DNA of 61,043 nucleotides, the filler included, from an uncultured Methanosarcinales archaeon (lineage in GTDB: Archaea > Nanobdellota > Nanobdellia > Woesearchaeales > CAZPJY01), in assembly GCA_964587045.1 (NCBI GenBank). It is 4 parts of 4 records of this genome, joined end to end, with 100 filler letters (N's around TTAATTAATTAA, not from the genome) between each part and the next. Parts side by side here need not be neighbours in the genome. Positions count along the whole stretch, not along the records: positions 21,455 to 42,030 come from CAZPJY010000032.1; 3 more parts are not named here. One strand, given 5' to 3'. The notes under the pieces were generated by a model. It saw only the letters and a program-made list of their open reading frames with translations. It did no database searches and was not told the DNA's origin. Position numbers and translations under genes: made by a program. Shown in pieces: positions 1 to 61,043 of the stretch (position 1 is its first letter; each line of letters starts with the position of its first letter).

Positions 1-362
1 TGCTAAACCTCTATCGGCTATGCAAAGTCCATGATATACCTGAGAGCTACCTAGACTACTGGAGGTTGGTCATTATCTTTCAGTATCCATTCAGATTTCA
101 GCAGGTCGAATGCTTTCGCTTCCTTCTCGTGAAGGCGGTCCTTGTGCTTCTCGAGTCCTACTTCCTGCCCGGGTACGTAGTAGAGGGGGGAACCGCCCAC
201 TTTCACGTGTGATACCTTAACGAGGTTTGCAGAGACAAGCTGGGAGAGGTATGCAGAGGCTATTAATATCTCGAGACCCAGTGCTTTTCTAACATCGACT
301 GGGAGAACCGGCCCCCTCGTCTTGATTACCCTGAGAACCTCATCTTTTTGGTCGACTACCAT
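1..362 (-). CDS. Hypothetical protein (wHTH-like N-terminus), runs off the window; in-frame TAGs near the edge
   Basis: ORF 51..362. The frame continues protein-like past the TAG (VV*VALRYIMDFA*PIEV*) to the window edge. Confidence 0.55.
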
Positions 363-396
363 TCGTTTTCAGCATACCAGGAATTTTATAAAAATG

Positions 397-927
397 TTAT
401 GGACGCAGCCACTTAATCTCGTAGAAAGTGACATCATTCTCATCATCGACAATCCCTATCATGAGCCGCTTCTTCGTGCTGTGCGCCACGCGGTTCTTCG
501 CCGCGAACTCATGCCAGGTCAGGGTTGATCCCTCCTTAACTGGATAAACCACCCACCTGGCGTGGTCATCGCCGGGTTTCACGCCGCGGTCGTAGACCCT
601 GAAATCCGCACCGAATTTAAGGGCTGTCTTGACCACGTATCCCCGCTCCCTTAAATCCCTGAATACGCAATAACGGGCCCAGAAGTTGGGTTCCTTTCTT
701 ACAGCCTTCCTGATGTAGGACTCCTTTGCTATCTCCCTATTCCTCCCGTCCAGAATTTTCAGCCGTGTCTTCTCCAATAGGTATAAGGCTTCTATCAGGG
801 AAAGGTGAAGCTGCTTGTCCTCTCCAATGGATCCGTAGCCGTTCTGAGCGTGAAGATTCCTGGCCTCGTCACCTTCGCATACGACTTCCTCCCCTAAAAG
901 AGTGCCCTGTGCTCTGTTTCTCACCAT
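397..927 (-). CDS. endA: tRNA-intron endonuclease
   Basis: LSLIEALYL and VVKTALKFGADFRVYDRG..H motifs, RVAHSTKK. ATG at 927 is preceded by a TTTAAA box. Confidence 0.93.
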   Translation of the reverse strand: MVRNRAQGTLLGEEVVCEGDEARNLHAQNGYGSIGEDKQLHLSLIEALYLLEKTRLKILDGRNREIAKESYIRKAVRKEPNFWARYCVFRDLRERGYVVKTALKFGADFRVYDRGVKPGDDHARWVVYPVKEGSTLTWHEFAAKNRVAHSTKKRLMIGIVDDENDVTFYEIKWLRP

Positions 928-1027
928 GGCGGTAAGGATGTGCTGCAGCATTTAAATACCTTTTGGGCATTTATTTTCAATATTGAAAATAAATATCCTT
1001 ATAAACACACCCAGATTCACAGACAGC

Positions 1028-1939
1028 ATGATACTGACCTTTTTGGGAACCAGCTCAATGGTGCCGACCAAGGAGCGAAACGTAACCGGAATCTCGCTAG
1101 AGTATAAAGGGGAAGTAATCCTCTTCGACTGCGGAGAAGGAACTCAGCGCCAGATGAATATCTGTGGCATCAACAGACAGAGGGTCACCAAGATACTGAT
1201 TACCCATTGGCACGGCGATCACGTCGGAGGCCTCATAGGCCTGATACAGACCATGAGCCAAGCCTTCCACCAGGACCCTGACAGGAGCCCAATCACAATA
1301 GTTGGGCCGAAGGGTACCAAGGAAAGGATGGACCACCTGCTGAAGATGACTTATTTTGACAACAAGATCAACCTGAAAATCCTTGAAATCGACCCAAAAG
1401 GAGTGGAGACCGTGCTCGAGACACAAGACTATGAGATAAAGGCTGGTTACGTGGAGCATTCTGTGCCCACTTTGGCCTACAGCTTCACAGAGAAGGAAAG
1501 GAGGAGGGTGCTGATGGCGAAATTGGCACAGAAAGGAGTCAGGCCAGGCCCCCACATCTCGAAACTCCAGCAGGGAAAGGACCTTGAGTACAAGGGAAAG
1601 ACCTACAGCGCAAAGGACTGGACTGTGATTGTTCCCCAAAAGAAACTGGCGTTGGTCCTTGACACGGTTCCATGCAAAAACGCGACCGAACTCGCCAAGG
1701 ATGCCGATGTCCTCATAACCGAGGCCAGCTTCACAACCCAGCACGAACACAAGGCAGAGGAATTCAAGCACATGACAGCCAAGTGGGCCGCCCAGCTGGC
1801 AAACCATGCCGGAGCGAAGAAACTCTATCTGACTCACTTCTCCCAACGGTACAAGAACTCTCTGGACGCCCAAGAAGAGGCCAACCAGTATTTCGATAAC
1901 GTTTTCTGCGCAGAAGACTTCATGCGCATAAAAATGTGA
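1028..1939 (+). CDS. rnz: Ribonuclease Z
   Basis: FLGTSSMVPT.ERN, FDCGEGTQRQ, THWHGDH metallo-beta-lactamase motif, THFSQRY. Confidence 0.95.
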   Translation: MILTFLGTSSMVPTKERNVTGISLEYKGEVILFDCGEGTQRQMNICGINRQRVTKILITHWHGDHVGGLIGLIQTMSQAFHQDPDRSPITIVGPKGTKERMDHLLKMTYFDNKINLKILEIDPKGVETVLETQDYEIKAGYVEHSVPTLAYSFTEKERRRVLMAKLAQKGVRPGPHISKLQQGKDLEYKGKTYSAKDWTVIVPQKKLALVLDTVPCKNATELAKDADVLITEASFTTQHEHKAEEFKHMTAKWAAQLANHAGAKKLYLTHFSQRYKNSLDAQEEANQYFDNVFCAEDFMRIKM

Positions 1940-1972
1940 AAGCTTAAATAGTGCAAAGCATGCTAGAATCGC

Positions 1973-2221
1973 ATGAAACAGATTGATGTCAAATCCTGCG
2001 CTCTCGCGTTCGGTTGCACATGGGCTGCCTTCGTCTTCTTCCATGGCCTGTGCGTCTGGCTGTTCGGTTGGGGAACAGAACTCCAAGCGGTGGTCTCGTC
2101 ACTGTACATAGGATTCTCCCCTGGCCTTTTAGGAAGCGTCATCGGCGCAATATGGGGTTTCCTCGACGGAGCGATATTCGGAGCGCTAGCCGCATGGATC
2201 TACAACAAGAGCAAGGGATAA
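1973..2221 (+). CDS. Small membrane protein, holin-like family
   Basis: 82 aa with two hydrophobic segments and the pattern LYIGF..G..G...G..WGFLDG.IFG.L.AWIYN. Confidence 0.65.
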   Translation: MKQIDVKSCALAFGCTWAAFVFFHGLCVWLFGWGTELQAVVSSLYIGFSPGLLGSVIGAIWGFLDGAIFGALAAWIYNKSKG

Positions 2222-2253
2222 GTTTAATAATTATCAACCCCTTAGTTGATTAA

Positions 2254-3117
2254 ATGACAATCAACCTAATGCTCCCTCTCGTAGGAGACAAGAAGTCGAC
2301 CAGGGACTACCTAGTCACCATACTCGGCGACGAATGGCCTCTCTCAATAAAAAGACTCCATAACATCATGAGGAAGAGGTACTCCTACAATGTCAGCTAC
2401 CAAGCGGTCTTCAAGACCGTCAAGGAGATGGTTTCACAAAAGATCCTCAAGGAGACCAAGGAAGGGTATTCCATAAACATGGAATGGATCAAGGACATAC
2501 ACGACCTAACAGAACGCATAAGGTCCAACTACTCAACCACCCAAAGGATGACTGCTGTGAAGGGAGTGATTGACACCAAGGTCAAAGACGACCTCATGGT
2601 GCTCACCTTCGAGACCCTATTCGATGTCGAGAAATACCTCTACTACCTCGAGAAGAACTTCCTGTTCAAATTCAAGGGACAGACTATATGCCGTGCATAT
2701 CATCACGACTGGAAATTCTGGTTCTATACCCGGGCTGAGCACAACCGCATGAAGCTGCTGTCAACAACCAAATCCGAACTCCTCTGCCTGTGTGAAGGCT
2801 CGACCGTGCTCGACCGCAAAGCCGCCGAGTTCTACAATAAATACGACAAGGTGAAGGTCATAACGGGCGTTCCGCTGGCAGGAGGGATCCACACAGAGGT
2901 CTTCGGGCCGTACCATATCCAAATCATACTTCAACCCGAGCTCCTAGCTGCGCTTGAAAAGCTCTTCAGGATGACAAAATCAGTGAAGAATCTCGACTAC
3001 CCCAAGTTCATCGAAACCCTCGAGAAAAAATCGGAGATACGGGTCATAATCACCGAAAACAGGGCAGTCGCAGACGAGATTAAGAAAAAGATGCTCACTG
3101 CTGCACGGCAAGCTTGA
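2254..3117 (+). CDS. Hypothetical protein with N-terminal winged-helix domain (putative regulator)
   Basis: EWPLSIKRLHN...VSYQAVFK..KE wHTH-like segment. Confidence 0.6.
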   Translation: MTINLMLPLVGDKKSTRDYLVTILGDEWPLSIKRLHNIMRKRYSYNVSYQAVFKTVKEMVSQKILKETKEGYSINMEWIKDIHDLTERIRSNYSTTQRMTAVKGVIDTKVKDDLMVLTFETLFDVEKYLYYLEKNFLFKFKGQTICRAYHHDWKFWFYTRAEHNRMKLLSTTKSELLCLCEGSTVLDRKAAEFYNKYDKVKVITGVPLAGGIHTEVFGPYHIQIILQPELLAALEKLFRMTKSVKNLDYPKFIETLEKKSEIRVIITENRAVADEIKKKMLTAARQA

Positions 3118-3304
3118 TATCGCTGGCCTTGACGGTCTTCCTGCCCGCGTGATGCGCATATTTTATTGCAAGCTGGGCGATTTCCGAAGCTATGTTCTCC
3201 ATCTTATCACGAAGAGCCGCCTTTGCACTTTCTGAAACCCGGTCAGCCCCGGCGTTTTTCAGCAGTTTCTCCATTGCCGCGAGCGGAATTCCTCTCTTTG
3301 CCAT
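3095..3304 (-). CDS. Archaeal histone
   Basis: IPLAAMEKLLKNAGADRVS...HAGRKTVKASDI histone fold. Confidence 0.95.
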   Translation of the reverse strand: MAKRGIPLAAMEKLLKNAGADRVSESAKAALRDKMENIASEIAQLAIKYAHHAGRKTVKASDIKLAVQQ

Positions 3305-3456
3305 GATTAACCCCCCATAACTTTTGAAAACTAAGAATCGGGATGCATTATTTAAAATTTTGGGTCAAATTGCCCTATCTGGTTGAAAGGGGCTTTAAAA
3401 TCTTGTCTGTTGGGTTAAGGATACGTTTAAATAGCTCTGAGATTATCGCTAGGCAG

Positions 3457-3861
3457 ATGAACAGGAAGTCGAAGGGCACTGCAGCAGAAAGGGAGCTCGT
3501 TAACCTATTCTGGGCCGGATCCTGGGCTTGTATCCGGGTCGCAGGAAGCGGTTCGGTCAGGCATCCCTCCCCTGATCTCCTGGCAGGCCAGGGGCATCGA
3601 ACTCTGGCAATCGAAGTAAAGGCCAGCCGGAGCAGGAGCGTCTACCTCTCTAAAGAGGAAATCAGGGACTTGATCAGCTTCTCGGCAATGTTCGGAGCTG
3701 AACCTTGGGTCGGAATCAGGTTCGACAGGGTCGGATGGTATTTCATCACGCCCGAAGACATGGTCGAGACACCATCCCATTTCGTCGCCTCGTTAGAAAA
3801 AGTACGGATGACAGGTCTACTCTTCGAGGAGCTCACCACATCCAAGGGTACGCGTGCCTGA
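3457..3861 (+). CDS. hjc: Holliday junction resolvase
   Basis: KG..AEREL, RVAGSGS, PDLLA, IEVK nuclease motif. Start moved to ATG 3457. Confidence 0.92.
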   Translation: MNRKSKGTAAERELVNLFWAGSWACIRVAGSGSVRHPSPDLLAGQGHRTLAIEVKASRSRSVYLSKEEIRDLISFSAMFGAEPWVGIRFDRVGWYFITPEDMVETPSHFVASLEKVRMTGLLFEELTTSKGTRA

Positions 3862-4696
3862 CTTCCTCCAAGAACAGGGAGGGCCTCATTACACCCAATT
3901 CTGATATAATGCCCGCAATCAGTCCTGGATCGACGAGCTCGAAAGCTGGGTTTTGTATGATCACACCTTTAGGGGGGTTCTCCCAGACCTCTTCCTTCTT
4001 CCTCTCCTCTATCGGCTCAGGCTCGCCGTATATCGTCTTGGGATCGAACTTCCAGGAATCAGTGCAAACATAAACGGGCGTGGAAAGCCGCTGGGCGGCT
4101 TCAGCGATCAGCTCAGTACCAATCTTGTTCGCCACTTTGCCTTCAGATGTGATGGCGTCGCAGCCGAACAACGCCATATCTGCCTTCTTCAAGCCCAGCC
4201 TCGCGGCGCTGTCCACCATGTGGTGGACCTCGATACCCAAGGAAGAGAGCTCCTCTGCAGTGAGCCTCCCCTGGAATTTCGGACGTGTCTCCGTATTGTA
4301 GACCTGAAAACTCTTGCCGCCTTCCCATGCTAGCTTCAGTATCCCAACAACAGTTGTGGAATGGCAGTGGGTGAATATCTTCATACCGTTCTTAATCTTC
4401 CTTGCCCCGTGAGCTGCTATCTTCTTTTCAGCCTCCTCGAAATGGCTAATCGCGCCTTCGACTCTTTTAAGAGTTTCCTCCCTGTTCTTTTGAACGCAAT
4501 AGGCAAGGGCGTTGAAGAGACAAGGTTCAGTAGGCCTCGCAGCGATCAGGTCTTTTCTAAGCGCTTCCATTCGCTCAGAAAACTCGTTAAGCTGACATTC
4601 CTTCGCCACTTGACCGAGCAGGGTTATTCCTGCTGTGGCGATGCGTTCAGCACCTTGGATGCGAAGTTCTCGTATATCCTCTATGATATTATTCAT
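3833..4696 (-). CDS. Ribose-1,5-bisphosphate isomerase (eIF-2B family)
   Basis: IQGA, RPTEP, THCHS, ETRP.FQG, GCDAI, NKIGT. Confidence 0.85.
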   Translation of the reverse strand: MNNIIEDIRELRIQGAERIATAGITLLGQVAKECQLNEFSERMEALRKDLIAARPTEPCLFNALAYCVQKNREETLKRVEGAISHFEEAEKKIAAHGARKIKNGMKIFTHCHSTTVVGILKLAWEGGKSFQVYNTETRPKFQGRLTAEELSSLGIEVHHMVDSAARLGLKKADMALFGCDAITSEGKVANKIGTELIAEAAQRLSTPVYVCTDSWKFDPKTIYGEPEPIEERKKEEVWENPPKGVIIQNPAFELVDPGLIAGIISELGVMRPSLFLEEVRHAYPWMW

Positions 4697-4717
4697 GAGA
4701 ATGAGAAAAGGAAAGAA

Positions 4718-4924
4718 TTATTTTTTCTTGGTAATCTTCTTGACCGCGCTCTCAATCTTGAGTTCCTCAGTCGCGATTTTTTTCGTGATTGACTCGATGT
4801 TACCGTCCATTCTCGCGATGCGCCTCTCGAGAAGCACCAGGATCCTCAGGCTGTACACAATTGCTGCCAGAGTTCCAATAATTATCGCCAGAATGACTGT
4901 ATCCAGTTGAGCTGCCATGGACAT
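4718..4924 (-). CDS. Small membrane-anchored coiled-coil protein
   Basis: One TM segment then a charged helix; GGAGGT Shine-Dalgarno upstream. Confidence 0.65.
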   Translation of the reverse strand: MSMAAQLDTVILAIIIGTLAAIVYSLRILVLLERRIARMDGNIESITKKIATEELKIESAVKKITKKK

Positions 4925-5134
4925 CTACCTCCTTTTTTGGGAAACGTGTTAGTGCTTTTATAGGGGTAGTAGTATAAAAACTTTTCTCTCCTAGAGGTGT
5001 TTATCCTGCGAAGTTGCCCCGTCGGAGTGATTTATAAAAATTGTGTCTGGTTGAAAAATTATTCCGGATGCGTGAGTGGATATTTACGCGGGTGAGCATA
5101 TTCTAGCCTCCACATGCTTGGTTATCCCAAAATA

Positions 5135-5670
5135 CCCACCCCTTCATTTCCTATGGAGGGGTCGTTTGGGTTTGAGGGCGTATCCTCCTCTGCCTTAGAA
5201 AGCTAATACACACAAGATGTCTGCGTTGGATGATTACGGACAGAAGTTTTCTATAGTCTTTAATATATTTCATATAATATATTATAATAAATATATATTA
5301 ATTAATAATTACTGGAATAATTATATGGTTTTACTATATTATTATTTATTTATTTTCTATATTGAAAATAAATAATAAATATCGACGATTTCTCGTCGAG
5401 AAATTCAGATTAACTCATAAACTCCTTATTTATATTATTTTGATTAGAATTTACCATATTTATCTATCTAAGAATTGATGATCCTTATTTCAACACAATC
5501 CAACCTTAAAGAACTGAATCAGAAATTTGCCTTCTGAATCCATCAGCGGCCATTCTAGCGAAATTTCAAACACTAACCAGAATAAATGAACATTTTTTCC
5601 AAAGGAAACAAAGGGGTGGGGGGTTTTGTTTCAAATGAAAAAATATTTATACCCTTATTTCATTTGGAAC
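5135..5670. other. Replication origin (oriC): ORB boxes flanking an AT-rich unwinding element
   Basis: ORB-like TCCATAGGAAATGAAGGGGTGGG (- strand, 5135-5157), TTCCAAAGGAAACAAAGGGGTGGGGGG (+, 5597-5623) and GTTCCAAATGAAATAAGGGT (-, 5651-5670). Very AT-rich ~5255-5490; directly upstream of cdc6. Confidence 0.88.
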
Positions 5671-5674
5671 TCGC

Positions 5675-6883
5675 ATGGTTCAGAAGGGGTTAACGACTTT
5701 TTTTGAGAAGTACTTAACAAAAGAGCCCTTATTTCTCAATAAGAAGGTCTTACAGTCCTCCTACACCCCAGAAACCATCCTTCACAGAGACAACGAGATT
5801 AACCAACTTGCAAGCATCCTTGCTCCAGCGCTGAGAAACGAGCGCCCTTCAAACATATTCATTTATGGCAAGACAGGAACGGGCAAAACCTTATCGGTGA
5901 AGTACACCACTTCCCAGATCGCCGATCTCGCCGGCTCAAGGGAGCTGCCGGTCAAAGTATTCTACATCAACTGCAAGCTCAAAAGGATGGCTGACACAGA
6001 ATACAGGCTTATCGCACATTTGGCAAGGGAGATGGGACAGGACATACCATCCACGGGCCTCCCAACAGAGGAAGTATACCGTATCTTCTATCATCACCTA
6101 GACCAAAAGGAGCAGGTCATATTGCTAGTACTCGATGAGCTCGACCACCTAGTAAAGAAGGTCGGTGACGGTATACTGTACAACCTGACAAGAATCAATA
6201 CGGAACTGTCAAATGCGCAGCTATCCTTGATAGGCATATCAAATGATGTTATCTTTACCAACACTTTGGACCCCCGAGTCAAGTCCTCTCTTTCCGAAGA
6301 GGAAATCATGTTCTCACCCTACAATGCCATCCAGCTCCAGCACATCTTGCGCAGGAGGGCCAAGAACGCCTTCAAAGGATCCGTCCTTGACAACGGCGTC
6401 ATTGAGAAATGCGCGGCCTTCGCGGCCAGGGAGCATGGGGATGCGCGGAGGGCATTGGAGCTCCTGAGAGTCGCAGGGGAGATTGCGGAGAGAAAGGGGT
6501 TCTCCAAGGTCAAGATTGAACACATTGACGAAGCAGAGGACAAGATAGACAGGGACCGGATGGTGGATGTAGTCCAGCACCAGCCGAAACAGTTCCAGAT
6601 CACCCTCTACGCGATTCTTGCGATATACCAAAAGAGGAAGGATATCATCTTCACGGGCGAGGCGTATGAGCTGTACAAGGGGCTATGCCTGCAGTTGGGC
6701 TTCCGGCCCCTGACGCAGAGAAGGGTATCGGATCTGATATCAGAGATGGACATGCTGGGCCTGATCAATGCCAAGGTCATATCCAAAGGGAGATACGGCC
6801 GCACGAGGGAAATAGGGCTGTCACTGCCCGAATCAACTGTTACCAAGGTACTCACCATACTAAAGGAAGATCTGAACATATGA
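5675..6883 (+). CDS. cdc6: Orc1/Cdc6 replication initiator
   Basis: Walker A GKTGTGKT, Walker B LVLDELD, GDARRAL, C-terminal wHTH with SKGRYGRT. Confidence 0.97.
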   Translation: MVQKGLTTFFEKYLTKEPLFLNKKVLQSSYTPETILHRDNEINQLASILAPALRNERPSNIFIYGKTGTGKTLSVKYTTSQIADLAGSRELPVKVFYINCKLKRMADTEYRLIAHLAREMGQDIPSTGLPTEEVYRIFYHHLDQKEQVILLVLDELDHLVKKVGDGILYNLTRINTELSNAQLSLIGISNDVIFTNTLDPRVKSSLSEEEIMFSPYNAIQLQHILRRRAKNAFKGSVLDNGVIEKCAAFAAREHGDARRALELLRVAGEIAERKGFSKVKIEHIDEAEDKIDRDRMVDVVQHQPKQFQITLYAILAIYQKRKDIIFTGEAYELYKGLCLQLGFRPLTQRRVSDLISEMDMLGLINAKVISKGRYGRTREIGLSLPESTVTKVLTILKEDLNI

Positions 6884-6893
6884 GTGGAAATAA

Positions 6894-8354
6894 GTGAAAA
6901 CAGACCAGTTACTCACCGGAAAGGAAGGTTTCATAGAGCTCTGCTTGGAGAAGGGAATCCTCCCCAGCCCTGACCTGCTGGATGTGATAAAAGATTTGGA
7001 AGAGCTGACCGAAGTCCTCTCCTCCGCTGAAGGCGAGACCTTCTTGACCCCTCAGAAGTACAGGAGCTTCCTTGAGCCTGAGAAGCAAGTTACATCTTAC
7101 AAAGGCAAGGTGAGGGTTCTCGTCAATTACGGAGATGACTCAAAGAAGAGGGAGCTAAAGAACTTTGTCACCCATTTCACCAAGAGGTACCGGGCAATCT
7201 CTGCCATACTCGCCCAGAGGCCCGAACTGCAGAACATGGTCAGCATAAGCAGGCTCAAGGGAAGGAACGACAACGTCGCTTTCGTTGGCATGGTCATGGA
7301 AAAATCCTACTCAAAGAATGACAACCTGATATTAACTGTGGAGGACCCTTCCGGCAGCATCAAGGTCGTGGTAAACAAGAACCGCCCGGAGATGTTCGAG
7401 GCCTGCAAGGACATAGTTTACGATGAGGTGATGGGATTCTCAGGTATGGCCAAGGACACGGTCGTGTTCGCAAACAGCGTGTTCTGGCCTGATACTCCTA
7501 TCCATAAAGAGATAAAGACGGCACCAACAGAAGCGTACGCTGTCTTCCTCTCAGACCTTCATGTAGGCTCCAAGGATTTCTTGCCCAACGAGTTCGAGAG
7601 GTTCCTCTCATGGATAAATGGCGAAGCCGGTGACGATAAGCAAAGGGATATAGCATCCAAGATACAGTATGTCTTCATAGTGGGCGACTTGGTCGACGGC
7701 GTAGGGGTCTACCCCGGCCAGGAAGAAGATCTGGAAATAAAAGATATCAAGGAACAGTACAGCATGTGTGCGGATTATCTTAGGAGGATACCAAATCACA
7801 TGCAGATAATGATAATACCCGGAAACCATGACGCCATGAGACTCGCAGAGCCCCAGCCGGCGCTCTACAAGGACTTCGCGAGCCCGCTGTATGATATGCC
7901 GAACGTGATCATGCTCTCGAACCCATCCATGGTAAATATTGCCGCCGAAGAGGGATTCTCGGGAATAGACGTCCTCCTCTACCACGGCTATAGCTTTGAC
8001 TACTACTTCGCGAACGTCGACTCCATCCGACTGAAGGGCGGCTACGACAGGGCCGACCTGATTATGAAATTCCTCCTCCAGAGGCGCCATCTCGCGCCTA
8101 CGCACGCTTCGACAGTCTACGTGCCCAACGATGAGTTAGACGCGCTAGTCGTCGATAAGGTCCCGGACATATTCGCGACAGGGCACATACACAAGAGCTC
8201 GGTCTCGAACTATAGGGGGATAACCCTCCTCTCGGGATCCTGCTGGCAGGGCAAGACCGCCTTCCAAGAGAAAGTGGGACACAACCCCGAGCCCTGTAGG
8301 GTGCCCATAATCAACCTAAAAACAAGGGATGTGAAGATACTCAAGTTCAACTGA
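6894..8354 (+). CDS. polB: DNA polymerase D small (proofreading) subunit DP1
   Basis: OB fold then phosphoesterase motifs SDLHVGS, GDLVDG, GNHD, YHG, GHIH. Confidence 0.94.
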   Translation: MKTDQLLTGKEGFIELCLEKGILPSPDLLDVIKDLEELTEVLSSAEGETFLTPQKYRSFLEPEKQVTSYKGKVRVLVNYGDDSKKRELKNFVTHFTKRYRAISAILAQRPELQNMVSISRLKGRNDNVAFVGMVMEKSYSKNDNLILTVEDPSGSIKVVVNKNRPEMFEACKDIVYDEVMGFSGMAKDTVVFANSVFWPDTPIHKEIKTAPTEAYAVFLSDLHVGSKDFLPNEFERFLSWINGEAGDDKQRDIASKIQYVFIVGDLVDGVGVYPGQEEDLEIKDIKEQYSMCADYLRRIPNHMQIMIIPGNHDAMRLAEPQPALYKDFASPLYDMPNVIMLSNPSMVNIAAEEGFSGIDVLLYHGYSFDYYFANVDSIRLKGGYDRADLIMKFLLQRRHLAPTHASTVYVPNDELDALVVDKVPDIFATGHIHKSSVSNYRGITLLSGSCWQGKTAFQEKVGHNPEPCRVPIINLKTRDVKILKFN

Positions 8355-8357
8355 AAA

Positions 8358-11300
8358 ATGGCACATGCATCACCAGAGATGGAAAAGTACTTCGTGCAGC
8401 TTCGGGAAGAGCTCGACAAGGCTTACAAAATAGCCACGAGGGCGCGCAAGAAGGGCATGGATCCCGAAGACTACGTCGACGTCAGGCTGGCGGAGAACAT
8501 GGCGGAGCGCGTCGAAGGGCTCATATCAGACGTCGCACCGCAGCTCGTTGGCACAGGCATGACCAACAGGATATACGAATTGGAGGAAAAGTACGGCAAG
8601 GGGGCCTGGCAGATTGCCTTAATCATAGCTAAGGAAATAGCACAGGAGAAATACTGCTCTTTTGAGGATAAGAGGGAAGCCATGGAGGTTGGCATCCGTG
8701 CAGGATTCTCGTACATAACGAACGGCCTTGTCTCTGCACCGCTCGAGGGCTTCACCGAACTCGTGATAAAGAAGAGGGGGGATGGCAAAGAGTACCTGTC
8801 GTTGAAGTATTCAGGCCCGGTTAGGGGTGCTGGTGGGACCGGCGCTTCAGTCTCGGTTCTAATCGCTGACTATGTTAGGAAAGAGATGGGCTACGCCCCT
8901 TACGACCCGACAGAGAAGGAGGTCAGCAGATATGTAACGGAGATCAAGGATTACCATGAGAGGGTAACCAACCTGCAGTACCTCCCATCAGATGATGAAG
9001 TCCGCTTCCTTGCGAGCCATATCCCAGTCGAGATCAGCGGGGACCCGACAGAGAAGTTTGAGGTAAGCAACTACAAAGACCTCCCGAGGGTTGAGACCAA
9101 CCGGATCAGGGGGGGTGTGTGCCTGGTAATGGCGGAAGGGCTCGCCCAGAAATCTCCAAAGCTTTGGGGACGCCTCTCGAAATGGGGAAAGGATTTCGGG
9201 CTGCAATGGGATTTCCTAGAAGAGTTCCTGACACTCCAGAAACGCATGAAAGCCAAACAGAAAGGCAATGTGAAAATCGAGACAGCGAAGCTGACTCCCA
9301 ACCACACTTTCATCGCAGACCTGGTGGCAGGAAGGCCCGTGCTCACACATCCAATGAGGAAGAGGGGGTTCCGTCTGAGGTACGGCAGGAGCAGGATATC
9401 CGGATTCTCTGCTGCCTCAATACATCCTGCGACGATGCAATTGCTCGACGGCTACATAGCGACTGGCACCCAGCTGAAGGTCGAAAGGCCTGGCAAGGCC
9501 GCTGCCATCACACCTTGCGACTCGATAGATGGACCAATTGTGCGCCTCAAAGACGGCGGCGTCCGCATCCTGCAAAGCGAGGCTGACTACAAGGAGGTCA
9601 AGGGTGAGGTCGAACACATAATCTTCCTTGGAGACATACTCTTCAACTACGGGGATTTCGCCGTCAACAACCACAAGCTCATCCCTTCAGGTTACTGTGA
9701 GGAGTGGTGGGTGCAGGAGATAGAGCGCGCTACTGTCGACATGTTTGGGTCGTTGGACTACGAGAAGCTTTCAGACCTGGTCGATATACCTCCCGAGAGC
9801 CTCTCGACTCTGATGAGGAGCCCTTACAGGACCAAGATATCAGCCAATGCGGCCATCTCGGTATCGCAGAAGCTCAAGGTCCCGTTTCATCCCAAGCACA
9901 CGTTCTACTGGTCCACTATTGACGTCTCGGACCTCAAGAAGCTCTTCCCTTGGGTGCAGGGCATGAGAGTGCATCGCGAAGGCGAGAAGGTGACTCACGG
10001 GACGCTGCCTTTGATGCAGGAAGAAAAAAGGGTGCTTGAGCTACTGGGCGTTCCTCATATGGTAGTCCTCAAGGAGCACGTACGCCTGGAAAAGGACGTC
10101 GCTTTGGCACTGCTAGCAAACCTGGGCATACTTGACAGGTCTTCGGCTGAGGAGAAGGGAAGAATACTGGAAGAGTACGAGGGGACCGACACTTTGGAGG
10201 CCGTAAACAAGATATCTTCCGTATTCATAAGGGACCGGGCAGGAACCTTCATAGGGGCAAGGATGGGAAGGCCGGAGAAGGCCAAGATGAGGAAGTTGAC
10301 TGGCAGTCCGCACGTCCTGTTCCCAGTGAGCGAGGAAGGCGGCCGTCTTAGGAGCTTCCAGGCCGCACTCGAAGAGGGCAAGATCACTGCTGAGATAATA
10401 CAGTACAGGTGCACCAAATGTGGCAAGACAACCCATTATCCGTCCTGCTGCGGCAGGAGGGCGGAAAAGAGTGGAGTGTGCCAGGTTTGCGGGTTCGTCG
10501 GCGACGAATGCCCCAGACACGGCGAGACCAAGTCCTACAAGCAGACGGAGATCGACATAAGGAAGATGTTCAACGACGCATTGGCCAAGCTAGACATGCA
10601 CCTCTATCCGGATCTGATAAAAGGCGTCAGGGGAACTTCGAACAAGGACCACATCCCAGAGAACATAGCGAAGGGGATCCTGCGGGCGAAGCACGAGATC
10701 TACGTAAACAAGGACGGGACAACGAGGTATGACATGTCCGAACTGCCTGTTACACACTTCAAGCCTTCAGAGGTCGGAACCTCCGTAGAGAAGCTCAATG
10801 AGATGGGGTATACCAAGGACATCCATGGCAAGGACTTGACTGACAAGGACCAAATCCTCGAGTTGAAGGCTCAGGATGTGATCCTTCCGGACTGCCAGGG
10901 GACCCTGGATGAGATGTCCTCAGATGTCCTGTCAAGGATTGCGGCCTTCGTCGACGACCTGCTGGTGAGGTTCTACGATCTCGAGCCTTATTACAATATT
11001 GGGTCGAAGGAGGATTTAGTCGGCCACCTGGTCATCGGTCTGGCCCCGCATACCTCGGCAGGGATTCTCGGAAGGATTGTTGGTTTTTCCAAGACTCAAG
11101 GTTGCTTTGCGCACCCACTGTGGCATTCTGCCATGCGGAGGGACTGCGACGGAGATGAGAACTGTGTGATACTCCTGATGGACGCCCTCTTGAACTTCTC
11201 AAGGCAGTTCCTGCCTGACAAGAGGGGAAGCAGGACGATGGATGCGCCGCTGGTGCTCACATGCAAGCTGATCCCCTCAGAAGTCGATGACATGGTTTTC

Positions 11301-11894
11301 GGGATGGACGTCGTTTGGAAATACGACCTGTCGTTTTATGATGCGGCGATGTCCTACAAGAGCCCTTACGACATCAAGATATCCCAGCTCGGCGATTTCC
11401 TGGACACGGAAAGACAGTATGAAGGTCTTGGCTTCACCATGCCAGTCACCAGCATGAATCTGGGAACCACTGTTTCAAGCTACAAGACGCTCCCGTCGAT
11501 GGAGGAGAAGCTGAAAGGGCAGATGGCCCTTGCGGAGAAGATTTCAGCTGTTGACGAGGCGGATGTGGCGAGACTCGTGATCGAGAAGCATTTCCTGAAG
11601 GACACCAAAGGCAACCTGAGGAAGTTTTCCATGCAGCAGTTCAGGTGCGTGAAGTGCAACAGCAAGTACAGGAGGCCTCCGTTGATAGGGAGGTGCCCCA
11701 ACTGCAACGGCAAGATCATATTCACCATATCCGAAGGGTCTGTCGTGAAGTACCTGGAGCCTTCTATCAGCCTAGCTGAGAAGTACAATGTCCACCCCTA
11801 CCTCCAGCAGAGCCTTGAGCTTCTGAAGCGCAGGTATGAGGCTGTCTTTGGCAAGGATAAGGAAAAGCAGGTGGGCCTGGGAAGCTGGTTTTAG
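8358..11894 (+). CDS. polC: DNA polymerase D large subunit DP2
   Basis: GPVRGAGGT, RLRYGRSR, GARMGRPEKA, catalytic RRDCDGDE, C-terminal Zn finger and PIP-like QVGLGSWF. Confidence 0.97.
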   Translation: MAHASPEMEKYFVQLREELDKAYKIATRARKKGMDPEDYVDVRLAENMAERVEGLISDVAPQLVGTGMTNRIYELEEKYGKGAWQIALIIAKEIAQEKYCSFEDKREAMEVGIRAGFSYITNGLVSAPLEGFTELVIKKRGDGKEYLSLKYSGPVRGAGGTGASVSVLIADYVRKEMGYAPYDPTEKEVSRYVTEIKDYHERVTNLQYLPSDDEVRFLASHIPVEISGDPTEKFEVSNYKDLPRVETNRIRGGVCLVMAEGLAQKSPKLWGRLSKWGKDFGLQWDFLEEFLTLQKRMKAKQKGNVKIETAKLTPNHTFIADLVAGRPVLTHPMRKRGFRLRYGRSRISGFSAASIHPATMQLLDGYIATGTQLKVERPGKAAAITPCDSIDGPIVRLKDGGVRILQSEADYKEVKGEVEHIIFLGDILFNYGDFAVNNHKLIPSGYCEEWWVQEIERATVDMFGSLDYEKLSDLVDIPPESLSTLMRSPYRTKISANAAISVSQKLKVPFHPKHTFYWSTIDVSDLKKLFPWVQGMRVHREGEKVTHGTLPLMQEEKRVLELLGVPHMVVLKEHVRLEKDVALALLANLGILDRSSAEEKGRILEEYEGTDTLEAVNKISSVFIRDRAGTFIGARMGRPEKAKMRKLTGSPHVLFPVSEEGGRLRSFQAALEEGKITAEIIQYRCTKCGKTTHYPSCCGRRAEKSGVCQVCGFVGDECPRHGETKSYKQTEIDIRKMFNDALAKLDMHLYPDLIKGVRGTSNKDHIPENIAKGILRAKHEIYVNKDGTTRYDMSELPVTHFKPSEVGTSVEKLNEMGYTKDIHGKDLTDKDQILELKAQDVILPDCQGTLDEMSSDVLSRIAAFVDDLLVRFYDLEPYYNIGSKEDLVGHLVIGLAPHTSAGILGRIVGFSKTQGCFAHPLWHSAMRRDCDGDENCVILLMDALLNFSRQFLPDKRGSRTMDAPLVLTCKLIPSEVDDMVFGMDVVWKYDLSFYDAAMSYKSPYDIKISQLGDFLDTERQYEGLGFTMPVTSMNLGTTVSSYKTLPSMEEKLKGQMALAEKISAVDEADVARLVIEKHFLKDTKGNLRKFSMQQFRCVKCNSKYRRPPLIGRCPNCNGKIIFTISEGSVVKYLEPSISLAEKYNVHPYLQQSLELLKRRYEAVFGKDKEKQVGLGSWF

Positions 11895-12160
11895 AGAATT
11901 CTGAAGTCTGTGAAAGGCTCCTCCTCCCTGTGGCTCTCTTTGACTTCATCGATCCTTGAGAAAATCGGACCTTCCTTGCAGGAATCCACGAAATCTTTCA
12001 GACTATCCCCCTGACCGGCCACCTCTATCCTTCCATCAGCAAGGTTCTTTACCCATCCGCTTATGTTCATGGAATTGGCAAGGTCTCTCACGTACAACCT
12101 GAAACCCACACCTTGGACCCGTCCAGACATGACAAGGTGTGCGGTCCTCATATCCATCAC
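11891..12160 (-). CDS. acyP: Acylphosphatase
   Basis: GRVQGVGFR, GWVKNL.DG. Confidence 0.93.
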   Translation of the reverse strand: MMDMRTAHLVMSGRVQGVGFRLYVRDLANSMNISGWVKNLADGRIEVAGQGDSLKDFVDSCKEGPIFSRIDEVKESHREEEPFTDFRIL

Positions 12161-12453
12161 CTAAGAATCTGGGCGTGGGGGATGCCTGCGACTTTCAGGA
12201 CATTCTCTTCTCTTAGAAATCCGAGGCGTTTGAGCAGTTCGATGGACCTGCGTCCATTGGCATTAACTAAGTAAGCTCCCCTGGCCAGGATTCCTGCCTG
12301 CTCGTCGTCCATATCCCTTCCCTTGAAGAAAGGTGATGACAGGTCGAGGACGATTTCACCTTGCTCATAAACCTTTCCAATTACATCCTTATCGGTCAAT
12401 GTCACAACAAGTCTTCCGTCTGGGCTCCTATGTGTGTTGACTATCATTTTCAA
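12157..12453 (-). CDS. DUF424 family protein
   Basis: D.DVIGK..E.G...LD....FF.G, N..G, V.GIPHAQ; conserved neighbour of aIF-2beta. Confidence 0.8.
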   Translation of the reverse strand: MKMIVNTHRSPDGRLVVTLTDKDVIGKVYEQGEIVLDLSSPFFKGRDMDDEQAGILARGAYLVNANGRRSIELLKRLGFLREENVLKVAGIPHAQILR

Positions 12454-12857
12454 ATCTTAGAATTCACGCTGTGCCTTGCGCCGCATGCCGAGCATCTCAT
12501 GATCGTGATGGAACCATCCCGGATCAGCTTGGTGTCTGGCTTTCCACATTCTGGGCACGTCACGAAGAGGTCTGCATACTGCTGTATCTTCTCGTTGATT
12601 TTCGATGCGGGTATCTTTGCTCCGAGCAGAAGGCCTTTCGAGTGCAGCTCGCCGGGTGTGGCAAGCTCCTTGAGGACGAACTTGAGCAAGTGCTTTTCAG
12701 GCCTGTTCAAGGTCTGAGCTATCTGCTTGAAGTTGCTCCAGACAGTGCGTGCCCCCTGGATGTGGCCTCTGGCTTTCGGAACTTCGAAGCGCGATTTCCT
12801 CTCGGTGCCTTCCGGGAGTTTTTCCCTTCCGCGTTCGAGCATTGCTTCATAATCCAT
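12450..12857 (-). CDS. eif2b: Translation initiation factor aIF-2 beta
   Basis: MDYE.ML.R, RFEVP, L.KELATPG, CPECGKPDT..CSACGA zinc ribbon. Confidence 0.94.
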   Translation of the reverse strand: MDYEAMLERGREKLPEGTERKSRFEVPKARGHIQGARTVWSNFKQIAQTLNRPEKHLLKFVLKELATPGELHSKGLLLGAKIPASKINEKIQQYADLFVTCPECGKPDTKLIRDGSITIMRCSACGARHSVNSKI

Positions 12858-12878
12858 GCTTCAGGGGAATCTCGGGCT

Positions 12879-13538
12879 CTATATAAAGTTATTCCCTTGA
12901 GAAACTCGGTAAAGCACATCGTAGGCAGACATCAAGGAGTCTTCTTTGAATATGAAGATGATCTCAGGTATGCAGGTGAGGATTTCGAGTATGTTGATGT
13001 TGTTGAGGGTCAGCTCGGCTGTCAGGAAGGCCAAGACTCCAGGTGTTCCCCAAGCGGAAGGCTTCAGGTCCATCACGACCTCACCCATACCATGCTGAAC
13101 GGATTTGACATGCTTCTTTTCGAAGAGGGTAATCGCTTTTTGCAGGTTTTCCTCATCGAGAACGATTTTGATGGCATTGTTGGTGTGTACTATTCTGAGT
13201 GTGCCACGCTCGGTGAACCCCACTTTGTCAAATATCTTCGGTAGCACGCATACGACGTCGGCTGTGTGCTCGATGGTGATGCTTGCCAGATGGTTCTTTG
13301 AAGACAGCCTGGCGCCCTTGACAACCTTGTAGGCCTTTTCCCTCGTGGCTTGGTATGGGAGCTCTTCTTCGTACCTCCTGACTGCGGAGATTATCGCGTC
13401 CAGAGAACCTGAAAGCCCCAGCTCCCCCTGAAGATGCTTGGCCAGAGCCCTCATATTGATTATGCCTCGCGCAAGCTCAAGCCGGATGCTGGGGGAATGG
13501 TCGATGAGCTTCCACACTCTAGATTGTATTTGTGTCAT
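12879..13538 (-). CDS. ACT-domain-containing hypothetical protein (putative regulator)
   Basis: N-terminal GIIN.RALA...A...AVRRY; C-terminal TPGVLA.L..EL...NINI.E ACT-like domain. Confidence 0.7.
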   Translation of the reverse strand: MTQIQSRVWKLIDHSPSIRLELARGIINMRALAKHLQGELGLSGSLDAIISAVRRYEEELPYQATREKAYKVVKGARLSSKNHLASITIEHTADVVCVLPKIFDKVGFTERGTLRIVHTNNAIKIVLDEENLQKAITLFEKKHVKSVQHGMGEVVMDLKPSAWGTPGVLAFLTAELTLNNINILEILTCIPEIIFIFKEDSLMSAYDVLYRVSQGNNFI

Positions 13539-13726
13539 ACAATATGCAAATCTGTCAGGTTATATAAATTTTATCAATAAGGGTCACCACTGTTTTATAC
13601 AACCTTCGCCTTTATCGACAATATGAAACTGCTGGAGCCACAGGTCAACATCTTCATCCAGCTGATCGTCTAAACCAGGGCTTTCCTGCCTTCTGGAAAG
13701 CCCCATAAAATGGAGGAGGCAGAAGA

Positions 13727-13891
13727 ATGAACGAAGAACGTTACGTGCTTAGATACAACGGGCACACATACTCGCCGGTTGAGAACGGCCGGGCCCACTA
13801 CGAGCCGGCCTTGGCCAACATGCGCTGGGATGAGCAGAAGCGAAAAGAGCAGCAACAGAGATTGGCAAGCGATCTTGAGAGGAGGCTCTAA
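13727..13891 (+). CDS. Small hypothetical protein (54 aa, not in ORF track)
   Basis: GGAGGAGG SD upstream; MNEERYVLRYNGHTYSPVENGRAHYEPALANMRWDEQKRKEQQQRLASDLERRL. Confidence 0.55.
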   Translation: MNEERYVLRYNGHTYSPVENGRAHYEPALANMRWDEQKRKEQQQRLASDLERRL

Positions 13892-13945
13892 GAGAAGCCG
13901 AGCCCGTAGAAAATATTATATACCGTCATGCCCAATCTTTCGGGC

Positions 13946-14794
13946 ATGGTCCTTGAATCCCTGTTCAACCCGTTCAAGGCAGAAAAGAAGCCTTGGGAGA
14001 TATTTCTCATAGGTGTAGTCTATTCTTCTATCGCGCTCCTGCTCGCACGTAGCATCTTCGAGATGGAGGCAAGCCTCGTGATGGTTTTCCTCACGACCCT
14101 TGCGGGAGCCCCGCTGATATACTCGACAATTAAATACGAGGAGAAGAAGGACATCACGATTGACGGAGAAGGCAGGATACTCAAGGAGCACGCCAAGGCT
14201 TTGAAGATGTTTACCATGCTGTTCCTCGGGATGACCTTGTCCTTTGCCACGTGGTACGTGTTTCTTCCTGGCGGGGACCTCGCGACCACCTTCAATTTCC
14301 AGACCAAGGCCATAATGGATATCAATACGGCCATGACAGGCAACGCCGCCGGGATCGGTACCCTCTCCAGGATATTCTTCAACAATTTCTGGGTGATGAT
14401 ATACTGCATACTGTTCTCGTTCCTGTACGGCATAGGCGCCCTGTTCATCATGACATGGAACGCCTCTGTCATAGGCGTGGCCATGGGAAACTTCATCCGA
14501 ACAGGCATCTCTGCTGCGACTGAGCTGATCGGGATGGATAAGGTATCAGCCCACTTCTCGGTCGTGTCAGTTGGGCTGTTTAGGTACGCGATCCACGGCA
14601 TACCTGAAGTCGTCGCTTACTTTGTGGCGGGGCTTGCGGGCGGAATAATCTCTGTTGCGGTGATAAGGCACGACCTCTCGACCTCAAGGTACAAGAAGAT
14701 CCTCCTCGATGCGGTCGACCTGCTATTGATATCTGTCGGGCTGCTTGCGGTGGCCGCGATATTAGAAGTCTATGTCACTCCTGCAATATTCTAA
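13946..14794 (+). CDS. SpoIIM/DUF95 family membrane protein
   Basis: IFFNN..V, WNASVIG, HGIPE..AYF.AG.AGG, AA.LEVYVTP. Confidence 0.85.
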   Translation: MVLESLFNPFKAEKKPWEIFLIGVVYSSIALLLARSIFEMEASLVMVFLTTLAGAPLIYSTIKYEEKKDITIDGEGRILKEHAKALKMFTMLFLGMTLSFATWYVFLPGGDLATTFNFQTKAIMDINTAMTGNAAGIGTLSRIFFNNFWVMIYCILFSFLYGIGALFIMTWNASVIGVAMGNFIRTGISAATELIGMDKVSAHFSVVSVGLFRYAIHGIPEVVAYFVAGLAGGIISVAVIRHDLSTSRYKKILLDAVDLLLISVGLLAVAAILEVYVTPAIF

Positions 14795-15357
14795 AGAAGC
14801 TTGATCCGACCGGGCTTAACCTCGAAGACCTCGCCCTGCTCGAGGAGGAAATGTATCCTGTCTTCTGCGTCGCTGATCCCCGAACGGTCGATCACGGCCT
14901 GGACGTCCACGCCATCCCCCTTGTCCAGCTTCTTTATCAGTTCGATTAGGGAAAGCGGCTTGCTGGGCTGGGCAAGGCTTGATAGTTCCCTCTTCCTAAA
15001 GGAAAGCCAGCCGGTGTGGGTCACCTTCCGGATGATTTCAGGCAGCAGGTACTTTTCGTTGTTCCATTCCCTGGGCTTGCCTATCACCAGGACCGGATCG
15101 CCTATGGAGAGCTGCGGGAACCAGGGAGAGGTCTCATCGAATGTCCGGATGATGATCTTTCCGCTCCCGTCATCTACAACCATTTCCCTCTTGCTGTCGT
15201 TTTCCACCACCACGCCCATCAGGTTGACCCTCGATACCATATCTCCCCGCGGTGTAGTCAGGAAATTTGGCTTGAGCCCCTCTTGTTTGGTGTATGTCGA
15301 ATTGATCAGGTCCCGGACGTACATGATCCGCGCAGTCTGCCTCTTGAAATCTGCCAT
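14791..15357 (-). CDS. RPA32-like OB-fold ssDNA-binding protein with C-terminal wH domain
   Basis: SRVNLMGVVV, VDDGSG.I, C-terminal GEVFEVKPG. Confidence 0.8.
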   Translation of the reverse strand: MADFKRQTARIMYVRDLINSTYTKQEGLKPNFLTTPRGDMVSRVNLMGVVVENDSKREMVVDDGSGKIIIRTFDETSPWFPQLSIGDPVLVIGKPREWNNEKYLLPEIIRKVTHTGWLSFRKRELSSLAQPSKPLSLIELIKKLDKGDGVDVQAVIDRSGISDAEDRIHFLLEQGEVFEVKPGRIKLL

Positions 15358-15359
15358 TT

Positions 15360-18300
15360 TCAGATCCTCTGAATCGAGCCTCTCTTGGGCTCGAAGATAT
15401 CACCTGAACGCTTCAGCTTCTCAAGGACCTCTTCGACATCAGCAGGGTCCACCCCCTTCTCCTGTGCAGCGGCCTCTATGTCTTCGATAGCGATAATCTT
15501 GCCCACCTTAGATTCGAGGGAGGATATGACCTCTTTGATGACACTGATCTTGTTCCTCTGCGTAGCGCTTATGCCTGACGCGATTCTGTCGATGTCGATC
15601 TTTCCTGTCTCACGGTCCAGTCCCACCTGTTCGAGACAGTGGTTGAGGATGTCGATTGCCCGCTGCGCATCGGATGGTGAGACCTCTTTTGACAGTCGCG
15701 TCCTGGCTGAAGCCTCAGCCATCCTTATGAGAGCCTCCAATTGCCTGGGTGAGATCGGGATGGACTGCACTCCGCTCCCTTCATCCACCATGCCTGCGGA
15801 CCTCATGCTGACGTAGAAGTCCTGGATGGTCTTCATGGCGTCTTTGGTCAGCTTCGGCTTGATGTTCTGCCTCGCATACGCGATGAACTTCCTCAGGATC
15901 TCGGTTGATATTGGGACCTCGCCGGCTATCTGCGATTCGTGCAGGCTGAGTATGAACCCGGCCATCTCGGTGTCCCTGTCCCTGTCAGGCAGGTCCCTTA
16001 TGGGGAATATCAGATCGAAACGGTTGATGAGGGTGGGCGGCAGGTCGATCTGGTTTGCGATCATGTCGTAGGGGTTGAACCGACCGAACTTTGGGTTGGC
16101 TGCAGCAAGCACCGTGGTCTCCGCGCGCAGGGTCGCTTGGATGTTGGCTTTGGAGATCGATACGGTCTGCTGCTCGAGAGCTTCGTGCATCGCAGACCTA
16201 TCCTCTGGCGTCATCTTATCCATTTCGTCTATCATGCAAAAGCCCTTATTGGCAAGCACCAAAGCACCTGCCTCCAAGCTCCAGCCGCGCAGGAACTCGT
16301 CCTTAACTACGGTCGCCGTGAGTCCGGCTCCGCTCACACCCTTGCCAGAGACGTACCTGGATTTCGGAGCGACCTTGATGCTCCGCTTGAGCAATTGAGA
16401 GTTATGGACAACGACCCCATTGGCGATGAAATTATGGACTTGCGCCACTTCCAAGTCATAGACGAACGGCTCTTCGTTATCGGACTCTTCAATGCTTAGG
16501 ATTTCATCCCAGAATATATCCGACTCGGATATCATGTCCAGAAGGCTTGCTTCTTTTGAGCAGCACTCGGTCGTCTTTAGGTGTTTGGATATTTTCTTCA
16601 GGGTCGAAATGCTCGGGAGCCTGTTGCCCTGCTCGTAATGGGCGAAGGTCGGTCTGGGGATGCCCATATCCTTTTGCCCAAGGCCATTACCGATCCTGAC
16701 CTTCTTAAGGAGCTTGTTAACACCTGGCACGAGGTCGATATTGGTGTTGTATGCCTTGCCAGAGAAGAGCCGGGCCAGCCTTGTTTCCTTGTCTTTTGAT
16801 ATGAAACCTATTTGCTCGTGGTATTCTTTAGCAAATTCTCCCGATATGATGACATCATAAGCAAGCTCCCCCCTACTCTCACGCGTGTTTGTGGCAGACT
16901 TGCTCTTTTCTCTTAGCAAAGCCACAATCCCATACCTCAACAATGAATATTGAATGCTCTCTGCAAGATTCTTGCTAGTTGTGCGGTATTCTATCTGCCT
17001 TTTCTTTATGTTGATATGAGCATCGCATTCGAAAAGCGCTTTGATGAACTCCGCAAGTATATCGTCAGGAGACCGTAATACATGTATAGGCACATCCTTT
17101 CCGGATGGTCCGCCCGTTAATTCGCCAAAATGCGCGGAGAAATATTCAACAACAGACTTTTCGTTGAGATACGCCTCTTTGGCAGCCTTCCCGCCATGCT
17201 CTTTCCTGACGGTCAAATCTGCACCGAAGAGCAGCTTCACTAGTTGAGAAAAATCTCTGGCGACCTCCTGGTTGTTGTTTGCGAGACTGTTCCAGCCGCT
17301 TGTCTGAGAGTAAGCCAGACATCCGTCACCGCACAGGTATCCCAAAAGTCTGGAGAGCTCCTTTGTCACGACTTCAGGGAACCTATACCTCTTGGAATTG
17401 TGCGAGCGGACTCTTCCCTCGGATCTTGGCAGTATCTGAACTGGGTTGTCAATCCTGATTCTCCTCGGGCCCGCTATCCTGTCCCCGACCTTCAGATCGC
17501 AGGAATCCTTTGCAACGATGAATCCAGAATCGCTGATAAAGAAAGGATGGTTCTTTGTGGCTTTGAGGACCTTACCGGTCCTCGTTCTTATTATCAGAAG
17601 ATTGCCTTGATGTTTCCTTCTCCAGACCCGTATGGCATTGCCGCAGGAAAACTTACCGTCAAGGCCAAGAGTCGGGAGGTTGATGGATGCCTTCCTGTTG
17701 TCCCCGTTAGAGAACCCTCCAGCTATATCTCTTAACGGCAGAATACTCCCGTCACCGAGCATGACCCTCATGTCCCCTGAAAGACATTTCCCGGCGCCCG
17801 GATCCCCTATGAGCAGCACATGCATATCGCCCCTGGTCGTGACGCCGTCGTCCCTGACCTTGCGGACCCCCCCGAAGAACTGCAGGACTAGCGCCTGCTT
17901 GACCATGGCGTGTCCGTATATTCCCGGAGCTATCGATGCCACCAGCTTCTCCATGACCTTTGGGTCCTTGGCAAGCTCCTTGATCTTGTCTTCTTCCTCT
18001 TTTTTGATTATGATTTCCGAGAAGTCCTCCTCGACAGGCTCGGACCAGTTGGAGTCGATGACGAGGTCGAACCTGATGCTCTGTGCGCCGTCCCTCAGGG
18101 TGATTGGCACCTCCTTGACGACGCCAGTCACCATGACCTTGGTGCCCGGGTTATTGCGCTTTTCGGTGAACGGGCTGACCAGGTCCTTTTCGAGGAAGAC
18201 GTTCATGCGCTTGGGCTGCTCACCTCCTTCGAGGTCTTCAGGCGCCTCCTCAAGCGTCAGTCTCTGCGCGTCGACCAGCTCTTTTGACAGCAGTCTGAAC

Positions 18301-18770
18301 TTTCCCTTACGGCCGCATCCGCAGCGGGTCGGCTCCTTGAACTTTTGGTCAAGCTGTAGGACGGTGATGATGTTTCCGCATGTCGGGCATTCGAACCGCG
18401 CCGATGTGACCTGCGGCCGCACCTCTGATTTCTGCCGGATCACCCCTTTGAATGAGAGGAGCTTTCCTATGTGTTCACTTCTGATGTCAGAAATCATCAC
18501 CTCCTGCGTTGCAGGCAGGTTCCTGAACCTGACAGAGAACCCTTTCGTGTCCTGGGGGAGCTGGAACTGCTCCACGGCAATCTGCGCCACGTGGTAGAAC
18601 TCTGTGGGATTGTCTAGCAGGCCTTCAGCCAGCTCGCTGTCAAACCTGGATAGGACCGCAAAATCGATGACTAAGAACTTCTCCCCCTTCCTGGCTGCCT
18701 GAAGGAGCGCTGACTTGTACTTCTTCTCGATAAATTCTCCGAATCTCTTAATCTGCTCCTGGGCTTCCAT
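15360..18770 (-). CDS. mcm: MCM replicative helicase, intein-containing
   Basis: Zn finger, Walker A GDPGAGK/SQLL, IDEMDKM, AAANP, NRFDL, SPRQLE. The extein is 674 aa. Confidence 0.97.
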   Translation of the reverse strand: MEAQEQIKRFGEFIEKKYKSALLQAARKGEKFLVIDFAVLSRFDSELAEGLLDNPTEFYHVAQIAVEQFQLPQDTKGFSVRFRNLPATQEVMISDIRSEHIGKLLSFKGVIRQKSEVRPQVTSARFECPTCGNIITVLQLDQKFKEPTRCGCGRKGKFRLLSKELVDAQRLTLEEAPEDLEGGEQPKRMNVFLEKDLVSPFTEKRNNPGTKVMVTGVVKEVPITLRDGAQSIRFDLVIDSNWSEPVEEDFSEIIIKKEEEDKIKELAKDPKVMEKLVASIAPGIYGHAMVKQALVLQFFGGVRKVRDDGVTTRGDMHVLLIGDPGAGKCLSGDMRVMLGDGSILPLRDIAGGFSNGDNRKASINLPTLGLDGKFSCGNAIRVWRRKHQGNLLIIRTRTGKVLKATKNHPFFISDSGFIVAKDSCDLKVGDRIAGPRRIRIDNPVQILPRSEGRVRSHNSKRYRFPEVVTKELSRLLGYLCGDGCLAYSQTSGWNSLANNNQEVARDFSQLVKLLFGADLTVRKEHGGKAAKEAYLNEKSVVEYFSAHFGELTGGPSGKDVPIHVLRSPDDILAEFIKALFECDAHINIKKRQIEYRTTSKNLAESIQYSLLRYGIVALLREKSKSATNTRESRGELAYDVIISGEFAKEYHEQIGFISKDKETRLARLFSGKAYNTNIDLVPGVNKLLKKVRIGNGLGQKDMGIPRPTFAHYEQGNRLPSISTLKKISKHLKTTECCSKEASLLDMISESDIFWDEILSIEESDNEEPFVYDLEVAQVHNFIANGVVVHNSQLLKRSIKVAPKSRYVSGKGVSGAGLTATVVKDEFLRGWSLEAGALVLANKGFCMIDEMDKMTPEDRSAMHEALEQQTVSISKANIQATLRAETTVLAAANPKFGRFNPYDMIANQIDLPPTLINRFDLIFPIRDLPDRDRDTEMAGFILSLHESQIAGEVPISTEILRKFIAYARQNIKPKLTKDAMKTIQDFYVSMRSAGMVDEGSGVQSIPISPRQLEALIRMAEASARTRLSKEVSPSDAQRAIDILNHCLEQVGLDRETGKIDIDRIASGISATQRNKISVIKEVISSLESKVGKIIAIEDIEAAAQEKGVDPADVEEVLEKLKRSGDIFEPKRGSIQRI
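16401..17786 (-). mobile_element. Intein (462 aa) with LAGLIDADG homing endonuclease and an XRE-type HTH
   Basis: Begins CLSGD after Walker A Lys; block B TKNHPF; LLGYLCGDG and FIKALFECDA; ends YDLEV..HNFIANGVVVHN followed by Ser. Confidence 0.95.
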
Positions 18771-18789
18771 GCCTACTTCCTCTAAAAAG

Positions 18790-19335
18790 TCACTTCATGA
18801 CCTTCTTGAGATTGGCGATCAGCATGTCAAGGGCCCTATGAACCTCTTCCTCACTCTTGGTGCCTGTGCAGACGACCTTGCCGTTCGAGAACAGGAGGAA
18901 CGTCGCCTTGGCTTCCAACAGCTTGTAGACCAGGCCGGGAAACTGTTCGGGCTCGTACTCAGTATTCTCGAGCTTCATAGCGAGGGTATTGAGGTTGAGG
19001 TCCATTCCGACCTGACCGCTCGCCACAATGTTCTGAATCTTGATTTCAGGTTCGATGGTTATCTTGATACCGATCTTCTCAAGGCTCTTGATGATGCGCT
19101 TAATCGACTCGTGCACCTTGTCCATCGACCTTGCTCCTGTGCAGACGACCTTGCCAGAACTGAATATCAGTGCGGATGTCTTGGGTTCCCTGATCCTTAT
19201 CACGAGGCCCGGGAACTGCTCAGGGTTGTACTCTGTGTTGGACAGAGTTGCGGCCATCTTCTCGAGCGGAATGTCGTGCTCAAGAGACGTACTCACGACT
19301 ATGTTCACAACTTCTATACTCTTCTTTCCGTTCAT
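18790..19335 (-). CDS. tbp: TATA-box binding protein
   Basis: Two repeats of Y.PEQFPGLV...F..GKVVCTG. Confidence 0.97.
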   Translation of the reverse strand: MNGKKSIEVVNIVVSTSLEHDIPLEKMAATLSNTEYNPEQFPGLVIRIREPKTSALIFSSGKVVCTGARSMDKVHESIKRIIKSLEKIGIKITIEPEIKIQNIVASGQVGMDLNLNTLAMKLENTEYEPEQFPGLVYKLLEAKATFLLFSNGKVVCTGTKSEEEVHRALDMLIANLKKVMK

Positions 19336-19621
19336 ACAAACACACCCCCTCGAGGCGTTCTGCCCCGTTTAAAAGATTTATATACGATTTATAAAGGTGA
19401 AAATGCTCACTTATTTATAAATGCTTCGAAATTTCTACCGGCAATTTACCGGGTCAAAAGGAACCTTGATTTCCTTTGGAGACCGAGGTTCCAGCAATCT
19501 GTCCTCGAGAAAAAACAAAGAAAAAGATGAAATAGAACCATATTATACCCGATGACTTCCTATGGAGAACTGTCCTTTTTCAAGAATAAATATTAATACT
19601 CGTTAACAATTGTTAACAATA

Positions 19622-20002
19622 ATGGTCACGACACCGCAGGAGATTGAGGTCTGGTACGTGCTGCCATCGCTGCGACGCGCCCTGGCAGTCGAACTGAAGA
19701 GACTGGGCCTGACACAGAAGAGCATAGCAAAAGCCCTTGGCATAACAGAAGCGGCAGTCTCGCAGTACATCAAGGGCAAGCGCGCTGGATTCATGGATGT
19801 CACGAGCTTCATCGGTGACCGCATCAGGAAATCGGCCGCTCTCATCAACGAGGCGTTGGCTGAGGAAAAGAATGTTGACGTCGTAGTGATGCGCGAGCTG
19901 CAGAAGCTGTGTGACGTCGTCAAACGCCGTAATCTCATGTGTGGTGTGCATCGGGCCCACGGCGGTCCTGAGGGGGACTGCGATATCTGCCTAAAATCGT
20001 AA
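19622..20002 (+). CDS. Archaeal HTH transcriptional regulator with C-terminal Cys/His cluster
   Basis: PQEIEVWYVLP..RR.LA, TQKSIAKALGITEAAVSQY, C..H....CDIC. Confidence 0.85.
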   Translation: MVTTPQEIEVWYVLPSLRRALAVELKRLGLTQKSIAKALGITEAAVSQYIKGKRAGFMDVTSFIGDRIRKSAALINEALAEEKNVDVVVMRELQKLCDVVKRRNLMCGVHRAHGGPEGDCDICLKS

Positions 20003-20034
20003 AACATATAAGAGAGGGACAACTCTTTTTGAAA

Positions 20035-20427
20035 ATGGCAGAGATACACGGAGTGAGGGCGGTGATCTACGACATCGCAGACAAGCCATACTTTCTCATC
20101 GCCCACGACACAGAGCTGAACAGCTGGCGCTTCATTGAGGGCGAACGCGATCCGGGAGAGGACACTCAGGCCGCGGTTGAGCGCGAGGTCAAGGCAAGGA
20201 CCAACCTGAAGTCGACAGAGCAGACCCCCCTGAAGGTGGCGGTGCCTGTCAACGGCTCGAACCAGGAGGTGTTCCTGGTCCGGTGCAACATGAACAGCCA
20301 CATCGTCATGGACAAGAGGTATGACACCTACTTATGGTGCTCCCAGGACTCTGTCGAAAAGAAGATACCTAATGGCGCCAACCGCGAGCTCTTCGAGCGC
20401 GCCCTCTCAATACTGAAGCGGCAGTAG
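20035..20427 (+). CDS. Nudix-fold protein (degenerate Nudix box)
   Basis: W.F..G..DPGE....AVEREV. Confidence 0.7.
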   Translation: MAEIHGVRAVIYDIADKPYFLIAHDTELNSWRFIEGERDPGEDTQAAVEREVKARTNLKSTEQTPLKVAVPVNGSNQEVFLVRCNMNSHIVMDKRYDTYLWCSQDSVEKKIPNGANRELFERALSILKRQ

Positions 20428-20700
20428 GTCGTAGTTAAAGGTCCTCGCAAACGACTCCTTCTTGCTGACGATATCCCAGACCTCTGCGGAATAGCAGTGT
20501 GCGCATACGGTCATCTGGCGCCCGCACTTGATGCACCTGACATCAGTGCGCAAAATCTGGCCGAAGGCCTCTGTCGTCAGCTCAAGCTGTTTCGTTGCGT
20601 TCTCGTCGTCGCCTAACCAGTCCCTCATCTCCTGCTCGAGGCAGTGGAGGCATATTGGGTTGGTTATGGCGTCGTTGCAAATCGGGCATGTCGCCTCCAT
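20407..20700 (-). CDS. Zinc-finger protein with four CxxC pairs
   Basis: CPIC, CLHC, CIKC, CAHC; GAGGTGG SD before ATG 20700. Confidence 0.75.
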   Translation of the reverse strand: MEATCPICNDAITNPICLHCLEQEMRDWLGDDENATKQLELTTEAFGQILRTDVRCIKCGRQMTVCAHCYSAEVWDIVSKKESFARTFNYDLLPLQY

Positions 20701-21038
20701 TCCTACCACCTCTGGTATAGACTTGCAAACAGGTTCGGGCACGGCTCGTTTAGAAAGTGTGTCGCCACAAGCCATGCCCGAACCCGAAAGCAAAGTCGCG
20801 GGTTAGCATGACTTATGGTCGAAAGTCATCAGCCTAATGACGTAACACTTCCACGTCCACTTAGGGCAGGATGACATTTCAGGGTTGTTGTAACCGACTT
20901 AGTATTTAAACCTTTTGACACATTTGGCTTTTGGCGTGTGATTTCGTATGACGGAAATCCTGATTCCTGTTTCTTATTTCTACAAAAAAGGGAAACTCAA
21001 ACGATAGCTATTTATCAGCCGGACCAAACCCCAACCCC

Positions 21039-21233
21039 ATGAAGATACATCTCGAGAGAGGCAACGAGGACCGCGAGATCGAATTCTCCGGGACGGTTCA
21101 GGAGCTGCTTGACAAGCTCACCATAAATCCCCAGGAAGTCCTGGTCGCAAAGAACGGCACAGTCGTCCCGGAATCCGAAAATGTCAGCGGCAGGGACGAG
21201 ATAACCATCTACTCAGTGATATCAGGTGGGTAG
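21039..21233 (+). CDS. MoaD/ThiS ubiquitin-like sulfur carrier (SAMP/TtuB-like)
   Basis: 64-aa beta-grasp protein ending VISGG. Confidence 0.9.
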   Translation: MKIHLERGNEDREIEFSGTVQELLDKLTINPQEVLVAKNGTVVPESENVSGRDEITIYSVISGG

Positions 21234-21235
21234 CC

Positions 21236-21354
21236 TTGCGATGCTCACTCTGTACCGAAAACGCAGTCTACGGAGGGCTTTGCGGCAGGCATTTCATCCC
21301 AAGGACTGAAAGGACTGTCAAGGCCACCATCAAGAGGTTCTCCCTCATCAGGAA
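21236..21354 (+). CDS. ttuA: tRNA 2-thiolation protein TtuA/Ncs6, N-terminal fragment cut by contig end
   Basis: TTG start; MRCSLC..NAV....LCGRHF....ERTVKATIKRFSLI Zn finger directly after the sulfur carrier. Confidence 0.7.
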
Positions 21355-21454
21355 NNNNNNNNNNNNNNNNNNNNNNNNNNNNNNNNNNNNNNNNNNNNTT
21401 AATTAATTAANNNNNNNNNNNNNNNNNNNNNNNNNNNNNNNNNNNNNNNNNNNN
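21355..21454. other. Artificial contig linker
   Basis: N-run, TTAATTAATTAA, N-run. Confidence 0.98.
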
Positions 21455-21823
21455 CTCTACCTCCTCTTCCTCATGTACTCTGAACGCCCTGTCCACCTCA
21501 TGTTCCTCACCGGCTACATGATCCTAATCCTCAGCTATATCAGCCACGCGGACTACTTCATATTCCATCTCACCGCCCTTGTGCTGCTAGCGCTCATCCT
21601 CACCTACATCCTGGACTTTTACAGGAACTCCCGCAACGCCCCAACCAGGTACCTGGCTGTGGCTATAGGTGTCATGCTGTTAAGCCAGGTGCTCTTCCTG
21701 CTGCTAGGCACCCACGACCTCTTTTACATCCTGGCGGAGGCCATCCAGCTCATCGCCTTCATAATATTCCTCACTTCGTACATCAAGGTGCTCATTCATG
21801 GAAAAAAAACGGGAACGAAGTGA
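21455..21823 (+). CDS. Membrane protein, 5'-truncated
   Basis: Continuous hydrophobic ORF from the contig start. Confidence 0.65.
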   Translation, partial: LYLLFLMYSERPVHLMFLTGYMILILSYISHADYFIFHLTALVLLALILTYILDFYRNSRNAPTRYLAVAIGVMLLSQVLFLLLGTHDLFYILAEAIQLIAFIIFLTSYIKVLIHGKKTGTK

Positions 21824-22088
21824 TATAATTTATGACATACTCCGTGTGGTTCGCGATCACAGGGGTGAAATGAAGCCGACCCATGTCATGTACAAGGCAA
21901 ACCTAGCCTACAGGCAGCTCAAGACCTATCTCAAAGAGCTCGAAGAGGCGGGCATGGTGGAATACAGGACTGAGGGTAGAAATAAGAGGGTCGTGATAAC
22001 TAACAAGGGCCTGCGGTTCATTGAGAAGATGCAGGAGATGAAGGAATTCGAAAAGATGTTTGGTTTCAGGAGTGGTGACGATGACTGA
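21798..22088 (+). CDS. Archaeal winged-helix transcriptional regulator
   Basis: R.R.DIIYDIL, KPTHVMYKANL.Y, ITNKG..F. Confidence 0.88.
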   Translation: MEKKRERSDIIYDILRVVRDHRGEMKPTHVMYKANLAYRQLKTYLKELEEAGMVEYRTEGRNKRVVITNKGLRFIEKMQEMKEFEKMFGFRSGDDD

Positions 22089-22238
22089 ATTTGACCATAA
22101 ATCTGAGGAGAAGAAGACAGGCTATTTCTTCGTAGGGGTATTGGCAGTGATGGTTCTCATGGCGATTTTGCTGTGGGTAATCAAGCATTCCGTGTACATG
22201 TGAAAATATTAATATATCAATAAGTATGCCCAACCCGC

Positions 22239-22868
22239 ATGGATCCTGCCTATCTGCAGTCTGTCTTTTCAAATCTCCCGTACTTAGCGGTGTTTCTTGT
22301 GGTGTTTTTCTCTGGCATTCTCATCCCGCTGCCCGAGGAGATCGTCCTCCTGACTGTGGGTTACGTGTCCAGCGCCGGGAACATGAGCGTACTAGCAAGT
22401 ATAATAGTCGCCTACATCGCCATGACGGCAAGCGACAACATGATTTTCTGGCTCAGCCGTTCGGGCTCAAAGCTTACGAGGAGGTTGAGGAAGAACGTCG
22501 AAAAAAAGAGCTGGAATAGGTATGGCAGTTTCATGAAACGTCATTTTCGGGCGGCAATCTTTGCGTTACGGTTCATCATGGGACTTCGACTGCTATCGCC
22601 GCTGCTGGCTGGAAACCTGAAGGTGCGATGGGTTGAATTTCAGCTCTATGACGGCCTTGCCCTTGCTTTATACACGCCGCTGCTGATACTCTTAGGATAC
22701 CATTTCCACGCAAGTTTCTCAGTGATTATCACAGAATTCGAACTCCTCAAGCACGCTTTGTTTATTTTCGCTATATTCGCGCTGGCGATTCCAGTTGGTA
22801 TGCTTGTGCGAAAGCTTGTAGATATGTGGCTTTCTGGTAAAAGGCCTCTCAGCGCTCGAAATGCTTGA
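22239..22868 (+). CDS. DedA family membrane protein
   Basis: PLPEEIVLL..GY, D...FWL.R, RFI.GLR. Confidence 0.88.
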   Translation: MDPAYLQSVFSNLPYLAVFLVVFFSGILIPLPEEIVLLTVGYVSSAGNMSVLASIIVAYIAMTASDNMIFWLSRSGSKLTRRLRKNVEKKSWNRYGSFMKRHFRAAIFALRFIMGLRLLSPLLAGNLKVRWVEFQLYDGLALALYTPLLILLGYHFHASFSVIITEFELLKHALFIFAIFALAIPVGMLVRKLVDMWLSGKRPLSARNA

Positions 22869-23094
22869 TGCTCTTTATCAGGTGAAGCCTTCCCTTAACC
22901 TCTTCATAGACTTCCTCTATCTCCTTAGCGGTGAAGTCCACTATGCCTGATGAGTTGGCTCCTCGGAAGCAGACTGATATGGTCTCGTTATTTGGGTGCA
23001 GGAAATCCTCATTTATCAAAATCTCCTTCACCTGGCCTTGGGTTTCCAGCCGGACCATACCATCCTTGTTCGTTTTGCGTATCTTGAGTTGCAT
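22849..23094 (-). CDS. Hypothetical protein
   Basis: GGAGGG SD before ATG 23094; 81 aa. Confidence 0.65.
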   Translation of the reverse strand: MQLKIRKTNKDGMVRLETQGQVKEILINEDFLHPNNETISVCFRGANSSGIVDFTAKEIEEVYEEVKGRLHLIKSIKHFER

Positions 23095-23244
23095 TATAAT
23101 CCCTCCTACAGCTTCCAGAAAAACAGGTATATTTATGTCTTTGCCTAAGGTGTTAAAAAAAGGCGCCAATGTCGCCAGAGATAGAGTCTATGTTTCATAA
23201 AACTTATCAAAGGGATACATTAATCCCTACAAAAGGTGGGTAAT

Positions 23245-24231
23245 ATGGACAAGGAAATCGAACAGCTAAACAAGAAAGCAGAAACCTATTCTGATAAGCT
23301 CAGACAGGTGCATTCTGAGATAAGCAAAGTCATCGTCGGCCAGGACGAGATCGTCGAAAAGCTTCTGATAGCTCTGGTGTCAGACGGCCACGTGCTCGTC
23401 GAGGGCGTACCTGGGCTCGCGAAGACCCTTATGATAAAGACGCTCTCCGACTGCCTGGCATGCGACTTCGTTAGGCTGCAGTTCACGCCCGACCTGCTGC
23501 CCGCAGACATCACAGGCACCAAGATCTACGACCACAAGACAACGAATTTCAGGACCATCAAAGGTCCCGTGTTCACCAACTTCATCCTCGCAGACGAGAT
23601 CAACAGGGCGCCTCCTAAAGTACAGTCGGCCCTGCTCGAGGCCATGCAGGAAAGGCAGGTGAGCATCCAGGGCGACACCATCAAGCTACCCCAGCCATTC
23701 ATGGTTCTGGCCACCCAGAACCCGATAGAGAGCGAGGGCACCTACAAGCTGCCAGAAGCGCAGGTGGACAGGTTCATGTTCAAGCTTTTGATAACGCATC
23801 CGGACAAGGGCGACGAAATCGAGATAATTGAGCGCTTCACCGAAGGGAGGAAGATCCCGGTGTCCAGGATGCTTCCTTCCAAGCAGATACTGGAGATGCA
23901 AGCTTTCCTGCCCACAATCTATGCTGACAAGAAGATTAAGGAGTACGTGGCGGAACTGGTAGACGCCACAAGGCACCCTGATGAGTACGGCCTCGATCTC
24001 AACGGGACGATTGAGTACGGGGCGTCGCCGCGTGCGTCCCTCTGGCTGATTCTGGGCTCGAAGGCCCATGCTATGATGAACGGGAGGGGATATGTCAAAC
24101 CTGAAGATGTCAAGGCCGTAGCGTATGAGGTGCTGCGCCACAGGATACTGCTCACGTACGAGGCCGAGGCTGAGGAGACGACAAGCGAGGACGTGATAGG
24201 GATAATTCTTGACAAGGTGAAAGTCCCCTGA
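23245..24231 (+). CDS. moxR: MoxR family AAA+ ATPase
   Basis: GVPGLAKT, RLQFTPDLLPADI, LADEINRAPPKVQSALLEAMQE, DRF. Confidence 0.95.
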   Translation: MDKEIEQLNKKAETYSDKLRQVHSEISKVIVGQDEIVEKLLIALVSDGHVLVEGVPGLAKTLMIKTLSDCLACDFVRLQFTPDLLPADITGTKIYDHKTTNFRTIKGPVFTNFILADEINRAPPKVQSALLEAMQERQVSIQGDTIKLPQPFMVLATQNPIESEGTYKLPEAQVDRFMFKLLITHPDKGDEIEIIERFTEGRKIPVSRMLPSKQILEMQAFLPTIYADKKIKEYVAELVDATRHPDEYGLDLNGTIEYGASPRASLWLILGSKAHAMMNGRGYVKPEDVKAVAYEVLRHRILLTYEAEAEETTSEDVIGIILDKVKVP

Positions 24232-24233
24232 AA

Positions 24234-25115
24234 ATGAAGGAAACGAAAGATGTTATCAGGCAGGTCCGCAAGATCGAGATAGCCACCAAGCATCTGGTGG
24301 ACGGTCTCATCGCAGGCAACTACCATTCCATATTCAAGGGCCAGGGCATAGAGTTCCTCGAGATAAGGGACTACAGGCCTGGCGACGACATACGGGCCAT
24401 AGACTGGAAGGTCACGGCCCGTTACGACCACCCCTTCGTCAAGGAGTTCGTCGAGGAACGCGACCTCTGGGTCTACTTCGCATTCGACTGCTCCGCATCC
24501 GGCTCCTTTGGAAGCAACGTCGAGAAGAGGAGGAAGGCAGTCGAGCTCACCGCGACCCTTATGTTCTCCGCCTTGCGCAACAGCGACAACGTTGGGCTCT
24601 TCATGTTCACAGACGGAATTGAGAAGTATGTGCCGGCGCGAAAAGGCAGGAGACACGTGCTCAAGCTGATAAGCACGCTCGTCTCGCACAAGGCGCAATC
24701 GAAGAAGACAGACCTAAAGGCTTCGCTGAAGCGCATATCCAACGTCATTAAGAAGAGGAGCATAATCTTCATCATCTCGGATTTCTTCACACCCGACTTC
24801 CAGGAGCCCCTGGTGATCCTCAGGCGAAGGCACGATATCATCGCGATAAGTGTTGGCGACCCGCGCGAGTCAGAGCTCCCAGACGTCGGCTACATACAGC
24901 TAGAGGACGAGGAGACAGGCGAGCAGCTGCTAATCGACACGTCAGACCCCGAGTTCAGGAAGAGGTACACGCAAATCGCATCCAAGGAACATAGGAAGCT
25001 CAAGAAAGCCTTCAGGAAATCCAGAATCGACACTATAGACATACAAACAGACCAGGACTACGAGGCACCTCTGAGGAAGTTCTTTAGGATGCGGAAGAGG
25101 AGAGTGATGTCCTGA
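24234..25115 (+). CDS. DUF58 protein
   Basis: G.EF.EIRDY.PGDDIR.IDWKVTAR, EERD, ISDF. Confidence 0.92.
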   Translation: MKETKDVIRQVRKIEIATKHLVDGLIAGNYHSIFKGQGIEFLEIRDYRPGDDIRAIDWKVTARYDHPFVKEFVEERDLWVYFAFDCSASGSFGSNVEKRRKAVELTATLMFSALRNSDNVGLFMFTDGIEKYVPARKGRRHVLKLISTLVSHKAQSKKTDLKASLKRISNVIKKRSIIFIISDFFTPDFQEPLVILRRRHDIIAISVGDPRESELPDVGYIQLEDEETGEQLLIDTSDPEFRKRYTQIASKEHRKLKKAFRKSRIDTIDIQTDQDYEAPLRKFFRMRKRRVMS

Positions 25116-26065
25116 TGGCAGGCTTCGACGACCCATGGGTGCTAGCATTCCTCCTGACTCTGCCACTGCTTTTCCTAGCTTATATCCAAATTGTCAAAAA
25201 GAAGAAGAAGCAGGCCATCAAGTTCAGCCACCTCGCATTCGTCAAGTCAGCCCTGGGCGACTCAAAGAAGGCCAGGAGGACCAACTACCTGTTCTACCTA
25301 TCCCTCTTAGCATTAGCGCTCATGATAATAGGCCTGGCCAACCCGCACATCCCGCTTGAGCAGGAGAAGGAGGGCGTAAACGTGGTGCTCGTCATGGACA
25401 TATCTGGCAGCATGCAGGCCACAGACTACAAGCCGACACGCCTCGAGGCGGCAAAGCGCGCTGCCGAAATCCTGCTGGAGTCTCTCAAGCCAAAAGACCA
25501 CGCGGGCATCGTCACCTTCGAGTCCGGGGCGACTACCGCAGCTTACCTGAGTCCCTACAAGGACAAGGTAATCGAGAAGCTGAGGAACATCGCACCCAAA
25601 GAAGGCAAGACCGCTATCGGCGACGGCCTATCGCTGGGCATTGACATGGCCACCTCCATCCCAAACAAGAAGAAGGTGGTGATCCTGCTATCTGACGGGG
25701 TGAACAACGCAGGAGTGATAAGCCCTGCCGAAGCAGTAAATTTCGCCAAGGCCAACAACATTCAGGTATACACTGTAGGAATGGGATCAGAGGGCCAGGT
25801 CGTGCTGGGTTACGACTGGTTCGGAAGGCCGCAGTATGCAGAGCTCGACGAGGCCACCCTGCAGGCGATTGCGCAGGATACGGGCGGCAAGTACTACAAG
25901 TCGGTAGACGCCGGAACGCTCGACGAGATCTACGAGAACATCAGCCAGGAGATCGAGAGGGAGAAGGAGGAGACCAACATCAAGGACTGGTTCTTCATCG
26001 CCGCGATCGCGGTCCTCATTGTCTACCTGTACATGCGTTACGGCGGCAGGAGGGTGATACAATGA
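25115..26065 (+). CDS. BatA-like vWA domain membrane protein
   Basis: N-terminal TM pair, MIDAS DISGSM, TAIGDGL, LLSDG.NN.G, C-terminal TM. Confidence 0.92.
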   Translation: MAGFDDPWVLAFLLTLPLLFLAYIQIVKKKKKQAIKFSHLAFVKSALGDSKKARRTNYLFYLSLLALALMIIGLANPHIPLEQEKEGVNVVLVMDISGSMQATDYKPTRLEAAKRAAEILLESLKPKDHAGIVTFESGATTAAYLSPYKDKVIEKLRNIAPKEGKTAIGDGLSLGIDMATSIPNKKKVVILLSDGVNNAGVISPAEAVNFAKANNIQVYTVGMGSEGQVVLGYDWFGRPQYAELDEATLQAIAQDTGGKYYKSVDAGTLDEIYENISQEIEREKEETNIKDWFFIAAIAVLIVYLYMRYGGRRVIQ

Positions 26066-27510
26066 GGTGGCAGCTTATACTTGTTGTATTGCTGGTCTTG
26101 ATCCCCTCTGTTGCTGCTGAGAACATAACCTTCTCCTTCGACCAGTCCGACTACTACTTCCCGCTGGGCCAAGACGCGGTGGTGGAGATGAGCACCAACA
26201 ACACCTACGGCGAGGCAGTAAGCGGTATGCTCAGCTACACGATCGCACAGACCATCCAGCAGGGCAACTTCCAGTACTCAAGCACCAGCATGAAGTCAAC
26301 CACGTTTAATGTGGACGACGGCGAGGCCAAGGTACCCTTCGGATTCGGGACGTCAGACACGCCCGCGATTCTCGACGTGAGCTTCCAGTTCTCCTACACG
26401 AAGGACACTCCCCAGGAGGTGTCCGTCAGCGGCATCCGCATCCACTTCATCCAGAACGGCACCCAGCAGCAGGGCCAGCAGAGCCAGGTCTCGAGCTCCT
26501 CCCAGGCGGCACAGCAGCAGAGCACTCCACAGCAGAGTCCGCAGCAGCCGAGCACCTCGCAGAAGCTGCAGAACAGCCAGATGGTCCAGGACAGCTCTGC
26601 GCTGAAGCAGGAGATGCAGCAGCAGCTCGAGGAGCAGCAGAGCATGCGCGACGAGTTCCAAAAGCAGCTCGCACAGGATCCAGCGTTCCAGCAGGCGCAC
26701 CAGGAGCTGCTCTCTCAAGGCTACAACCTTACAGGCGGAGAAATCCAGCCCACCGCTAACGACACGGGTGACTTCAGCCTCGACTACCAGAATCCCAACG
26801 GCGATCAGGCATCCCTTGAGGGCAGGATGGAGGACGGCGAGGTCAAGGACCTTCAGGAGACCTCGAATATGAACGAGCAGGAAGCTTTGGACAGCCTCAG
26901 AAGCGACGAGCGCTTCCAACAGTATGACCAGCAGCTGCAGGACCAGGGCTTCCAGCCCAGCGGGACTGACATCTCCCAGAGGGGCGACGAGCTGGATGTC
27001 CAGGTCCAGTACCAAAACGCAAAGAACGATACCGCGCTGATCAAGGCCGGCATCTACAACCAGACAGTCGAGAGTGTAGAGCTCGAGAAGGAAACGAACC
27101 GTTCATGGTGGTGGCTTATCCCCCTAGCATTTGCCGGGTTGGCTGCGGTGCTGCTGCTCGCGAGGAAGAAGGGAGAGGACGCTCCAAAAGCAGAGGAAGT
27201 GCCTTTCGACCACAGGAAAGCCGCGCTTGTAATGCTCGGTGATGCTGAGGCGTGTTTCGGGAAGAAGGAGTTCAAGGACGCCTACGGCAAGGCGGCGCAG
27301 GCCATCAGACTGTACCTAGGATACGAGAACGGCCTGGAAAAGGAGCTCACGAACGACGAAATCGTCTCTTTCCTGAGGGGACGGAAGCTGCCCTACAAGG
27401 AGGTGAAGAAGTGCTTCGACCTCTGCTCGCTGGTCGAGTTTGCCAAGTACGAGGCCAACAGGAGGGACTTCGGCGAGATCATTGGGATCGCGCGCGGCAT
27501 CGTGGGGTAA
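26062..27510 (+). CDS. Secreted, membrane-anchored protein with Gln-rich linker (Bat operon-associated)
   Basis: Signal peptide, Q/S-rich tract, TM segment WWWLIPL, helical C-terminus with VEFAKY. Confidence 0.75.
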   Translation: MRWQLILVVLLVLIPSVAAENITFSFDQSDYYFPLGQDAVVEMSTNNTYGEAVSGMLSYTIAQTIQQGNFQYSSTSMKSTTFNVDDGEAKVPFGFGTSDTPAILDVSFQFSYTKDTPQEVSVSGIRIHFIQNGTQQQGQQSQVSSSSQAAQQQSTPQQSPQQPSTSQKLQNSQMVQDSSALKQEMQQQLEEQQSMRDEFQKQLAQDPAFQQAHQELLSQGYNLTGGEIQPTANDTGDFSLDYQNPNGDQASLEGRMEDGEVKDLQETSNMNEQEALDSLRSDERFQQYDQQLQDQGFQPSGTDISQRGDELDVQVQYQNAKNDTALIKAGIYNQTVESVELEKETNRSWWWLIPLAFAGLAAVLLLARKKGEDAPKAEEVPFDHRKAALVMLGDAEACFGKKEFKDAYGKAAQAIRLYLGYENGLEKELTNDEIVSFLRGRKLPYKEVKKCFDLCSLVEFAKYEANRRDFGEIIGIARGIVG

Positions 27511-27534
27511 TCCCGCTCGACCATTTAAAGGTTT

Positions 27535-28392
27535 TCACCCTACCCCGATCAGCTTGGGCGCCGCGAGCAGGATTATTCCGAGCAGGATCATGATCAGGCC
27601 GCCTATGAACTTGATCCACGCCATCGCATCCTTGCTTATCTGCTTGCTCTTAAGCGTCAGGCCGATGACGCCGATTATCACGATTAGGGGCAGCACGTAC
27701 ACCAGGTTGTACAGGAGCAGGTACAGGTAGTACGATGCGCTGCTTGCCAGGTACTTGCCGGTGAGGATGCCCGTGTAGATTATGGGAAAGCCTGCGGTGC
27801 AGGGGAGCTCGACGAGGGAGGAGAAGATCGCAAGGCTTACCGACGCGACTATTAAGGCAGGCATCGAGCCTTTCACTATCACGTTCTTCATGTTTTCTAT
27901 CTTCTTGACTAAAGGCCCCTTTTGCTTCTCCTGTATCATGAGGGTTATCCCTTTCCGGAAGAAGAAAAGCTCCTTTACGTTGATCAGTCCGGCGACGAGC
28001 GCAAGCACTGCTATCGCGATTCGCAGCGGGTCTATGAAACCTATGTACTTGAATACGTTGAGCCACAGGGTCATGAACAGGAAGTAAAAGACGTACACCA
28101 CAGCGACGAAGGCGTAGCCTATGGTGTATATGCGCGCTTTCGAATGCGAAGCCGATATGAGCAGGGTAAGCAGAAGCGTCAGTATGAAGAGGTTGCACGG
28201 ATTGAAACCGTCGATGAGAGCGATGATGAATGTGAACAACGGCAGGGGCATGCTTGCTGCTGCGCTCTCCACAAAAGCCTTCAGCGATTCTGCCGGCACG
28301 GCCTTCACCAGCAGGAACAGAATGATGATGACCACTATCAAGATTCCCCCTATCAAGAGCTGCTTCCTGCTTTGTTCCATCTCATCCCTCAA
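27535..28392 (-). CDS. CcdA/DsbD-like membrane redox protein
   Basis: DGFNPC and VELPCTAG membrane cysteines; multiple TM segments. Confidence 0.8.
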   Translation of the reverse strand: MRDEMEQSRKQLLIGGILIVVIIILFLLVKAVPAESLKAFVESAAASMPLPLFTFIIALIDGFNPCNLFILTLLLTLLISASHSKARIYTIGYAFVAVVYVFYFLFMTLWLNVFKYIGFIDPLRIAIAVLALVAGLINVKELFFFRKGITLMIQEKQKGPLVKKIENMKNVIVKGSMPALIVASVSLAIFSSLVELPCTAGFPIIYTGILTGKYLASSASYYLYLLLYNLVYVLPLIVIIGVIGLTLKSKQISKDAMAWIKFIGGLIMILLGIILLAAPKLIGVG

Positions 28393-28789
28393 AACGGTCG
28401 AATATCTGTTCGAATTCCTCCTTGGACCTGTGGCCTATGTAAACTTCGCAGTCGACGATTACCGTAGGAGTGTAGGTGTTCATGATCCCGTACTGCTCCA
28501 GCTGTTGCCGCGCTTTTGGCTCGGCGAGGTCGAGGAATATGAAATCAAGACCTCTCTCAGCCTCGATTCCCTCGAGAATGGGAACGGTCATGCGGCAAGC
28601 CCCGCAGTACTTGGACTCAAGCACCAAGACCTTCCCATCAAGGCCTCTCATCGAGCAGTTAGCCTGGGAAATGGTGCCCTCAGCATCGATTCTTAGCACC
28701 GGGATGTCCTGAGGCTGATTTTCATTTGCGCAACCCCACGCCAGGAGTATTACCAACACTAAAAGCGGCCAAACTCTTTCCATCTTCAA
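28382..28789 (-). CDS. Thioredoxin/glutaredoxin-like lipoprotein
   Basis: Signal/lipobox LAWGC, CGAC, cis-Pro motif TPT. Confidence 0.8.
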   Translation of the reverse strand: MKMERVWPLLVLVILLAWGCANENQPQDIPVLRIDAEGTISQANCSMRGLDGKVLVLESKYCGACRMTVPILEGIEAERGLDFIFLDLAEPKARQQLEQYGIMNTYTPTVIVDCEVYIGHRSKEEFEQIFDRFEG

Positions 28790-29137
28790 TCAGTGTAGTC
28801 TATCAGTCCGGTTTTTAATCTTATCGCTGATGTAGCTGTTCACGGCGTCAGAGACCAGGGTCTCTTCGCTCACGATCGGCCTTATTTTGTGGGAGGCCAG
28901 ATCGAAATAGATCCTCTTGCCCATGCCGTGGCTGATCAGGGCGTCGCAGTCCTTGAGGCTCTCGATCATCACGTCGTGGTCGCATGAGCCGCAGGTCCCA
29001 TTGTGCCTTCCGTTGTTGGCCCTGCGCTCCTCGCTCACTACTACGTTGTCAACTATTTCGAAGACTGAGAATCCTTTAGCCCTCCCGAAATGGGAGCTGA
29101 TGTTCACCCCATCATCAGATGCGACGGCTAGCTTCAC
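28790..29137 (-). CDS. NifB/NifX family (FeMo-cofactor-binding fold) protein
   Basis: GTG start overlaps the upstream stop; SSHFGRA..F, CD.LI..GMG. Confidence 0.85.
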   Translation of the reverse strand: MKLAVASDDGVNISSHFGRAKGFSVFEIVDNVVVSEERRANNGRHNGTCGSCDHDVMIESLKDCDALISHGMGKRIYFDLASHKIRPIVSEETLVSDAVNSYISDKIKNRTDRLH

Positions 29138-29565
29138 CTTCCCACCTTTGTCGGATCGGTACGCTCGAAACTGCGCGAGTTGCATTTGGGGCACTTCTGG
29201 GGTCTTCCGGTCCCGAAGGGCTCTTCCCACTCGTGCCCGCAGTCGCCGCACGTGAATCTGCGATTTTGGGATTGGGCCACCTTGAAGTTGCCTCCTTCGA
29301 TGCGCAAGGCCTTGCCGTTGGAAAGAGCGTCAGCGATCTTTTTCCTTGCCGAGGCCAGCAGCCTGTGGGTCGTTGGCTGGGATATCCCCATTTTCTGAGC
29401 AGTCGTTTCCTGGTCCAGGCTTTCAAAGTCCTTGAGCCTGACAGCCTCCAGCTCATCGACTCCCAAATTTACCTCTTCTAGGTCTGCGACACGCACCCCT
29501 GCTGGCTTGAAGTAGACAATCTCAGGCTGGAAATGAACCCGCCTGCACCTCCTGGGCCTGGGCAT
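29134..29565 (-). CDS. DUF134 DNA-binding protein with C-terminal zinc ribbon
   Basis: MPRPRRCRRV, FKPAG, ELEAVRLKD, AQKMGISQPT..R.L.SARKKIA, IEGG, CGDC..CPKC. Confidence 0.92.
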   Translation of the reverse strand: MPRPRRCRRVHFQPEIVYFKPAGVRVADLEEVNLGVDELEAVRLKDFESLDQETTAQKMGISQPTTHRLLASARKKIADALSNGKALRIEGGNFKVAQSQNRRFTCGDCGHEWEEPFGTGRPQKCPKCNSRSFERTDPTKVGR

Positions 29566-29807
29566 CAGCGCCTACCTCTCCTTCGGTAGCCCCTGTCGTA
29601 GTTGCCTCGGCCGCCGCCTCTGGGCGTGCCGTCGCCGCAGGGGCCAAGTCCTTTTCCGACCTCTTTTTCAAGGCCTCCTTCAGGTGACTTGATTATTCTC
29701 CTGCGACCTACCGGCCTCCTCCCATACCCGCCTGAAGGAATATTCCCTCCTTCGCGTCCGGTGTATGGGCCTTCCCCTTCCGGACCTGTTCTGTCTCCTT
29801 GTGGCAT
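29565..29807 (-). CDS. DUF5320-like Gly/Arg-rich small protein
   Basis: MPQGDRTGPEGEGP.TGR..G; GGAGGTG SD. Confidence 0.75.
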   Translation of the reverse strand: MPQGDRTGPEGEGPYTGREGGNIPSGGYGRRPVGRRRIIKSPEGGLEKEVGKGLGPCGDGTPRGGGRGNYDRGYRRRGRR

Positions 29808-29828
29808 ATTTACACCTCCTGAATTTTC

Positions 29829-29840
29829 GAATATATATTC
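29829..29840. promoter_or_regulatory. Palindromic operator copy (GAATATATATTC)
   Basis: Same core as the 32911-32930 palindrome, just upstream of the 29807 start. Confidence 0.6.
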
Positions 29841-29864
29841 ATATTTATATTTTATGAAATTTCT

Positions 29865-30800
29865 TTATGACGCAATGTAAAAATTGCTCCTCTTCTCAAT
29901 CAGCCCTCTTTTGAGCAGGGACTTCAATATCAGCCTCACCTTTGGGTTAGAGTATCTTGTGAAGATCTCCTTCTCTGTGCATGGCCTTCTCCGGAGTAGG
30001 TCAAGAACTTCGTGGACCAGTTCTGTCTCGCCTAGGTTCCTATTGATTGCTTTGGGCTGGGATTGCATGTAATACACCACTTCTATGCCTGTCGCTTGGT
30101 TTATTTGTGACGCAATCCGCCCGAGTCTCTTTTCGCCAATGCGCCGCAAGCCTGCCTTGCCGCTTGGCCTGTAGGCAGTTCCGAGGAATATGGTGATTGG
30201 CTTGGCAGAGTGGATCTCCTGATAAAGATGAATCATCTCTCTTATGGTCTTTTCATCTGCATTAGTCAACCCGTTGCTAGAGAACAACAAGGTCTGGATA
30301 GCCACCCGGGTCTTTAATTCCTTGATGCTCCTGACTATATCGGACAGAAGCATGCCCCTGCTCGGTCTGTTAATCTCGTCAAACAGTTCCTGGTTTGGGG
30401 CGTCTATCTTGGCGATGACTAAATCGCAGCGTTCCAAGCCTCTTTTCACTGCAGGATCATTTGCAAGAGAGGCGTTGGTGAGAACCGCAAGCGGGATTTT
30501 GGTCATCCGTTTTATCCTCGCAGCCACAGCACCCAGGTTCAGGTTGATTGTTGGCTCCCCTTGCCCAGAGAAGGTGAGGATATCAGGTTTTGTCTGGTCG
30601 ATCTTTACCTTCAGATTCATAAAGTCCTTCTCTGTTGAATCCACCTTCACAGGCTTATCGGTCTTAAAGCATTTGTCCCCAAGCTGGCAGTAGACACAGT
30701 TAAAAGAACATATTTTACTGTATCCCGAAGGGGGTTTTACTAAATCGACCCCTAACGAATTTCCTAACCTCCATGAGGGGACAGGGCCATATATATTCAT
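29865..30800 (-). CDS. Radical SAM protein
   Basis: YGPVPSWRLG.SLGVD, CSFNCVYC, FSGQGEPT, VLTN.SL. Confidence 0.9.
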   Translation of the reverse strand: MNIYGPVPSWRLGNSLGVDLVKPPSGYSKICSFNCVYCQLGDKCFKTDKPVKVDSTEKDFMNLKVKIDQTKPDILTFSGQGEPTINLNLGAVAARIKRMTKIPLAVLTNASLANDPAVKRGLERCDLVIAKIDAPNQELFDEINRPSRGMLLSDIVRSIKELKTRVAIQTLLFSSNGLTNADEKTIREMIHLYQEIHSAKPITIFLGTAYRPSGKAGLRRIGEKRLGRIASQINQATGIEVVYYMQSQPKAINRNLGETELVHEVLDLLRRRPCTEKEIFTRYSNPKVRLILKSLLKRGLIEKRSNFYIAS

Positions 30801-30836
30801 TTTCACCTCGTTTTTCTCAGCGAGCTTCCCATGCAA

Positions 30837-32183
30837 TTATTTCATCTTGCCTATGGCGTCCTGAGCCGCAACTATGAGTGGGTAGGTTGTGGGTGCGGCG
30901 GTAAGCTTAGGATGGGTCGCCAGCTGCATCGTCTCAAGCTCGGTCATGGAGACATTTTTCTGGAGCGCGAGCCCTATGATGTTGACAATCTCCCCAATCG
31001 ACTCTCCCCCTGCTACCTGGCCTCCCAGGAGGATTCCGGACTGCTTTGAAAAAATGAGTTTGAACTTAATCTTGTGCGCGTCTGGGATCTTGCCTGGATG
31101 CCTGTCCACGCCTTCAGCACGGCCAACGATGATTTCAAAACCCTCCTGCTTGGCAGTCTTCTCGGTCAGGCCGGCTGATCCAAGAGCCACATCGCCAAGC
31201 CTCGTAGAATATGTCGCGATGGTCCCCCTGTTTTCCCTCACCACCTTCAATCCGAATAGGCTGGCTCCAGCAATCCGTGCCTCAGCGGTAGCTGTCGAGG
31301 CGAGCATTACAGGTATCCTCTTTCTGGTGAAGAAATCCCGCTTCTCTGCACAATCACCAACTGCAAAGATGTTGCTGTCTGTGCTGGTACGCAAGTACTC
31401 GTCGACCAGTATCCCCCTGCTCTTGCCAATCTCCAAGCCAGCATTTGCGGCGAGCTCCGTGTTGGGTGAGGTCCCAATCCCCAGGATGATGACTTGGCAG
31501 GGAATCTGAGCGCCGCTGGAAAGCTGTACCGACTCTACCTTGTCATTCCCGTTGATTTTAACGACTTTCTCCCCACTGATTACTCTTACGCCGTTCTTTT
31601 CCAGCGCACCCTTTGCAAGCATGGAGAACTCTGAGTCGAAGGAATTCGCAAGGATTTCTGGGAGGAACTCAACTAGGGTGACATTCGCGCCCTCGAGCTT
31701 CGAGAGCTCATCGGCAAACTCCACACCGATAAAGCCGCCACCGATTATGATTATTTCCTTTGCATGCGACACAGCTTCCTTCAGTTTTTTGAGGTATTCC
31801 ATCTCCTTTATTACTGTGTACACGCCTTCCTTTTCAATCCCCTCGATGGGCGGCTTAATCGGATTAGAACCCACAGCGAGAATCAGCTTCTCATACCCCA
31901 AGGTTTCCCCGTTTTTCGTCTTTATCTCCTTTGCGTCCCTGTCTATGCCTGTGACCTCATCGACCTTGAGTTCGATGCTATTTGCCTCAAGCGACTGTGT
32001 CCCCATGCAATTGTCATCAGGCTGTTCTAGGGTCGTGAAGATGTAGGGGATGCCGCAGGGTATCACGCCTGTCTTGTATTGCTTGAGCAGCAGTATCTTT
32101 TTTTCAGGGTAGTATTTCCTAGCTGTCAGCGCACTTATCATGCCGGCGGGACCTCCGCCCACTATTATAACGTCGTATTTCAC
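30837..32183 (-). CDS. FAD-dependent pyridine nucleotide-disulfide oxidoreductase (CoA-disulfide reductase/NADH oxidase family)
   Basis: GGGPAG, PCGIPY redox Cys, GGGFIGVE, FAVGDC, dimerisation domain. Confidence 0.92.
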   Translation of the reverse strand: MKYDVIIVGGGPAGMISALTARKYYPEKKILLLKQYKTGVIPCGIPYIFTTLEQPDDNCMGTQSLEANSIELKVDEVTGIDRDAKEIKTKNGETLGYEKLILAVGSNPIKPPIEGIEKEGVYTVIKEMEYLKKLKEAVSHAKEIIIIGGGFIGVEFADELSKLEGANVTLVEFLPEILANSFDSEFSMLAKGALEKNGVRVISGEKVVKINGNDKVESVQLSSGAQIPCQVIILGIGTSPNTELAANAGLEIGKSRGILVDEYLRTSTDSNIFAVGDCAEKRDFFTRKRIPVMLASTATAEARIAGASLFGLKVVRENRGTIATYSTRLGDVALGSAGLTEKTAKQEGFEIIVGRAEGVDRHPGKIPDAHKIKFKLIFSKQSGILLGGQVAGGESIGEIVNIIGLALQKNVSMTELETMQLATHPKLTAAPTTYPLIVAAQDAIGKMK

Positions 32184-32209
32184 CAGTAATCACCTCTACG
32201 CAAGAAACA

Positions 32210-32692
32210 TTATTCGCTTTCTTTTCCTTCTCCTAACTCTTCCATCACAGCTTTCTCGACGTATTCCTCTCTGTCGCTGCCGTGGTACCCCTTGTTTATC
32301 GCTTCGTTATGCGCCCTTGCCACTGCCTTACGTACCTCATCACTGCCGCCATACTGGGAGTAAAGGGAAGAATATTCGCTCTGGATCGCCTTATAATTCT
32401 TGGTGCTGATGACATATTCAACCCCAGGTCCGATTTCCCAACCTTGCTGTTTGGCAATTTTTTCCAGGCCGGAACCATCTTCCTCTCCTTGACCCACTCC
32501 TTTTCCCATGCCTGCGCCTTTTGAGCCCTTTCCATCGGGAATGTTTCCACCAGGTCCTCTTCCTTCCTTTCTATAGGGAACATTATTTTTCATGCCACTC
32601 CCATCCGCTCTGCCGCCGCCAGGCCCGTTTCCACTACCATAAGGACCTGTGCCGTCAGCTCGGTGACCGCCCGGTCCTTGGTTATACGTCAT
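32210..32692 (-). CDS. Hypothetical protein with Gly-rich N-terminal repeats
   Basis: Three GPGG...DG.G repeats; AGGTGGT SD. Confidence 0.7.
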   Translation of the reverse strand: MTYNQGPGGHRADGTGPYGSGNGPGGGRADGSGMKNNVPYRKEGRGPGGNIPDGKGSKGAGMGKGVGQGEEDGSGLEKIAKQQGWEIGPGVEYVISTKNYKAIQSEYSSLYSQYGGSDEVRKAVARAHNEAINKGYHGSDREEYVEKAVMEELGEGKESE

Positions 32693-32722
32693 TTTTTACC
32701 ACCTTGATAATTTTTATCCTAG

Positions 32723-32887
32723 TCACAGGTTTCGCCGGAGTCCTCTTCCTCCGCGTCCTCGTCCGCCCCTTCTTTTCATAAAAGGTCGTGAATTGTCAAG
32801 TTTTTCGTCACTGCCTTCACACCTTCCGAGGCCTCGTCCTGTCCTTGATCCTTTTCCTTCTGGTCCTGTTCCGTCTTTGTTTGGCAT
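32723..32887 (-). CDS. DUF5320 family small protein (54 aa, not in ORF track)
   Basis: MPNKDGTGPEGKGSRTGRGLGRC...RRGGRGRGGRGLRRNL; AGGTGA SD. Confidence 0.85.
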   Translation of the reverse strand: MPNKDGTGPEGKGSRTGRGLGRCEGSDEKLDNSRPFMKRRGGRGRGGRGLRRNL

Positions 32888-32910
32888 TTTATCACCTAAA
32901 TTGTTTATTA

Positions 32911-32930
32911 TTATGAATATATATTCATAA
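32911..32930. promoter_or_regulatory. Perfect 20-bp palindromic operator
   Basis: TTATGAATATATATTCATAA in the divergent promoter region. Confidence 0.7.
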
Positions 32931-33010
32931 CTAATATATATATTTTATTGTTATGCAGGCTAGAAAAATAGATAAACTCCCTAGATATGCTAGTTTGCGG
33001 GGTGAAACAA

Positions 33011-33301
33011 ATGTTGCATGAGGACAGAACCAAGCTATCTGACAAGACCCAAGACATGAAGCGCGCCATAGACTCTCTCAAAGAAGAGCTGGAGGCCGTG
33101 GACTGGTACAACCAGCGCGCCGACGCGTGCACCGATAAGGACCTAAAGAGAATACTGGTCCACAACGCGAACGAGGAAAAGGAGCACGCCTCGATGATCC
33201 TCGAGTGGATCAGGCAGCACAACAAGGATTTTGCAAAGGAGCTGAAAGAGTACCTATTCTCAGAAGAGGGGGATATAGCTGGCAAAGAGGAAGCGCACTG
33301 A
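33011..33301 (+). CDS. Encapsulin-associated-type ferritin-like protein (EncFtn/Flp)
   Basis: RAI.SL.EELEAVDWYNQRA.AC.D..L..IL.HN..EEKEHA.M.LEWIR. Confidence 0.9.
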   Translation: MLHEDRTKLSDKTQDMKRAIDSLKEELEAVDWYNQRADACTDKDLKRILVHNANEEKEHASMILEWIRQHNKDFAKELKEYLFSEEGDIAGKEEAH

Positions 33302-34117
33302 TCAGTCGAACTCGCCTTCAGGGGCGATCTTGAGGTAGTCAAGGAACCAGGCGTCCTCGCCCTTAGTCCGTTTTTCCCAGGTCTGACCGATGACCTCGTC
33401 GGTCAGCCCTATTTTCGAAAAGTAGGTCCTCTTGTAAAAGTAGATGGGCTTCCCGATTTTTGAGAGGACCATTCCTGCAAGCTTCCTGTCAATGGATGAG
33501 TTCTTTCCGACATAGCCTCCCTTACCAGGCTGGAAGTCGAAAACGTCGTAGAAGCTGAGGTACTTGCCCTTCTCGTCATAGCCAATAGACAGCGTGAAGT
33601 TTCCGAAACCCTCTACGGGTCCGAAGTCTCTCATATTGACAAGCCTGCTGCCATAGTCCCAGTAGTAGCTGTGGTGCTTGTTGCCTTCTTGGGGGAGCGG
33701 CACTATGTCCCCTTCCTTCATCTCCCTGATGCGGTAGAGCATGCTTATCATGCAGGTCTCGAGCGATCTGGTGTCCAGGTTGATTTGGATGAGAGGGCTG
33801 GGGTCGTAGAGCTTCACATCCGGTGGCAAGGTGGCTGAAGTAGGTCTGTACTTGGACAGGGGTAAGGGGTTTTCCTGCTTGCCCAAGTAGATAGCGTTGA
33901 GGTCCATCTCTTCAGGAACGTTGGCATTGTCCGGTATGGCATCATAGTCCCCGCGGGTGAGCACCAGTTTGGGGAGGCTCCTTACGATTTCCTCAGCGGT
34001 CATCCCTGTGGGATTGTGGCTCATGATGTTGTGCGCTATGTCTTTGTAGGTCAAGGTACCTACGATTCCCACCCCTGCCAGGGTGATCGCCAGCGTCTTG
34101 AAGAACCTGTTGAACAT
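33302..34117 (-). CDS. Hypothetical exported protein
   Basis: N-terminal signal/TM from ATG 34117; YLSFYDVFDF motif. Confidence 0.65.
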   Translation of the reverse strand: MFNRFFKTLAITLAGVGIVGTLTYKDIAHNIMSHNPTGMTAEEIVRSLPKLVLTRGDYDAIPDNANVPEEMDLNAIYLGKQENPLPLSKYRPTSATLPPDVKLYDPSPLIQINLDTRSLETCMISMLYRIREMKEGDIVPLPQEGNKHHSYYWDYGSRLVNMRDFGPVEGFGNFTLSIGYDEKGKYLSFYDVFDFQPGKGGYVGKNSSIDRKLAGMVLSKIGKPIYFYKRTYFSKIGLTDEVIGQTWEKRTKGEDAWFLDYLKIAPEGEFD

Positions 34118-34177
34118 GGGATTATTGATAGGTTTGAGTATATAAATCTTTCGTTTTTTACCACTAGAAAGTGACAA

Positions 34178-34210
34178 AGATATTCCGTCCGGGCCTGCGG
34201 ACAACAAAGC
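34178..34210 (-). repeat. att-like repeat copy A (degenerate tRNA 3' end plus arm)
   Basis: + strand AGATATTCCGTCCGGGCCTGCGGACAACAAAGC. Confidence 0.85.
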
Positions 34211-34391
34211 TTAGATCTGCCTTAGCCCTCACCCATGCCTCCTTCTTGTTTATAAACTCAGGCCTCATATGAGAATAAGAGTGAGTCGGAATCCCTAAAG
34301 ATACCGGTTTTCTTTTTTAAATAAATGGAGAATATTATTCAATCTACAAATTATAACAACAATTAATAAGCAGTTGTGGTTAAATAGTACC

Positions 34392-35264
34392 ATGGAAGAT
34401 AACAGCAAGGCTATATTCTTTGCATTGTTAACAATCATACTATGGGGGACGACCGCAGCAGTTACAAAAATGTTACTTGGGAATATCTCAAATATCCAAT
34501 TGCTGTTCTATATTACCTTATCAGCCACTATTTCAACTTTAGCTGTATCACTCTTTTACAAGAAAACAAATGAGATCATAGCTTTAGTAAAAAATCAGAC
34601 GCTACCAATCTTCCTATTAGGCTTCTTCGGACTTGGAGTATACCAATATTGCTATGTTACCTCGTTTGCAAACGCACCTACAGCTTCTGTTAATGTGCTG
34701 AACTACATGTGGCCGATTCTAATCTATGTGTTCTCAATCATTATACTCAAGGACAAGTTAAGTTGGAAACATATCTTGTCATTAACTTTAGGATTGCTGG
34801 GTGTTGTTATTGTAATAACTAAGGGACAATTTGTAGCGTTTGAAAATCAGTACCTGCCTAGTTACATGATGGCCTTAATTGCTGCATTCTGCTGGGCCAT
34901 ATTCTCAGTTATCAACAAACAAAAAGGATTCGATCCAATAAGCTCCGTGACACTTTATAATTTCTCAGCATTGATACTGATGTTCCTACTAATGTTAATC
35001 AAAGGTAAGTCGTTTATCATCCCACAAAGCGATTTGATTGGGAGTGTCTATATAGGAGTTTTTCCAACAGCCATTGCATTTATCACATGGATAAAAGCCC
35101 TACACCTTGGAAAGGCTTCCATGATTGCAAACCTTGGTCATTTAACTCCATTTATCTCCCTGGTTTTCATTTTTCTGCTACTAAAAGAGAAGATTTATTC
35201 TAGCGAAATAATCGGTTTGATTGTTATTGTGTCTGGGATCCTAATACAAATTCTAAGAAAATAA
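34392..35264 (+). CDS. EamA/DMT family transporter
   Basis: About 10 TM segments in two EamA repeats (LWG, NYMWP, LTP...KEK); AT-rich DNA. Confidence 0.9.
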   Translation: MEDNSKAIFFALLTIILWGTTAAVTKMLLGNISNIQLLFYITLSATISTLAVSLFYKKTNEIIALVKNQTLPIFLLGFFGLGVYQYCYVTSFANAPTASVNVLNYMWPILIYVFSIIILKDKLSWKHILSLTLGLLGVVIVITKGQFVAFENQYLPSYMMALIAAFCWAIFSVINKQKGFDPISSVTLYNFSALILMFLLMLIKGKSFIIPQSDLIGSVYIGVFPTAIAFITWIKALHLGKASMIANLGHLTPFISLVFIFLLLKEKIYSSEIIGLIVIVSGILIQILRK

Positions 35265-35267
35265 ACC

Positions 35268-35300
35268 AAATGCCCCGTCCGGGCCTGCGGACAACAAGGC
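35268..35300 (-). repeat. att-like repeat copy B
   Basis: + strand AAATGCCCCGTCCGGGCCTGCGGACAACAAGGC. Confidence 0.9.
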
Positions 35301-35373
35301 ATGCTGCTTCTTGAGCCCTTACATCTTGTTTACGATTTCAGGCTATGTACTTAATGGTATGAGCGTGAATCCA

Positions 35374-36324
35374 TCAATAAGCAGTTGTCCTAGTTCTGTG
35401 GTATGGCTTATCTGCAGGCCACTTGGTTTGGCCTTCCAGCCACAGGTAATCGTTTACATCCACTGACATAATGTTTGGATATCTGTCCCGAATAACCTCC
35501 TTGATCTGCTCTACAGCGTCGATTGTACAAGCCCGAATCTCGACCTCCCTGGGATCGCCGCTCGGAATCTGGATGTAATTGTCGATCCGGTCCGCCAAAT
35601 CTTTAGAATACTCAAAGACCCCGTGCCTACGCAGCACTTGGGGTATCTTGTAATCCGCGCAAGCGGTCAAATCCTCAATACCTGACAATCCCAAAGATAG
35701 GTGGAAACAATGGCTTATGTCTGAAACTAGCAGTTGGGCCCGTTTGTAGAAATGCAGCGCTTCCCCCTCATACTCAGCAACGTCATGGAAGAAAGGGAAG
35801 TGACCTATTATTAGGTTGTAGAGGCGATGCGCACTTCCGCTCGCTTCTTCCAGGAGATTTCGGAAGCTGCTGTTATACGATTCAACAATAACCTGTCCTA
35901 CCTCTTGTACAATCCTAAGCCTCTCAGCAAACATGGGGATCGGAACATTGCCCTGCAGAACCATTTGAAGGTCTTTCTCGGAAATTTCTGCTAAATATTC
36001 AGCATCTACCAAAGGTATCCCTTGATCCAGGGCATTGCCGATGCATGCAGTCATCGCCCAGCTCCCGTCATACCTGCCACCCAGCCTCTCAACCGCCCAT
36101 TTTGGCTCCCCCCAGTAACAGAAGCTAATGGAATTCAGGAGGAACAGGTACGCCAGCCTGTCGTCTACTGGTAAATCGTGCAGGTTGTACGGAGCGCTTT
36201 TCAGCCAGTGGAGCGGTTTGTCCATTTTGATTTGATCGCATAATCCCTCGAGTTTGGTCGTGTCCACATTGACGAATCTGGCGCTCTGGGTGACTTTCCT
36301 CGCTTGTCTTTTAAGACCGTCCAT
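35374..36324 (-). CDS. qng1: Queuosine salvage hydrolase (DUF2419/Qng1 family)
   Basis: LNSISFCYW, FYKRAQL, ADYKIPQVLR..G, EVEIRA, DYLW, YHRTRTTAY. Confidence 0.88.
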   Translation of the reverse strand: MDGLKRQARKVTQSARFVNVDTTKLEGLCDQIKMDKPLHWLKSAPYNLHDLPVDDRLAYLFLLNSISFCYWGEPKWAVERLGGRYDGSWAMTACIGNALDQGIPLVDAEYLAEISEKDLQMVLQGNVPIPMFAERLRIVQEVGQVIVESYNSSFRNLLEEASGSAHRLYNLIIGHFPFFHDVAEYEGEALHFYKRAQLLVSDISHCFHLSLGLSGIEDLTACADYKIPQVLRRHGVFEYSKDLADRIDNYIQIPSGDPREVEIRACTIDAVEQIKEVIRDRYPNIMSVDVNDYLWLEGQTKWPADKPYHRTRTTAY

Positions 36325-36422
36325 CTTTACTATTTAGTGGTAATATAAAGAATAATAAAATCTTTGGAAGATATTTTTACAATAACAAAGTTTATATATC
36401 ATAATACATTAATATTATATAA

Positions 36423-37361
36423 ATGGATAAGACTGATAACAAAATCTTGCTGGAATTGTTAAAAAACTCGAGGGTGCCTGTCTCGCAACTGGCCAAGAAC
36501 CTTCGGATATCAAGAGAAGTGGTGAACTACAGGATCAGCAGGCTCGTGAAATCAGGCATTATCCAAAGGTTCATCACCGAAATCGACATAGGAAGACTTG
36601 GATACATCGGAGCAGCAGTGTTCATCAACATAAAAGCGACCCGGCAAGAGGAATTCAGACAGTACCTACAAGAGTCCACATTTGTCTCCTGGGTCGCCGA
36701 GCTATCAGGCATTTGGAGCTTTGGGCTGTCGATCATAGGTAAGACAAACGAAGAGCTGGACAAAAAATTCCAGAACCTTTACCAAAGGTTCAAGGAGGCG
36801 ATAATAGACCACAGGTTCACCCTCCATCGGAGGTCCTTATTCTTCTACGAGAAATACTTCCATCAGATGCCGGAAGGCAGCTTGCCGAAAAAGTTATTGA
36901 AACACAGGCATGACGACAAAGATCTACAGATTCTAAAAGAATTATCGATGAACGCTCGTGTGGATAGTGTGGCGCTTTCGAAAACCATCGGCCTGTCAGC
37001 CCCAGCGATAACTGCAAGGATAAAGGGACTCCAGAACGCTGGCGTGATACAGAGGTTCTCGATATTCATTGACACGTCCAAACTTCAACTGTACCAGTAC
37101 AGCGTCTTTGTCATCAACAAGGATGTCGACCAGAAAGGTACAATGATAAAATTCCTGCACCAGCATGGCAAGGTCTCATTCATTGCTGAGTATGTTGGGG
37201 ACCAATTCATCGAGTTTGGTATCGTGATCGAAAATCCCTACGATCTGAGGGGCATACTCCAGGAGATTGAGGAGGCGTTTCCAGCCAACAGGGTGATGGA
37301 GGTCTCATTATTCCAAAAAGAGTTCGTATCTATTGGTCCTCCCAGTTGTGTGTTCTCGTGA
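36423..37361 (+). CDS. Tandem (double) Lrp/AsnC family regulator
   Basis: Two D..D..IL.EL..N.R HTH plus ligand-domain units. Confidence 0.88.
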   Translation: MDKTDNKILLELLKNSRVPVSQLAKNLRISREVVNYRISRLVKSGIIQRFITEIDIGRLGYIGAAVFINIKATRQEEFRQYLQESTFVSWVAELSGIWSFGLSIIGKTNEELDKKFQNLYQRFKEAIIDHRFTLHRRSLFFYEKYFHQMPEGSLPKKLLKHRHDDKDLQILKELSMNARVDSVALSKTIGLSAPAITARIKGLQNAGVIQRFSIFIDTSKLQLYQYSVFVINKDVDQKGTMIKFLHQHGKVSFIAEYVGDQFIEFGIVIENPYDLRGILQEIEEAFPANRVMEVSLFQKEFVSIGPPSCVFS

Positions 37362-37537
37362 ATTTCAGTTGGAAAATGCCTCATCAACAGCGAAAATAAG
37401 CGCATCCGCTTGAATGCATTGATCATTCGCATAAAGCTCTATTGGCACCGGTTATCTATTGCTTGCTCCATGATTTTCTCTTTTTTGAGTAGTAACAAAC
37501 AACAATTTTATTAATAAGCACTCATTGCCCAATACTA

Positions 37538-38641
37538 ATGGAACCTACATCGTTTGAGCGATATCTAGGATATGGTATACATAAACCGACGAAGAAAACA
37601 CTCAATGCATTACTCAAGGAGTGCAAGGAAGTCATTGAAGACAGGAAACTGTCCAATAGTTATGGAATCTATTGGTTCCCCACTGTCGACATCCCTCTGC
37701 GAGGGCAATCTATGAAACGCGGAGGCTACCGTCAAGCAGCTGAACTGTACATTCGACTCCTGATAAATGATTCACATGCTCAGAAACAACTCGTTGGGAT
37801 AGACAGAGAGTTTCTCATTGTCCTTGGCTACCACAAGAAACCGTTCGTTCAGATAAGCGGGTGGCATGACCAGCTAGAGCACACAGCGATACGGGCGGCT
37901 TCTGAACTCCTATCCACCCAGCTTGAACTGCAGCCTTACACTTACCCAAAAATTGACACCAGAAATGGAACATATTACAATGAGCGCTTATTAGGTTTCC
38001 AGGAGGGAATGTCTGGTGAGAAACGAGACACATTCCTGCAACTCGCAGACGCGAGTAGGTTCACACTTGACAAGCTCGATTTGTGTCAACTCCCTGACAA
38101 TCTGCACGTCGATGAAGTAATCATCGGTGTGGGTGGCGAGCTTGAATCTCCTTGGAACAAATATGTAATTGGACGAACACACCTTGCTGTCAGTGTTGCG
38201 GAAGCCTATCACCCTTGGAAGAAAAATCGACAGTGGGGAGTTCTCATTGGTGCAACAACGCCAAACTACAACGATGAACTAGCCAAAGCACACGAAGAGT
38301 TGCTCCATCTCACGGAAGCCTATGGATCGCGAGATATCATTATCACTTGCGGTACTGGTGGTTCACACTCCGCGTACCCAATATATCTCCACAAGGACAT
38401 TGACATGGAAAGAGTGGTTAAAGAAGTTGTAGGTGATGCTCCCATCAAAGGAACGAGATTCACCGATACCGATGAAACCGAGAAACTTTTCATTATGTAT
38501 AATAGCTTGATGAATGGGCTCCCCATCCACAAGTACTATGGGGAACAACTCATACGTGCTATGCAGACTGTGCGCGACACAACAGTAAACATTGAGATTC
38601 AATCAGCCCTTGAATACCGACTTGAAAGCATTCTTGCGTAA
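37538..38641 (+). CDS. Hypothetical protein
   Basis: 367-aa ORF with a TATA-like sequence upstream; no recognised family. Confidence 0.7.
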   Translation: MEPTSFERYLGYGIHKPTKKTLNALLKECKEVIEDRKLSNSYGIYWFPTVDIPLRGQSMKRGGYRQAAELYIRLLINDSHAQKQLVGIDREFLIVLGYHKKPFVQISGWHDQLEHTAIRAASELLSTQLELQPYTYPKIDTRNGTYYNERLLGFQEGMSGEKRDTFLQLADASRFTLDKLDLCQLPDNLHVDEVIIGVGGELESPWNKYVIGRTHLAVSVAEAYHPWKKNRQWGVLIGATTPNYNDELAKAHEELLHLTEAYGSRDIIITCGTGGSHSAYPIYLHKDIDMERVVKEVVGDAPIKGTRFTDTDETEKLFIMYNSLMNGLPIHKYYGEQLIRAMQTVRDTTVNIEIQSALEYRLESILA

Positions 38642-38701
38642 CTTGGCTGCATCATTCAGGGTCAGAGAATGAGATGAGCAACTATCAGCTGTTTGTAGTT
38701 T

Positions 38702-38716
38702 GATGCCCCGTCCGGG
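38702..38716 (-). repeat. att-like repeat copy C (core only, different arm)
   Basis: + strand GATGCCCCGTCCGGG followed by GGAGGGAAGG. Confidence 0.8.
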
Positions 38717-38856
38717 GGAGGGAAGGTTCAAGTCCCCCAGGGCTGCTTTCGCTTATCAAAACGTGCGGTAGGCATTAAAGGCAGTTTTCCGTGTGAAGCG
38801 GCAGCTGAAGGCGTTTTGGGCAAGTATTAAAATACTTACTTGACTTCCTGGATAGT

Positions 38857-39735
38857 GTGAAAGCAATTGATACGGGTATGGGTGTCGCTTTTCTTAGAGC
38901 CTATGGAAGGCTATTCCCAAAGGAAAAGCGACTTGTTGACGATCCCCTTGCTGAGAAAGTATTGACGCCGCTCTACAAATTTTTCTTGTTTCTCATGCGT
39001 TCACCAAAAATATTCGGTCTCATGATGACGTTGGAGAGGAAAAGTAGCGCTGGGAAGACGGGTTGGCTGCTCTGCCGTGTACGGTACATAGACGATGTGT
39101 TACGAGATTGTATTGCGAAAAAGGGTCTCGAATCGGTCGTCAATCTAGGCGCCGGATATGATTGCCGTGCGTATTATATCCCCGGTGCGGAGCACATCCG
39201 TTACTTTGAGGTGGATCATCCCAAGCTCATAGAAAAGAAAAAGGAAAAAATGAAAAAGATATTAGGAAAGCTTCCAGACCATGTTATTTATGTCCCTGTC
39301 AATTTTGAGAAGCAAAGCCTTGATACTGAATTAAAAAAGGCAGGATACGACCTAAAGTCTAAGACCCTTTTCATATGGGAAGGGGTCACCCAATATATTT
39401 CGAAAGAAGCTAATGACAACACTATGAACTATGTGGGGCGTGCCGCTCCGGGCAGCAAAATCGTCTTTACCTACGTTAAAAGGAGTTTTATCGAGGGTAA
39501 AGACCTAAATGGTATTGGAGATAAGAGCATGTATGCCTGGATGGTTAAGGGATTTAAACTGTGGACTTTCGGCCTGGACCCAGCGAAAATGCGCAGATAT
39601 CTCTCAAGATATAACCTCTCTCCCATTGAAGATGTCGGATCAAGAGAGATGAAGGAACGGTATATTAACCAGGTACATCTTGGTCTAGACGTATTTGAGA
39701 TTGAGCGGATAGTTCTCGCAGAAGTTGTGAAATGA
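38857..39735 (+). CDS. SAM-dependent methyltransferase (leucine carboxyl methyltransferase/TIGR00027-like)
   Basis: DP.A, R.RYIDD, VVNLGAGYD.R, FEVDHP, WEGVTQYI. Confidence 0.88.
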   Translation: MKAIDTGMGVAFLRAYGRLFPKEKRLVDDPLAEKVLTPLYKFFLFLMRSPKIFGLMMTLERKSSAGKTGWLLCRVRYIDDVLRDCIAKKGLESVVNLGAGYDCRAYYIPGAEHIRYFEVDHPKLIEKKKEKMKKILGKLPDHVIYVPVNFEKQSLDTELKKAGYDLKSKTLFIWEGVTQYISKEANDNTMNYVGRAAPGSKIVFTYVKRSFIEGKDLNGIGDKSMYAWMVKGFKLWTFGLDPAKMRRYLSRYNLSPIEDVGSREMKERYINQVHLGLDVFEIERIVLAEVVK

Positions 39736-39841
39736 ATCCCGGCGATATGATAACTTTGAGAATAATACCCTTCGGAAAAATCAGGGGAAAGGAAGCGCAA
39801 GCTTTAAATATAATAGTATATAATAGTTATATTTGATTATA

Positions 39842-40042
39842 ATGAACACGACAATATCCATATCCAAGGAAACAAGGGACATTTTAAGAGAATTCGGCAA
39901 GAAATCCGAGAATTATGACGAAGTCATAAGGCGGATGCATAGCATGGTGACCTTGCAGCAAGAGCTCCGGAAATTCGTCGATGAGAATGAGTACTCATCC
40001 CTCAAGGAAGCGAGGGAATGGACCAAGATGAGGATTAAATGA
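39842..40042 (+). CDS. Putative RHH-type antitoxin
   Basis: MNTTISISKETRD.L..FG.K.E.YDEVIRR; ATAA/ATG-type overlap with the downstream gene. Confidence 0.7.
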   Translation: MNTTISISKETRDILREFGKKSENYDEVIRRMHSMVTLQQELRKFVDENEYSSLKEAREWTKMRIK

Positions 40043-40371
40043 TTAGGATAATAATCCTCAACAGCCTTAGGGACGAGATCTGGAAGACCTTCAAGAGGGA
40101 CTCCATGAAGGTCTATGCGCTCATCGCGACGCTCGAGAGGAACCCAAACCGCGGAAAGGTGCTCGGACATGCCGGCGGGATGAGCCTGCGTGAGCTTCGC
40201 TACAAAGGGTACAGGTTCTATTTCATCGTCGATGGGCATAAGCTCATCCTTTTCAATGCCGGAAAAATTAGGGAGCTGCTCATCCGTTTCATCAAAATGT
40301 CGAAGAAGGACAACCAGCAATCGACGATTGATGAGATCAAGCGGATGCTTGAGTTTACCGAAAAAGAGTGA
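40039..40371 (+). CDS. Putative RelE/ParE-like toxin
   Basis: L...P..GK.L, LRELRY.GYRFYF; coupled to the upstream small gene. Confidence 0.6.
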   Translation: MIRIIILNSLRDEIWKTFKRDSMKVYALIATLERNPNRGKVLGHAGGMSLRELRYKGYRFYFIVDGHKLILFNAGKIRELLIRFIKMSKKDNQQSTIDEIKRMLEFTEKE

Positions 40372-40403
40372 GATGCCCCGTCCGGACCTGCGGACAACAA
40401 AGC
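40371..40403 (-). repeat. att-like repeat copy D
   Basis: + strand AGATGCCCCGTCCGGACCTGCGGACAACAAAGC. Confidence 0.9.
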
Positions 40404-40440
40404 ACAGAATTATCCCTAGAACTTCTGGCCACCCGGTTTG

Positions 40441-40481
40441 AAAATCAAAAAGCTCCATACAGTATTAACTGCTGTATGGAG
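40441..40481 (-). terminator. Hairpin plus T-tract terminator
   Basis: 10-bp stem CTCCATACAG/CTGTATGGAG followed on the - strand by CTTTTTGATTTT. Confidence 0.6.
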
Positions 40482-40532
40482 GTAAAGAAGATTCGGGATG
40501 TAATGTTGGGCAATACTTTTAAAGAATGTAAT

Positions 40533-40694
40533 CTATGATAACATTGACTTGTGCAGATTAGACAGGTGCACAAGACGTTGCTTGATTTCAAGTCGTTCTG
40601 ATTGCTTCTTTAACATATCCCTCTCTATTTTCGAAAGGATATACTGCCAATATCCAATTTTATTTTTTATCACCCCTAGATCTAACGTTTTCAT
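40533..40694 (-). CDS. Small hypothetical protein (53 aa)
   Basis: GGGTGGA SD; MKTLDLGVIKNKIGYWQYILSKIERD... Confidence 0.5.
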   Translation of the reverse strand: MKTLDLGVIKNKIGYWQYILSKIERDMLKKQSERLEIKQRLVHLSNLHKSMLS

Positions 40695-40706
40695 TTTTCC
40701 ACCCGA

Positions 40707-40868
40707 CTAATCTCTCAGGTATCCTGCCATGAACCCGGCTTCTTCATTTGATATCATGTCATTCTCACTGGAATCATCAATAGATTCTTGATTATAGAAA
40801 TTTCCGGTGTCTTGATTTTCGTCGGATTCCCAATTGGCATTTAACAGGTATGTTTTCTTTTGAGTCAT
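40707..40868 (-). CDS. Small acidic protein (53 aa)
   Basis: AGGTGGT SD; ends ENDMISNEEAGFMAGYLRD. Confidence 0.7.
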   Translation of the reverse strand: MTQKKTYLLNANWESDENQDTGNFYNQESIDDSSENDMISNEEAGFMAGYLRD

Positions 40869-40869
40869 T

Positions 40870-40995
40870 TCAAACCACCTTATTTAGGAACTGGTTGTTG
40901 ATATGTTCGCGGGACATGACCTCAATGTCACGCTTCCTCTGCAGCTTTTGCATCATCGTAAAGAATCTCAGGTTGTCAGATATTTTTTTCATCAT
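40870..40995 (-). CDS. Small hypothetical protein (41 aa)
   Basis: AGGTGA SD; stop lies 1 nt before the next ATG. Confidence 0.55.
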   Translation of the reverse strand: MMKKISDNLRFFTMMQKLQRKRDIEVMSREHINNQFLNKVV

Positions 40996-41063
40996 TTTGA
41001 TTCACCTTTGAAAATGATACTAGGGCAAAATCTGCCCTAGCCAAAATTTTTCCCCTTTTGTTC

Positions 41064-41183
41064 CTACTCGCTAGGTTTCCCGCAATAAGGACAAATCAAT
41101 GTAAGCCCGATAAGCTTCACCTTCCCCTTATTTTGCTTACCACAATGTTTGCAAATGATCCCCTTAATCGCTGCTTCTGCCAC
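41064..41183 (-). CDS. Zinc-ribbon microprotein (39 aa)
   Basis: MAEAAIKGIICKHCGKQNKGKVKLIGLTLICPYCGKPSE. Confidence 0.6.
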   Translation of the reverse strand: MAEAAIKGIICKHCGKQNKGKVKLIGLTLICPYCGKPSE

Positions 41184-41378
41184 ATATTATAGTTGTGGAC
41201 CGAACTATAACTAGGTATGGTAGTAATAATTGTTAAGGGGGTCGTTGGGCGTTGTTATTTACCTTATGCCCTTACCTAACCCGGCGGTATTTATCATATG
41301 CCAGTTGTTATTTATCTATACTAATAAATTATAAATATGTTTGGTAGTAAAAATTCTCCAAGATTCGGAAAAAAATTG

Positions 41379-41933
41379 TTATTTATCTAAAAAGAATTCA
41401 TTAGATGAAAAGTCTTTATGGTTGAGAATAGTGCCCAATAACCCGATATGGCTGTTCTTGATTATCCTGTCGACGGAGAACGGGTATACGTGGATCAACT
41501 CGATTTCCTTGGAGAATTTGCTCTGCATCCTCATGAGGTATCGGTCCTTTTCATCGATATTCCTGAACCCAATGATCAGCAGGTGCGATATCCTAGATTC
41601 CGGGATGCGGTAGGCGATTATCACTTGCGGAATCTTCTGGATCCTTTCTGCTATCTGTTCCTCTGAATACTTCTCCCAGACGTGATTGGTGAGCTTGATC
41701 CCGACAACGACCAAGGTCTCGATGCCGATCTTCTTGAAATCGATTATGGGCATGTATCCCTTTATGATCCCCACATCTTCGAGCTTGTGCCTGATCTTGA
41801 AGATCGCCTGTTGTGATAAGCCCATGTTTTGCGCTATCTCCATATCAGGGACTTTTGCCTGCTCGATTATCTTCTTCAGGACTTTCTGCTCATTTCCCGT
41901 CAGTTTTGGGATGGTCACGTTTGGCTTGTCCAT
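41379..41933 (-). CDS. Lrp/AsnC family regulator
   Basis: EIAQNMGLSQQA...IR.KLED.GIIKGY...IDFKKIG. Confidence 0.88.
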   Translation of the reverse strand: MDKPNVTIPKLTGNEQKVLKKIIEQAKVPDMEIAQNMGLSQQAIFKIRHKLEDVGIIKGYMPIIDFKKIGIETLVVVGIKLTNHVWEKYSEEQIAERIQKIPQVIIAYRIPESRISHLLIIGFRNIDEKDRYLMRMQSKFSKEIELIHVYPFSVDRIIKNSHIGLLGTILNHKDFSSNEFFLDK

Positions 41934-42016
41934 AACTGCGGGTAAAGCAATCTCATATAAAAAATATTGTTAATGTTGACCTGTCAGAGAGGTCCCGGTA
42001 TCCAGAAAAGGCAAGA

Positions 42017-42030
42017 TGCCCCGTCCGGGA
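42017..42030 (-). tRNA. Probable tRNA 3' end cut by contig break (repeat copy E); isotype undetermined, Glu plausible
   Basis: - strand T-CCCGG-ACGGGGC-A fits last T-loop base, T-stem 3' strand, acceptor 3' strand and discriminator, then a T-rich tract. Confidence 0.55.
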
Positions 42031-42130
42031 NNNNNNNNNNNNNNNNNNNNNNNNNNNNNNNNNNNNNNNNNNNNTTAATTAATTAANNNNNNNNNNNNNN
42101 NNNNNNNNNNNNNNNNNNNNNNNNNNNNNN
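42031..42130. other. Artificial contig linker
   Basis: N-run, TTAATTAATTAA, N-run. Confidence 0.98.
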
Positions 42131-42984
<854 letters not shown>

Positions 42985-43234
42985 TCGTGAGATTCCAGTC
43001 CTGAAGGACTGGCCGCGTCTCTCAATTATGATCCTGTCTGCATCATTGGTCGCTTAGAAACTTTAGGAAATTTTACGTGTTTGCCACATACTTTTGGCCA
43101 ACACATCCTCCACATACTTGAGTCTAAGCTCAAGCATGATAACATGGCCTCAAAAGGCGCATGAATTTGAACCATCGGAGTTGATTAATAGAACTCAACT
43201 GTGTATGAATTCCAGAATGGGGGAAAAGAGCCAC

Positions 43235-43248
43235 GTATTTAAGCTTTT
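43235..43248 (-). promoter_or_regulatory. Probable rRNA promoter (BRE plus TATA)
   Basis: - strand AAAAGCTTAAATAC about 250 nt upstream of the 16S 5' end. Confidence 0.5.
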
Positions 43249-43282
43249 CGGTGGCTCAGGACTGAAAAAATTAGAGGTAGAA

Positions 43283-43384
43283 CTACTTCTTGGCGCGTTT
43301 GCGCTTTTCCTTCTTCATTCGCTTGCGCTGCCACTTCCAGCGCATCTGACGCTTCTTTTTCCAGCGTCTCGAACTTCTCTTCAT
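43283..43384 (-). CDS. rpl41e: Ribosomal protein eL41 (eS32), 33 aa, not in ORF track
   Basis: MKRSSRRWKKKRQMRWKWQRKRMKKEKRKRAKK with the MRWKW..KR signature. Confidence 0.88.
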   Translation of the reverse strand: MKRSSRRWKKKRQMRWKWQRKRMKKEKRKRAKK

Positions 43385-43513
43385 GCATATCATCCGGGAA
43401 AAGAGTATCCCTCCTCGCTAGCGAGTGGTGTGAGGGAAAAGAAAGCTGTTTAAATAGTTTTGTATTTGTTGAGGAACACAAGTGAGGACCGGGCTGACAA
43501 AAAAAATAAATTA

Positions 43514-44125
43514 TTAATTTAACCTTCTCTTCAACTCACTTGCTTTTTGTTGAGCATCAATAAAACTTGATTTTAAATGATCTATATGAAGTTTTAAAGT
43601 TTTCAGCCCTTTCTTCTCCTTCAGTTGCATTTCACCCAATATGTTAACTAATTGTTTATAATAAGTTTCAAGTTGTGATAGGCTATGATTTATATTGTGT
43701 TTCAAAATGTCATTGGCAATATCAATCTGATTATTCAATGAGTCTAATTTATTTCTATCAGTAACCCCGTCCAGTTCATTTCGAATTTTTGAAATGCGAT
43801 CTGAGTGATATTGTAACGCATTATAACAATTGATTAATAATAGATCCAACTGTCGTTTAAACTCCCCAACTTTCACTTTTTCATTAGCAATTTCATTCAA
43901 CCAGGGATCAAATAGCTCCTTAAGCCATTCCTTGTGAACCTTCTGGAGTGTTTTTTCTTCCAATTCATCTAACTCTAACTCTTTCATCAACTGAGCTTTA
44001 AGTAGGGGTTCTTTGTTGAAATCAAGGGAAAGCGCAGCATTATCAGATGCTATACTAGATTGAAATTGCCTAATCTTATATTTGTATTGCTCATCAAAAA
44101 GCCTTAGTATTGTATCATGATTCAA
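43514..44125 (-). CDS. Hypothetical coiled-coil protein, low GC
   Basis: 203-aa helical ORF in markedly AT-rich DNA. Confidence 0.6.
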   Translation of the reverse strand: MNHDTILRLFDEQYKYKIRQFQSSIASDNAALSLDFNKEPLLKAQLMKELELDELEEKTLQKVHKEWLKELFDPWLNEIANEKVKVGEFKRQLDLLLINCYNALQYHSDRISKIRNELDGVTDRNKLDSLNNQIDIANDILKHNINHSLSQLETYYKQLVNILGEMQLKEKKGLKTLKLHIDHLKSSFIDAQQKASELKRRLN

Positions 44126-44242
44126 GAGATCACCCTTTACAAATTTGAAATAAGCTTGTATATATCCTTTTCGATTGATAGCTGTTCTGCAATGTGAGAA
44201 TGTATTGCGATTCGTGCTAATACCACATTAAGAGAAAGTAAT

Positions 44243-44923
44243 TTATTTCTTTCCCTTCCACGCGTTGAAATGCAGCAGCCTCGAGAGCAGCCTGTCGATG
44301 AAGCCCCTGCGCGCGTACTTCATGTAGAAGAACGCGAAGATGGACACTATGAGCGCGCCGATTAGGTTGACTATCAGGTCGCCCATGGTATCGAGCAGCC
44401 CGGACTTTTGCATGTTGAAGCCGAACAGCTGGTCTGCCGCGAACTCGAAAATCTCCCAGACGACACCAGTCGCCAACGAGAACGAGACTGTGAACATGAT
44501 GATGAAGGCAGGTGAGGCCTTGATCTTCCTGGTGTAGAAGAAGACGTAGGCGATTAGGAAACCCACAAGCCCGAAGAGCACGCCGCTGGAGATATGGAGC
44601 ATGATGTCGAACCACCAGTACCTGAGGTAGTACTGCTCGATCTCGCCCAGGAAGAAATGCAGGAACAAGAAGAGGGTCATGACCAAATCGACCTCGGTGG
44701 GCAGGAATATCTTGAAGCGGTGCTCGATAATCGCGGGCAAAAACGAGAAGAACAGCACGAACGCTGCTGTGAACACCAAGAAGAGGTCTTCCTTGATTAT
44801 CGCGAGGATTATAGATATGCCTATCAGCGCTTTGAGCACGAGCGAGATGCCAAACTCGATTGAGTCGAGCATATCGTACTTGCGCAGCTTCTGCTGCATC
44901 AGCAGGTCGAACATGCATACCAA
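44243..44923 (-). CDS. Integral membrane protein (DUF2238-like)
   Basis: WWFDIMLH..SG, WEIFEF..D, DTMGDL..N. Confidence 0.75.
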   Translation of the reverse strand: MVCMFDLLMQQKLRKYDMLDSIEFGISLVLKALIGISIILAIIKEDLFLVFTAAFVLFFSFLPAIIEHRFKIFLPTEVDLVMTLFLFLHFFLGEIEQYYLRYWWFDIMLHISSGVLFGLVGFLIAYVFFYTRKIKASPAFIIMFTVSFSLATGVVWEIFEFAADQLFGFNMQKSGLLDTMGDLIVNLIGALIVSIFAFFYMKYARRGFIDRLLSRLLHFNAWKGKK

Positions 44924-45011
44924 CGCGATTTATAAGGATAAAAATGTTTTGGACCCACTGGGCGGTGGCTTCAACAATAACTATATATAGAGTCCGAGCG
45001 CCCCGCCTCAC

Positions 45012-45476
45012 ATGCGAACGGTCAAGGAGATGGAGCAGTACCTGCATGACACTGCTCAGAACCTCAGCTTCATCAGCACTGAGATGGGCGCGCAGGAGAT
45101 GTACCGCGAACTGATCCAGATGGGCAGCGATCTCGCCCCATTCCCAGAAGAGCTCGCTACAGAGGAGAACAAGGTGTCCGGATGCACATCGCTCGTCTAC
45201 GTCAGCGCGTCGTGCGCCGACGGCAGGGTGACCTACCAGGCGAGGGCTGACGCAGTCATCGTCAGGGGAATGGTAAAAATTCTAGTGGATGCGCTCTCCG
45301 GCCTTGGGCCTGACGACATCGTCGGCCGGACCAAGGAGAGCATCGAGGACTTCGCCAAGACCACGAAGATCCAGGAGAGCCTCTCATACAACCGAGCCAA
45401 CTCGTTCGGCAACGTCTACGCCCACATGGTCAGGCAGGCTCAGCACTTCACCAGCAACTCCGTTGGGAAAGAGTAA
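45012..45476 (+). CDS. sufE: SufE family sulfur acceptor
   Basis: NKVSGCTSLVY, ADAVIVRG, LS.NRANS. Confidence 0.88.
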   Translation: MRTVKEMEQYLHDTAQNLSFISTEMGAQEMYRELIQMGSDLAPFPEELATEENKVSGCTSLVYVSASCADGRVTYQARADAVIVRGMVKILVDALSGLGPDDIVGRTKESIEDFAKTTKIQESLSYNRANSFGNVYAHMVRQAQHFTSNSVGKE

Positions 45477-45502
45477 TAAAGCAGGACCTGTTACTCTAGG
45501 CA

Positions 45503-45646
45503 ATGGCAAAGAACCTAACCCAGGAGGAACGCCTCTCATCAGTCCAGGTCACCCTGGCTACCCTGATCGAGGTGCTCGTCGAAAAGAAGCTGATAACAGA
45601 AAAGGAGCTTTCCGACAAGTTCGAGGCGCTCTTCAAGAAGAAATGA
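45503..45646 (+). CDS. Small hypothetical protein (47 aa)
   Basis: MAKNLTQEERLSSVQVTLATLIEVLVEKKLITEKELSDKFEALFKKK fills the gap in the operon. Confidence 0.65.
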   Translation: MAKNLTQEERLSSVQVTLATLIEVLVEKKLITEKELSDKFEALFKKK

Positions 45647-45652
45647 TCCAAG

Positions 45653-47575
45653 ATGGCAATCACAGAATACAGAGGCCTAATTCTCGACCGGTTCCAGATC
45701 GACTCCATACAGGCGGTCAACCGCGGCCACTCCGTCGTGGTCTCAGCTCCGACCGGCTCAGGAAAGACCCTCATCGCAGACTACGTGATAGACCGGGAGA
45801 TACAGACCGGCCGCAGGGTCATATACACCGCGCCCATCAAGGCCCTGTCAAACCAGAAGTTCAAGGAGTTCACCCAGGCCTTCGGCAAAGAGAAGATCGG
45901 GCTTATGACAGGGGACGTCGTCATCAACCCCGGCGCGCAGATAGTCATCATGACCACCGAGATTTACAGGAACATGGTGCTGGTAGAAGATGCGAGCATC
46001 CGTGACCTGTCGTACGTGATATTCGACGAGATCCACTACATCAACGACATAGAGCGCGGGTATGTCTGGGAGGAATCGATCATCTTCTCAGCTCCGTCGA
46101 CGCGCTTCCTCTGCCTCTCGGCGACCATCCCCAACGCGCAGGAGTTCTCGGACTGGATAAAGGAGATCAAGGGCCATGAGGTCGAGACCATCGTGCACAC
46201 CAAGAGGAGCGTGCCGCTCGAGCGCTCATTCTTCGATTCCGAGATAGGCGAGTGCAACCTCGAGGAGCTTCGGGACGTGGCCGAGGCGCCGGAGTACCCC
46301 TTCAGGAAGCGGAAGAGGAGACGTTTCAAGGCGCAGCCTCCCAACCACGTCGACCTGGTCATGCAGCTGAAGAGGGACCAGAAGCTGCCCTGCATCTTCT
46401 TCAACTTTTCTAGGGCGAGCTGCCAGAAGAAGGCAGATGAGCTGGCCAAGCGGAGCCCGTTCGGCAAGTTCCCCGACAACCTGACCTTGGCCAGGGAGAA
46501 GCTATCTGATGCTCCTGCAGAGGTGGGCAGGCTCAAGACGACGCAGCTCCTGAGGGTGTGCCTATCGAAAGGCATAGGCTTCCATCACGCAGGGCTGCTG
46601 CCAGTGCTCAAGGAGATAGTGGAGGAGCTCTTCGCGCATGGGAAGATCAAGGTCCTCTACACTACAGAGACCTTCGCGGTAGGGATTAACATGCCGGCAA
46701 AGACCGTCGCATTCGAGTCCCTCCGAAAGTTCGACGGGGTAAGCTTCAGGATGCTCAACTCGAAGGAGTACTTCCAGATGGCGGGCCGCGCAGGCAGGAG
46801 GGGCATCGACAAGATAGGGTACGCCATCGCAATGGTGGACAGGAGGGATTTCGACTACGCCAAGCTGCGCAAGATCACGACCAAGGATGTCGAGCCCATC
46901 AAGAGCCAGTTCAAGCTGTCAATCAACACCGTCCTGAACCTGATAGAGCGGCACACACCTGCCGAGATCGACATAATCCTCTCGCAGAGCTTCTTTTCCT
47001 ACCAGGCCAAGAAGCGTGCGGGCAAGAAGCGTGTGATGCACGCCAGGTATGAGAGCATCAAGAAGAGGCTGCAGCGCATGGGCTACCTGAAGGGCATGAG
47101 CCTCACAGACAAGGGGTGGTTCGCCTCAAAGGTCTTCGTGGACGAGCTGATTTTCGGGGAGATGTTCGCGACCCCGTTCCATGAGGGGCTCAGCGACTAC
47201 CAGATCCTTCTCTTCTTCGCGGCCGTCGTCTACGAGCCCAGGGAGCGCGACCATGTGGAAAGGCTCTACAAGGACAGGGAGTACGCTGACCTCAAGAAGC
47301 GCATCGAAGGCTCGAAGTTCTTCAAGAGACACAAGCGCTTCGCTAGCCTCGCGAGGATGACAGGCATCACCCGCCCGCTGTATGAGGGCAGGAACTTCTT
47401 TGAGATGCTCGAGAACGTCTCGCTCTCCGAAGGCGACCTGATAAGGTTCCTTTCGCAGATCATCGACAGGATGGACCAGGTCAAGAAGGCCGGCCAGGAT
47501 GAGGACATGAGGGGCAGGCTCAACAGCATAGAGGACCGCATCAGGAACGTACTTGAGGGCATAACCCTCATTTAG
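45653..47575 (+). CDS. Ski2/HelY-like DExH RNA helicase
   Basis: APTGSGKT, PIKALSNQK, DEIH, SAT, HHAG, QMAGRAGRRG, EGDLIR C-terminus. Confidence 0.93.
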   Translation: MAITEYRGLILDRFQIDSIQAVNRGHSVVVSAPTGSGKTLIADYVIDREIQTGRRVIYTAPIKALSNQKFKEFTQAFGKEKIGLMTGDVVINPGAQIVIMTTEIYRNMVLVEDASIRDLSYVIFDEIHYINDIERGYVWEESIIFSAPSTRFLCLSATIPNAQEFSDWIKEIKGHEVETIVHTKRSVPLERSFFDSEIGECNLEELRDVAEAPEYPFRKRKRRRFKAQPPNHVDLVMQLKRDQKLPCIFFNFSRASCQKKADELAKRSPFGKFPDNLTLAREKLSDAPAEVGRLKTTQLLRVCLSKGIGFHHAGLLPVLKEIVEELFAHGKIKVLYTTETFAVGINMPAKTVAFESLRKFDGVSFRMLNSKEYFQMAGRAGRRGIDKIGYAIAMVDRRDFDYAKLRKITTKDVEPIKSQFKLSINTVLNLIERHTPAEIDIILSQSFFSYQAKKRAGKKRVMHARYESIKKRLQRMGYLKGMSLTDKGWFASKVFVDELIFGEMFATPFHEGLSDYQILLFFAAVVYEPRERDHVERLYKDREYADLKKRIEGSKFFKRHKRFASLARMTGITRPLYEGRNFFEMLENVSLSEGDLIRFLSQIIDRMDQVKKAGQDEDMRGRLNSIEDRIRNVLEGITLI

Positions 47576-47611
47576 ATAATTTTATTAATAAAAAAAAGTG
47601 TGGGTTCCTTC

Positions 47612-48466
47612 ATGAAGAAGTACATCCCCCTGCAGAGGATATTCTCAAAACCTGAGGAGAGCAGGCTCTACCAGTACTTCGACCGTGTCAGCTTCGGGCA
47701 GATATTCCTCATATGGATACTAATCATAATTCTGTTCGGCCTGCTGTACCACTTCTACGCCAACTCAGCAAACTACCTCAAGCCGACGCAGACCCATCTG
47801 CCCATCGACATGATCGACGCCATCTACTTCAGCTTCATCACAGCCACATCGACGGGCTTCGGCGACATAGTACCCATCGGACTGAACCGTGTCATAGCCC
47901 TGGTGGAGGTGATCATCGGCCTTACCCTGTTTGCCATGGTGACTTCCAAGCTGGTCTCCATCAAGCAGGAATCAATACTCAACGAGATATACGACATCGC
48001 GCTGACTGAGAGGATTAACCGCTTGAGGTCTTCGCTCTACCTTTTCAGGACCGACATCTACCGTCTGATCATGCAGGTAGAGGAGGGGAGCATGAAGAAG
48101 AGGGAGAGCAACCTCATCTGGACCAACTTCTCATTCTACGACGACATACTCAACGAGATCAACAGGCTTTACAAGAGCAAGAGGAAGGGCACTTTCGTAA
48201 AGGACATAGACCTCATCAACACCAGGCTCTTCCTCAACAGCATCGACCAGTCCATGTCGAGGACGCTCGAGCTGGTAAACGTGCTGGACCTCAACGAGGT
48301 GGACTGGCGCAGGGAGATCAACCTGACCACGATAAAGGATGTGGTATCGAAGACCCAGTCCATCGTTGACAGGATCGAGAAGGAGGGGGATGAGCTCTCA
48401 GACATCTCCAAGTCCATAAAGGAAAGTATTAAAAGCATCAATGAGCAGCTTGAAGTGAAGAAATGA
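47612..48466 (+). CDS. Two-TM potassium channel family protein
   Basis: YFSFITATSTGFGDIVP pore loop between TM helices. Confidence 0.88.
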   Translation: MKKYIPLQRIFSKPEESRLYQYFDRVSFGQIFLIWILIIILFGLLYHFYANSANYLKPTQTHLPIDMIDAIYFSFITATSTGFGDIVPIGLNRVIALVEVIIGLTLFAMVTSKLVSIKQESILNEIYDIALTERINRLRSSLYLFRTDIYRLIMQVEEGSMKKRESNLIWTNFSFYDDILNEINRLYKSKRKGTFVKDIDLINTRLFLNSIDQSMSRTLELVNVLDLNEVDWRREINLTTIKDVVSKTQSIVDRIEKEGDELSDISKSIKESIKSINEQLEVKK

Positions 48467-48903
48467 CATGCATATTCTGCGCCTTCGCAAACGGAGATGA
48501 GGTTGAGCACAGGGAAGGCACCCTGTTCGAACCCATCCACGAGACCGAAAACACGATCAGCTTCCTGTCCATCGACAGACCTGCTCAGGAGTTCGGGCAC
48601 ATCCTGATCATACCCAAGGAGCACTACCAGTACCTTGAGGAACTGCCATCTCATGTGCTGAGGGAGATGATCGATCACGTCGCGCTTGCGTGCAGGGTTA
48701 CCCGGAGGTACCATGAGGCATGCAACGTGCTGCTGAACAACGGGCCTGAGGCGGGGCAGTGCGTCTTACACACCCATTTCCATATCGTGCCCCGCGACCC
48801 AAAGGACGGCATCAAGGTCGAGCTGTGGAACCACAACCACTACACCAAGGAGGGCTTCCACACCCTCACCCAGCTGATGCAGAAGGAATTCGACAAGTCT
48901 TAA
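48463..48903 (+). CDS. HIT family hydrolase
   Basis: CIFC, GHILIIPKEH, AGQ.V.HTHFHIVPR. Confidence 0.93.
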   Translation: MTCIFCAFANGDEVEHREGTLFEPIHETENTISFLSIDRPAQEFGHILIIPKEHYQYLEELPSHVLREMIDHVALACRVTRRYHEACNVLLNNGPEAGQCVLHTHFHIVPRDPKDGIKVELWNHNHYTKEGFHTLTQLMQKEFDKS

Positions 48904-48928
48904 ATATCTCCTGCTATAAGACCGCCCG

Positions 48929-49696
48929 ATGAGACGAATCGTGCCCTTAATCATGGCTGCGGTTATGGGATGCTCCTCCTACCACTACATGAGGACCGAC
49001 GACCTGGTCTCCAACCCCGACTACACCAAAGCATACGTAGCAGAGATCCCAGAGGAACAGGGGGTCCTCCGCATGAGGGAGTTCGCCCAGAACACCCCTG
49101 TCGAGGAGTCTTATGTTTACACGGGCGGCAGGTTCTACGAGGTCGGGAGCATGTGCTACGCATCCGACGACGTAGGCGGATTCCCAGGCATGGTCATCTT
49201 GCTTGATGAGGGCAGGATCAAGGAGCTGATAAGGAAAAACGATGACATGACACTCTACCACTTCCACAACACCATGAACGAAGCGGTTCGGATGTCATTC
49301 CGCATGCTCGAGCTCGAGACCGGAACCCCACTGACTCCTTTTGATATGGCAGTGCTGCTCCGCGCACACCTGCGCGACGTCCCATACCCTTCCAGCGTGG
49401 ATCTCAAGAACATGGTTGCCCTGAGCAACGAGTTCTACAAGGAGCACCCCGAGGGCAGGATAACCTTCAAGGTTGTCTCCTACATGGGGGTGGTGGAGTA
49501 CAGGCTCAACGAGGAGGGCAGGAGGCTGTACGACTCGATAGACGACGTCACTGACGACAAGATGCTCGAGTGGACAGGGCTCACCGGGCTGGCCCAGAAG
49601 AGTTTCCCCCAATCGTTCCTGGGAGGCTTCAGGTTCTACCAGGCAGCGCTCCGGGTCGGAGATGGGATAGAAGTCAGCTTCTCGCCGTTCGACTAG
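48929..49696 (+). CDS. Hypothetical lipoprotein
   Basis: Signal ending VMGC; YHFH...PS..D motif. Confidence 0.6.
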   Translation: MRRIVPLIMAAVMGCSSYHYMRTDDLVSNPDYTKAYVAEIPEEQGVLRMREFAQNTPVEESYVYTGGRFYEVGSMCYASDDVGGFPGMVILLDEGRIKELIRKNDDMTLYHFHNTMNEAVRMSFRMLELETGTPLTPFDMAVLLRAHLRDVPYPSSVDLKNMVALSNEFYKEHPEGRITFKVVSYMGVVEYRLNEEGRRLYDSIDDVTDDKMLEWTGLTGLAQKSFPQSFLGGFRFYQAALRVGDGIEVSFSPFD

Positions 49697-50403
49697 TCTG
49701 TATTGGTGATCGTGCCGGTTCCGGAGATGCTCTGGTGGACTGATTCTGGGCTGCCCTTGTACCTTACGCGGCCTGAGCCGGCGATCTCGATGTCAAGTGA
49801 GTCCTGCGCAGAAACGTCGATGTTGCCGGAGCCGGCAAGCAGCACCTTGGCGTTGTTTGCGACCAGATCCATCGCCCTGATGTCCCCGGAGCCGGAAAGG
49901 GTGACCTCGTGGTCGGAGGCGGTCCCGTTGAGGTGTATCTCACCCGAGCCTATGATGGATGTCGACATGTACCTTGCCCTGACGGGGAGGTCTATCTCTC
50001 CCGATCCGATGATGGAAACCTTGAGCTCGTCCGAAAGTATGGGATTCTGAGCCACCATCTTTCCCGAGCCCGTGAGGGTCAGGGCCTTTACCTCCTCCAT
50101 CGACAGGTATATGTCGATGGGCTTCTGCAGCTTGACGCACTGGTCTGTATCGATCACGAGCACGCCGTCGATGACCCTAGTGCGCAGCACCTTCATAATG
50201 TTGTCCTCAGCATAGATCCTCAAAGACTGCGTGGCCTGCTCGATGTAGATGTTGGCAGATCCCTGGAGCTCGACGGAGTGGAATGTCGGCACGTCCCTGG
50301 CCTCGGATATTATCTGGCCTGAGCCCCTCACGCATGTCCCTTGCGGCAGGTCGCAGGCAACCAGCAGCAGGAGCAGCGCCAAAAGCGCGAAATAATATTT
50401 CAT
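49693..50403 (-). CDS. DUF2807 (head GIN domain) lipoprotein
   Basis: LVAC lipobox; repeated GSG.I beta-solenoid; Y.GSP. Confidence 0.88.
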   Translation of the reverse strand: MKYYFALLALLLLLVACDLPQGTCVRGSGQIISEARDVPTFHSVELQGSANIYIEQATQSLRIYAEDNIMKVLRTRVIDGVLVIDTDQCVKLQKPIDIYLSMEEVKALTLTGSGKMVAQNPILSDELKVSIIGSGEIDLPVRARYMSTSIIGSGEIHLNGTASDHEVTLSGSGDIRAMDLVANNAKVLLAGSGNIDVSAQDSLDIEIAGSGRVRYKGSPESVHQSISGTGTITNTD

Positions 50404-50435
50404 GTTCCACTTATGCGGGTCGGATGTATAAATAG

Positions 50436-51827
50436 TTATCCCTCATAGAAGGCCTTGTAGAGGAGGTAAGCACAGTACAGGTCTGCCTTAGAGATTATCT
50501 CGCATGGGCTGTGCATTCCGAGCAGGCAAGGGCCTACGTCGATGCAGTCCATGCCGAAACGTGAGAGGAACATCGCGATGGTGCCACCCCCACCGATGTC
50601 GACCTTTCCCATCTCCCCGGTCTGCCAGGGGATGCCATTGCGCTCTGCCAGGCCGCGGACGTACGCGAAATACTCCGCGCTCGCGTCATTTGTGTAGGAC
50701 TTGCCCCTGCTACCGCCGTACTTCTCTATGGACACACCCATCCCCATGTATGAGACGTTCTTTGGGTCATGGACTTCCTTGAAGTTGGGGTTGTAGCCGC
50801 TCGTCACGTCAGCCGACAGGGACACCGCGTGGGATAGCAGCGAGTTTGGGTCTGTCTCAAGCCCGGTGAGCCTTCCGTACTCCCTTGCGAAGTTGATGAG
50901 GGCGTAGCTCTGCGCCCCGGTGTCGCCGACTGACCCTATCTCCTCCTTGTCGACGAAGAAAGCCACGGCCGTCTGGGCCGGCTCGGTCAGCTCTAGCAAG
51001 GCCTTAAGGGATGTGAAGACGTTGCTCCTGTCATCGTGGCCGTAGCCTCCGAGCATTGACCTGTCGAATCCGATGTCAATCGGATTCTGCGCAGGGACGA
51101 GCTCCAGCTCAGCAGCCGTGAAATCCTCTTCGATGAGGCCGTAAGCCTCATTGAGGTGCTTTAGGACCATGAACTTGATCTTCTCCTTTATGTCCTTGTC
51201 ATTGACAGGGATGTTTGCGACGACAACGTTTAGCTCTTCCCCTTCCACTACCTTCTCAGCCTTCTTCTGGAGCTGGTCATTTGCGAGGTGCGGAAGCAGG
51301 TCCGGCACCATGAACCTGGGCTCGCCGTCCCTTTCGCCTAGGGACATCACCCTCTTTTCGCCGTCCCGCGTGAAGACCACGCCGTGCAAAGACAGTGGAG
51401 TGTTCACCCACTGGTACTTTTTGATTCCACCATAATAATGGGTCTTGAACAATGCCAACTGGCCTTCCTCAACCAATGGGTTGGGCTTGAGGTCAAGACG
51501 GGGTGAGTCTGTGTGGCTTCCGATGATACGCAGGTGGGTTGCGTCCCTGCCGACGACGAAGGCTATCACTATCTTTTCCTTGATGACTTGGTAAAACCTG
51601 TCACCCGGACCAGCCTCTGTCTTACCGTTCATGTCAGAGAATCCCTGGGCCTCGAGCATGCTCCTGACGCTCTCCACCGCGAGCCGTTCGGTTTTGCTTC
51701 TCGCTAGGAAATCGGCGTACTGCCCAGAGAAAGCGTACACATCACCGCGCTTCTCCCCTGTAAAGGTGTTCCAGGCGCTCTTCTTGTCAAGAAATAGCCT
51801 ATCCCTTAGGTCCTCGTTTTCCCCCAT
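50436..51827 (-). CDS. M18 family aminopeptidase
   Basis: HTDSPRLD, YYGGIKKYQW, GHDD, DKEEIGS, SADV, GGGTI, MHSP.E. Confidence 0.93.
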   Translation of the reverse strand: MGENEDLRDRLFLDKKSAWNTFTGEKRGDVYAFSGQYADFLARSKTERLAVESVRSMLEAQGFSDMNGKTEAGPGDRFYQVIKEKIVIAFVVGRDATHLRIIGSHTDSPRLDLKPNPLVEEGQLALFKTHYYGGIKKYQWVNTPLSLHGVVFTRDGEKRVMSLGERDGEPRFMVPDLLPHLANDQLQKKAEKVVEGEELNVVVANIPVNDKDIKEKIKFMVLKHLNEAYGLIEEDFTAAELELVPAQNPIDIGFDRSMLGGYGHDDRSNVFTSLKALLELTEPAQTAVAFFVDKEEIGSVGDTGAQSYALINFAREYGRLTGLETDPNSLLSHAVSLSADVTSGYNPNFKEVHDPKNVSYMGMGVSIEKYGGSRGKSYTNDASAEYFAYVRGLAERNGIPWQTGEMGKVDIGGGGTIAMFLSRFGMDCIDVGPCLLGMHSPCEIISKADLYCAYLLYKAFYEG

Positions 51828-51907
51828 TGAATCACCCTCAAGACTGAAAAGGATATTGCGTATAAAAAGGTTTCCTAATCGTTAAATACAACGACGCTTT
51901 AAGAGGC

Positions 51908-52888
51908 TTGATGAGAATTCCCAAGAACCTGCTCATACTCATCGGGTCGTTGCTGCTCTGCCTTCTGACATTTGAGGGATTGCTCCATCTCGAACCGGGC
52001 ATCTTCGGACAGGATCTCGAGAACGCCTTCTTGAACGGCTATTCCGCAACGAAGAGAGGTATCTTCACTTACGATCCTCAAACAGGTATCAATTTCATGA
52101 AGCCCAACCAGACTAGGCTCCTTTATTATGATGGCTACACCTGGCTCCATCGGACCGACAGCTACGGATTCCGCAACAGCAAGGAATATTCGACGGCAGA
52201 TATCTTGCTTGTGGGTGACTCGATGGTTTACGGGCATGGCGTGAACAAGACAGTGGCGGAATTCCTTGAAGAGCTCAGCGATTATGATGTCTACAACCTC
52301 GCGAGGGTCGGCGACTCTTCTTTCCAAGAGAGGTACATGCTTGCATCAAGGGGCCTTGAGCTTAAACCGAAGTACATCATCTACTTTTTTTATCTCAACG
52401 ATATAACTGACCTTTCCGACTACCTCACCCCTGAATCCGTGGACTTTTTCATCAACAACCAGAGCGTGGATGACTGGGGCGTTCACAGGGTTGGCTTGAG
52501 CCCGTACGGCCTGGCAGCGTATGTCCACAGGTTCAGTGACAAGAGCAGGTTTGTCACAACTTTTTTTTACATAATGCACAGGTTAATCGTCCCCCCTTAT
52601 GACCCCGAAGAAGTAAATATGGACGACCCAAGATGGGAGTACACCTACAAGGCCATCTCGCAGATGAGCATGATGGCAGAATCAATCAACGCTACCTTCA
52701 TAATCGTGCCCCTGGCATCAGGCGAGCAGCTTTTCATGATTCAGCGGCTCGCGGAGACGAACAACATCACCATATGGGATGACATATACCCCCAGCTGAA
52801 CGATTCGCTGCGTCTGCCAGGGGACGGGCACTTCAATGAGGCCGGGCATAGGCTGCTTGCCCAGCTCATCCTACAGAGGTTGGGGTAG
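51908..52888 (+). CDS. Membrane-anchored SGNH/GDSL-like hydrolase
   Basis: GDSMVYG, ND, DGHFN..GH. Confidence 0.82.
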   Translation: MMRIPKNLLILIGSLLLCLLTFEGLLHLEPGIFGQDLENAFLNGYSATKRGIFTYDPQTGINFMKPNQTRLLYYDGYTWLHRTDSYGFRNSKEYSTADILLVGDSMVYGHGVNKTVAEFLEELSDYDVYNLARVGDSSFQERYMLASRGLELKPKYIIYFFYLNDITDLSDYLTPESVDFFINNQSVDDWGVHRVGLSPYGLAAYVHRFSDKSRFVTTFFYIMHRLIVPPYDPEEVNMDDPRWEYTYKAISQMSMMAESINATFIIVPLASGEQLFMIQRLAETNNITIWDDIYPQLNDSLRLPGDGHFNEAGHRLLAQLILQRLG

Positions 52889-52940
52889 AAAATTATTTAA
52901 ATCACCCACTTATGACAAAGTCTTGTGTGGGGTGCATTAC

Positions 52941-54800
52941 ATGAGACCAGTGATAATATTCATAGTGCTAGTGGTGATAATGCTCGCAGGCTGCGGGGAG
53001 AAAGCGGATCCCCTCGAGCAGAACAAACTTGACAATACCTTCCCAGATGACGCTCAGGATTCCCTGAGCGACATAGTCGAATCTGACATGCCAGAGGTCG
53101 ATTCTGATTATGGAACGGTCAGCTCTGAAGACTCGAACGGCGACGGGGAGGATGACACCTACATTCTCACGTTTGAAAAAGAGGAGGTAGCTCAAGGCCT
53201 TTTCATGGCAAAAGAGGTCAGATACGACCTTGAAGATGAGGAAATGAAAGGAACAATCACCCTTGAGTTCTCTGGAAGTGGAACCTATGATCATGTTGAG
53301 ACTATTCCAAAATCTTTTGCATCCCACGTCGAAGACATTGAATTCTCAGTTGAACCTGATGAAATTATTGAAGAGGATCCAGTCGTGCGTTGGGAGATCA
53401 CCAAGACTGAACAGACGCTTCAGCAAATCAAGATGAACGCGGCGATAGAGGCAGGGGTCCAGGCGTCCGCTGAGGGAGGACGCGCGTTCCTGCAGGGAAG
53501 GAACCCTGCAGAGGTCTTCTCAAACACTCTCCAATCAGTTGCAGTCGGATCCGTCCTGGAACAGATGTCTGACATGTCCTACCTCCACGCTCTCGGACGG
53601 TGCGGAAGGATAAAGACTGAAGGCTTTTCAAATCCAGGAGATGCCTTCAAAGATAACTACAAAAGAGATTTGTGCATCAGGGATCTCATGATAAAATATC
53701 CTGAGAAGTTCACAGAGGATGATTGCAAGAACATTAATCTGATGATTACGTCAATGCAGCTGTCATGTCATGCAATCGCTACCAATCGACCCGATGAATG
53801 CATCTATACAGAGGATGATGTTTCAGATGAGAGAGCAGAGAAGATAGAGCAAGATTGCAGGAAGACCATATTCCTTTCAAGGGCAAACAAGTGCGATCCA
53901 AACGACCAAAAATGCATCAACAATGCAGCACTTTTCTCTAAGTGGGAAGGGTCTTGCGAACTGATAAAGGATGAGGATGACCAAAGGATTTGTCATGGTA
54001 CAGTTTACGAAAATGAGGTTTATTGCAAGGAGATAAGCGACGAGAGCAAGAGGCGAACTTGCTGCGAGAATGCGTGGTATAGCGACGAGAAAATCAACGC
54101 GTGCATAGAAGATGAGGAAGAAGAAGCGCCACTTGAAGAGATTCCTGAAGAGCAAGAGGAGCAGGACGAGTTCAGGATGGGTAGCGGCTGTCCCGTGTCG
54201 CCTCCTGCTGAAGCTAAGAAGGTCGAGGCCTGGTACAATAATTGTCAGCTGCTCAGGTATTCAATGCCTGACTATTCAAGCGTCGGGCCTTACTATATGT
54301 GGTACGACAAGGAGATGACCAAGCCAAAGAGCCTCGAATGCTACAATCTGGAAGGCAAGAGGGAAGGCCCGCAGGTGTACTGGGATGAAGATGGCTTCAA
54401 GACGCACGAGTACACCACCAACTCTGAGGGTGAATTTACAGGCACTAACAGGGTATGGAAGAACCAGCAGCTTGTCGAGGAGTCACACTACACGGATGGC
54501 AAGTGGGATGGCACTGTCAAGTCCTGGAACGATGACGGGATCCTGCTCTCAGTGAAGAATTACGCTATGGGTGAGGAGACCGGTGAGTGGAAACTTTATT
54601 ACTCGACAAACGGTGCCCTGAGCGAGGAGAGGACCTACGACAGCAATGGCCGAATCACTGACAATGTCAAGTATTACTCAGACGGTACCAAGTATTACGA
54701 AAAGCATGGTACGATGAGCGATAAAGGATTCACCGGCTGGACCCTGAATATGGGTTCTGTCTGCCAGTGGGTAGACAATGAGATCACGGAATGCGAGTAG
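52941..54800 (+). CDS. Surface lipoprotein with Cys-rich repeats and C-terminal MORN-variant repeats
   Basis: LAGC lipobox, DSNGDGEDD, C..I......C repeats, G....W...G repeats. Confidence 0.75.
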   Translation: MRPVIIFIVLVVIMLAGCGEKADPLEQNKLDNTFPDDAQDSLSDIVESDMPEVDSDYGTVSSEDSNGDGEDDTYILTFEKEEVAQGLFMAKEVRYDLEDEEMKGTITLEFSGSGTYDHVETIPKSFASHVEDIEFSVEPDEIIEEDPVVRWEITKTEQTLQQIKMNAAIEAGVQASAEGGRAFLQGRNPAEVFSNTLQSVAVGSVLEQMSDMSYLHALGRCGRIKTEGFSNPGDAFKDNYKRDLCIRDLMIKYPEKFTEDDCKNINLMITSMQLSCHAIATNRPDECIYTEDDVSDERAEKIEQDCRKTIFLSRANKCDPNDQKCINNAALFSKWEGSCELIKDEDDQRICHGTVYENEVYCKEISDESKRRTCCENAWYSDEKINACIEDEEEEAPLEEIPEEQEEQDEFRMGSGCPVSPPAEAKKVEAWYNNCQLLRYSMPDYSSVGPYYMWYDKEMTKPKSLECYNLEGKREGPQVYWDEDGFKTHEYTTNSEGEFTGTNRVWKNQQLVEESHYTDGKWDGTVKSWNDDGILLSVKNYAMGEETGEWKLYYSTNGALSEERTYDSNGRITDNVKYYSDGTKYYEKHGTMSDKGFTGWTLNMGSVCQWVDNEITECE

Positions 54801-56825
54801 GTGATGCTGATGAAGCGGATTATACTATTGCTGATGATTTTGCTAGCGGTTGCAGGATGCGCAAAGGACCTGCCACAGACTGAAATAGACATGCCTTCAC
54901 CTTCAGAACCGGGCCAGTCTGATGAACTGCAGATACCTGACCAGATGCCTAACTTCGAGATTGATGAGGGCGTCGTGACCAGCGAGGATACCGACGGCGA
55001 CGGAGTTGACGATAAGGATACCATAACCTTTGAAAGGTACGAGGTCGCTGAAGGCGTGACTTTGCAGAGGTCCATGGAGGTCGTGGAAGGGGAGGGTGCC
55101 ACAATCATCCTCGATTTTGAAGGCTCATCAGACAACTACTCGCACATCGAGACTATCCCTAAAGGCATAGTGGCAGATGTGAGCCAAATCGAGTTCTCCG
55201 TCGAGCCTGATTTCATTGTTAATCCAGACCCATCCGTTGGTTGGTGGAATAACATTACCAAGAGGATTGCAGGCCCTCTGAAACTGAAGATAGGTTTCGA
55301 CGCGTTCATGGGCGGCGAATCAGGAGCGATCGTCTCAGCTATGGAATCCTTCAATGAAATAAAGCTCGTCACGGCCATGGAGCGTTGCAAGCACACAGAA
55401 CTCAGCTCGAAAACCATGGTCGACGGCTTGTGCGTCATGGACGTCATAGGCAAGTACCGTGACAGCTTTGAGGTGGATGACTGCGAAGCTCTTTACATGC
55501 GAAGCGATGGAGGGGCGCTCATGTACGCGTGCAGAGCAGTGATACTGGGGGATATGAGCGAATGCGGCAAAGTGACGGCCTACGAAGAGTTTATCTCATT
55601 AGGTTCAGGATTCTCCTACATGTTGAAATCGTCTAAAGAGGAGAACGAAAAGGACTGTCGCGGTGATGTTATGCTCATGGATGTGGCCAACTGCCTAAGG
55701 CGGGGAATCAGCATTGAGGACAAGGATGCCTGCTTCCACGCTGTTGCGGCCAAGCACAACAATGCAGGCATATGCAAAAAGATCGAAGGACACACAGAGT
55801 ATTGGTACTGCATCACAGAGATCACCCAGGATGATTCCAACTGCGGGGAAATCTTCGAGCAGGAAGACAAGGTGACTTGCTGCACCTTCATCAAGGATGA
55901 AGCGCAGAGATCTAGGTGCATCGATTACTACCAAAACGATACGGAAGAAGACCTTGGCGACTTCACCATCAGCGTGGACCCGTACGACGTCCCCCTGCTC
56001 ACCGGCAAGAAATACAATTTCTCGTTCAACTTTGGAAATGAAGCGAGGTACAGGTACAAGTGGTCAATGGACTCGACCGAGTACACCAGCTACAGGCCGT
56101 TTATCACCAAGCAGTTCTTCCCTGCGGGAGAAGGTTCTTTGAGGGTGACGGCTTTCAATCCTGAAACGAATGCGGATTTGGCTGAGACCGAAATAGAGTT
56201 CGTGGTCGACTATCCCTATTCAGACAGGGACCTTTTGAACATGACAGACAGGTTCTGGTTCGAGGTGTGCTTCAACGCCACCAGGATGTATGAGGGGCAG
56301 ACATCATTTTATCCTTCATATCATTGCATAAGCATGTCCAGCGATTACCTCACCCCCCTGGTATGGCAGGGTAGGACTTTCAACATCCATTTCGAGAAGG
56401 AACCAACAGATAGTTCTCCCTACACAGTCATATACGACTATGAGGGGGCGGTATCAGAGGATGGCAAGACTCTTGTCTACGCGGAAGGCTCACGAAGCAG
56501 TCAGGAGGAGGGAACAACAAAATACATAAAGCATTCAGTCAGGCTGCAGGGCGTCCCGCTTGAGATGACGACTGCTTATCAGCCGACCTTCGACAGGATG
56601 GACCATGCGACTTTCGTCGGGGCAGTCAAGGGCGCTAAGGCCAAGGACTACGTTACGAAGTGGGATTACTACGAGAGGTACCCGCAGCCGCAGGGCAAGC
56701 CTGACCAGGAGATACACCTCGGCGACGTTGAGTGGAACGACCAGACCCTCGTGTTCGTGAGGTTCTGGCAGGACGGCAAGTACATCCAGTTCGACGAGAC
56801 TCCAGAGTACTTCCAGAGGAATTAA
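54801..56825 (+). CDS. Surface lipoprotein paralog with Cys-rich repeats and beta-rich (PKD-like) C-terminus
   Basis: VAGC lipobox, DTDGDGVDD; shares H.ETIPK...IEFSVEPD..DP.V.W with the upstream gene. Confidence 0.75.
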   Translation: MMLMKRIILLLMILLAVAGCAKDLPQTEIDMPSPSEPGQSDELQIPDQMPNFEIDEGVVTSEDTDGDGVDDKDTITFERYEVAEGVTLQRSMEVVEGEGATIILDFEGSSDNYSHIETIPKGIVADVSQIEFSVEPDFIVNPDPSVGWWNNITKRIAGPLKLKIGFDAFMGGESGAIVSAMESFNEIKLVTAMERCKHTELSSKTMVDGLCVMDVIGKYRDSFEVDDCEALYMRSDGGALMYACRAVILGDMSECGKVTAYEEFISLGSGFSYMLKSSKEENEKDCRGDVMLMDVANCLRRGISIEDKDACFHAVAAKHNNAGICKKIEGHTEYWYCITEITQDDSNCGEIFEQEDKVTCCTFIKDEAQRSRCIDYYQNDTEEDLGDFTISVDPYDVPLLTGKKYNFSFNFGNEARYRYKWSMDSTEYTSYRPFITKQFFPAGEGSLRVTAFNPETNADLAETEIEFVVDYPYSDRDLLNMTDRFWFEVCFNATRMYEGQTSFYPSYHCISMSSDYLTPLVWQGRTFNIHFEKEPTDSSPYTVIYDYEGAVSEDGKTLVYAEGSRSSQEEGTTKYIKHSVRLQGVPLEMTTAYQPTFDRMDHATFVGAVKGAKAKDYVTKWDYYERYPQPQGKPDQEIHLGDVEWNDQTLVFVRFWQDGKYIQFDETPEYFQRN

Positions 56826-56834
56826 GGTGATTGC

Positions 56835-57362
56835 ATGACGAAGACAGAAGAGAACCTGAAAGCAGCGTTCGCCGGCGAGAGCCAGGCGAGGAACAAGTAT
56901 GACTATTTCGCGAAAGTGGCGAGGAAGGAGGGCTACCACTACATCGCCAAGATCTTCGAGGAGACAGCCATCAATGAGATGCAGCACGCAAAGGACGAGT
57001 TCAAGCTCCTGGAAGGCATAGGCGACACCAAGGCGAACCTCAAGGCAGCGATGGAAGGCGAACATTATGAGAATTCTGACATGTACCCGACCTTCGCCAA
57101 AGAAGCAGATGCTGAAGGCAACGCGAAGGCAGCCAAGCTGTTCCGCCAGATAGCCAGAGTCGAGGCGCAGCACGAGAGGAGGTACAAGAAGCTGCTCGAG
57201 ATGGTCGAGGATGGCACGGTCTTCAAGAGGGACAAGCCCATTCGGTGGAAGTGCTCCAAGTGCGGCTATATCCACGAGGGAACAGAGCCTCCCTCAAGGT
57301 GTCCGTCCTGCGACCACCCAAAAGAGTATTACGAGCCCGAGAGCATGTCCTTTGATGACTAG
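56835..57362 (+). CDS. rbr: Rubrerythrin
   Basis: AFAGESQA..KY, E..H diiron motifs, WKCSKCGY...CPSC.HP. Confidence 0.95.
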   Translation: MTKTEENLKAAFAGESQARNKYDYFAKVARKEGYHYIAKIFEETAINEMQHAKDEFKLLEGIGDTKANLKAAMEGEHYENSDMYPTFAKEADAEGNAKAAKLFRQIARVEAQHERRYKKLLEMVEDGTVFKRDKPIRWKCSKCGYIHEGTEPPSRCPSCDHPKEYYEPESMSFDD

Positions 57363-57903
57363 ATCAGGTCGATTGTGGCAGTTCTTCCGTCGGATCTAAC
57401 TCTTACCCTTGCGCCCGATTTAGCCAATAGTAGGGTACGCCCAATCACTGCGATGTCATAGTGCTGAGCCGCCCTGAAAAGGTTGTGGCTGAGGAAAGCT
57501 GCACCTGCATAAGCAATCCAGACTTTCGCGTTCGGGAACTGGAGGTCGATGCCTCTTCCTTTGTAGAAGTGGATGTTCTGCTGAAAAAGGCAGGTTTCCT
57601 GCCTGCTTGATTTCGAATTTAATCTATTAATCGCCTTGTCAAGAGATTGCGCAATAGATTTTACCATGAGATTGTGCGAAAGAGATCTTCCAAACGGCCA
57701 GTACGGATTATTGATCAGCTCTTCTGCGTATGGCTTTTCAAGCTAGGAAAGGTTGAGCGCTTCCATTATGCTGCCAACCAGTTTATCAGGTGGCTGACTG
57801 ATGCACTCGTTTAGGTCGGGAAGGTAAAAGTTGGTGTTCAGTGCCCTCACAAGGGTAAGCTCGATGCCCTCAGGCGGCGTCAACCCGAAAACTATGTTGG
57901 TGT
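57359..57903 (-). pseudogene. 3' part of a hypothetical gene with one in-frame TAG (57743-57745)
   Basis: The frame is open from the contig end to 57359 apart from a single amber codon. Confidence 0.45.
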
Positions 57904-58003
57904 NNNNNNNNNNNNNNNNNNNNNNNNNNNNNNNNNNNNNNNNNNNNTTAATTAATTAANNNNNNNNNNNNNNNNNNNNNNNNNNNNNNNNNNNNNNNNN
58001 NNN
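57904..58003. other. Artificial contig linker
   Basis: N-run, TTAATTAATTAA, N-run. Confidence 0.98.
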
Positions 58004-58105
58004 TCTGGCTCTATCGATGTCATCACTGCTCATATGTGTCCCTTGGTTCCTCCTGTATATGAGAATACAATTGGATTTATATACCTATGCTTATTCCGCC
58101 ATAGG

Positions 58106-58411
58106 ATGCGCATCCCAAAGAGGTACGGGGAGTCCAAGGAAACCAGATGCCCTTTCTGCGGAAAGCTCGCCACTGCCAAAAACGCCCAGGGCATACCGGT
58201 CTGCGCCCAGCACAAGGCAAAGAGCATGCCTGAGATGAGGTGCTCCTGCGGGGAGTGGCTCGAGCTCAGGACCGGCAGGTTCGGCCCGTACTTCTTCTGC
58301 TTGCACTGCGGCAACATCAACTTCAGGAAAGGGCTGGACATGAATCCATCAGTCCTCGACAGAAAGCCGGTCGAGAGGGTGGTGCGTTCAGACGAGCTGG
58401 ACTTCCTATGA
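58106..58411 (+). CDS. Zinc-ribbon protein
   Basis: CPFC..C..H and CSCG..L.LR.GRFG.YFFC..CG (resembles topoisomerase C4 ribbon). Confidence 0.75.
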   Translation: MRIPKRYGESKETRCPFCGKLATAKNAQGIPVCAQHKAKSMPEMRCSCGEWLELRTGRFGPYFFCLHCGNINFRKGLDMNPSVLDRKPVERVVRSDELDFL

Positions 58412-58858
58412 CGCGTGCTTCTTCACGAGCTTCTCAAGCTTGGGGCGCGAGCGTTCAAGCGCCCTAGAAAAAACATATGGGTCACTGCGGTCGTAGTAGT
58501 CGCGGTACCTCTGGTACTGCCTCATGACCATCAAGTTGGAATACTGCCCTACGGCAAAGCCGGCGAAGCCCATGCCGAACATCCAAAACAGCTCGAGCGG
58601 AAACTGCAGGATAAGGCTGCCGATACCGCAGACCAATGGTACGTACTTGGATTTCTTGCAAAAATCCACCACTGCTGCGCGCCTTCCAAGCAGGCGGTCG
58701 TAGTAGTCGTCAATGATAGCGCGCTTGTAGCGCGGAGACAGGGCATCGGCAGACACCTCGCCCTTGAGGTACTGGACGGTCTGCGTGACCAGGAAAGAAT
58801 CCGGAGAGTGCTTAAGCTGCCTCTTGAAAACCGTTGCGACCATATCCTCGAGACCCAT
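58406..58858 (-). CDS. Hypothetical membrane protein
   Basis: 150 aa with a central hydrophobic hairpin. Confidence 0.6.
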   Translation of the reverse strand: MGLEDMVATVFKRQLKHSPDSFLVTQTVQYLKGEVSADALSPRYKRAIIDDYYDRLLGRRAAVVDFCKKSKYVPLVCGIGSLILQFPLELFWMFGMGFAGFAVGQYSNLMVMRQYQRYRDYYDRSDPYVFSRALERSRPKLEKLVKKHAS

Positions 58859-58890
58859 GTCCGAGCGTCAGAAATGTTAATATTAAAGCC

Positions 58891-59550
58891 TTACGCCTCT
58901 TCTCCCTCAGAAGGCTCCTCTTTTGGCTTCCTCTCAGGCTCAGGTGTCGGGAGGAGCACCTTCTTGGCGTTCTCCTCTTCTTTTAGCACCCGCATCTCGC
59001 AGCTCCTGAGGGGGTAGATGCGCTTGAGCTCGTCCCTTACGGTGCGCTGCAGCTTGTACGTCACCAGGTCGTTCATCAGCTGCTCGAGCTTCATCTTGGC
59101 TATCTTCCTCACAATGGATTCCCTCATGTTTTTCCTGAGGGCGGAAACTACTGATCTTGATGTCGAGTCGCGTGTGATGATTAGCGGCTTGACGCGCACG
59201 ATCCTTCCGTCAGAGGTCTTGCAGGTGAAGGAGTCGTCTATGCGGTTCCTGTTCCTGCGCACGATCCTCTTGATCGAGGCAGGCACCATGTGAAAGCCGA
59301 CCGACTCGGTGGATGCCGTGAGGCCTGTTACCTTGATCACCTTCAGCTTGAGGATGGTGTTCTGCTTCTTGATGTCGCCTGTCAGCTCCATCAGGTTGAC
59401 GTTGACCATCTTGCCGTTGAGGGACTCTTCGTCAAGGGACATGGTCTCTCCGACCGGCCTCTCGTTGAAGAACTTCGGGGCCTGCAGCACGTACCACTTC
59501 TTCCTCTTCCACTTTAGGCCTGCTTTTGTGTCCTTTTTTACCTTAGCCAT
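58891..59550 (-). CDS. rps3ae: 30S ribosomal protein S3Ae (eS1)
   Basis: KKWY...APKFF, R.VRR....IDD, IYPLR..E.R. Confidence 0.93.
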   Translation of the reverse strand: MAKVKKDTKAGLKWKRKKWYVLQAPKFFNERPVGETMSLDEESLNGKMVNVNLMELTGDIKKQNTILKLKVIKVTGLTASTESVGFHMVPASIKRIVRRNRNRIDDSFTCKTSDGRIVRVKPLIITRDSTSRSVVSALRKNMRESIVRKIAKMKLEQLMNDLVTYKLQRTVRDELKRIYPLRSCEMRVLKEEENAKKVLLPTPEPERKPKEEPSEGEEA

Positions 59551-59590
59551 TGGATTGTGGGGATTCTATCTTCCTTTATAAAGCTTTGCG

Positions 59591-61043
<1,453 letters not shown>

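Follow-up and report, generated by a model that had tools for sequence, protein, structure and literature searches.

An array of small integrase-free units bounded by copies of a tRNA-Glu tail in a DPANN archaeal genome

Joints, arms and cargo of the array

The window, by which we mean the whole 61,043-nt stretch of DNA analysed, consists of four contigs with N spacers between them, so that position 42030 is a true contig end. The array that runs up to this end comprises four units with one to four genes each, encoded on both strands, and its joints are formed by short copies of the tail of tRNA-Glu (Table 1). Start-to-start distances between consecutive copies are 1090, 3433, 1670 and 1643 nt, in agreement with the units of ~1.1, 3.4, 1.7 and 1.6 kb described in the initial annotation.

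Table 1. Features of the array in window coordinates
Feature	Position	Strand	Evidence or remark
O1: decayed tRNA-Glu tail copy, left border of the island	34180..34192	-	alignment; GC drop
P arm, unit 1; begins GCCTGCGGACAACAA	34193..34270	.	shares homology with unit 2 and unit 4 arms
Unit 1: EamA-family transporter, 296 aa	34374..35264	+	Pfam PF00892, E 7.5e-40
O2: tRNA tail copy, 14 nt	35270..35283	-	exact match
P arm, unit 2	35284..35345	.	
Unit 2: queuosine-salvage protein Q_salvage, 316 aa	35374..36324	-	Pfam E 2.4e-71
Unit 2: protein with two AsnC/Lrp-type wHTH domains, 312 aa	36423..37361	+	Pfam HTH_24 (two stretches) and HTH_AsnC-type (two stretches)
Unit 2: ORFan, 367 aa	37538..38641	+	no Pfam match
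O3: tRNA tail copy, 15 nt	38702..38716	-	followed by unrelated arm 38717-38760
Unit 3: LCM-family methyltransferase, 292 aa	38857..39735	+	Pfam E 6.2e-43
Unit 3: overlapping toxin-antitoxin-type pair, DUF7557 (69 aa) and weak ParE-like (110 aa)	39833..40371	+	
O4: tRNA tail copy, 14 nt	40372..40385	-	joint also in separate metagenome contig
P arm, unit 4 (ACCTGCGGACAACAAAGC...)	40386..40425	.	
Unit 4: 184-aa wHTH protein and 39-aa Zn-ribbon microprotein	41064..41933	-	
O5: tRNA-Glu(UUC) 3′ end proper; 42017 is the discriminator	42015..42030	-	

Four exact copies of ATGCCCCGTCCGG lie on one strand at 35270, 38703, 40373 and 42016, about 2 nt to the right of where the initial annotation had placed them, at a chance expectation of ~0.002 exact copies in 61 kb. 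The fifth, outermost of the same-orientation copies, which had been placed at 34178, is ATATTCCGTCCGG at 34180-34192, with three clustered mismatches. It is nevertheless homologous to the others, as it has a flanking arm in common with two of them: 34166-34232 is 72% identical to 35256-35322 over 67 nt and 61% identical to 40359-40425. Each joint repeats the last 13-15 bases of tRNA-Glu in the orientation of the tRNA, precisely and at the same tail position every time, and a T-rich run follows each tail copy when read on the tRNA strand. Rather than being scattered genome-wide, the exact 13-mer is confined to the array, tRNA-Glu(UUC) and one copy 63 nt behind tRNA-Glu(CUC). Tails of two other tRNAs, a 12-mer from tRNA-Val at window position 13786 and one from tRNA-Pro at C6:50939, are chance matches inside coding sequences.

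Next to the tail, units 1, 2 and 4 share an arm of ~18 to ~90 nt; arm and tail together make up a dyad of 5 bp. The arm's 14-mer CCTGCGGACAACAA occurs three times in the genome, always in the array, and is absent at up to two mismatches from all 150 other genomes of the order. A search of the whole genome with an nhmmer profile built on the three arms detected no further copies. The arm of unit 3 is different and unrelated, and the shared site is thus not universal among the units. A T-loop-like motif in this arm, considered as a tRNA piece, matches no tRNA of the genome. The GC hairpin GTCCG/CGGAC (5 bp) is present at three joints; when the 111-nt regions around the joints are folded as single strands, they do no better than shuffled sequences (z +1.07 to -1.43), and an Rfam search of 30000-42030 matched no family.

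The cargo ORFs are all intact and tightly packed against the repeats: the stop codon of the EamA gene lies 5 nt before O2, and that of the toxin-antitoxin-type pair 1 nt before O4. Pfam confirms the EamA, Q_salvage, Lrp-type, ORFan, methyltransferase and microprotein entries of the original cargo list, while its toxin-antitoxin pair remains weak on the toxin side (DUF7557, PF24434, E 3.6e-6; ParE-like, PF05016, E 0.0036, under the cut-off) and its second Lrp protein, the 184-aa wHTH protein of unit 4, has no Pfam match. The putative Lrp-like nature of the latter rests on its 27% identity to the AsnC-type protein of unit 2. The 367-aa ORFan has no match in Pfam, PADLOC, PDB or Atlas and retrieves only itself from 5.8 billion proteins; its single-sequence fold model is useless (pLDDT 33.6). 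In unit 4, iteron-like repeats at 41203-41389 separate the wHTH and Zn-ribbon genes. This two-gene module is conserved in the order, with 73-77% identity to modules of four other families, and the genome has a copy of its own on contig C6 that is 58% identical to the array copy; unit 4 thus holds a xenologue of a module already in the genome.

The cargo is AT-richer than the genome, as first proposed. The array has a GC content of 0.433 compared to a genome mean of 0.537, within the lowest 0.6% of equal-sized windows, and each unit falls within the lowest 0.4-2.8% of the genome, with unit 1 at 0.363; at O1, the GC content drops from 0.50 (31000-34179) to 0.36. Among 150 other genomes of the order, homologues of the ORFan, the methyltransferase and Q_salvage were found in none, one (70% identity) and six (29-47% identity), respectively. 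Low GC and patchy distribution make the cargo look foreign, in keeping with a tRNA island. No relative with the same genes in the same order, and no homologue of the left-flank gene, was found among these 150 genomes, the nearest of which belong to another family of the order, so that synteny is unusable. The collection viral_contigs contains no relatives of the unit 4 wHTH protein or the methyltransferase. The sole methyltransferase homologue in the order resides in an insertion of ~0.92 kb with a 39-nt direct repeat (37/39 identical) that duplicates the start of the next gene, with no tRNA nearby.

The anchoring tRNA and the search for a recombinase

The last 55 nt of the contig that carries the array (C32) are identical to the first 55 nt of contig C3. 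That the contig breaks right after "...CCGGGA" hints at another way onward from the C32/C3 node, possibly into a further unit, in part of the population. Through this overlap, the tRNA that had been predicted past 42030 was found: C3 continues with a tRNA-Glu(UUC) gene at C3:42-157 with a 41-nt intron (ARAGORN -i) and an Rfam tRNA score of 43.8 bits (gathering score 29). It is the single tRNA-Glu(UUC) gene of the genome, and the repeat is its 3′ end. With default settings, ARAGORN reports no tRNA in the window or the related loci, and the intron option is required. The practical lesson is that default tRNA finders miss the intron-bearing tRNA that anchors the array; as the array lies at a contig end, such islands are also easily missed in metagenome bins. 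Behind tRNA-Glu(CUC), the copy has the UUC-type sequence, consistent with a crossover within the 8 terminal bases that both genes share and with movement between the two sites.

The array has no match to PF00589, PF16795, PF00239 or PF07508, and a tblastn search with the genome's own recombinases (E<=1) found nothing in it. No ORF is shared across the joints in six frames, as would be seen for int(N)/int(C) pieces of an integrase. The units are therefore free of recombinase genes and fragments by Pfam domains and tblastn, as the initial annotation had them. The only tyrosine recombinases of the genome (PF00589) are three Xer-like genes, all elsewhere, on contigs C24, C37 and C10; none is present on C32 or in the first 8 kb of C3, and all three score below the integron-integrase cut-offs. 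None of the best 30 Xer-like loci in the order has a tRNA within 1.5 kb. The assembly is a fragmented metagenome bin of 50 contigs, so that an element with an integrase may have escaped assembly or binning, and the ORFan beside O3, which matches nothing in the databases named above, might represent a novel recombinase.

Support for the assembled structure comes from a separately assembled 1372-nt metagenome contig that spans the O4 joint with the same sequence. It is the single metagenome contig found over the array; its joint is identical to that of the window, with no alternative form. The public run X1 (share 0.23) yielded only contigs of 180-370 nt at depth 1-3 for 30000-42030, without joints. 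Neither this run nor the metagenome contig showed an excised circle or an empty site. Scans for the tail-plus-arm pattern gave no match in viral_contigs, one in genome_contigs (an Acidobacteriota record, taken for chance) and one in metagenome_contigs, with the same sequence as the window. Neither a circular form nor a sister element was seen in the pattern scans of these three collections, nor a related intact element in the genome, viral_contigs or the metagenome scan. The 16-nt tail occurs at 14 loci in viral_contigs, three of which (L134, L135, L147) have a tRNA-like 3′ fragment. ParB-like genes occur at L134 and L147, the latter of which additionally has a terminase and a DNA methylase; we read both as unrelated tailed phages. 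The other 11 loci were taken for chance, judged on sequence context.

In a survey of 40 genomes of the order, the final 12 nt of the tRNA were found again downstream at 15 of 58 tRNA loci, with no locus for the reversed tail and 0.35 matches expected from shuffled tails. The 21 ORFs scanned from the surveyed units contain no recombinase domain. Tail-bounded, integrase-free units like those of the array occur at these 15 sampled loci. Across the order, we also observed "empty" units of 60-130 nt and tail exchange between isoacceptor genes.

Possible origins of the array

We favor, with about even confidence, serial site-specific insertion of non-autonomous units at the tail of tRNA-Glu(UUC) by a recombinase acting in trans. 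The tRNA gene's 3′ end would be the attB site, at which four small DNA units entered successively, recombining within the last ~13-15 bases. As each incoming unit would supply its own tail copy and T-rich trailer, the tRNA would stay intact, and each new unit would displace the older ones outward, so that unit 1, with its decayed tail copy, is presumably the oldest, and unit 4 abuts the tRNA. The units carry only cargo and a composite site of short length, made up of the tail and, in three of the four, the arm. They may never have carried an integrase, and could be moved by a tyrosine recombinase encoded elsewhere, either an Xer-like paralogue of the genome or an enzyme of a transient virus or plasmid. 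The same arm is retained in three units whose cargo is unrelated, with no trace of an integrase left.

The main rival, which we consider possible if somewhat doubtful, is that the units are decayed integrative elements (proviruses or integrated plasmids) at tRNA-Glu that later lost their own tyrosine integrase and most other genes by deletion. Tandem islands and CIMEs classically arise in this way. According to PMC8371274, an integrase missing from an archaeal integrated element was "presumably" lost once the element had integrated, and cases of tandem integration at a single locus are known; bacterial CIMEs, as outlined in PMC5704250, arise by decay followed by accretion. The degraded outermost tail copy is in line with such a history, and the iteron-like repeats beside the wHTH gene of unit 4 would fit a plasmid remnant. 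However, random deletion should often leave fragments or take away the arm, whereas neither the four units nor the 21 ORFs from relatives' units contain an integrase fragment, and three units keep the arm right up to intact cargo ORFs without pseudogene debris.

Foreign DNA, circular or linear, with a short stretch identical to the target could also have entered without a dedicated recombinase, by homologous or microhomology recombination (Campbell-type), the tRNA tail being simply the most conserved short sequence common to donor and recipient lineages. The insertion around the methyltransferase homologue, with its 39-nt direct repeat away from a tRNA, lends this idea some weight and indicates that direct-repeat-flanked single-gene insertions in the order are not confined to tRNA tails. 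We still regard such an entry as quite unlikely for the array: an identity of 13-15 nt is very short for RadA-type recombination, the joints are precise at a constant tail position, three units share an arm in dyad with the tail, a feature dispensable for homologous recombination, and a preference for tRNA 3′ ends is the hallmark of tyrosine integrases. That the repeats are a motif, whether accidental or with a function as terminator, promoter or operator, as the GC hairpin at three joints and the T-rich run behind each tail might suggest, or that a fragmented metagenome bin merely strung unrelated pieces together, is hardly credible and largely refuted by the adjoining tRNA with its identical tail, the rarity of the repeat, both against chance and in the rest of the genome save beside the other tRNA-Glu, and the separate contig over O4; folding indistinguishable from shuffles and the lack of an Rfam family also speak against a motif.

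Trans-acting insertion at the tRNA tail could be part of something wider, a lineage-wide, functionally integron-like capture system of Woesearchaeota-type DPANN archaea. In such a system, units of cargo and a ~30-nt composite site, formed by the tRNA tail and an arm specific to the lineage, would be inserted at, and excised from, tRNA 3′ ends by a chromosomal Xer-like recombinase in trans. Units without an integrase, "empty" units and the isoacceptor tail exchange would all be accounted for; we consider such a system speculative and rather unlikely. DPANN archaea have tiny genomes with few recognisable mobile elements, and their ways of gaining accessory genes are poorly understood. The locus and the survey of the order suggest that tRNA tails are routine docking sites for very small recombinase-less units with cargo such as transporters, regulators, a methyltransferase and toxin-antitoxin pairs. 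Should these units be moved by a host or helper recombinase, they would constitute a simple-site cassette system distinct from integrons.

Comparison with known systems

The initial annotation had likened the array to an integron. This analogy holds only for the architecture: compact integrase-less units, a recurring site, and toxin-antitoxin and unknown cargo are features in common with integrons and CALINs as presented in PMC9668308. In that account, which covers archaeal integrons, the cassettes of CALINs are presumed to rely on an integrase in trans for their movement (Ghaly et al. 2022). Nevertheless, the array is not an integron. It has no attC-like site, its joints sharing 13-31 nt with only a 5-bp hairpin, and no intI and attI lie beside it (these are absent in CALINs, too), the PF00589 matches being restricted to the three contigs named above. 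Integron and CALIN cassettes are mostly single promoterless ORFs in one orientation, whereas the array has multi-gene units of mixed orientation and one differing arm. Moreover, its site derives from a tRNA tail, and insertion is beside the tRNA instead of at attI.

The array matches tandem tRNA islands in having an intact tRNA at one end and tail repeats at the far end and at the internal joints, although it lacks the integrase gene found inside such elements. A tRNA 3′ end used for attachment, tail direct repeats, reuse of one site and foreign composition are shared with archaeal tandem tRNA integration as described in PMC8371274 and PMC6563490. The archaeal cases described there are many-kb proviruses, integrated plasmids and casposons with a present or visibly former integrase. 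In contrast, the array units are of 1.1-3.4 kb and consist of cargo only, without an int(N)/int(C) fragment; the int(N)/int(C) parts that flank each unit in SSV-type integration are likewise missing, with no PF16795 or PF00589 match.

CIMEs have att sites on both sides and no recombination or transfer genes, and the array units are built in the same way. As in the streptococcal CIMEs of PMC5704250, attL and attR are kept and the units are stacked at the 3′ end of the target gene. By the definition in that source, CIMEs descend from ICEs or IMEs through decay, and an adjacent element with an integrase mobilises them in cis. The array differs in that no such partner was found, in its archaeal host and in its units, which are an order of magnitude smaller.

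The tycheposon islands of Prochlorococcus, as portrayed by Hackl et al. (bioRxiv 10.1101/2020.12.28.424599), also occur in small genomes beside tRNAs, with a partial tRNA copy between neighbours; newer elements push older ones outward, and the islands hold degenerate remnants along with additional partial tRNAs. A tyrosine recombinase and replication genes are part of the tycheposons themselves, and integrases in fragmented form are found among the remnants (bioRxiv 10.1101/2020.12.28.424599). Unlike in these islands, no recombinase or integrase fragment is seen in the array.

IMEX are integrase-free elements that borrow chromosomal Xer recombinases and integrate at dif, often in tandem. The array units resemble them in lacking an integrase, in a genome whose only recombinases are Xer-like, and differ in that their site is a tRNA tail at which no dif was identified and for which no link to the Xer-like genes was found. 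Archaeal "gene capture" was reportedly described by She et al. in 2001. We conclude that the array is a CIME-like tandem accretion and a compact form of a known gene-capture route.

Repeats of the array and the tRNA gene at its end

Contig C32 carries four exact copies of ATGCCCCGTCCGG, all on the plus strand, at positions 35270, 38703, 40373 and 42016. Five copies had been proposed in the initial annotation; the first, at 34180, in fact reads ATATTCCGTCCGG and has three mismatches in a cluster, yet its flank is homologous: the 67 nt around it (34166–34232) are 72% identical to 35256–35322 and 61% identical to 40359–40425. Judged by this similarity, the decayed copy is a member of the repeat set despite its mismatches, and the array of tail repeats as such is confirmed. 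The copies at 34180, 35270 and 40373 continue with (G/A)CCTGCGGACAACAA, and the spacings of 1090, 3433, 1670 and 1643 nt delimit four units.

ARAGORN at default settings reported no tRNA. The final 55 nt of C32, however, match the opening 55 nt of contig C3 without a difference; the assembly (50 contigs, 1.6 Mb, four of which form the window, joined by N...TTAATTAATTAA...N spacers) has just four k-mer overlaps of this sort. Beyond this overlap C3 reads ...TTCGAACCCGAG..., and ARAGORN with intron detection (-i) places there the tRNA that had been predicted past position 42030, a tRNA-Glu(UUC) interrupted by a 41-nt intron; next comes a tRNA-Ile(UAU), likewise with an intron. Against the Rfam tRNA model (gathering score 29), the two reach 43.8 and 61.5 bits, respectively. 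Since the 3′ end of tRNA-Glu(UUC) on C3, with its discriminator base at window position 42017, reads as the repeat, the repeats are copies of its tail. Each comprises part of the 3′ strand of the T-stem, the 3′ strand of the acceptor stem, the discriminator and one or two trailer bases (13–15 nt), in the orientation of the tRNA gene. Genome-wide, the exact 13-mer occurs only at the four array positions and at C13:45771–45783, behind tRNA-Glu(CUC), indicating that the repeat is tied to tRNA-Glu genes rather than scattered regardless of tRNAs, which the initial annotation had named as counter-evidence.

The assembly is archaeal, as shown by the archaeal SSU rRNA on contig C34 and the intron-bearing tRNAs. 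This partial rRNA at the start of C34 is unrelated to the array, the window being several contigs joined together. Another contig break falls exactly at a tRNA 3′ end: C4 ends 1 nt past tRNA-Phe and has a 55-nt overlap with the start of C21.

Coordinates and content of features (G000, genome under study; C, its contigs; L, loci from genomes of the same order)
Feature	Location	Strand	Content	Basis
C31	window 1–21354
C32	window 21455–42030
C34	window 42131–57903
C49	window 58004–61043
SSU rRNA, partial	window 42074–42984
tRNA-Glu(UUC)	C3:42–157	minus	41-nt intron	ARAGORN -i
tRNA-Ile(UAU)	C3, next after tRNA-Glu(UUC)	minus	intron-bearing	ARAGORN -i
Unit 1			EamA transporter	Pfam
Unit 2			Q_salvage; double AsnC-type HTH protein; 367-aa ORFan	Pfam
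Unit 3			LCM methyltransferase; overlapping DUF7557/weak ParE-like pair	Pfam
Unit 4			Zn-ribbon microprotein; 184-aa protein (no Pfam match)	Pfam
Unit 3 arm	window 38717–38750
Unit 4 iteron-like repeats	window 41203–41389
wHTH/Zn-ribbon module	window 41064–41933 (unit 4); G000:C6:48320–49049; L152–L158
Second Q_salvage gene	G000:C6:39651–40590
Probable second low-GC island	G000:C13:45706–46425 + G000:C10:46794–47609 (outside window)			composition, tails
Recombinase-associated repeat	C37:1–1018; C19:35400–35964; also listed, C3:56326–56374
Relatives' unit			nucleotidyltransferase/HepT pair, 759 nt
Relatives' unit			nucleotidyltransferase/HEPN pair
Relatives' unit			ArsR-thioredoxin-DsbD-ArsP block + IS transposase, 6 kb
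Relatives' units			ORFans

Joints and cargo of the units

On the tRNA strand, each joint is laid out as an arm (P), the tail (O) and a trailer (P′). Units 1, 2 and 4 have a P arm in common whose first 18 nt are nearly identical and which can be aligned over about 90 nt between units 1 and 2; arm and tail together form a dyad of GTCCG, six bases and CGGAC. The 14-mer of this arm was found neither elsewhere in the genome nor, with up to two mismatches, in 150 other genomes of the order. In unit 3 the arm is unrelated to the others and contains GGTTCAAGTCC, a T-loop-like motif on the plus strand; as a piece of a tRNA it was rejected, as it matches no tRNA of the genome. Single-strand folds of the joints are no better than those of shuffled sequence, indicating that they are not attC-like. 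Two cargo genes stop 5 nt and 1 nt short of a tail copy and thus leave no room for a long P′ arm, which suggests a short functional site of ∼30 bp, as with simple-site recombinases. The trailers after every tail are T-rich, consistent with each having once ended a tRNA transcript.

The array as a whole has a GC content of 0.433, among the lowest 0.6% of equal-sized genome windows (units 1 to 4: 0.363, 0.456, 0.446 and 0.404; genome: 0.537 ± 0.03), and the flanks are normal (left 0.504, C3 side 0.548). No Rfam family matched within it. Among 150 other genomes of the order, neither the 367-aa ORFan nor the left-flank gene has a homologue, the unit 3 methyltransferase has one in a single genome (70% identity) and Q_salvage has homologues in six (29–47% identity); order-wide tallies include G111 and G131, flagged as unpublished, and omitting both shifts each count by at most 2; all loci that were read come from other genomes. 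A second Q_salvage gene on C6, 36–44% identical to the unit 2 copy, spans two frames and is possibly frameshifted.

Pfam has no match for the 184-aa protein of unit 4, whose wHTH can be aligned with the AsnC-type protein encoded in unit 2. Together with the 39-aa Zn-ribbon protein it makes up a conserved two-gene module that recurs in many of the order's genomes, indicating that the microprotein is a real gene. The unit 4 module is 73–77% identical to modules of four other families and only 58% identical to the genome's own copy on C6, and is therefore a xenologue acquired within the order. In unit 4, iteron-like repeats lie between the two genes: three copies of a 14-mer, at spacings of 53 and 71 nt, and a pair of 29-nt repeats at a distance of 124 nt. 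They could be operator or origin-like sites.

Tail repeats at other tRNA genes and in related genomes

On C13, the tRNA-Glu(CUC) gene, with a tail of its own that departs from the UUC type at three positions, is followed after 63 nt by a 16-nt tail of the UUC type. GC content drops from 0.545 upstream to 0.41 in the final 720 nt of this contig, behind the gene; on C10 (reverse strand), the final 801 nt have a value of 0.32 and stop at a 15-nt CUC-type tail, beyond which GC is 0.53. No sequence overlap joins the two ends, but their orientation and composition fit a single split island, probably with CUC tails at its bounds and the UUC-type tail inside: a 63-nt 'empty' unit with the UUC-type tail, then at least 1.5 kb at GC 0.32–0.41, ending at the 15-nt CUC-type tail.

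The closest genomes available for comparison belong to the same order and to different families, and the survey addressed whether the architecture recurs in them. In 48 loci around tRNA-Glu genes from 40 such genomes, ARAGORN detected 58 tRNAs, 33 of them tRNA-Glu. The tail (last 12 nt, up to one mismatch, within ∼10 kb) recurs downstream at 15 of the 58 tRNA loci and 11 of the 33 tRNA-Glu loci, compared to 0 loci for the reversed tail, 2 for its reverse complement and 0.35 expected hits for shuffled tails. One of the 11 matches lies inside an ORF and is probably due to chance; another is a second full tRNA copy. Such architecture is common in this order, recurrent and not confined to this genome.

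None of 21 ORFs scanned from the relatives' units has a recombinase domain. In one relative, a 39-nt arm is common to three units across two different tRNA-Glu genes, and one of these genes is accompanied by a tail copy of the type found in the other, matching the cross-site signature on C13. Many loci, behind tRNA-Glu, Ala, Asp, Ser and Gln genes, harbor 'empty' units of 60–130 nt, sometimes two or three in tandem (L051, L048, L083, L084, L046, L067, L073, L078 and L069). These consist of a trailer, an A/T-rich 6–9-bp hairpin with a T-run, a few bases and a tail copy, and may represent empty cassettes or terminator modules.

Origin of the array and known systems

It is established that tyrosine integrases integrate at the 3′ ends of tRNA genes and displace the tail. 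The best-supported reading of the array is serial site-specific recombination at the tail of the tRNA: each arrival would restore the tRNA gene and push the previous tail copy away. Behind tRNA-Glu(CUC), the hybrid tail of the UUC type points to a crossover within the last 8 bases shared by the tRNA-Glu tails.

Three genes of the genome match PF00589: one on C24, truncated where the contig begins, one of 283 aa on C37 and one of 198 aa on C10. C32 and the first part of C3 carry none. All are Xer-like, with archaeal XerA as best NCBIfam model at scores under its cut-off; PF16795 (SSV-type integrase) and serine recombinases gave no match. With the genome's own recombinases as queries, tblastn (E≤1) found nothing in C32 and a frameshifted N-terminal recombinase fragment at the end of C19, and six-frame reading revealed no split-integrase ORF common to the joints. 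Of 151 genomes of the order, 129 encode tyrosine recombinases of ∼280 aa, with no tRNA within 1.5 kb at the 30 best-scoring loci. A repeat of ∼300–380 nt (75–76% identical) is present both where C37 begins and where C19 ends; it spans the upstream region of a Xer-like gene and the N-terminus, the latter with a frameshift in C19. Many of the order's ∼280-aa Xer-like genes are located 450–1000 nt from contig starts, as if beside a repeat that breaks assemblies.

We give an even chance to the units being non-autonomous cassettes moved in trans and not fossils: there is no integrase trace here or in relatives, three units whose cargo is unrelated have kept the arm, genes are tightly packed with their ORFs intact, and tails are swapped between sites. 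That they are fossils of integrase-bearing elements appears less probable; this is the default view in publications, and the decayed outer tail, the plasmid-like iterons of unit 4 and the fragmented bin speak for it. Recombinase-free insertion at microhomologies is improbable, a reading prompted by the ∼0.92-kb insertion at L127 (G102:C7), which carries the order's only homologue of the methyltransferase in unit 3 and is bounded by a 39-nt direct repeat of the downstream gene's start (1453–1491 and 2373–2411, 37/39 identical) with no tRNA nearby.

The array had been called an integron analogue, but tests for attC, intI/attI and cassette format were all negative, and integron and CALIN are rejected. 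Published work describes how re-use of one tRNA site leads to arrays, in archaea (PMC6563490, PMC8371274) and in Prochlorococcus islands (bioRxiv 10.1101/2020.12.28.424599). The literature searched, with subscription journals outside its coverage, yielded no account of arrays like this in DPANN or Woesearchaeota. By its kept att sites and absence of recombination genes, the array fits the descriptive definition of CIMEs (PMC5704250), and it matches tandem tRNA islands in every respect but the missing integrase. The array is a tandem accretion at a tRNA attachment site, a known kind, in which the tiny recombinase-less units are notable.
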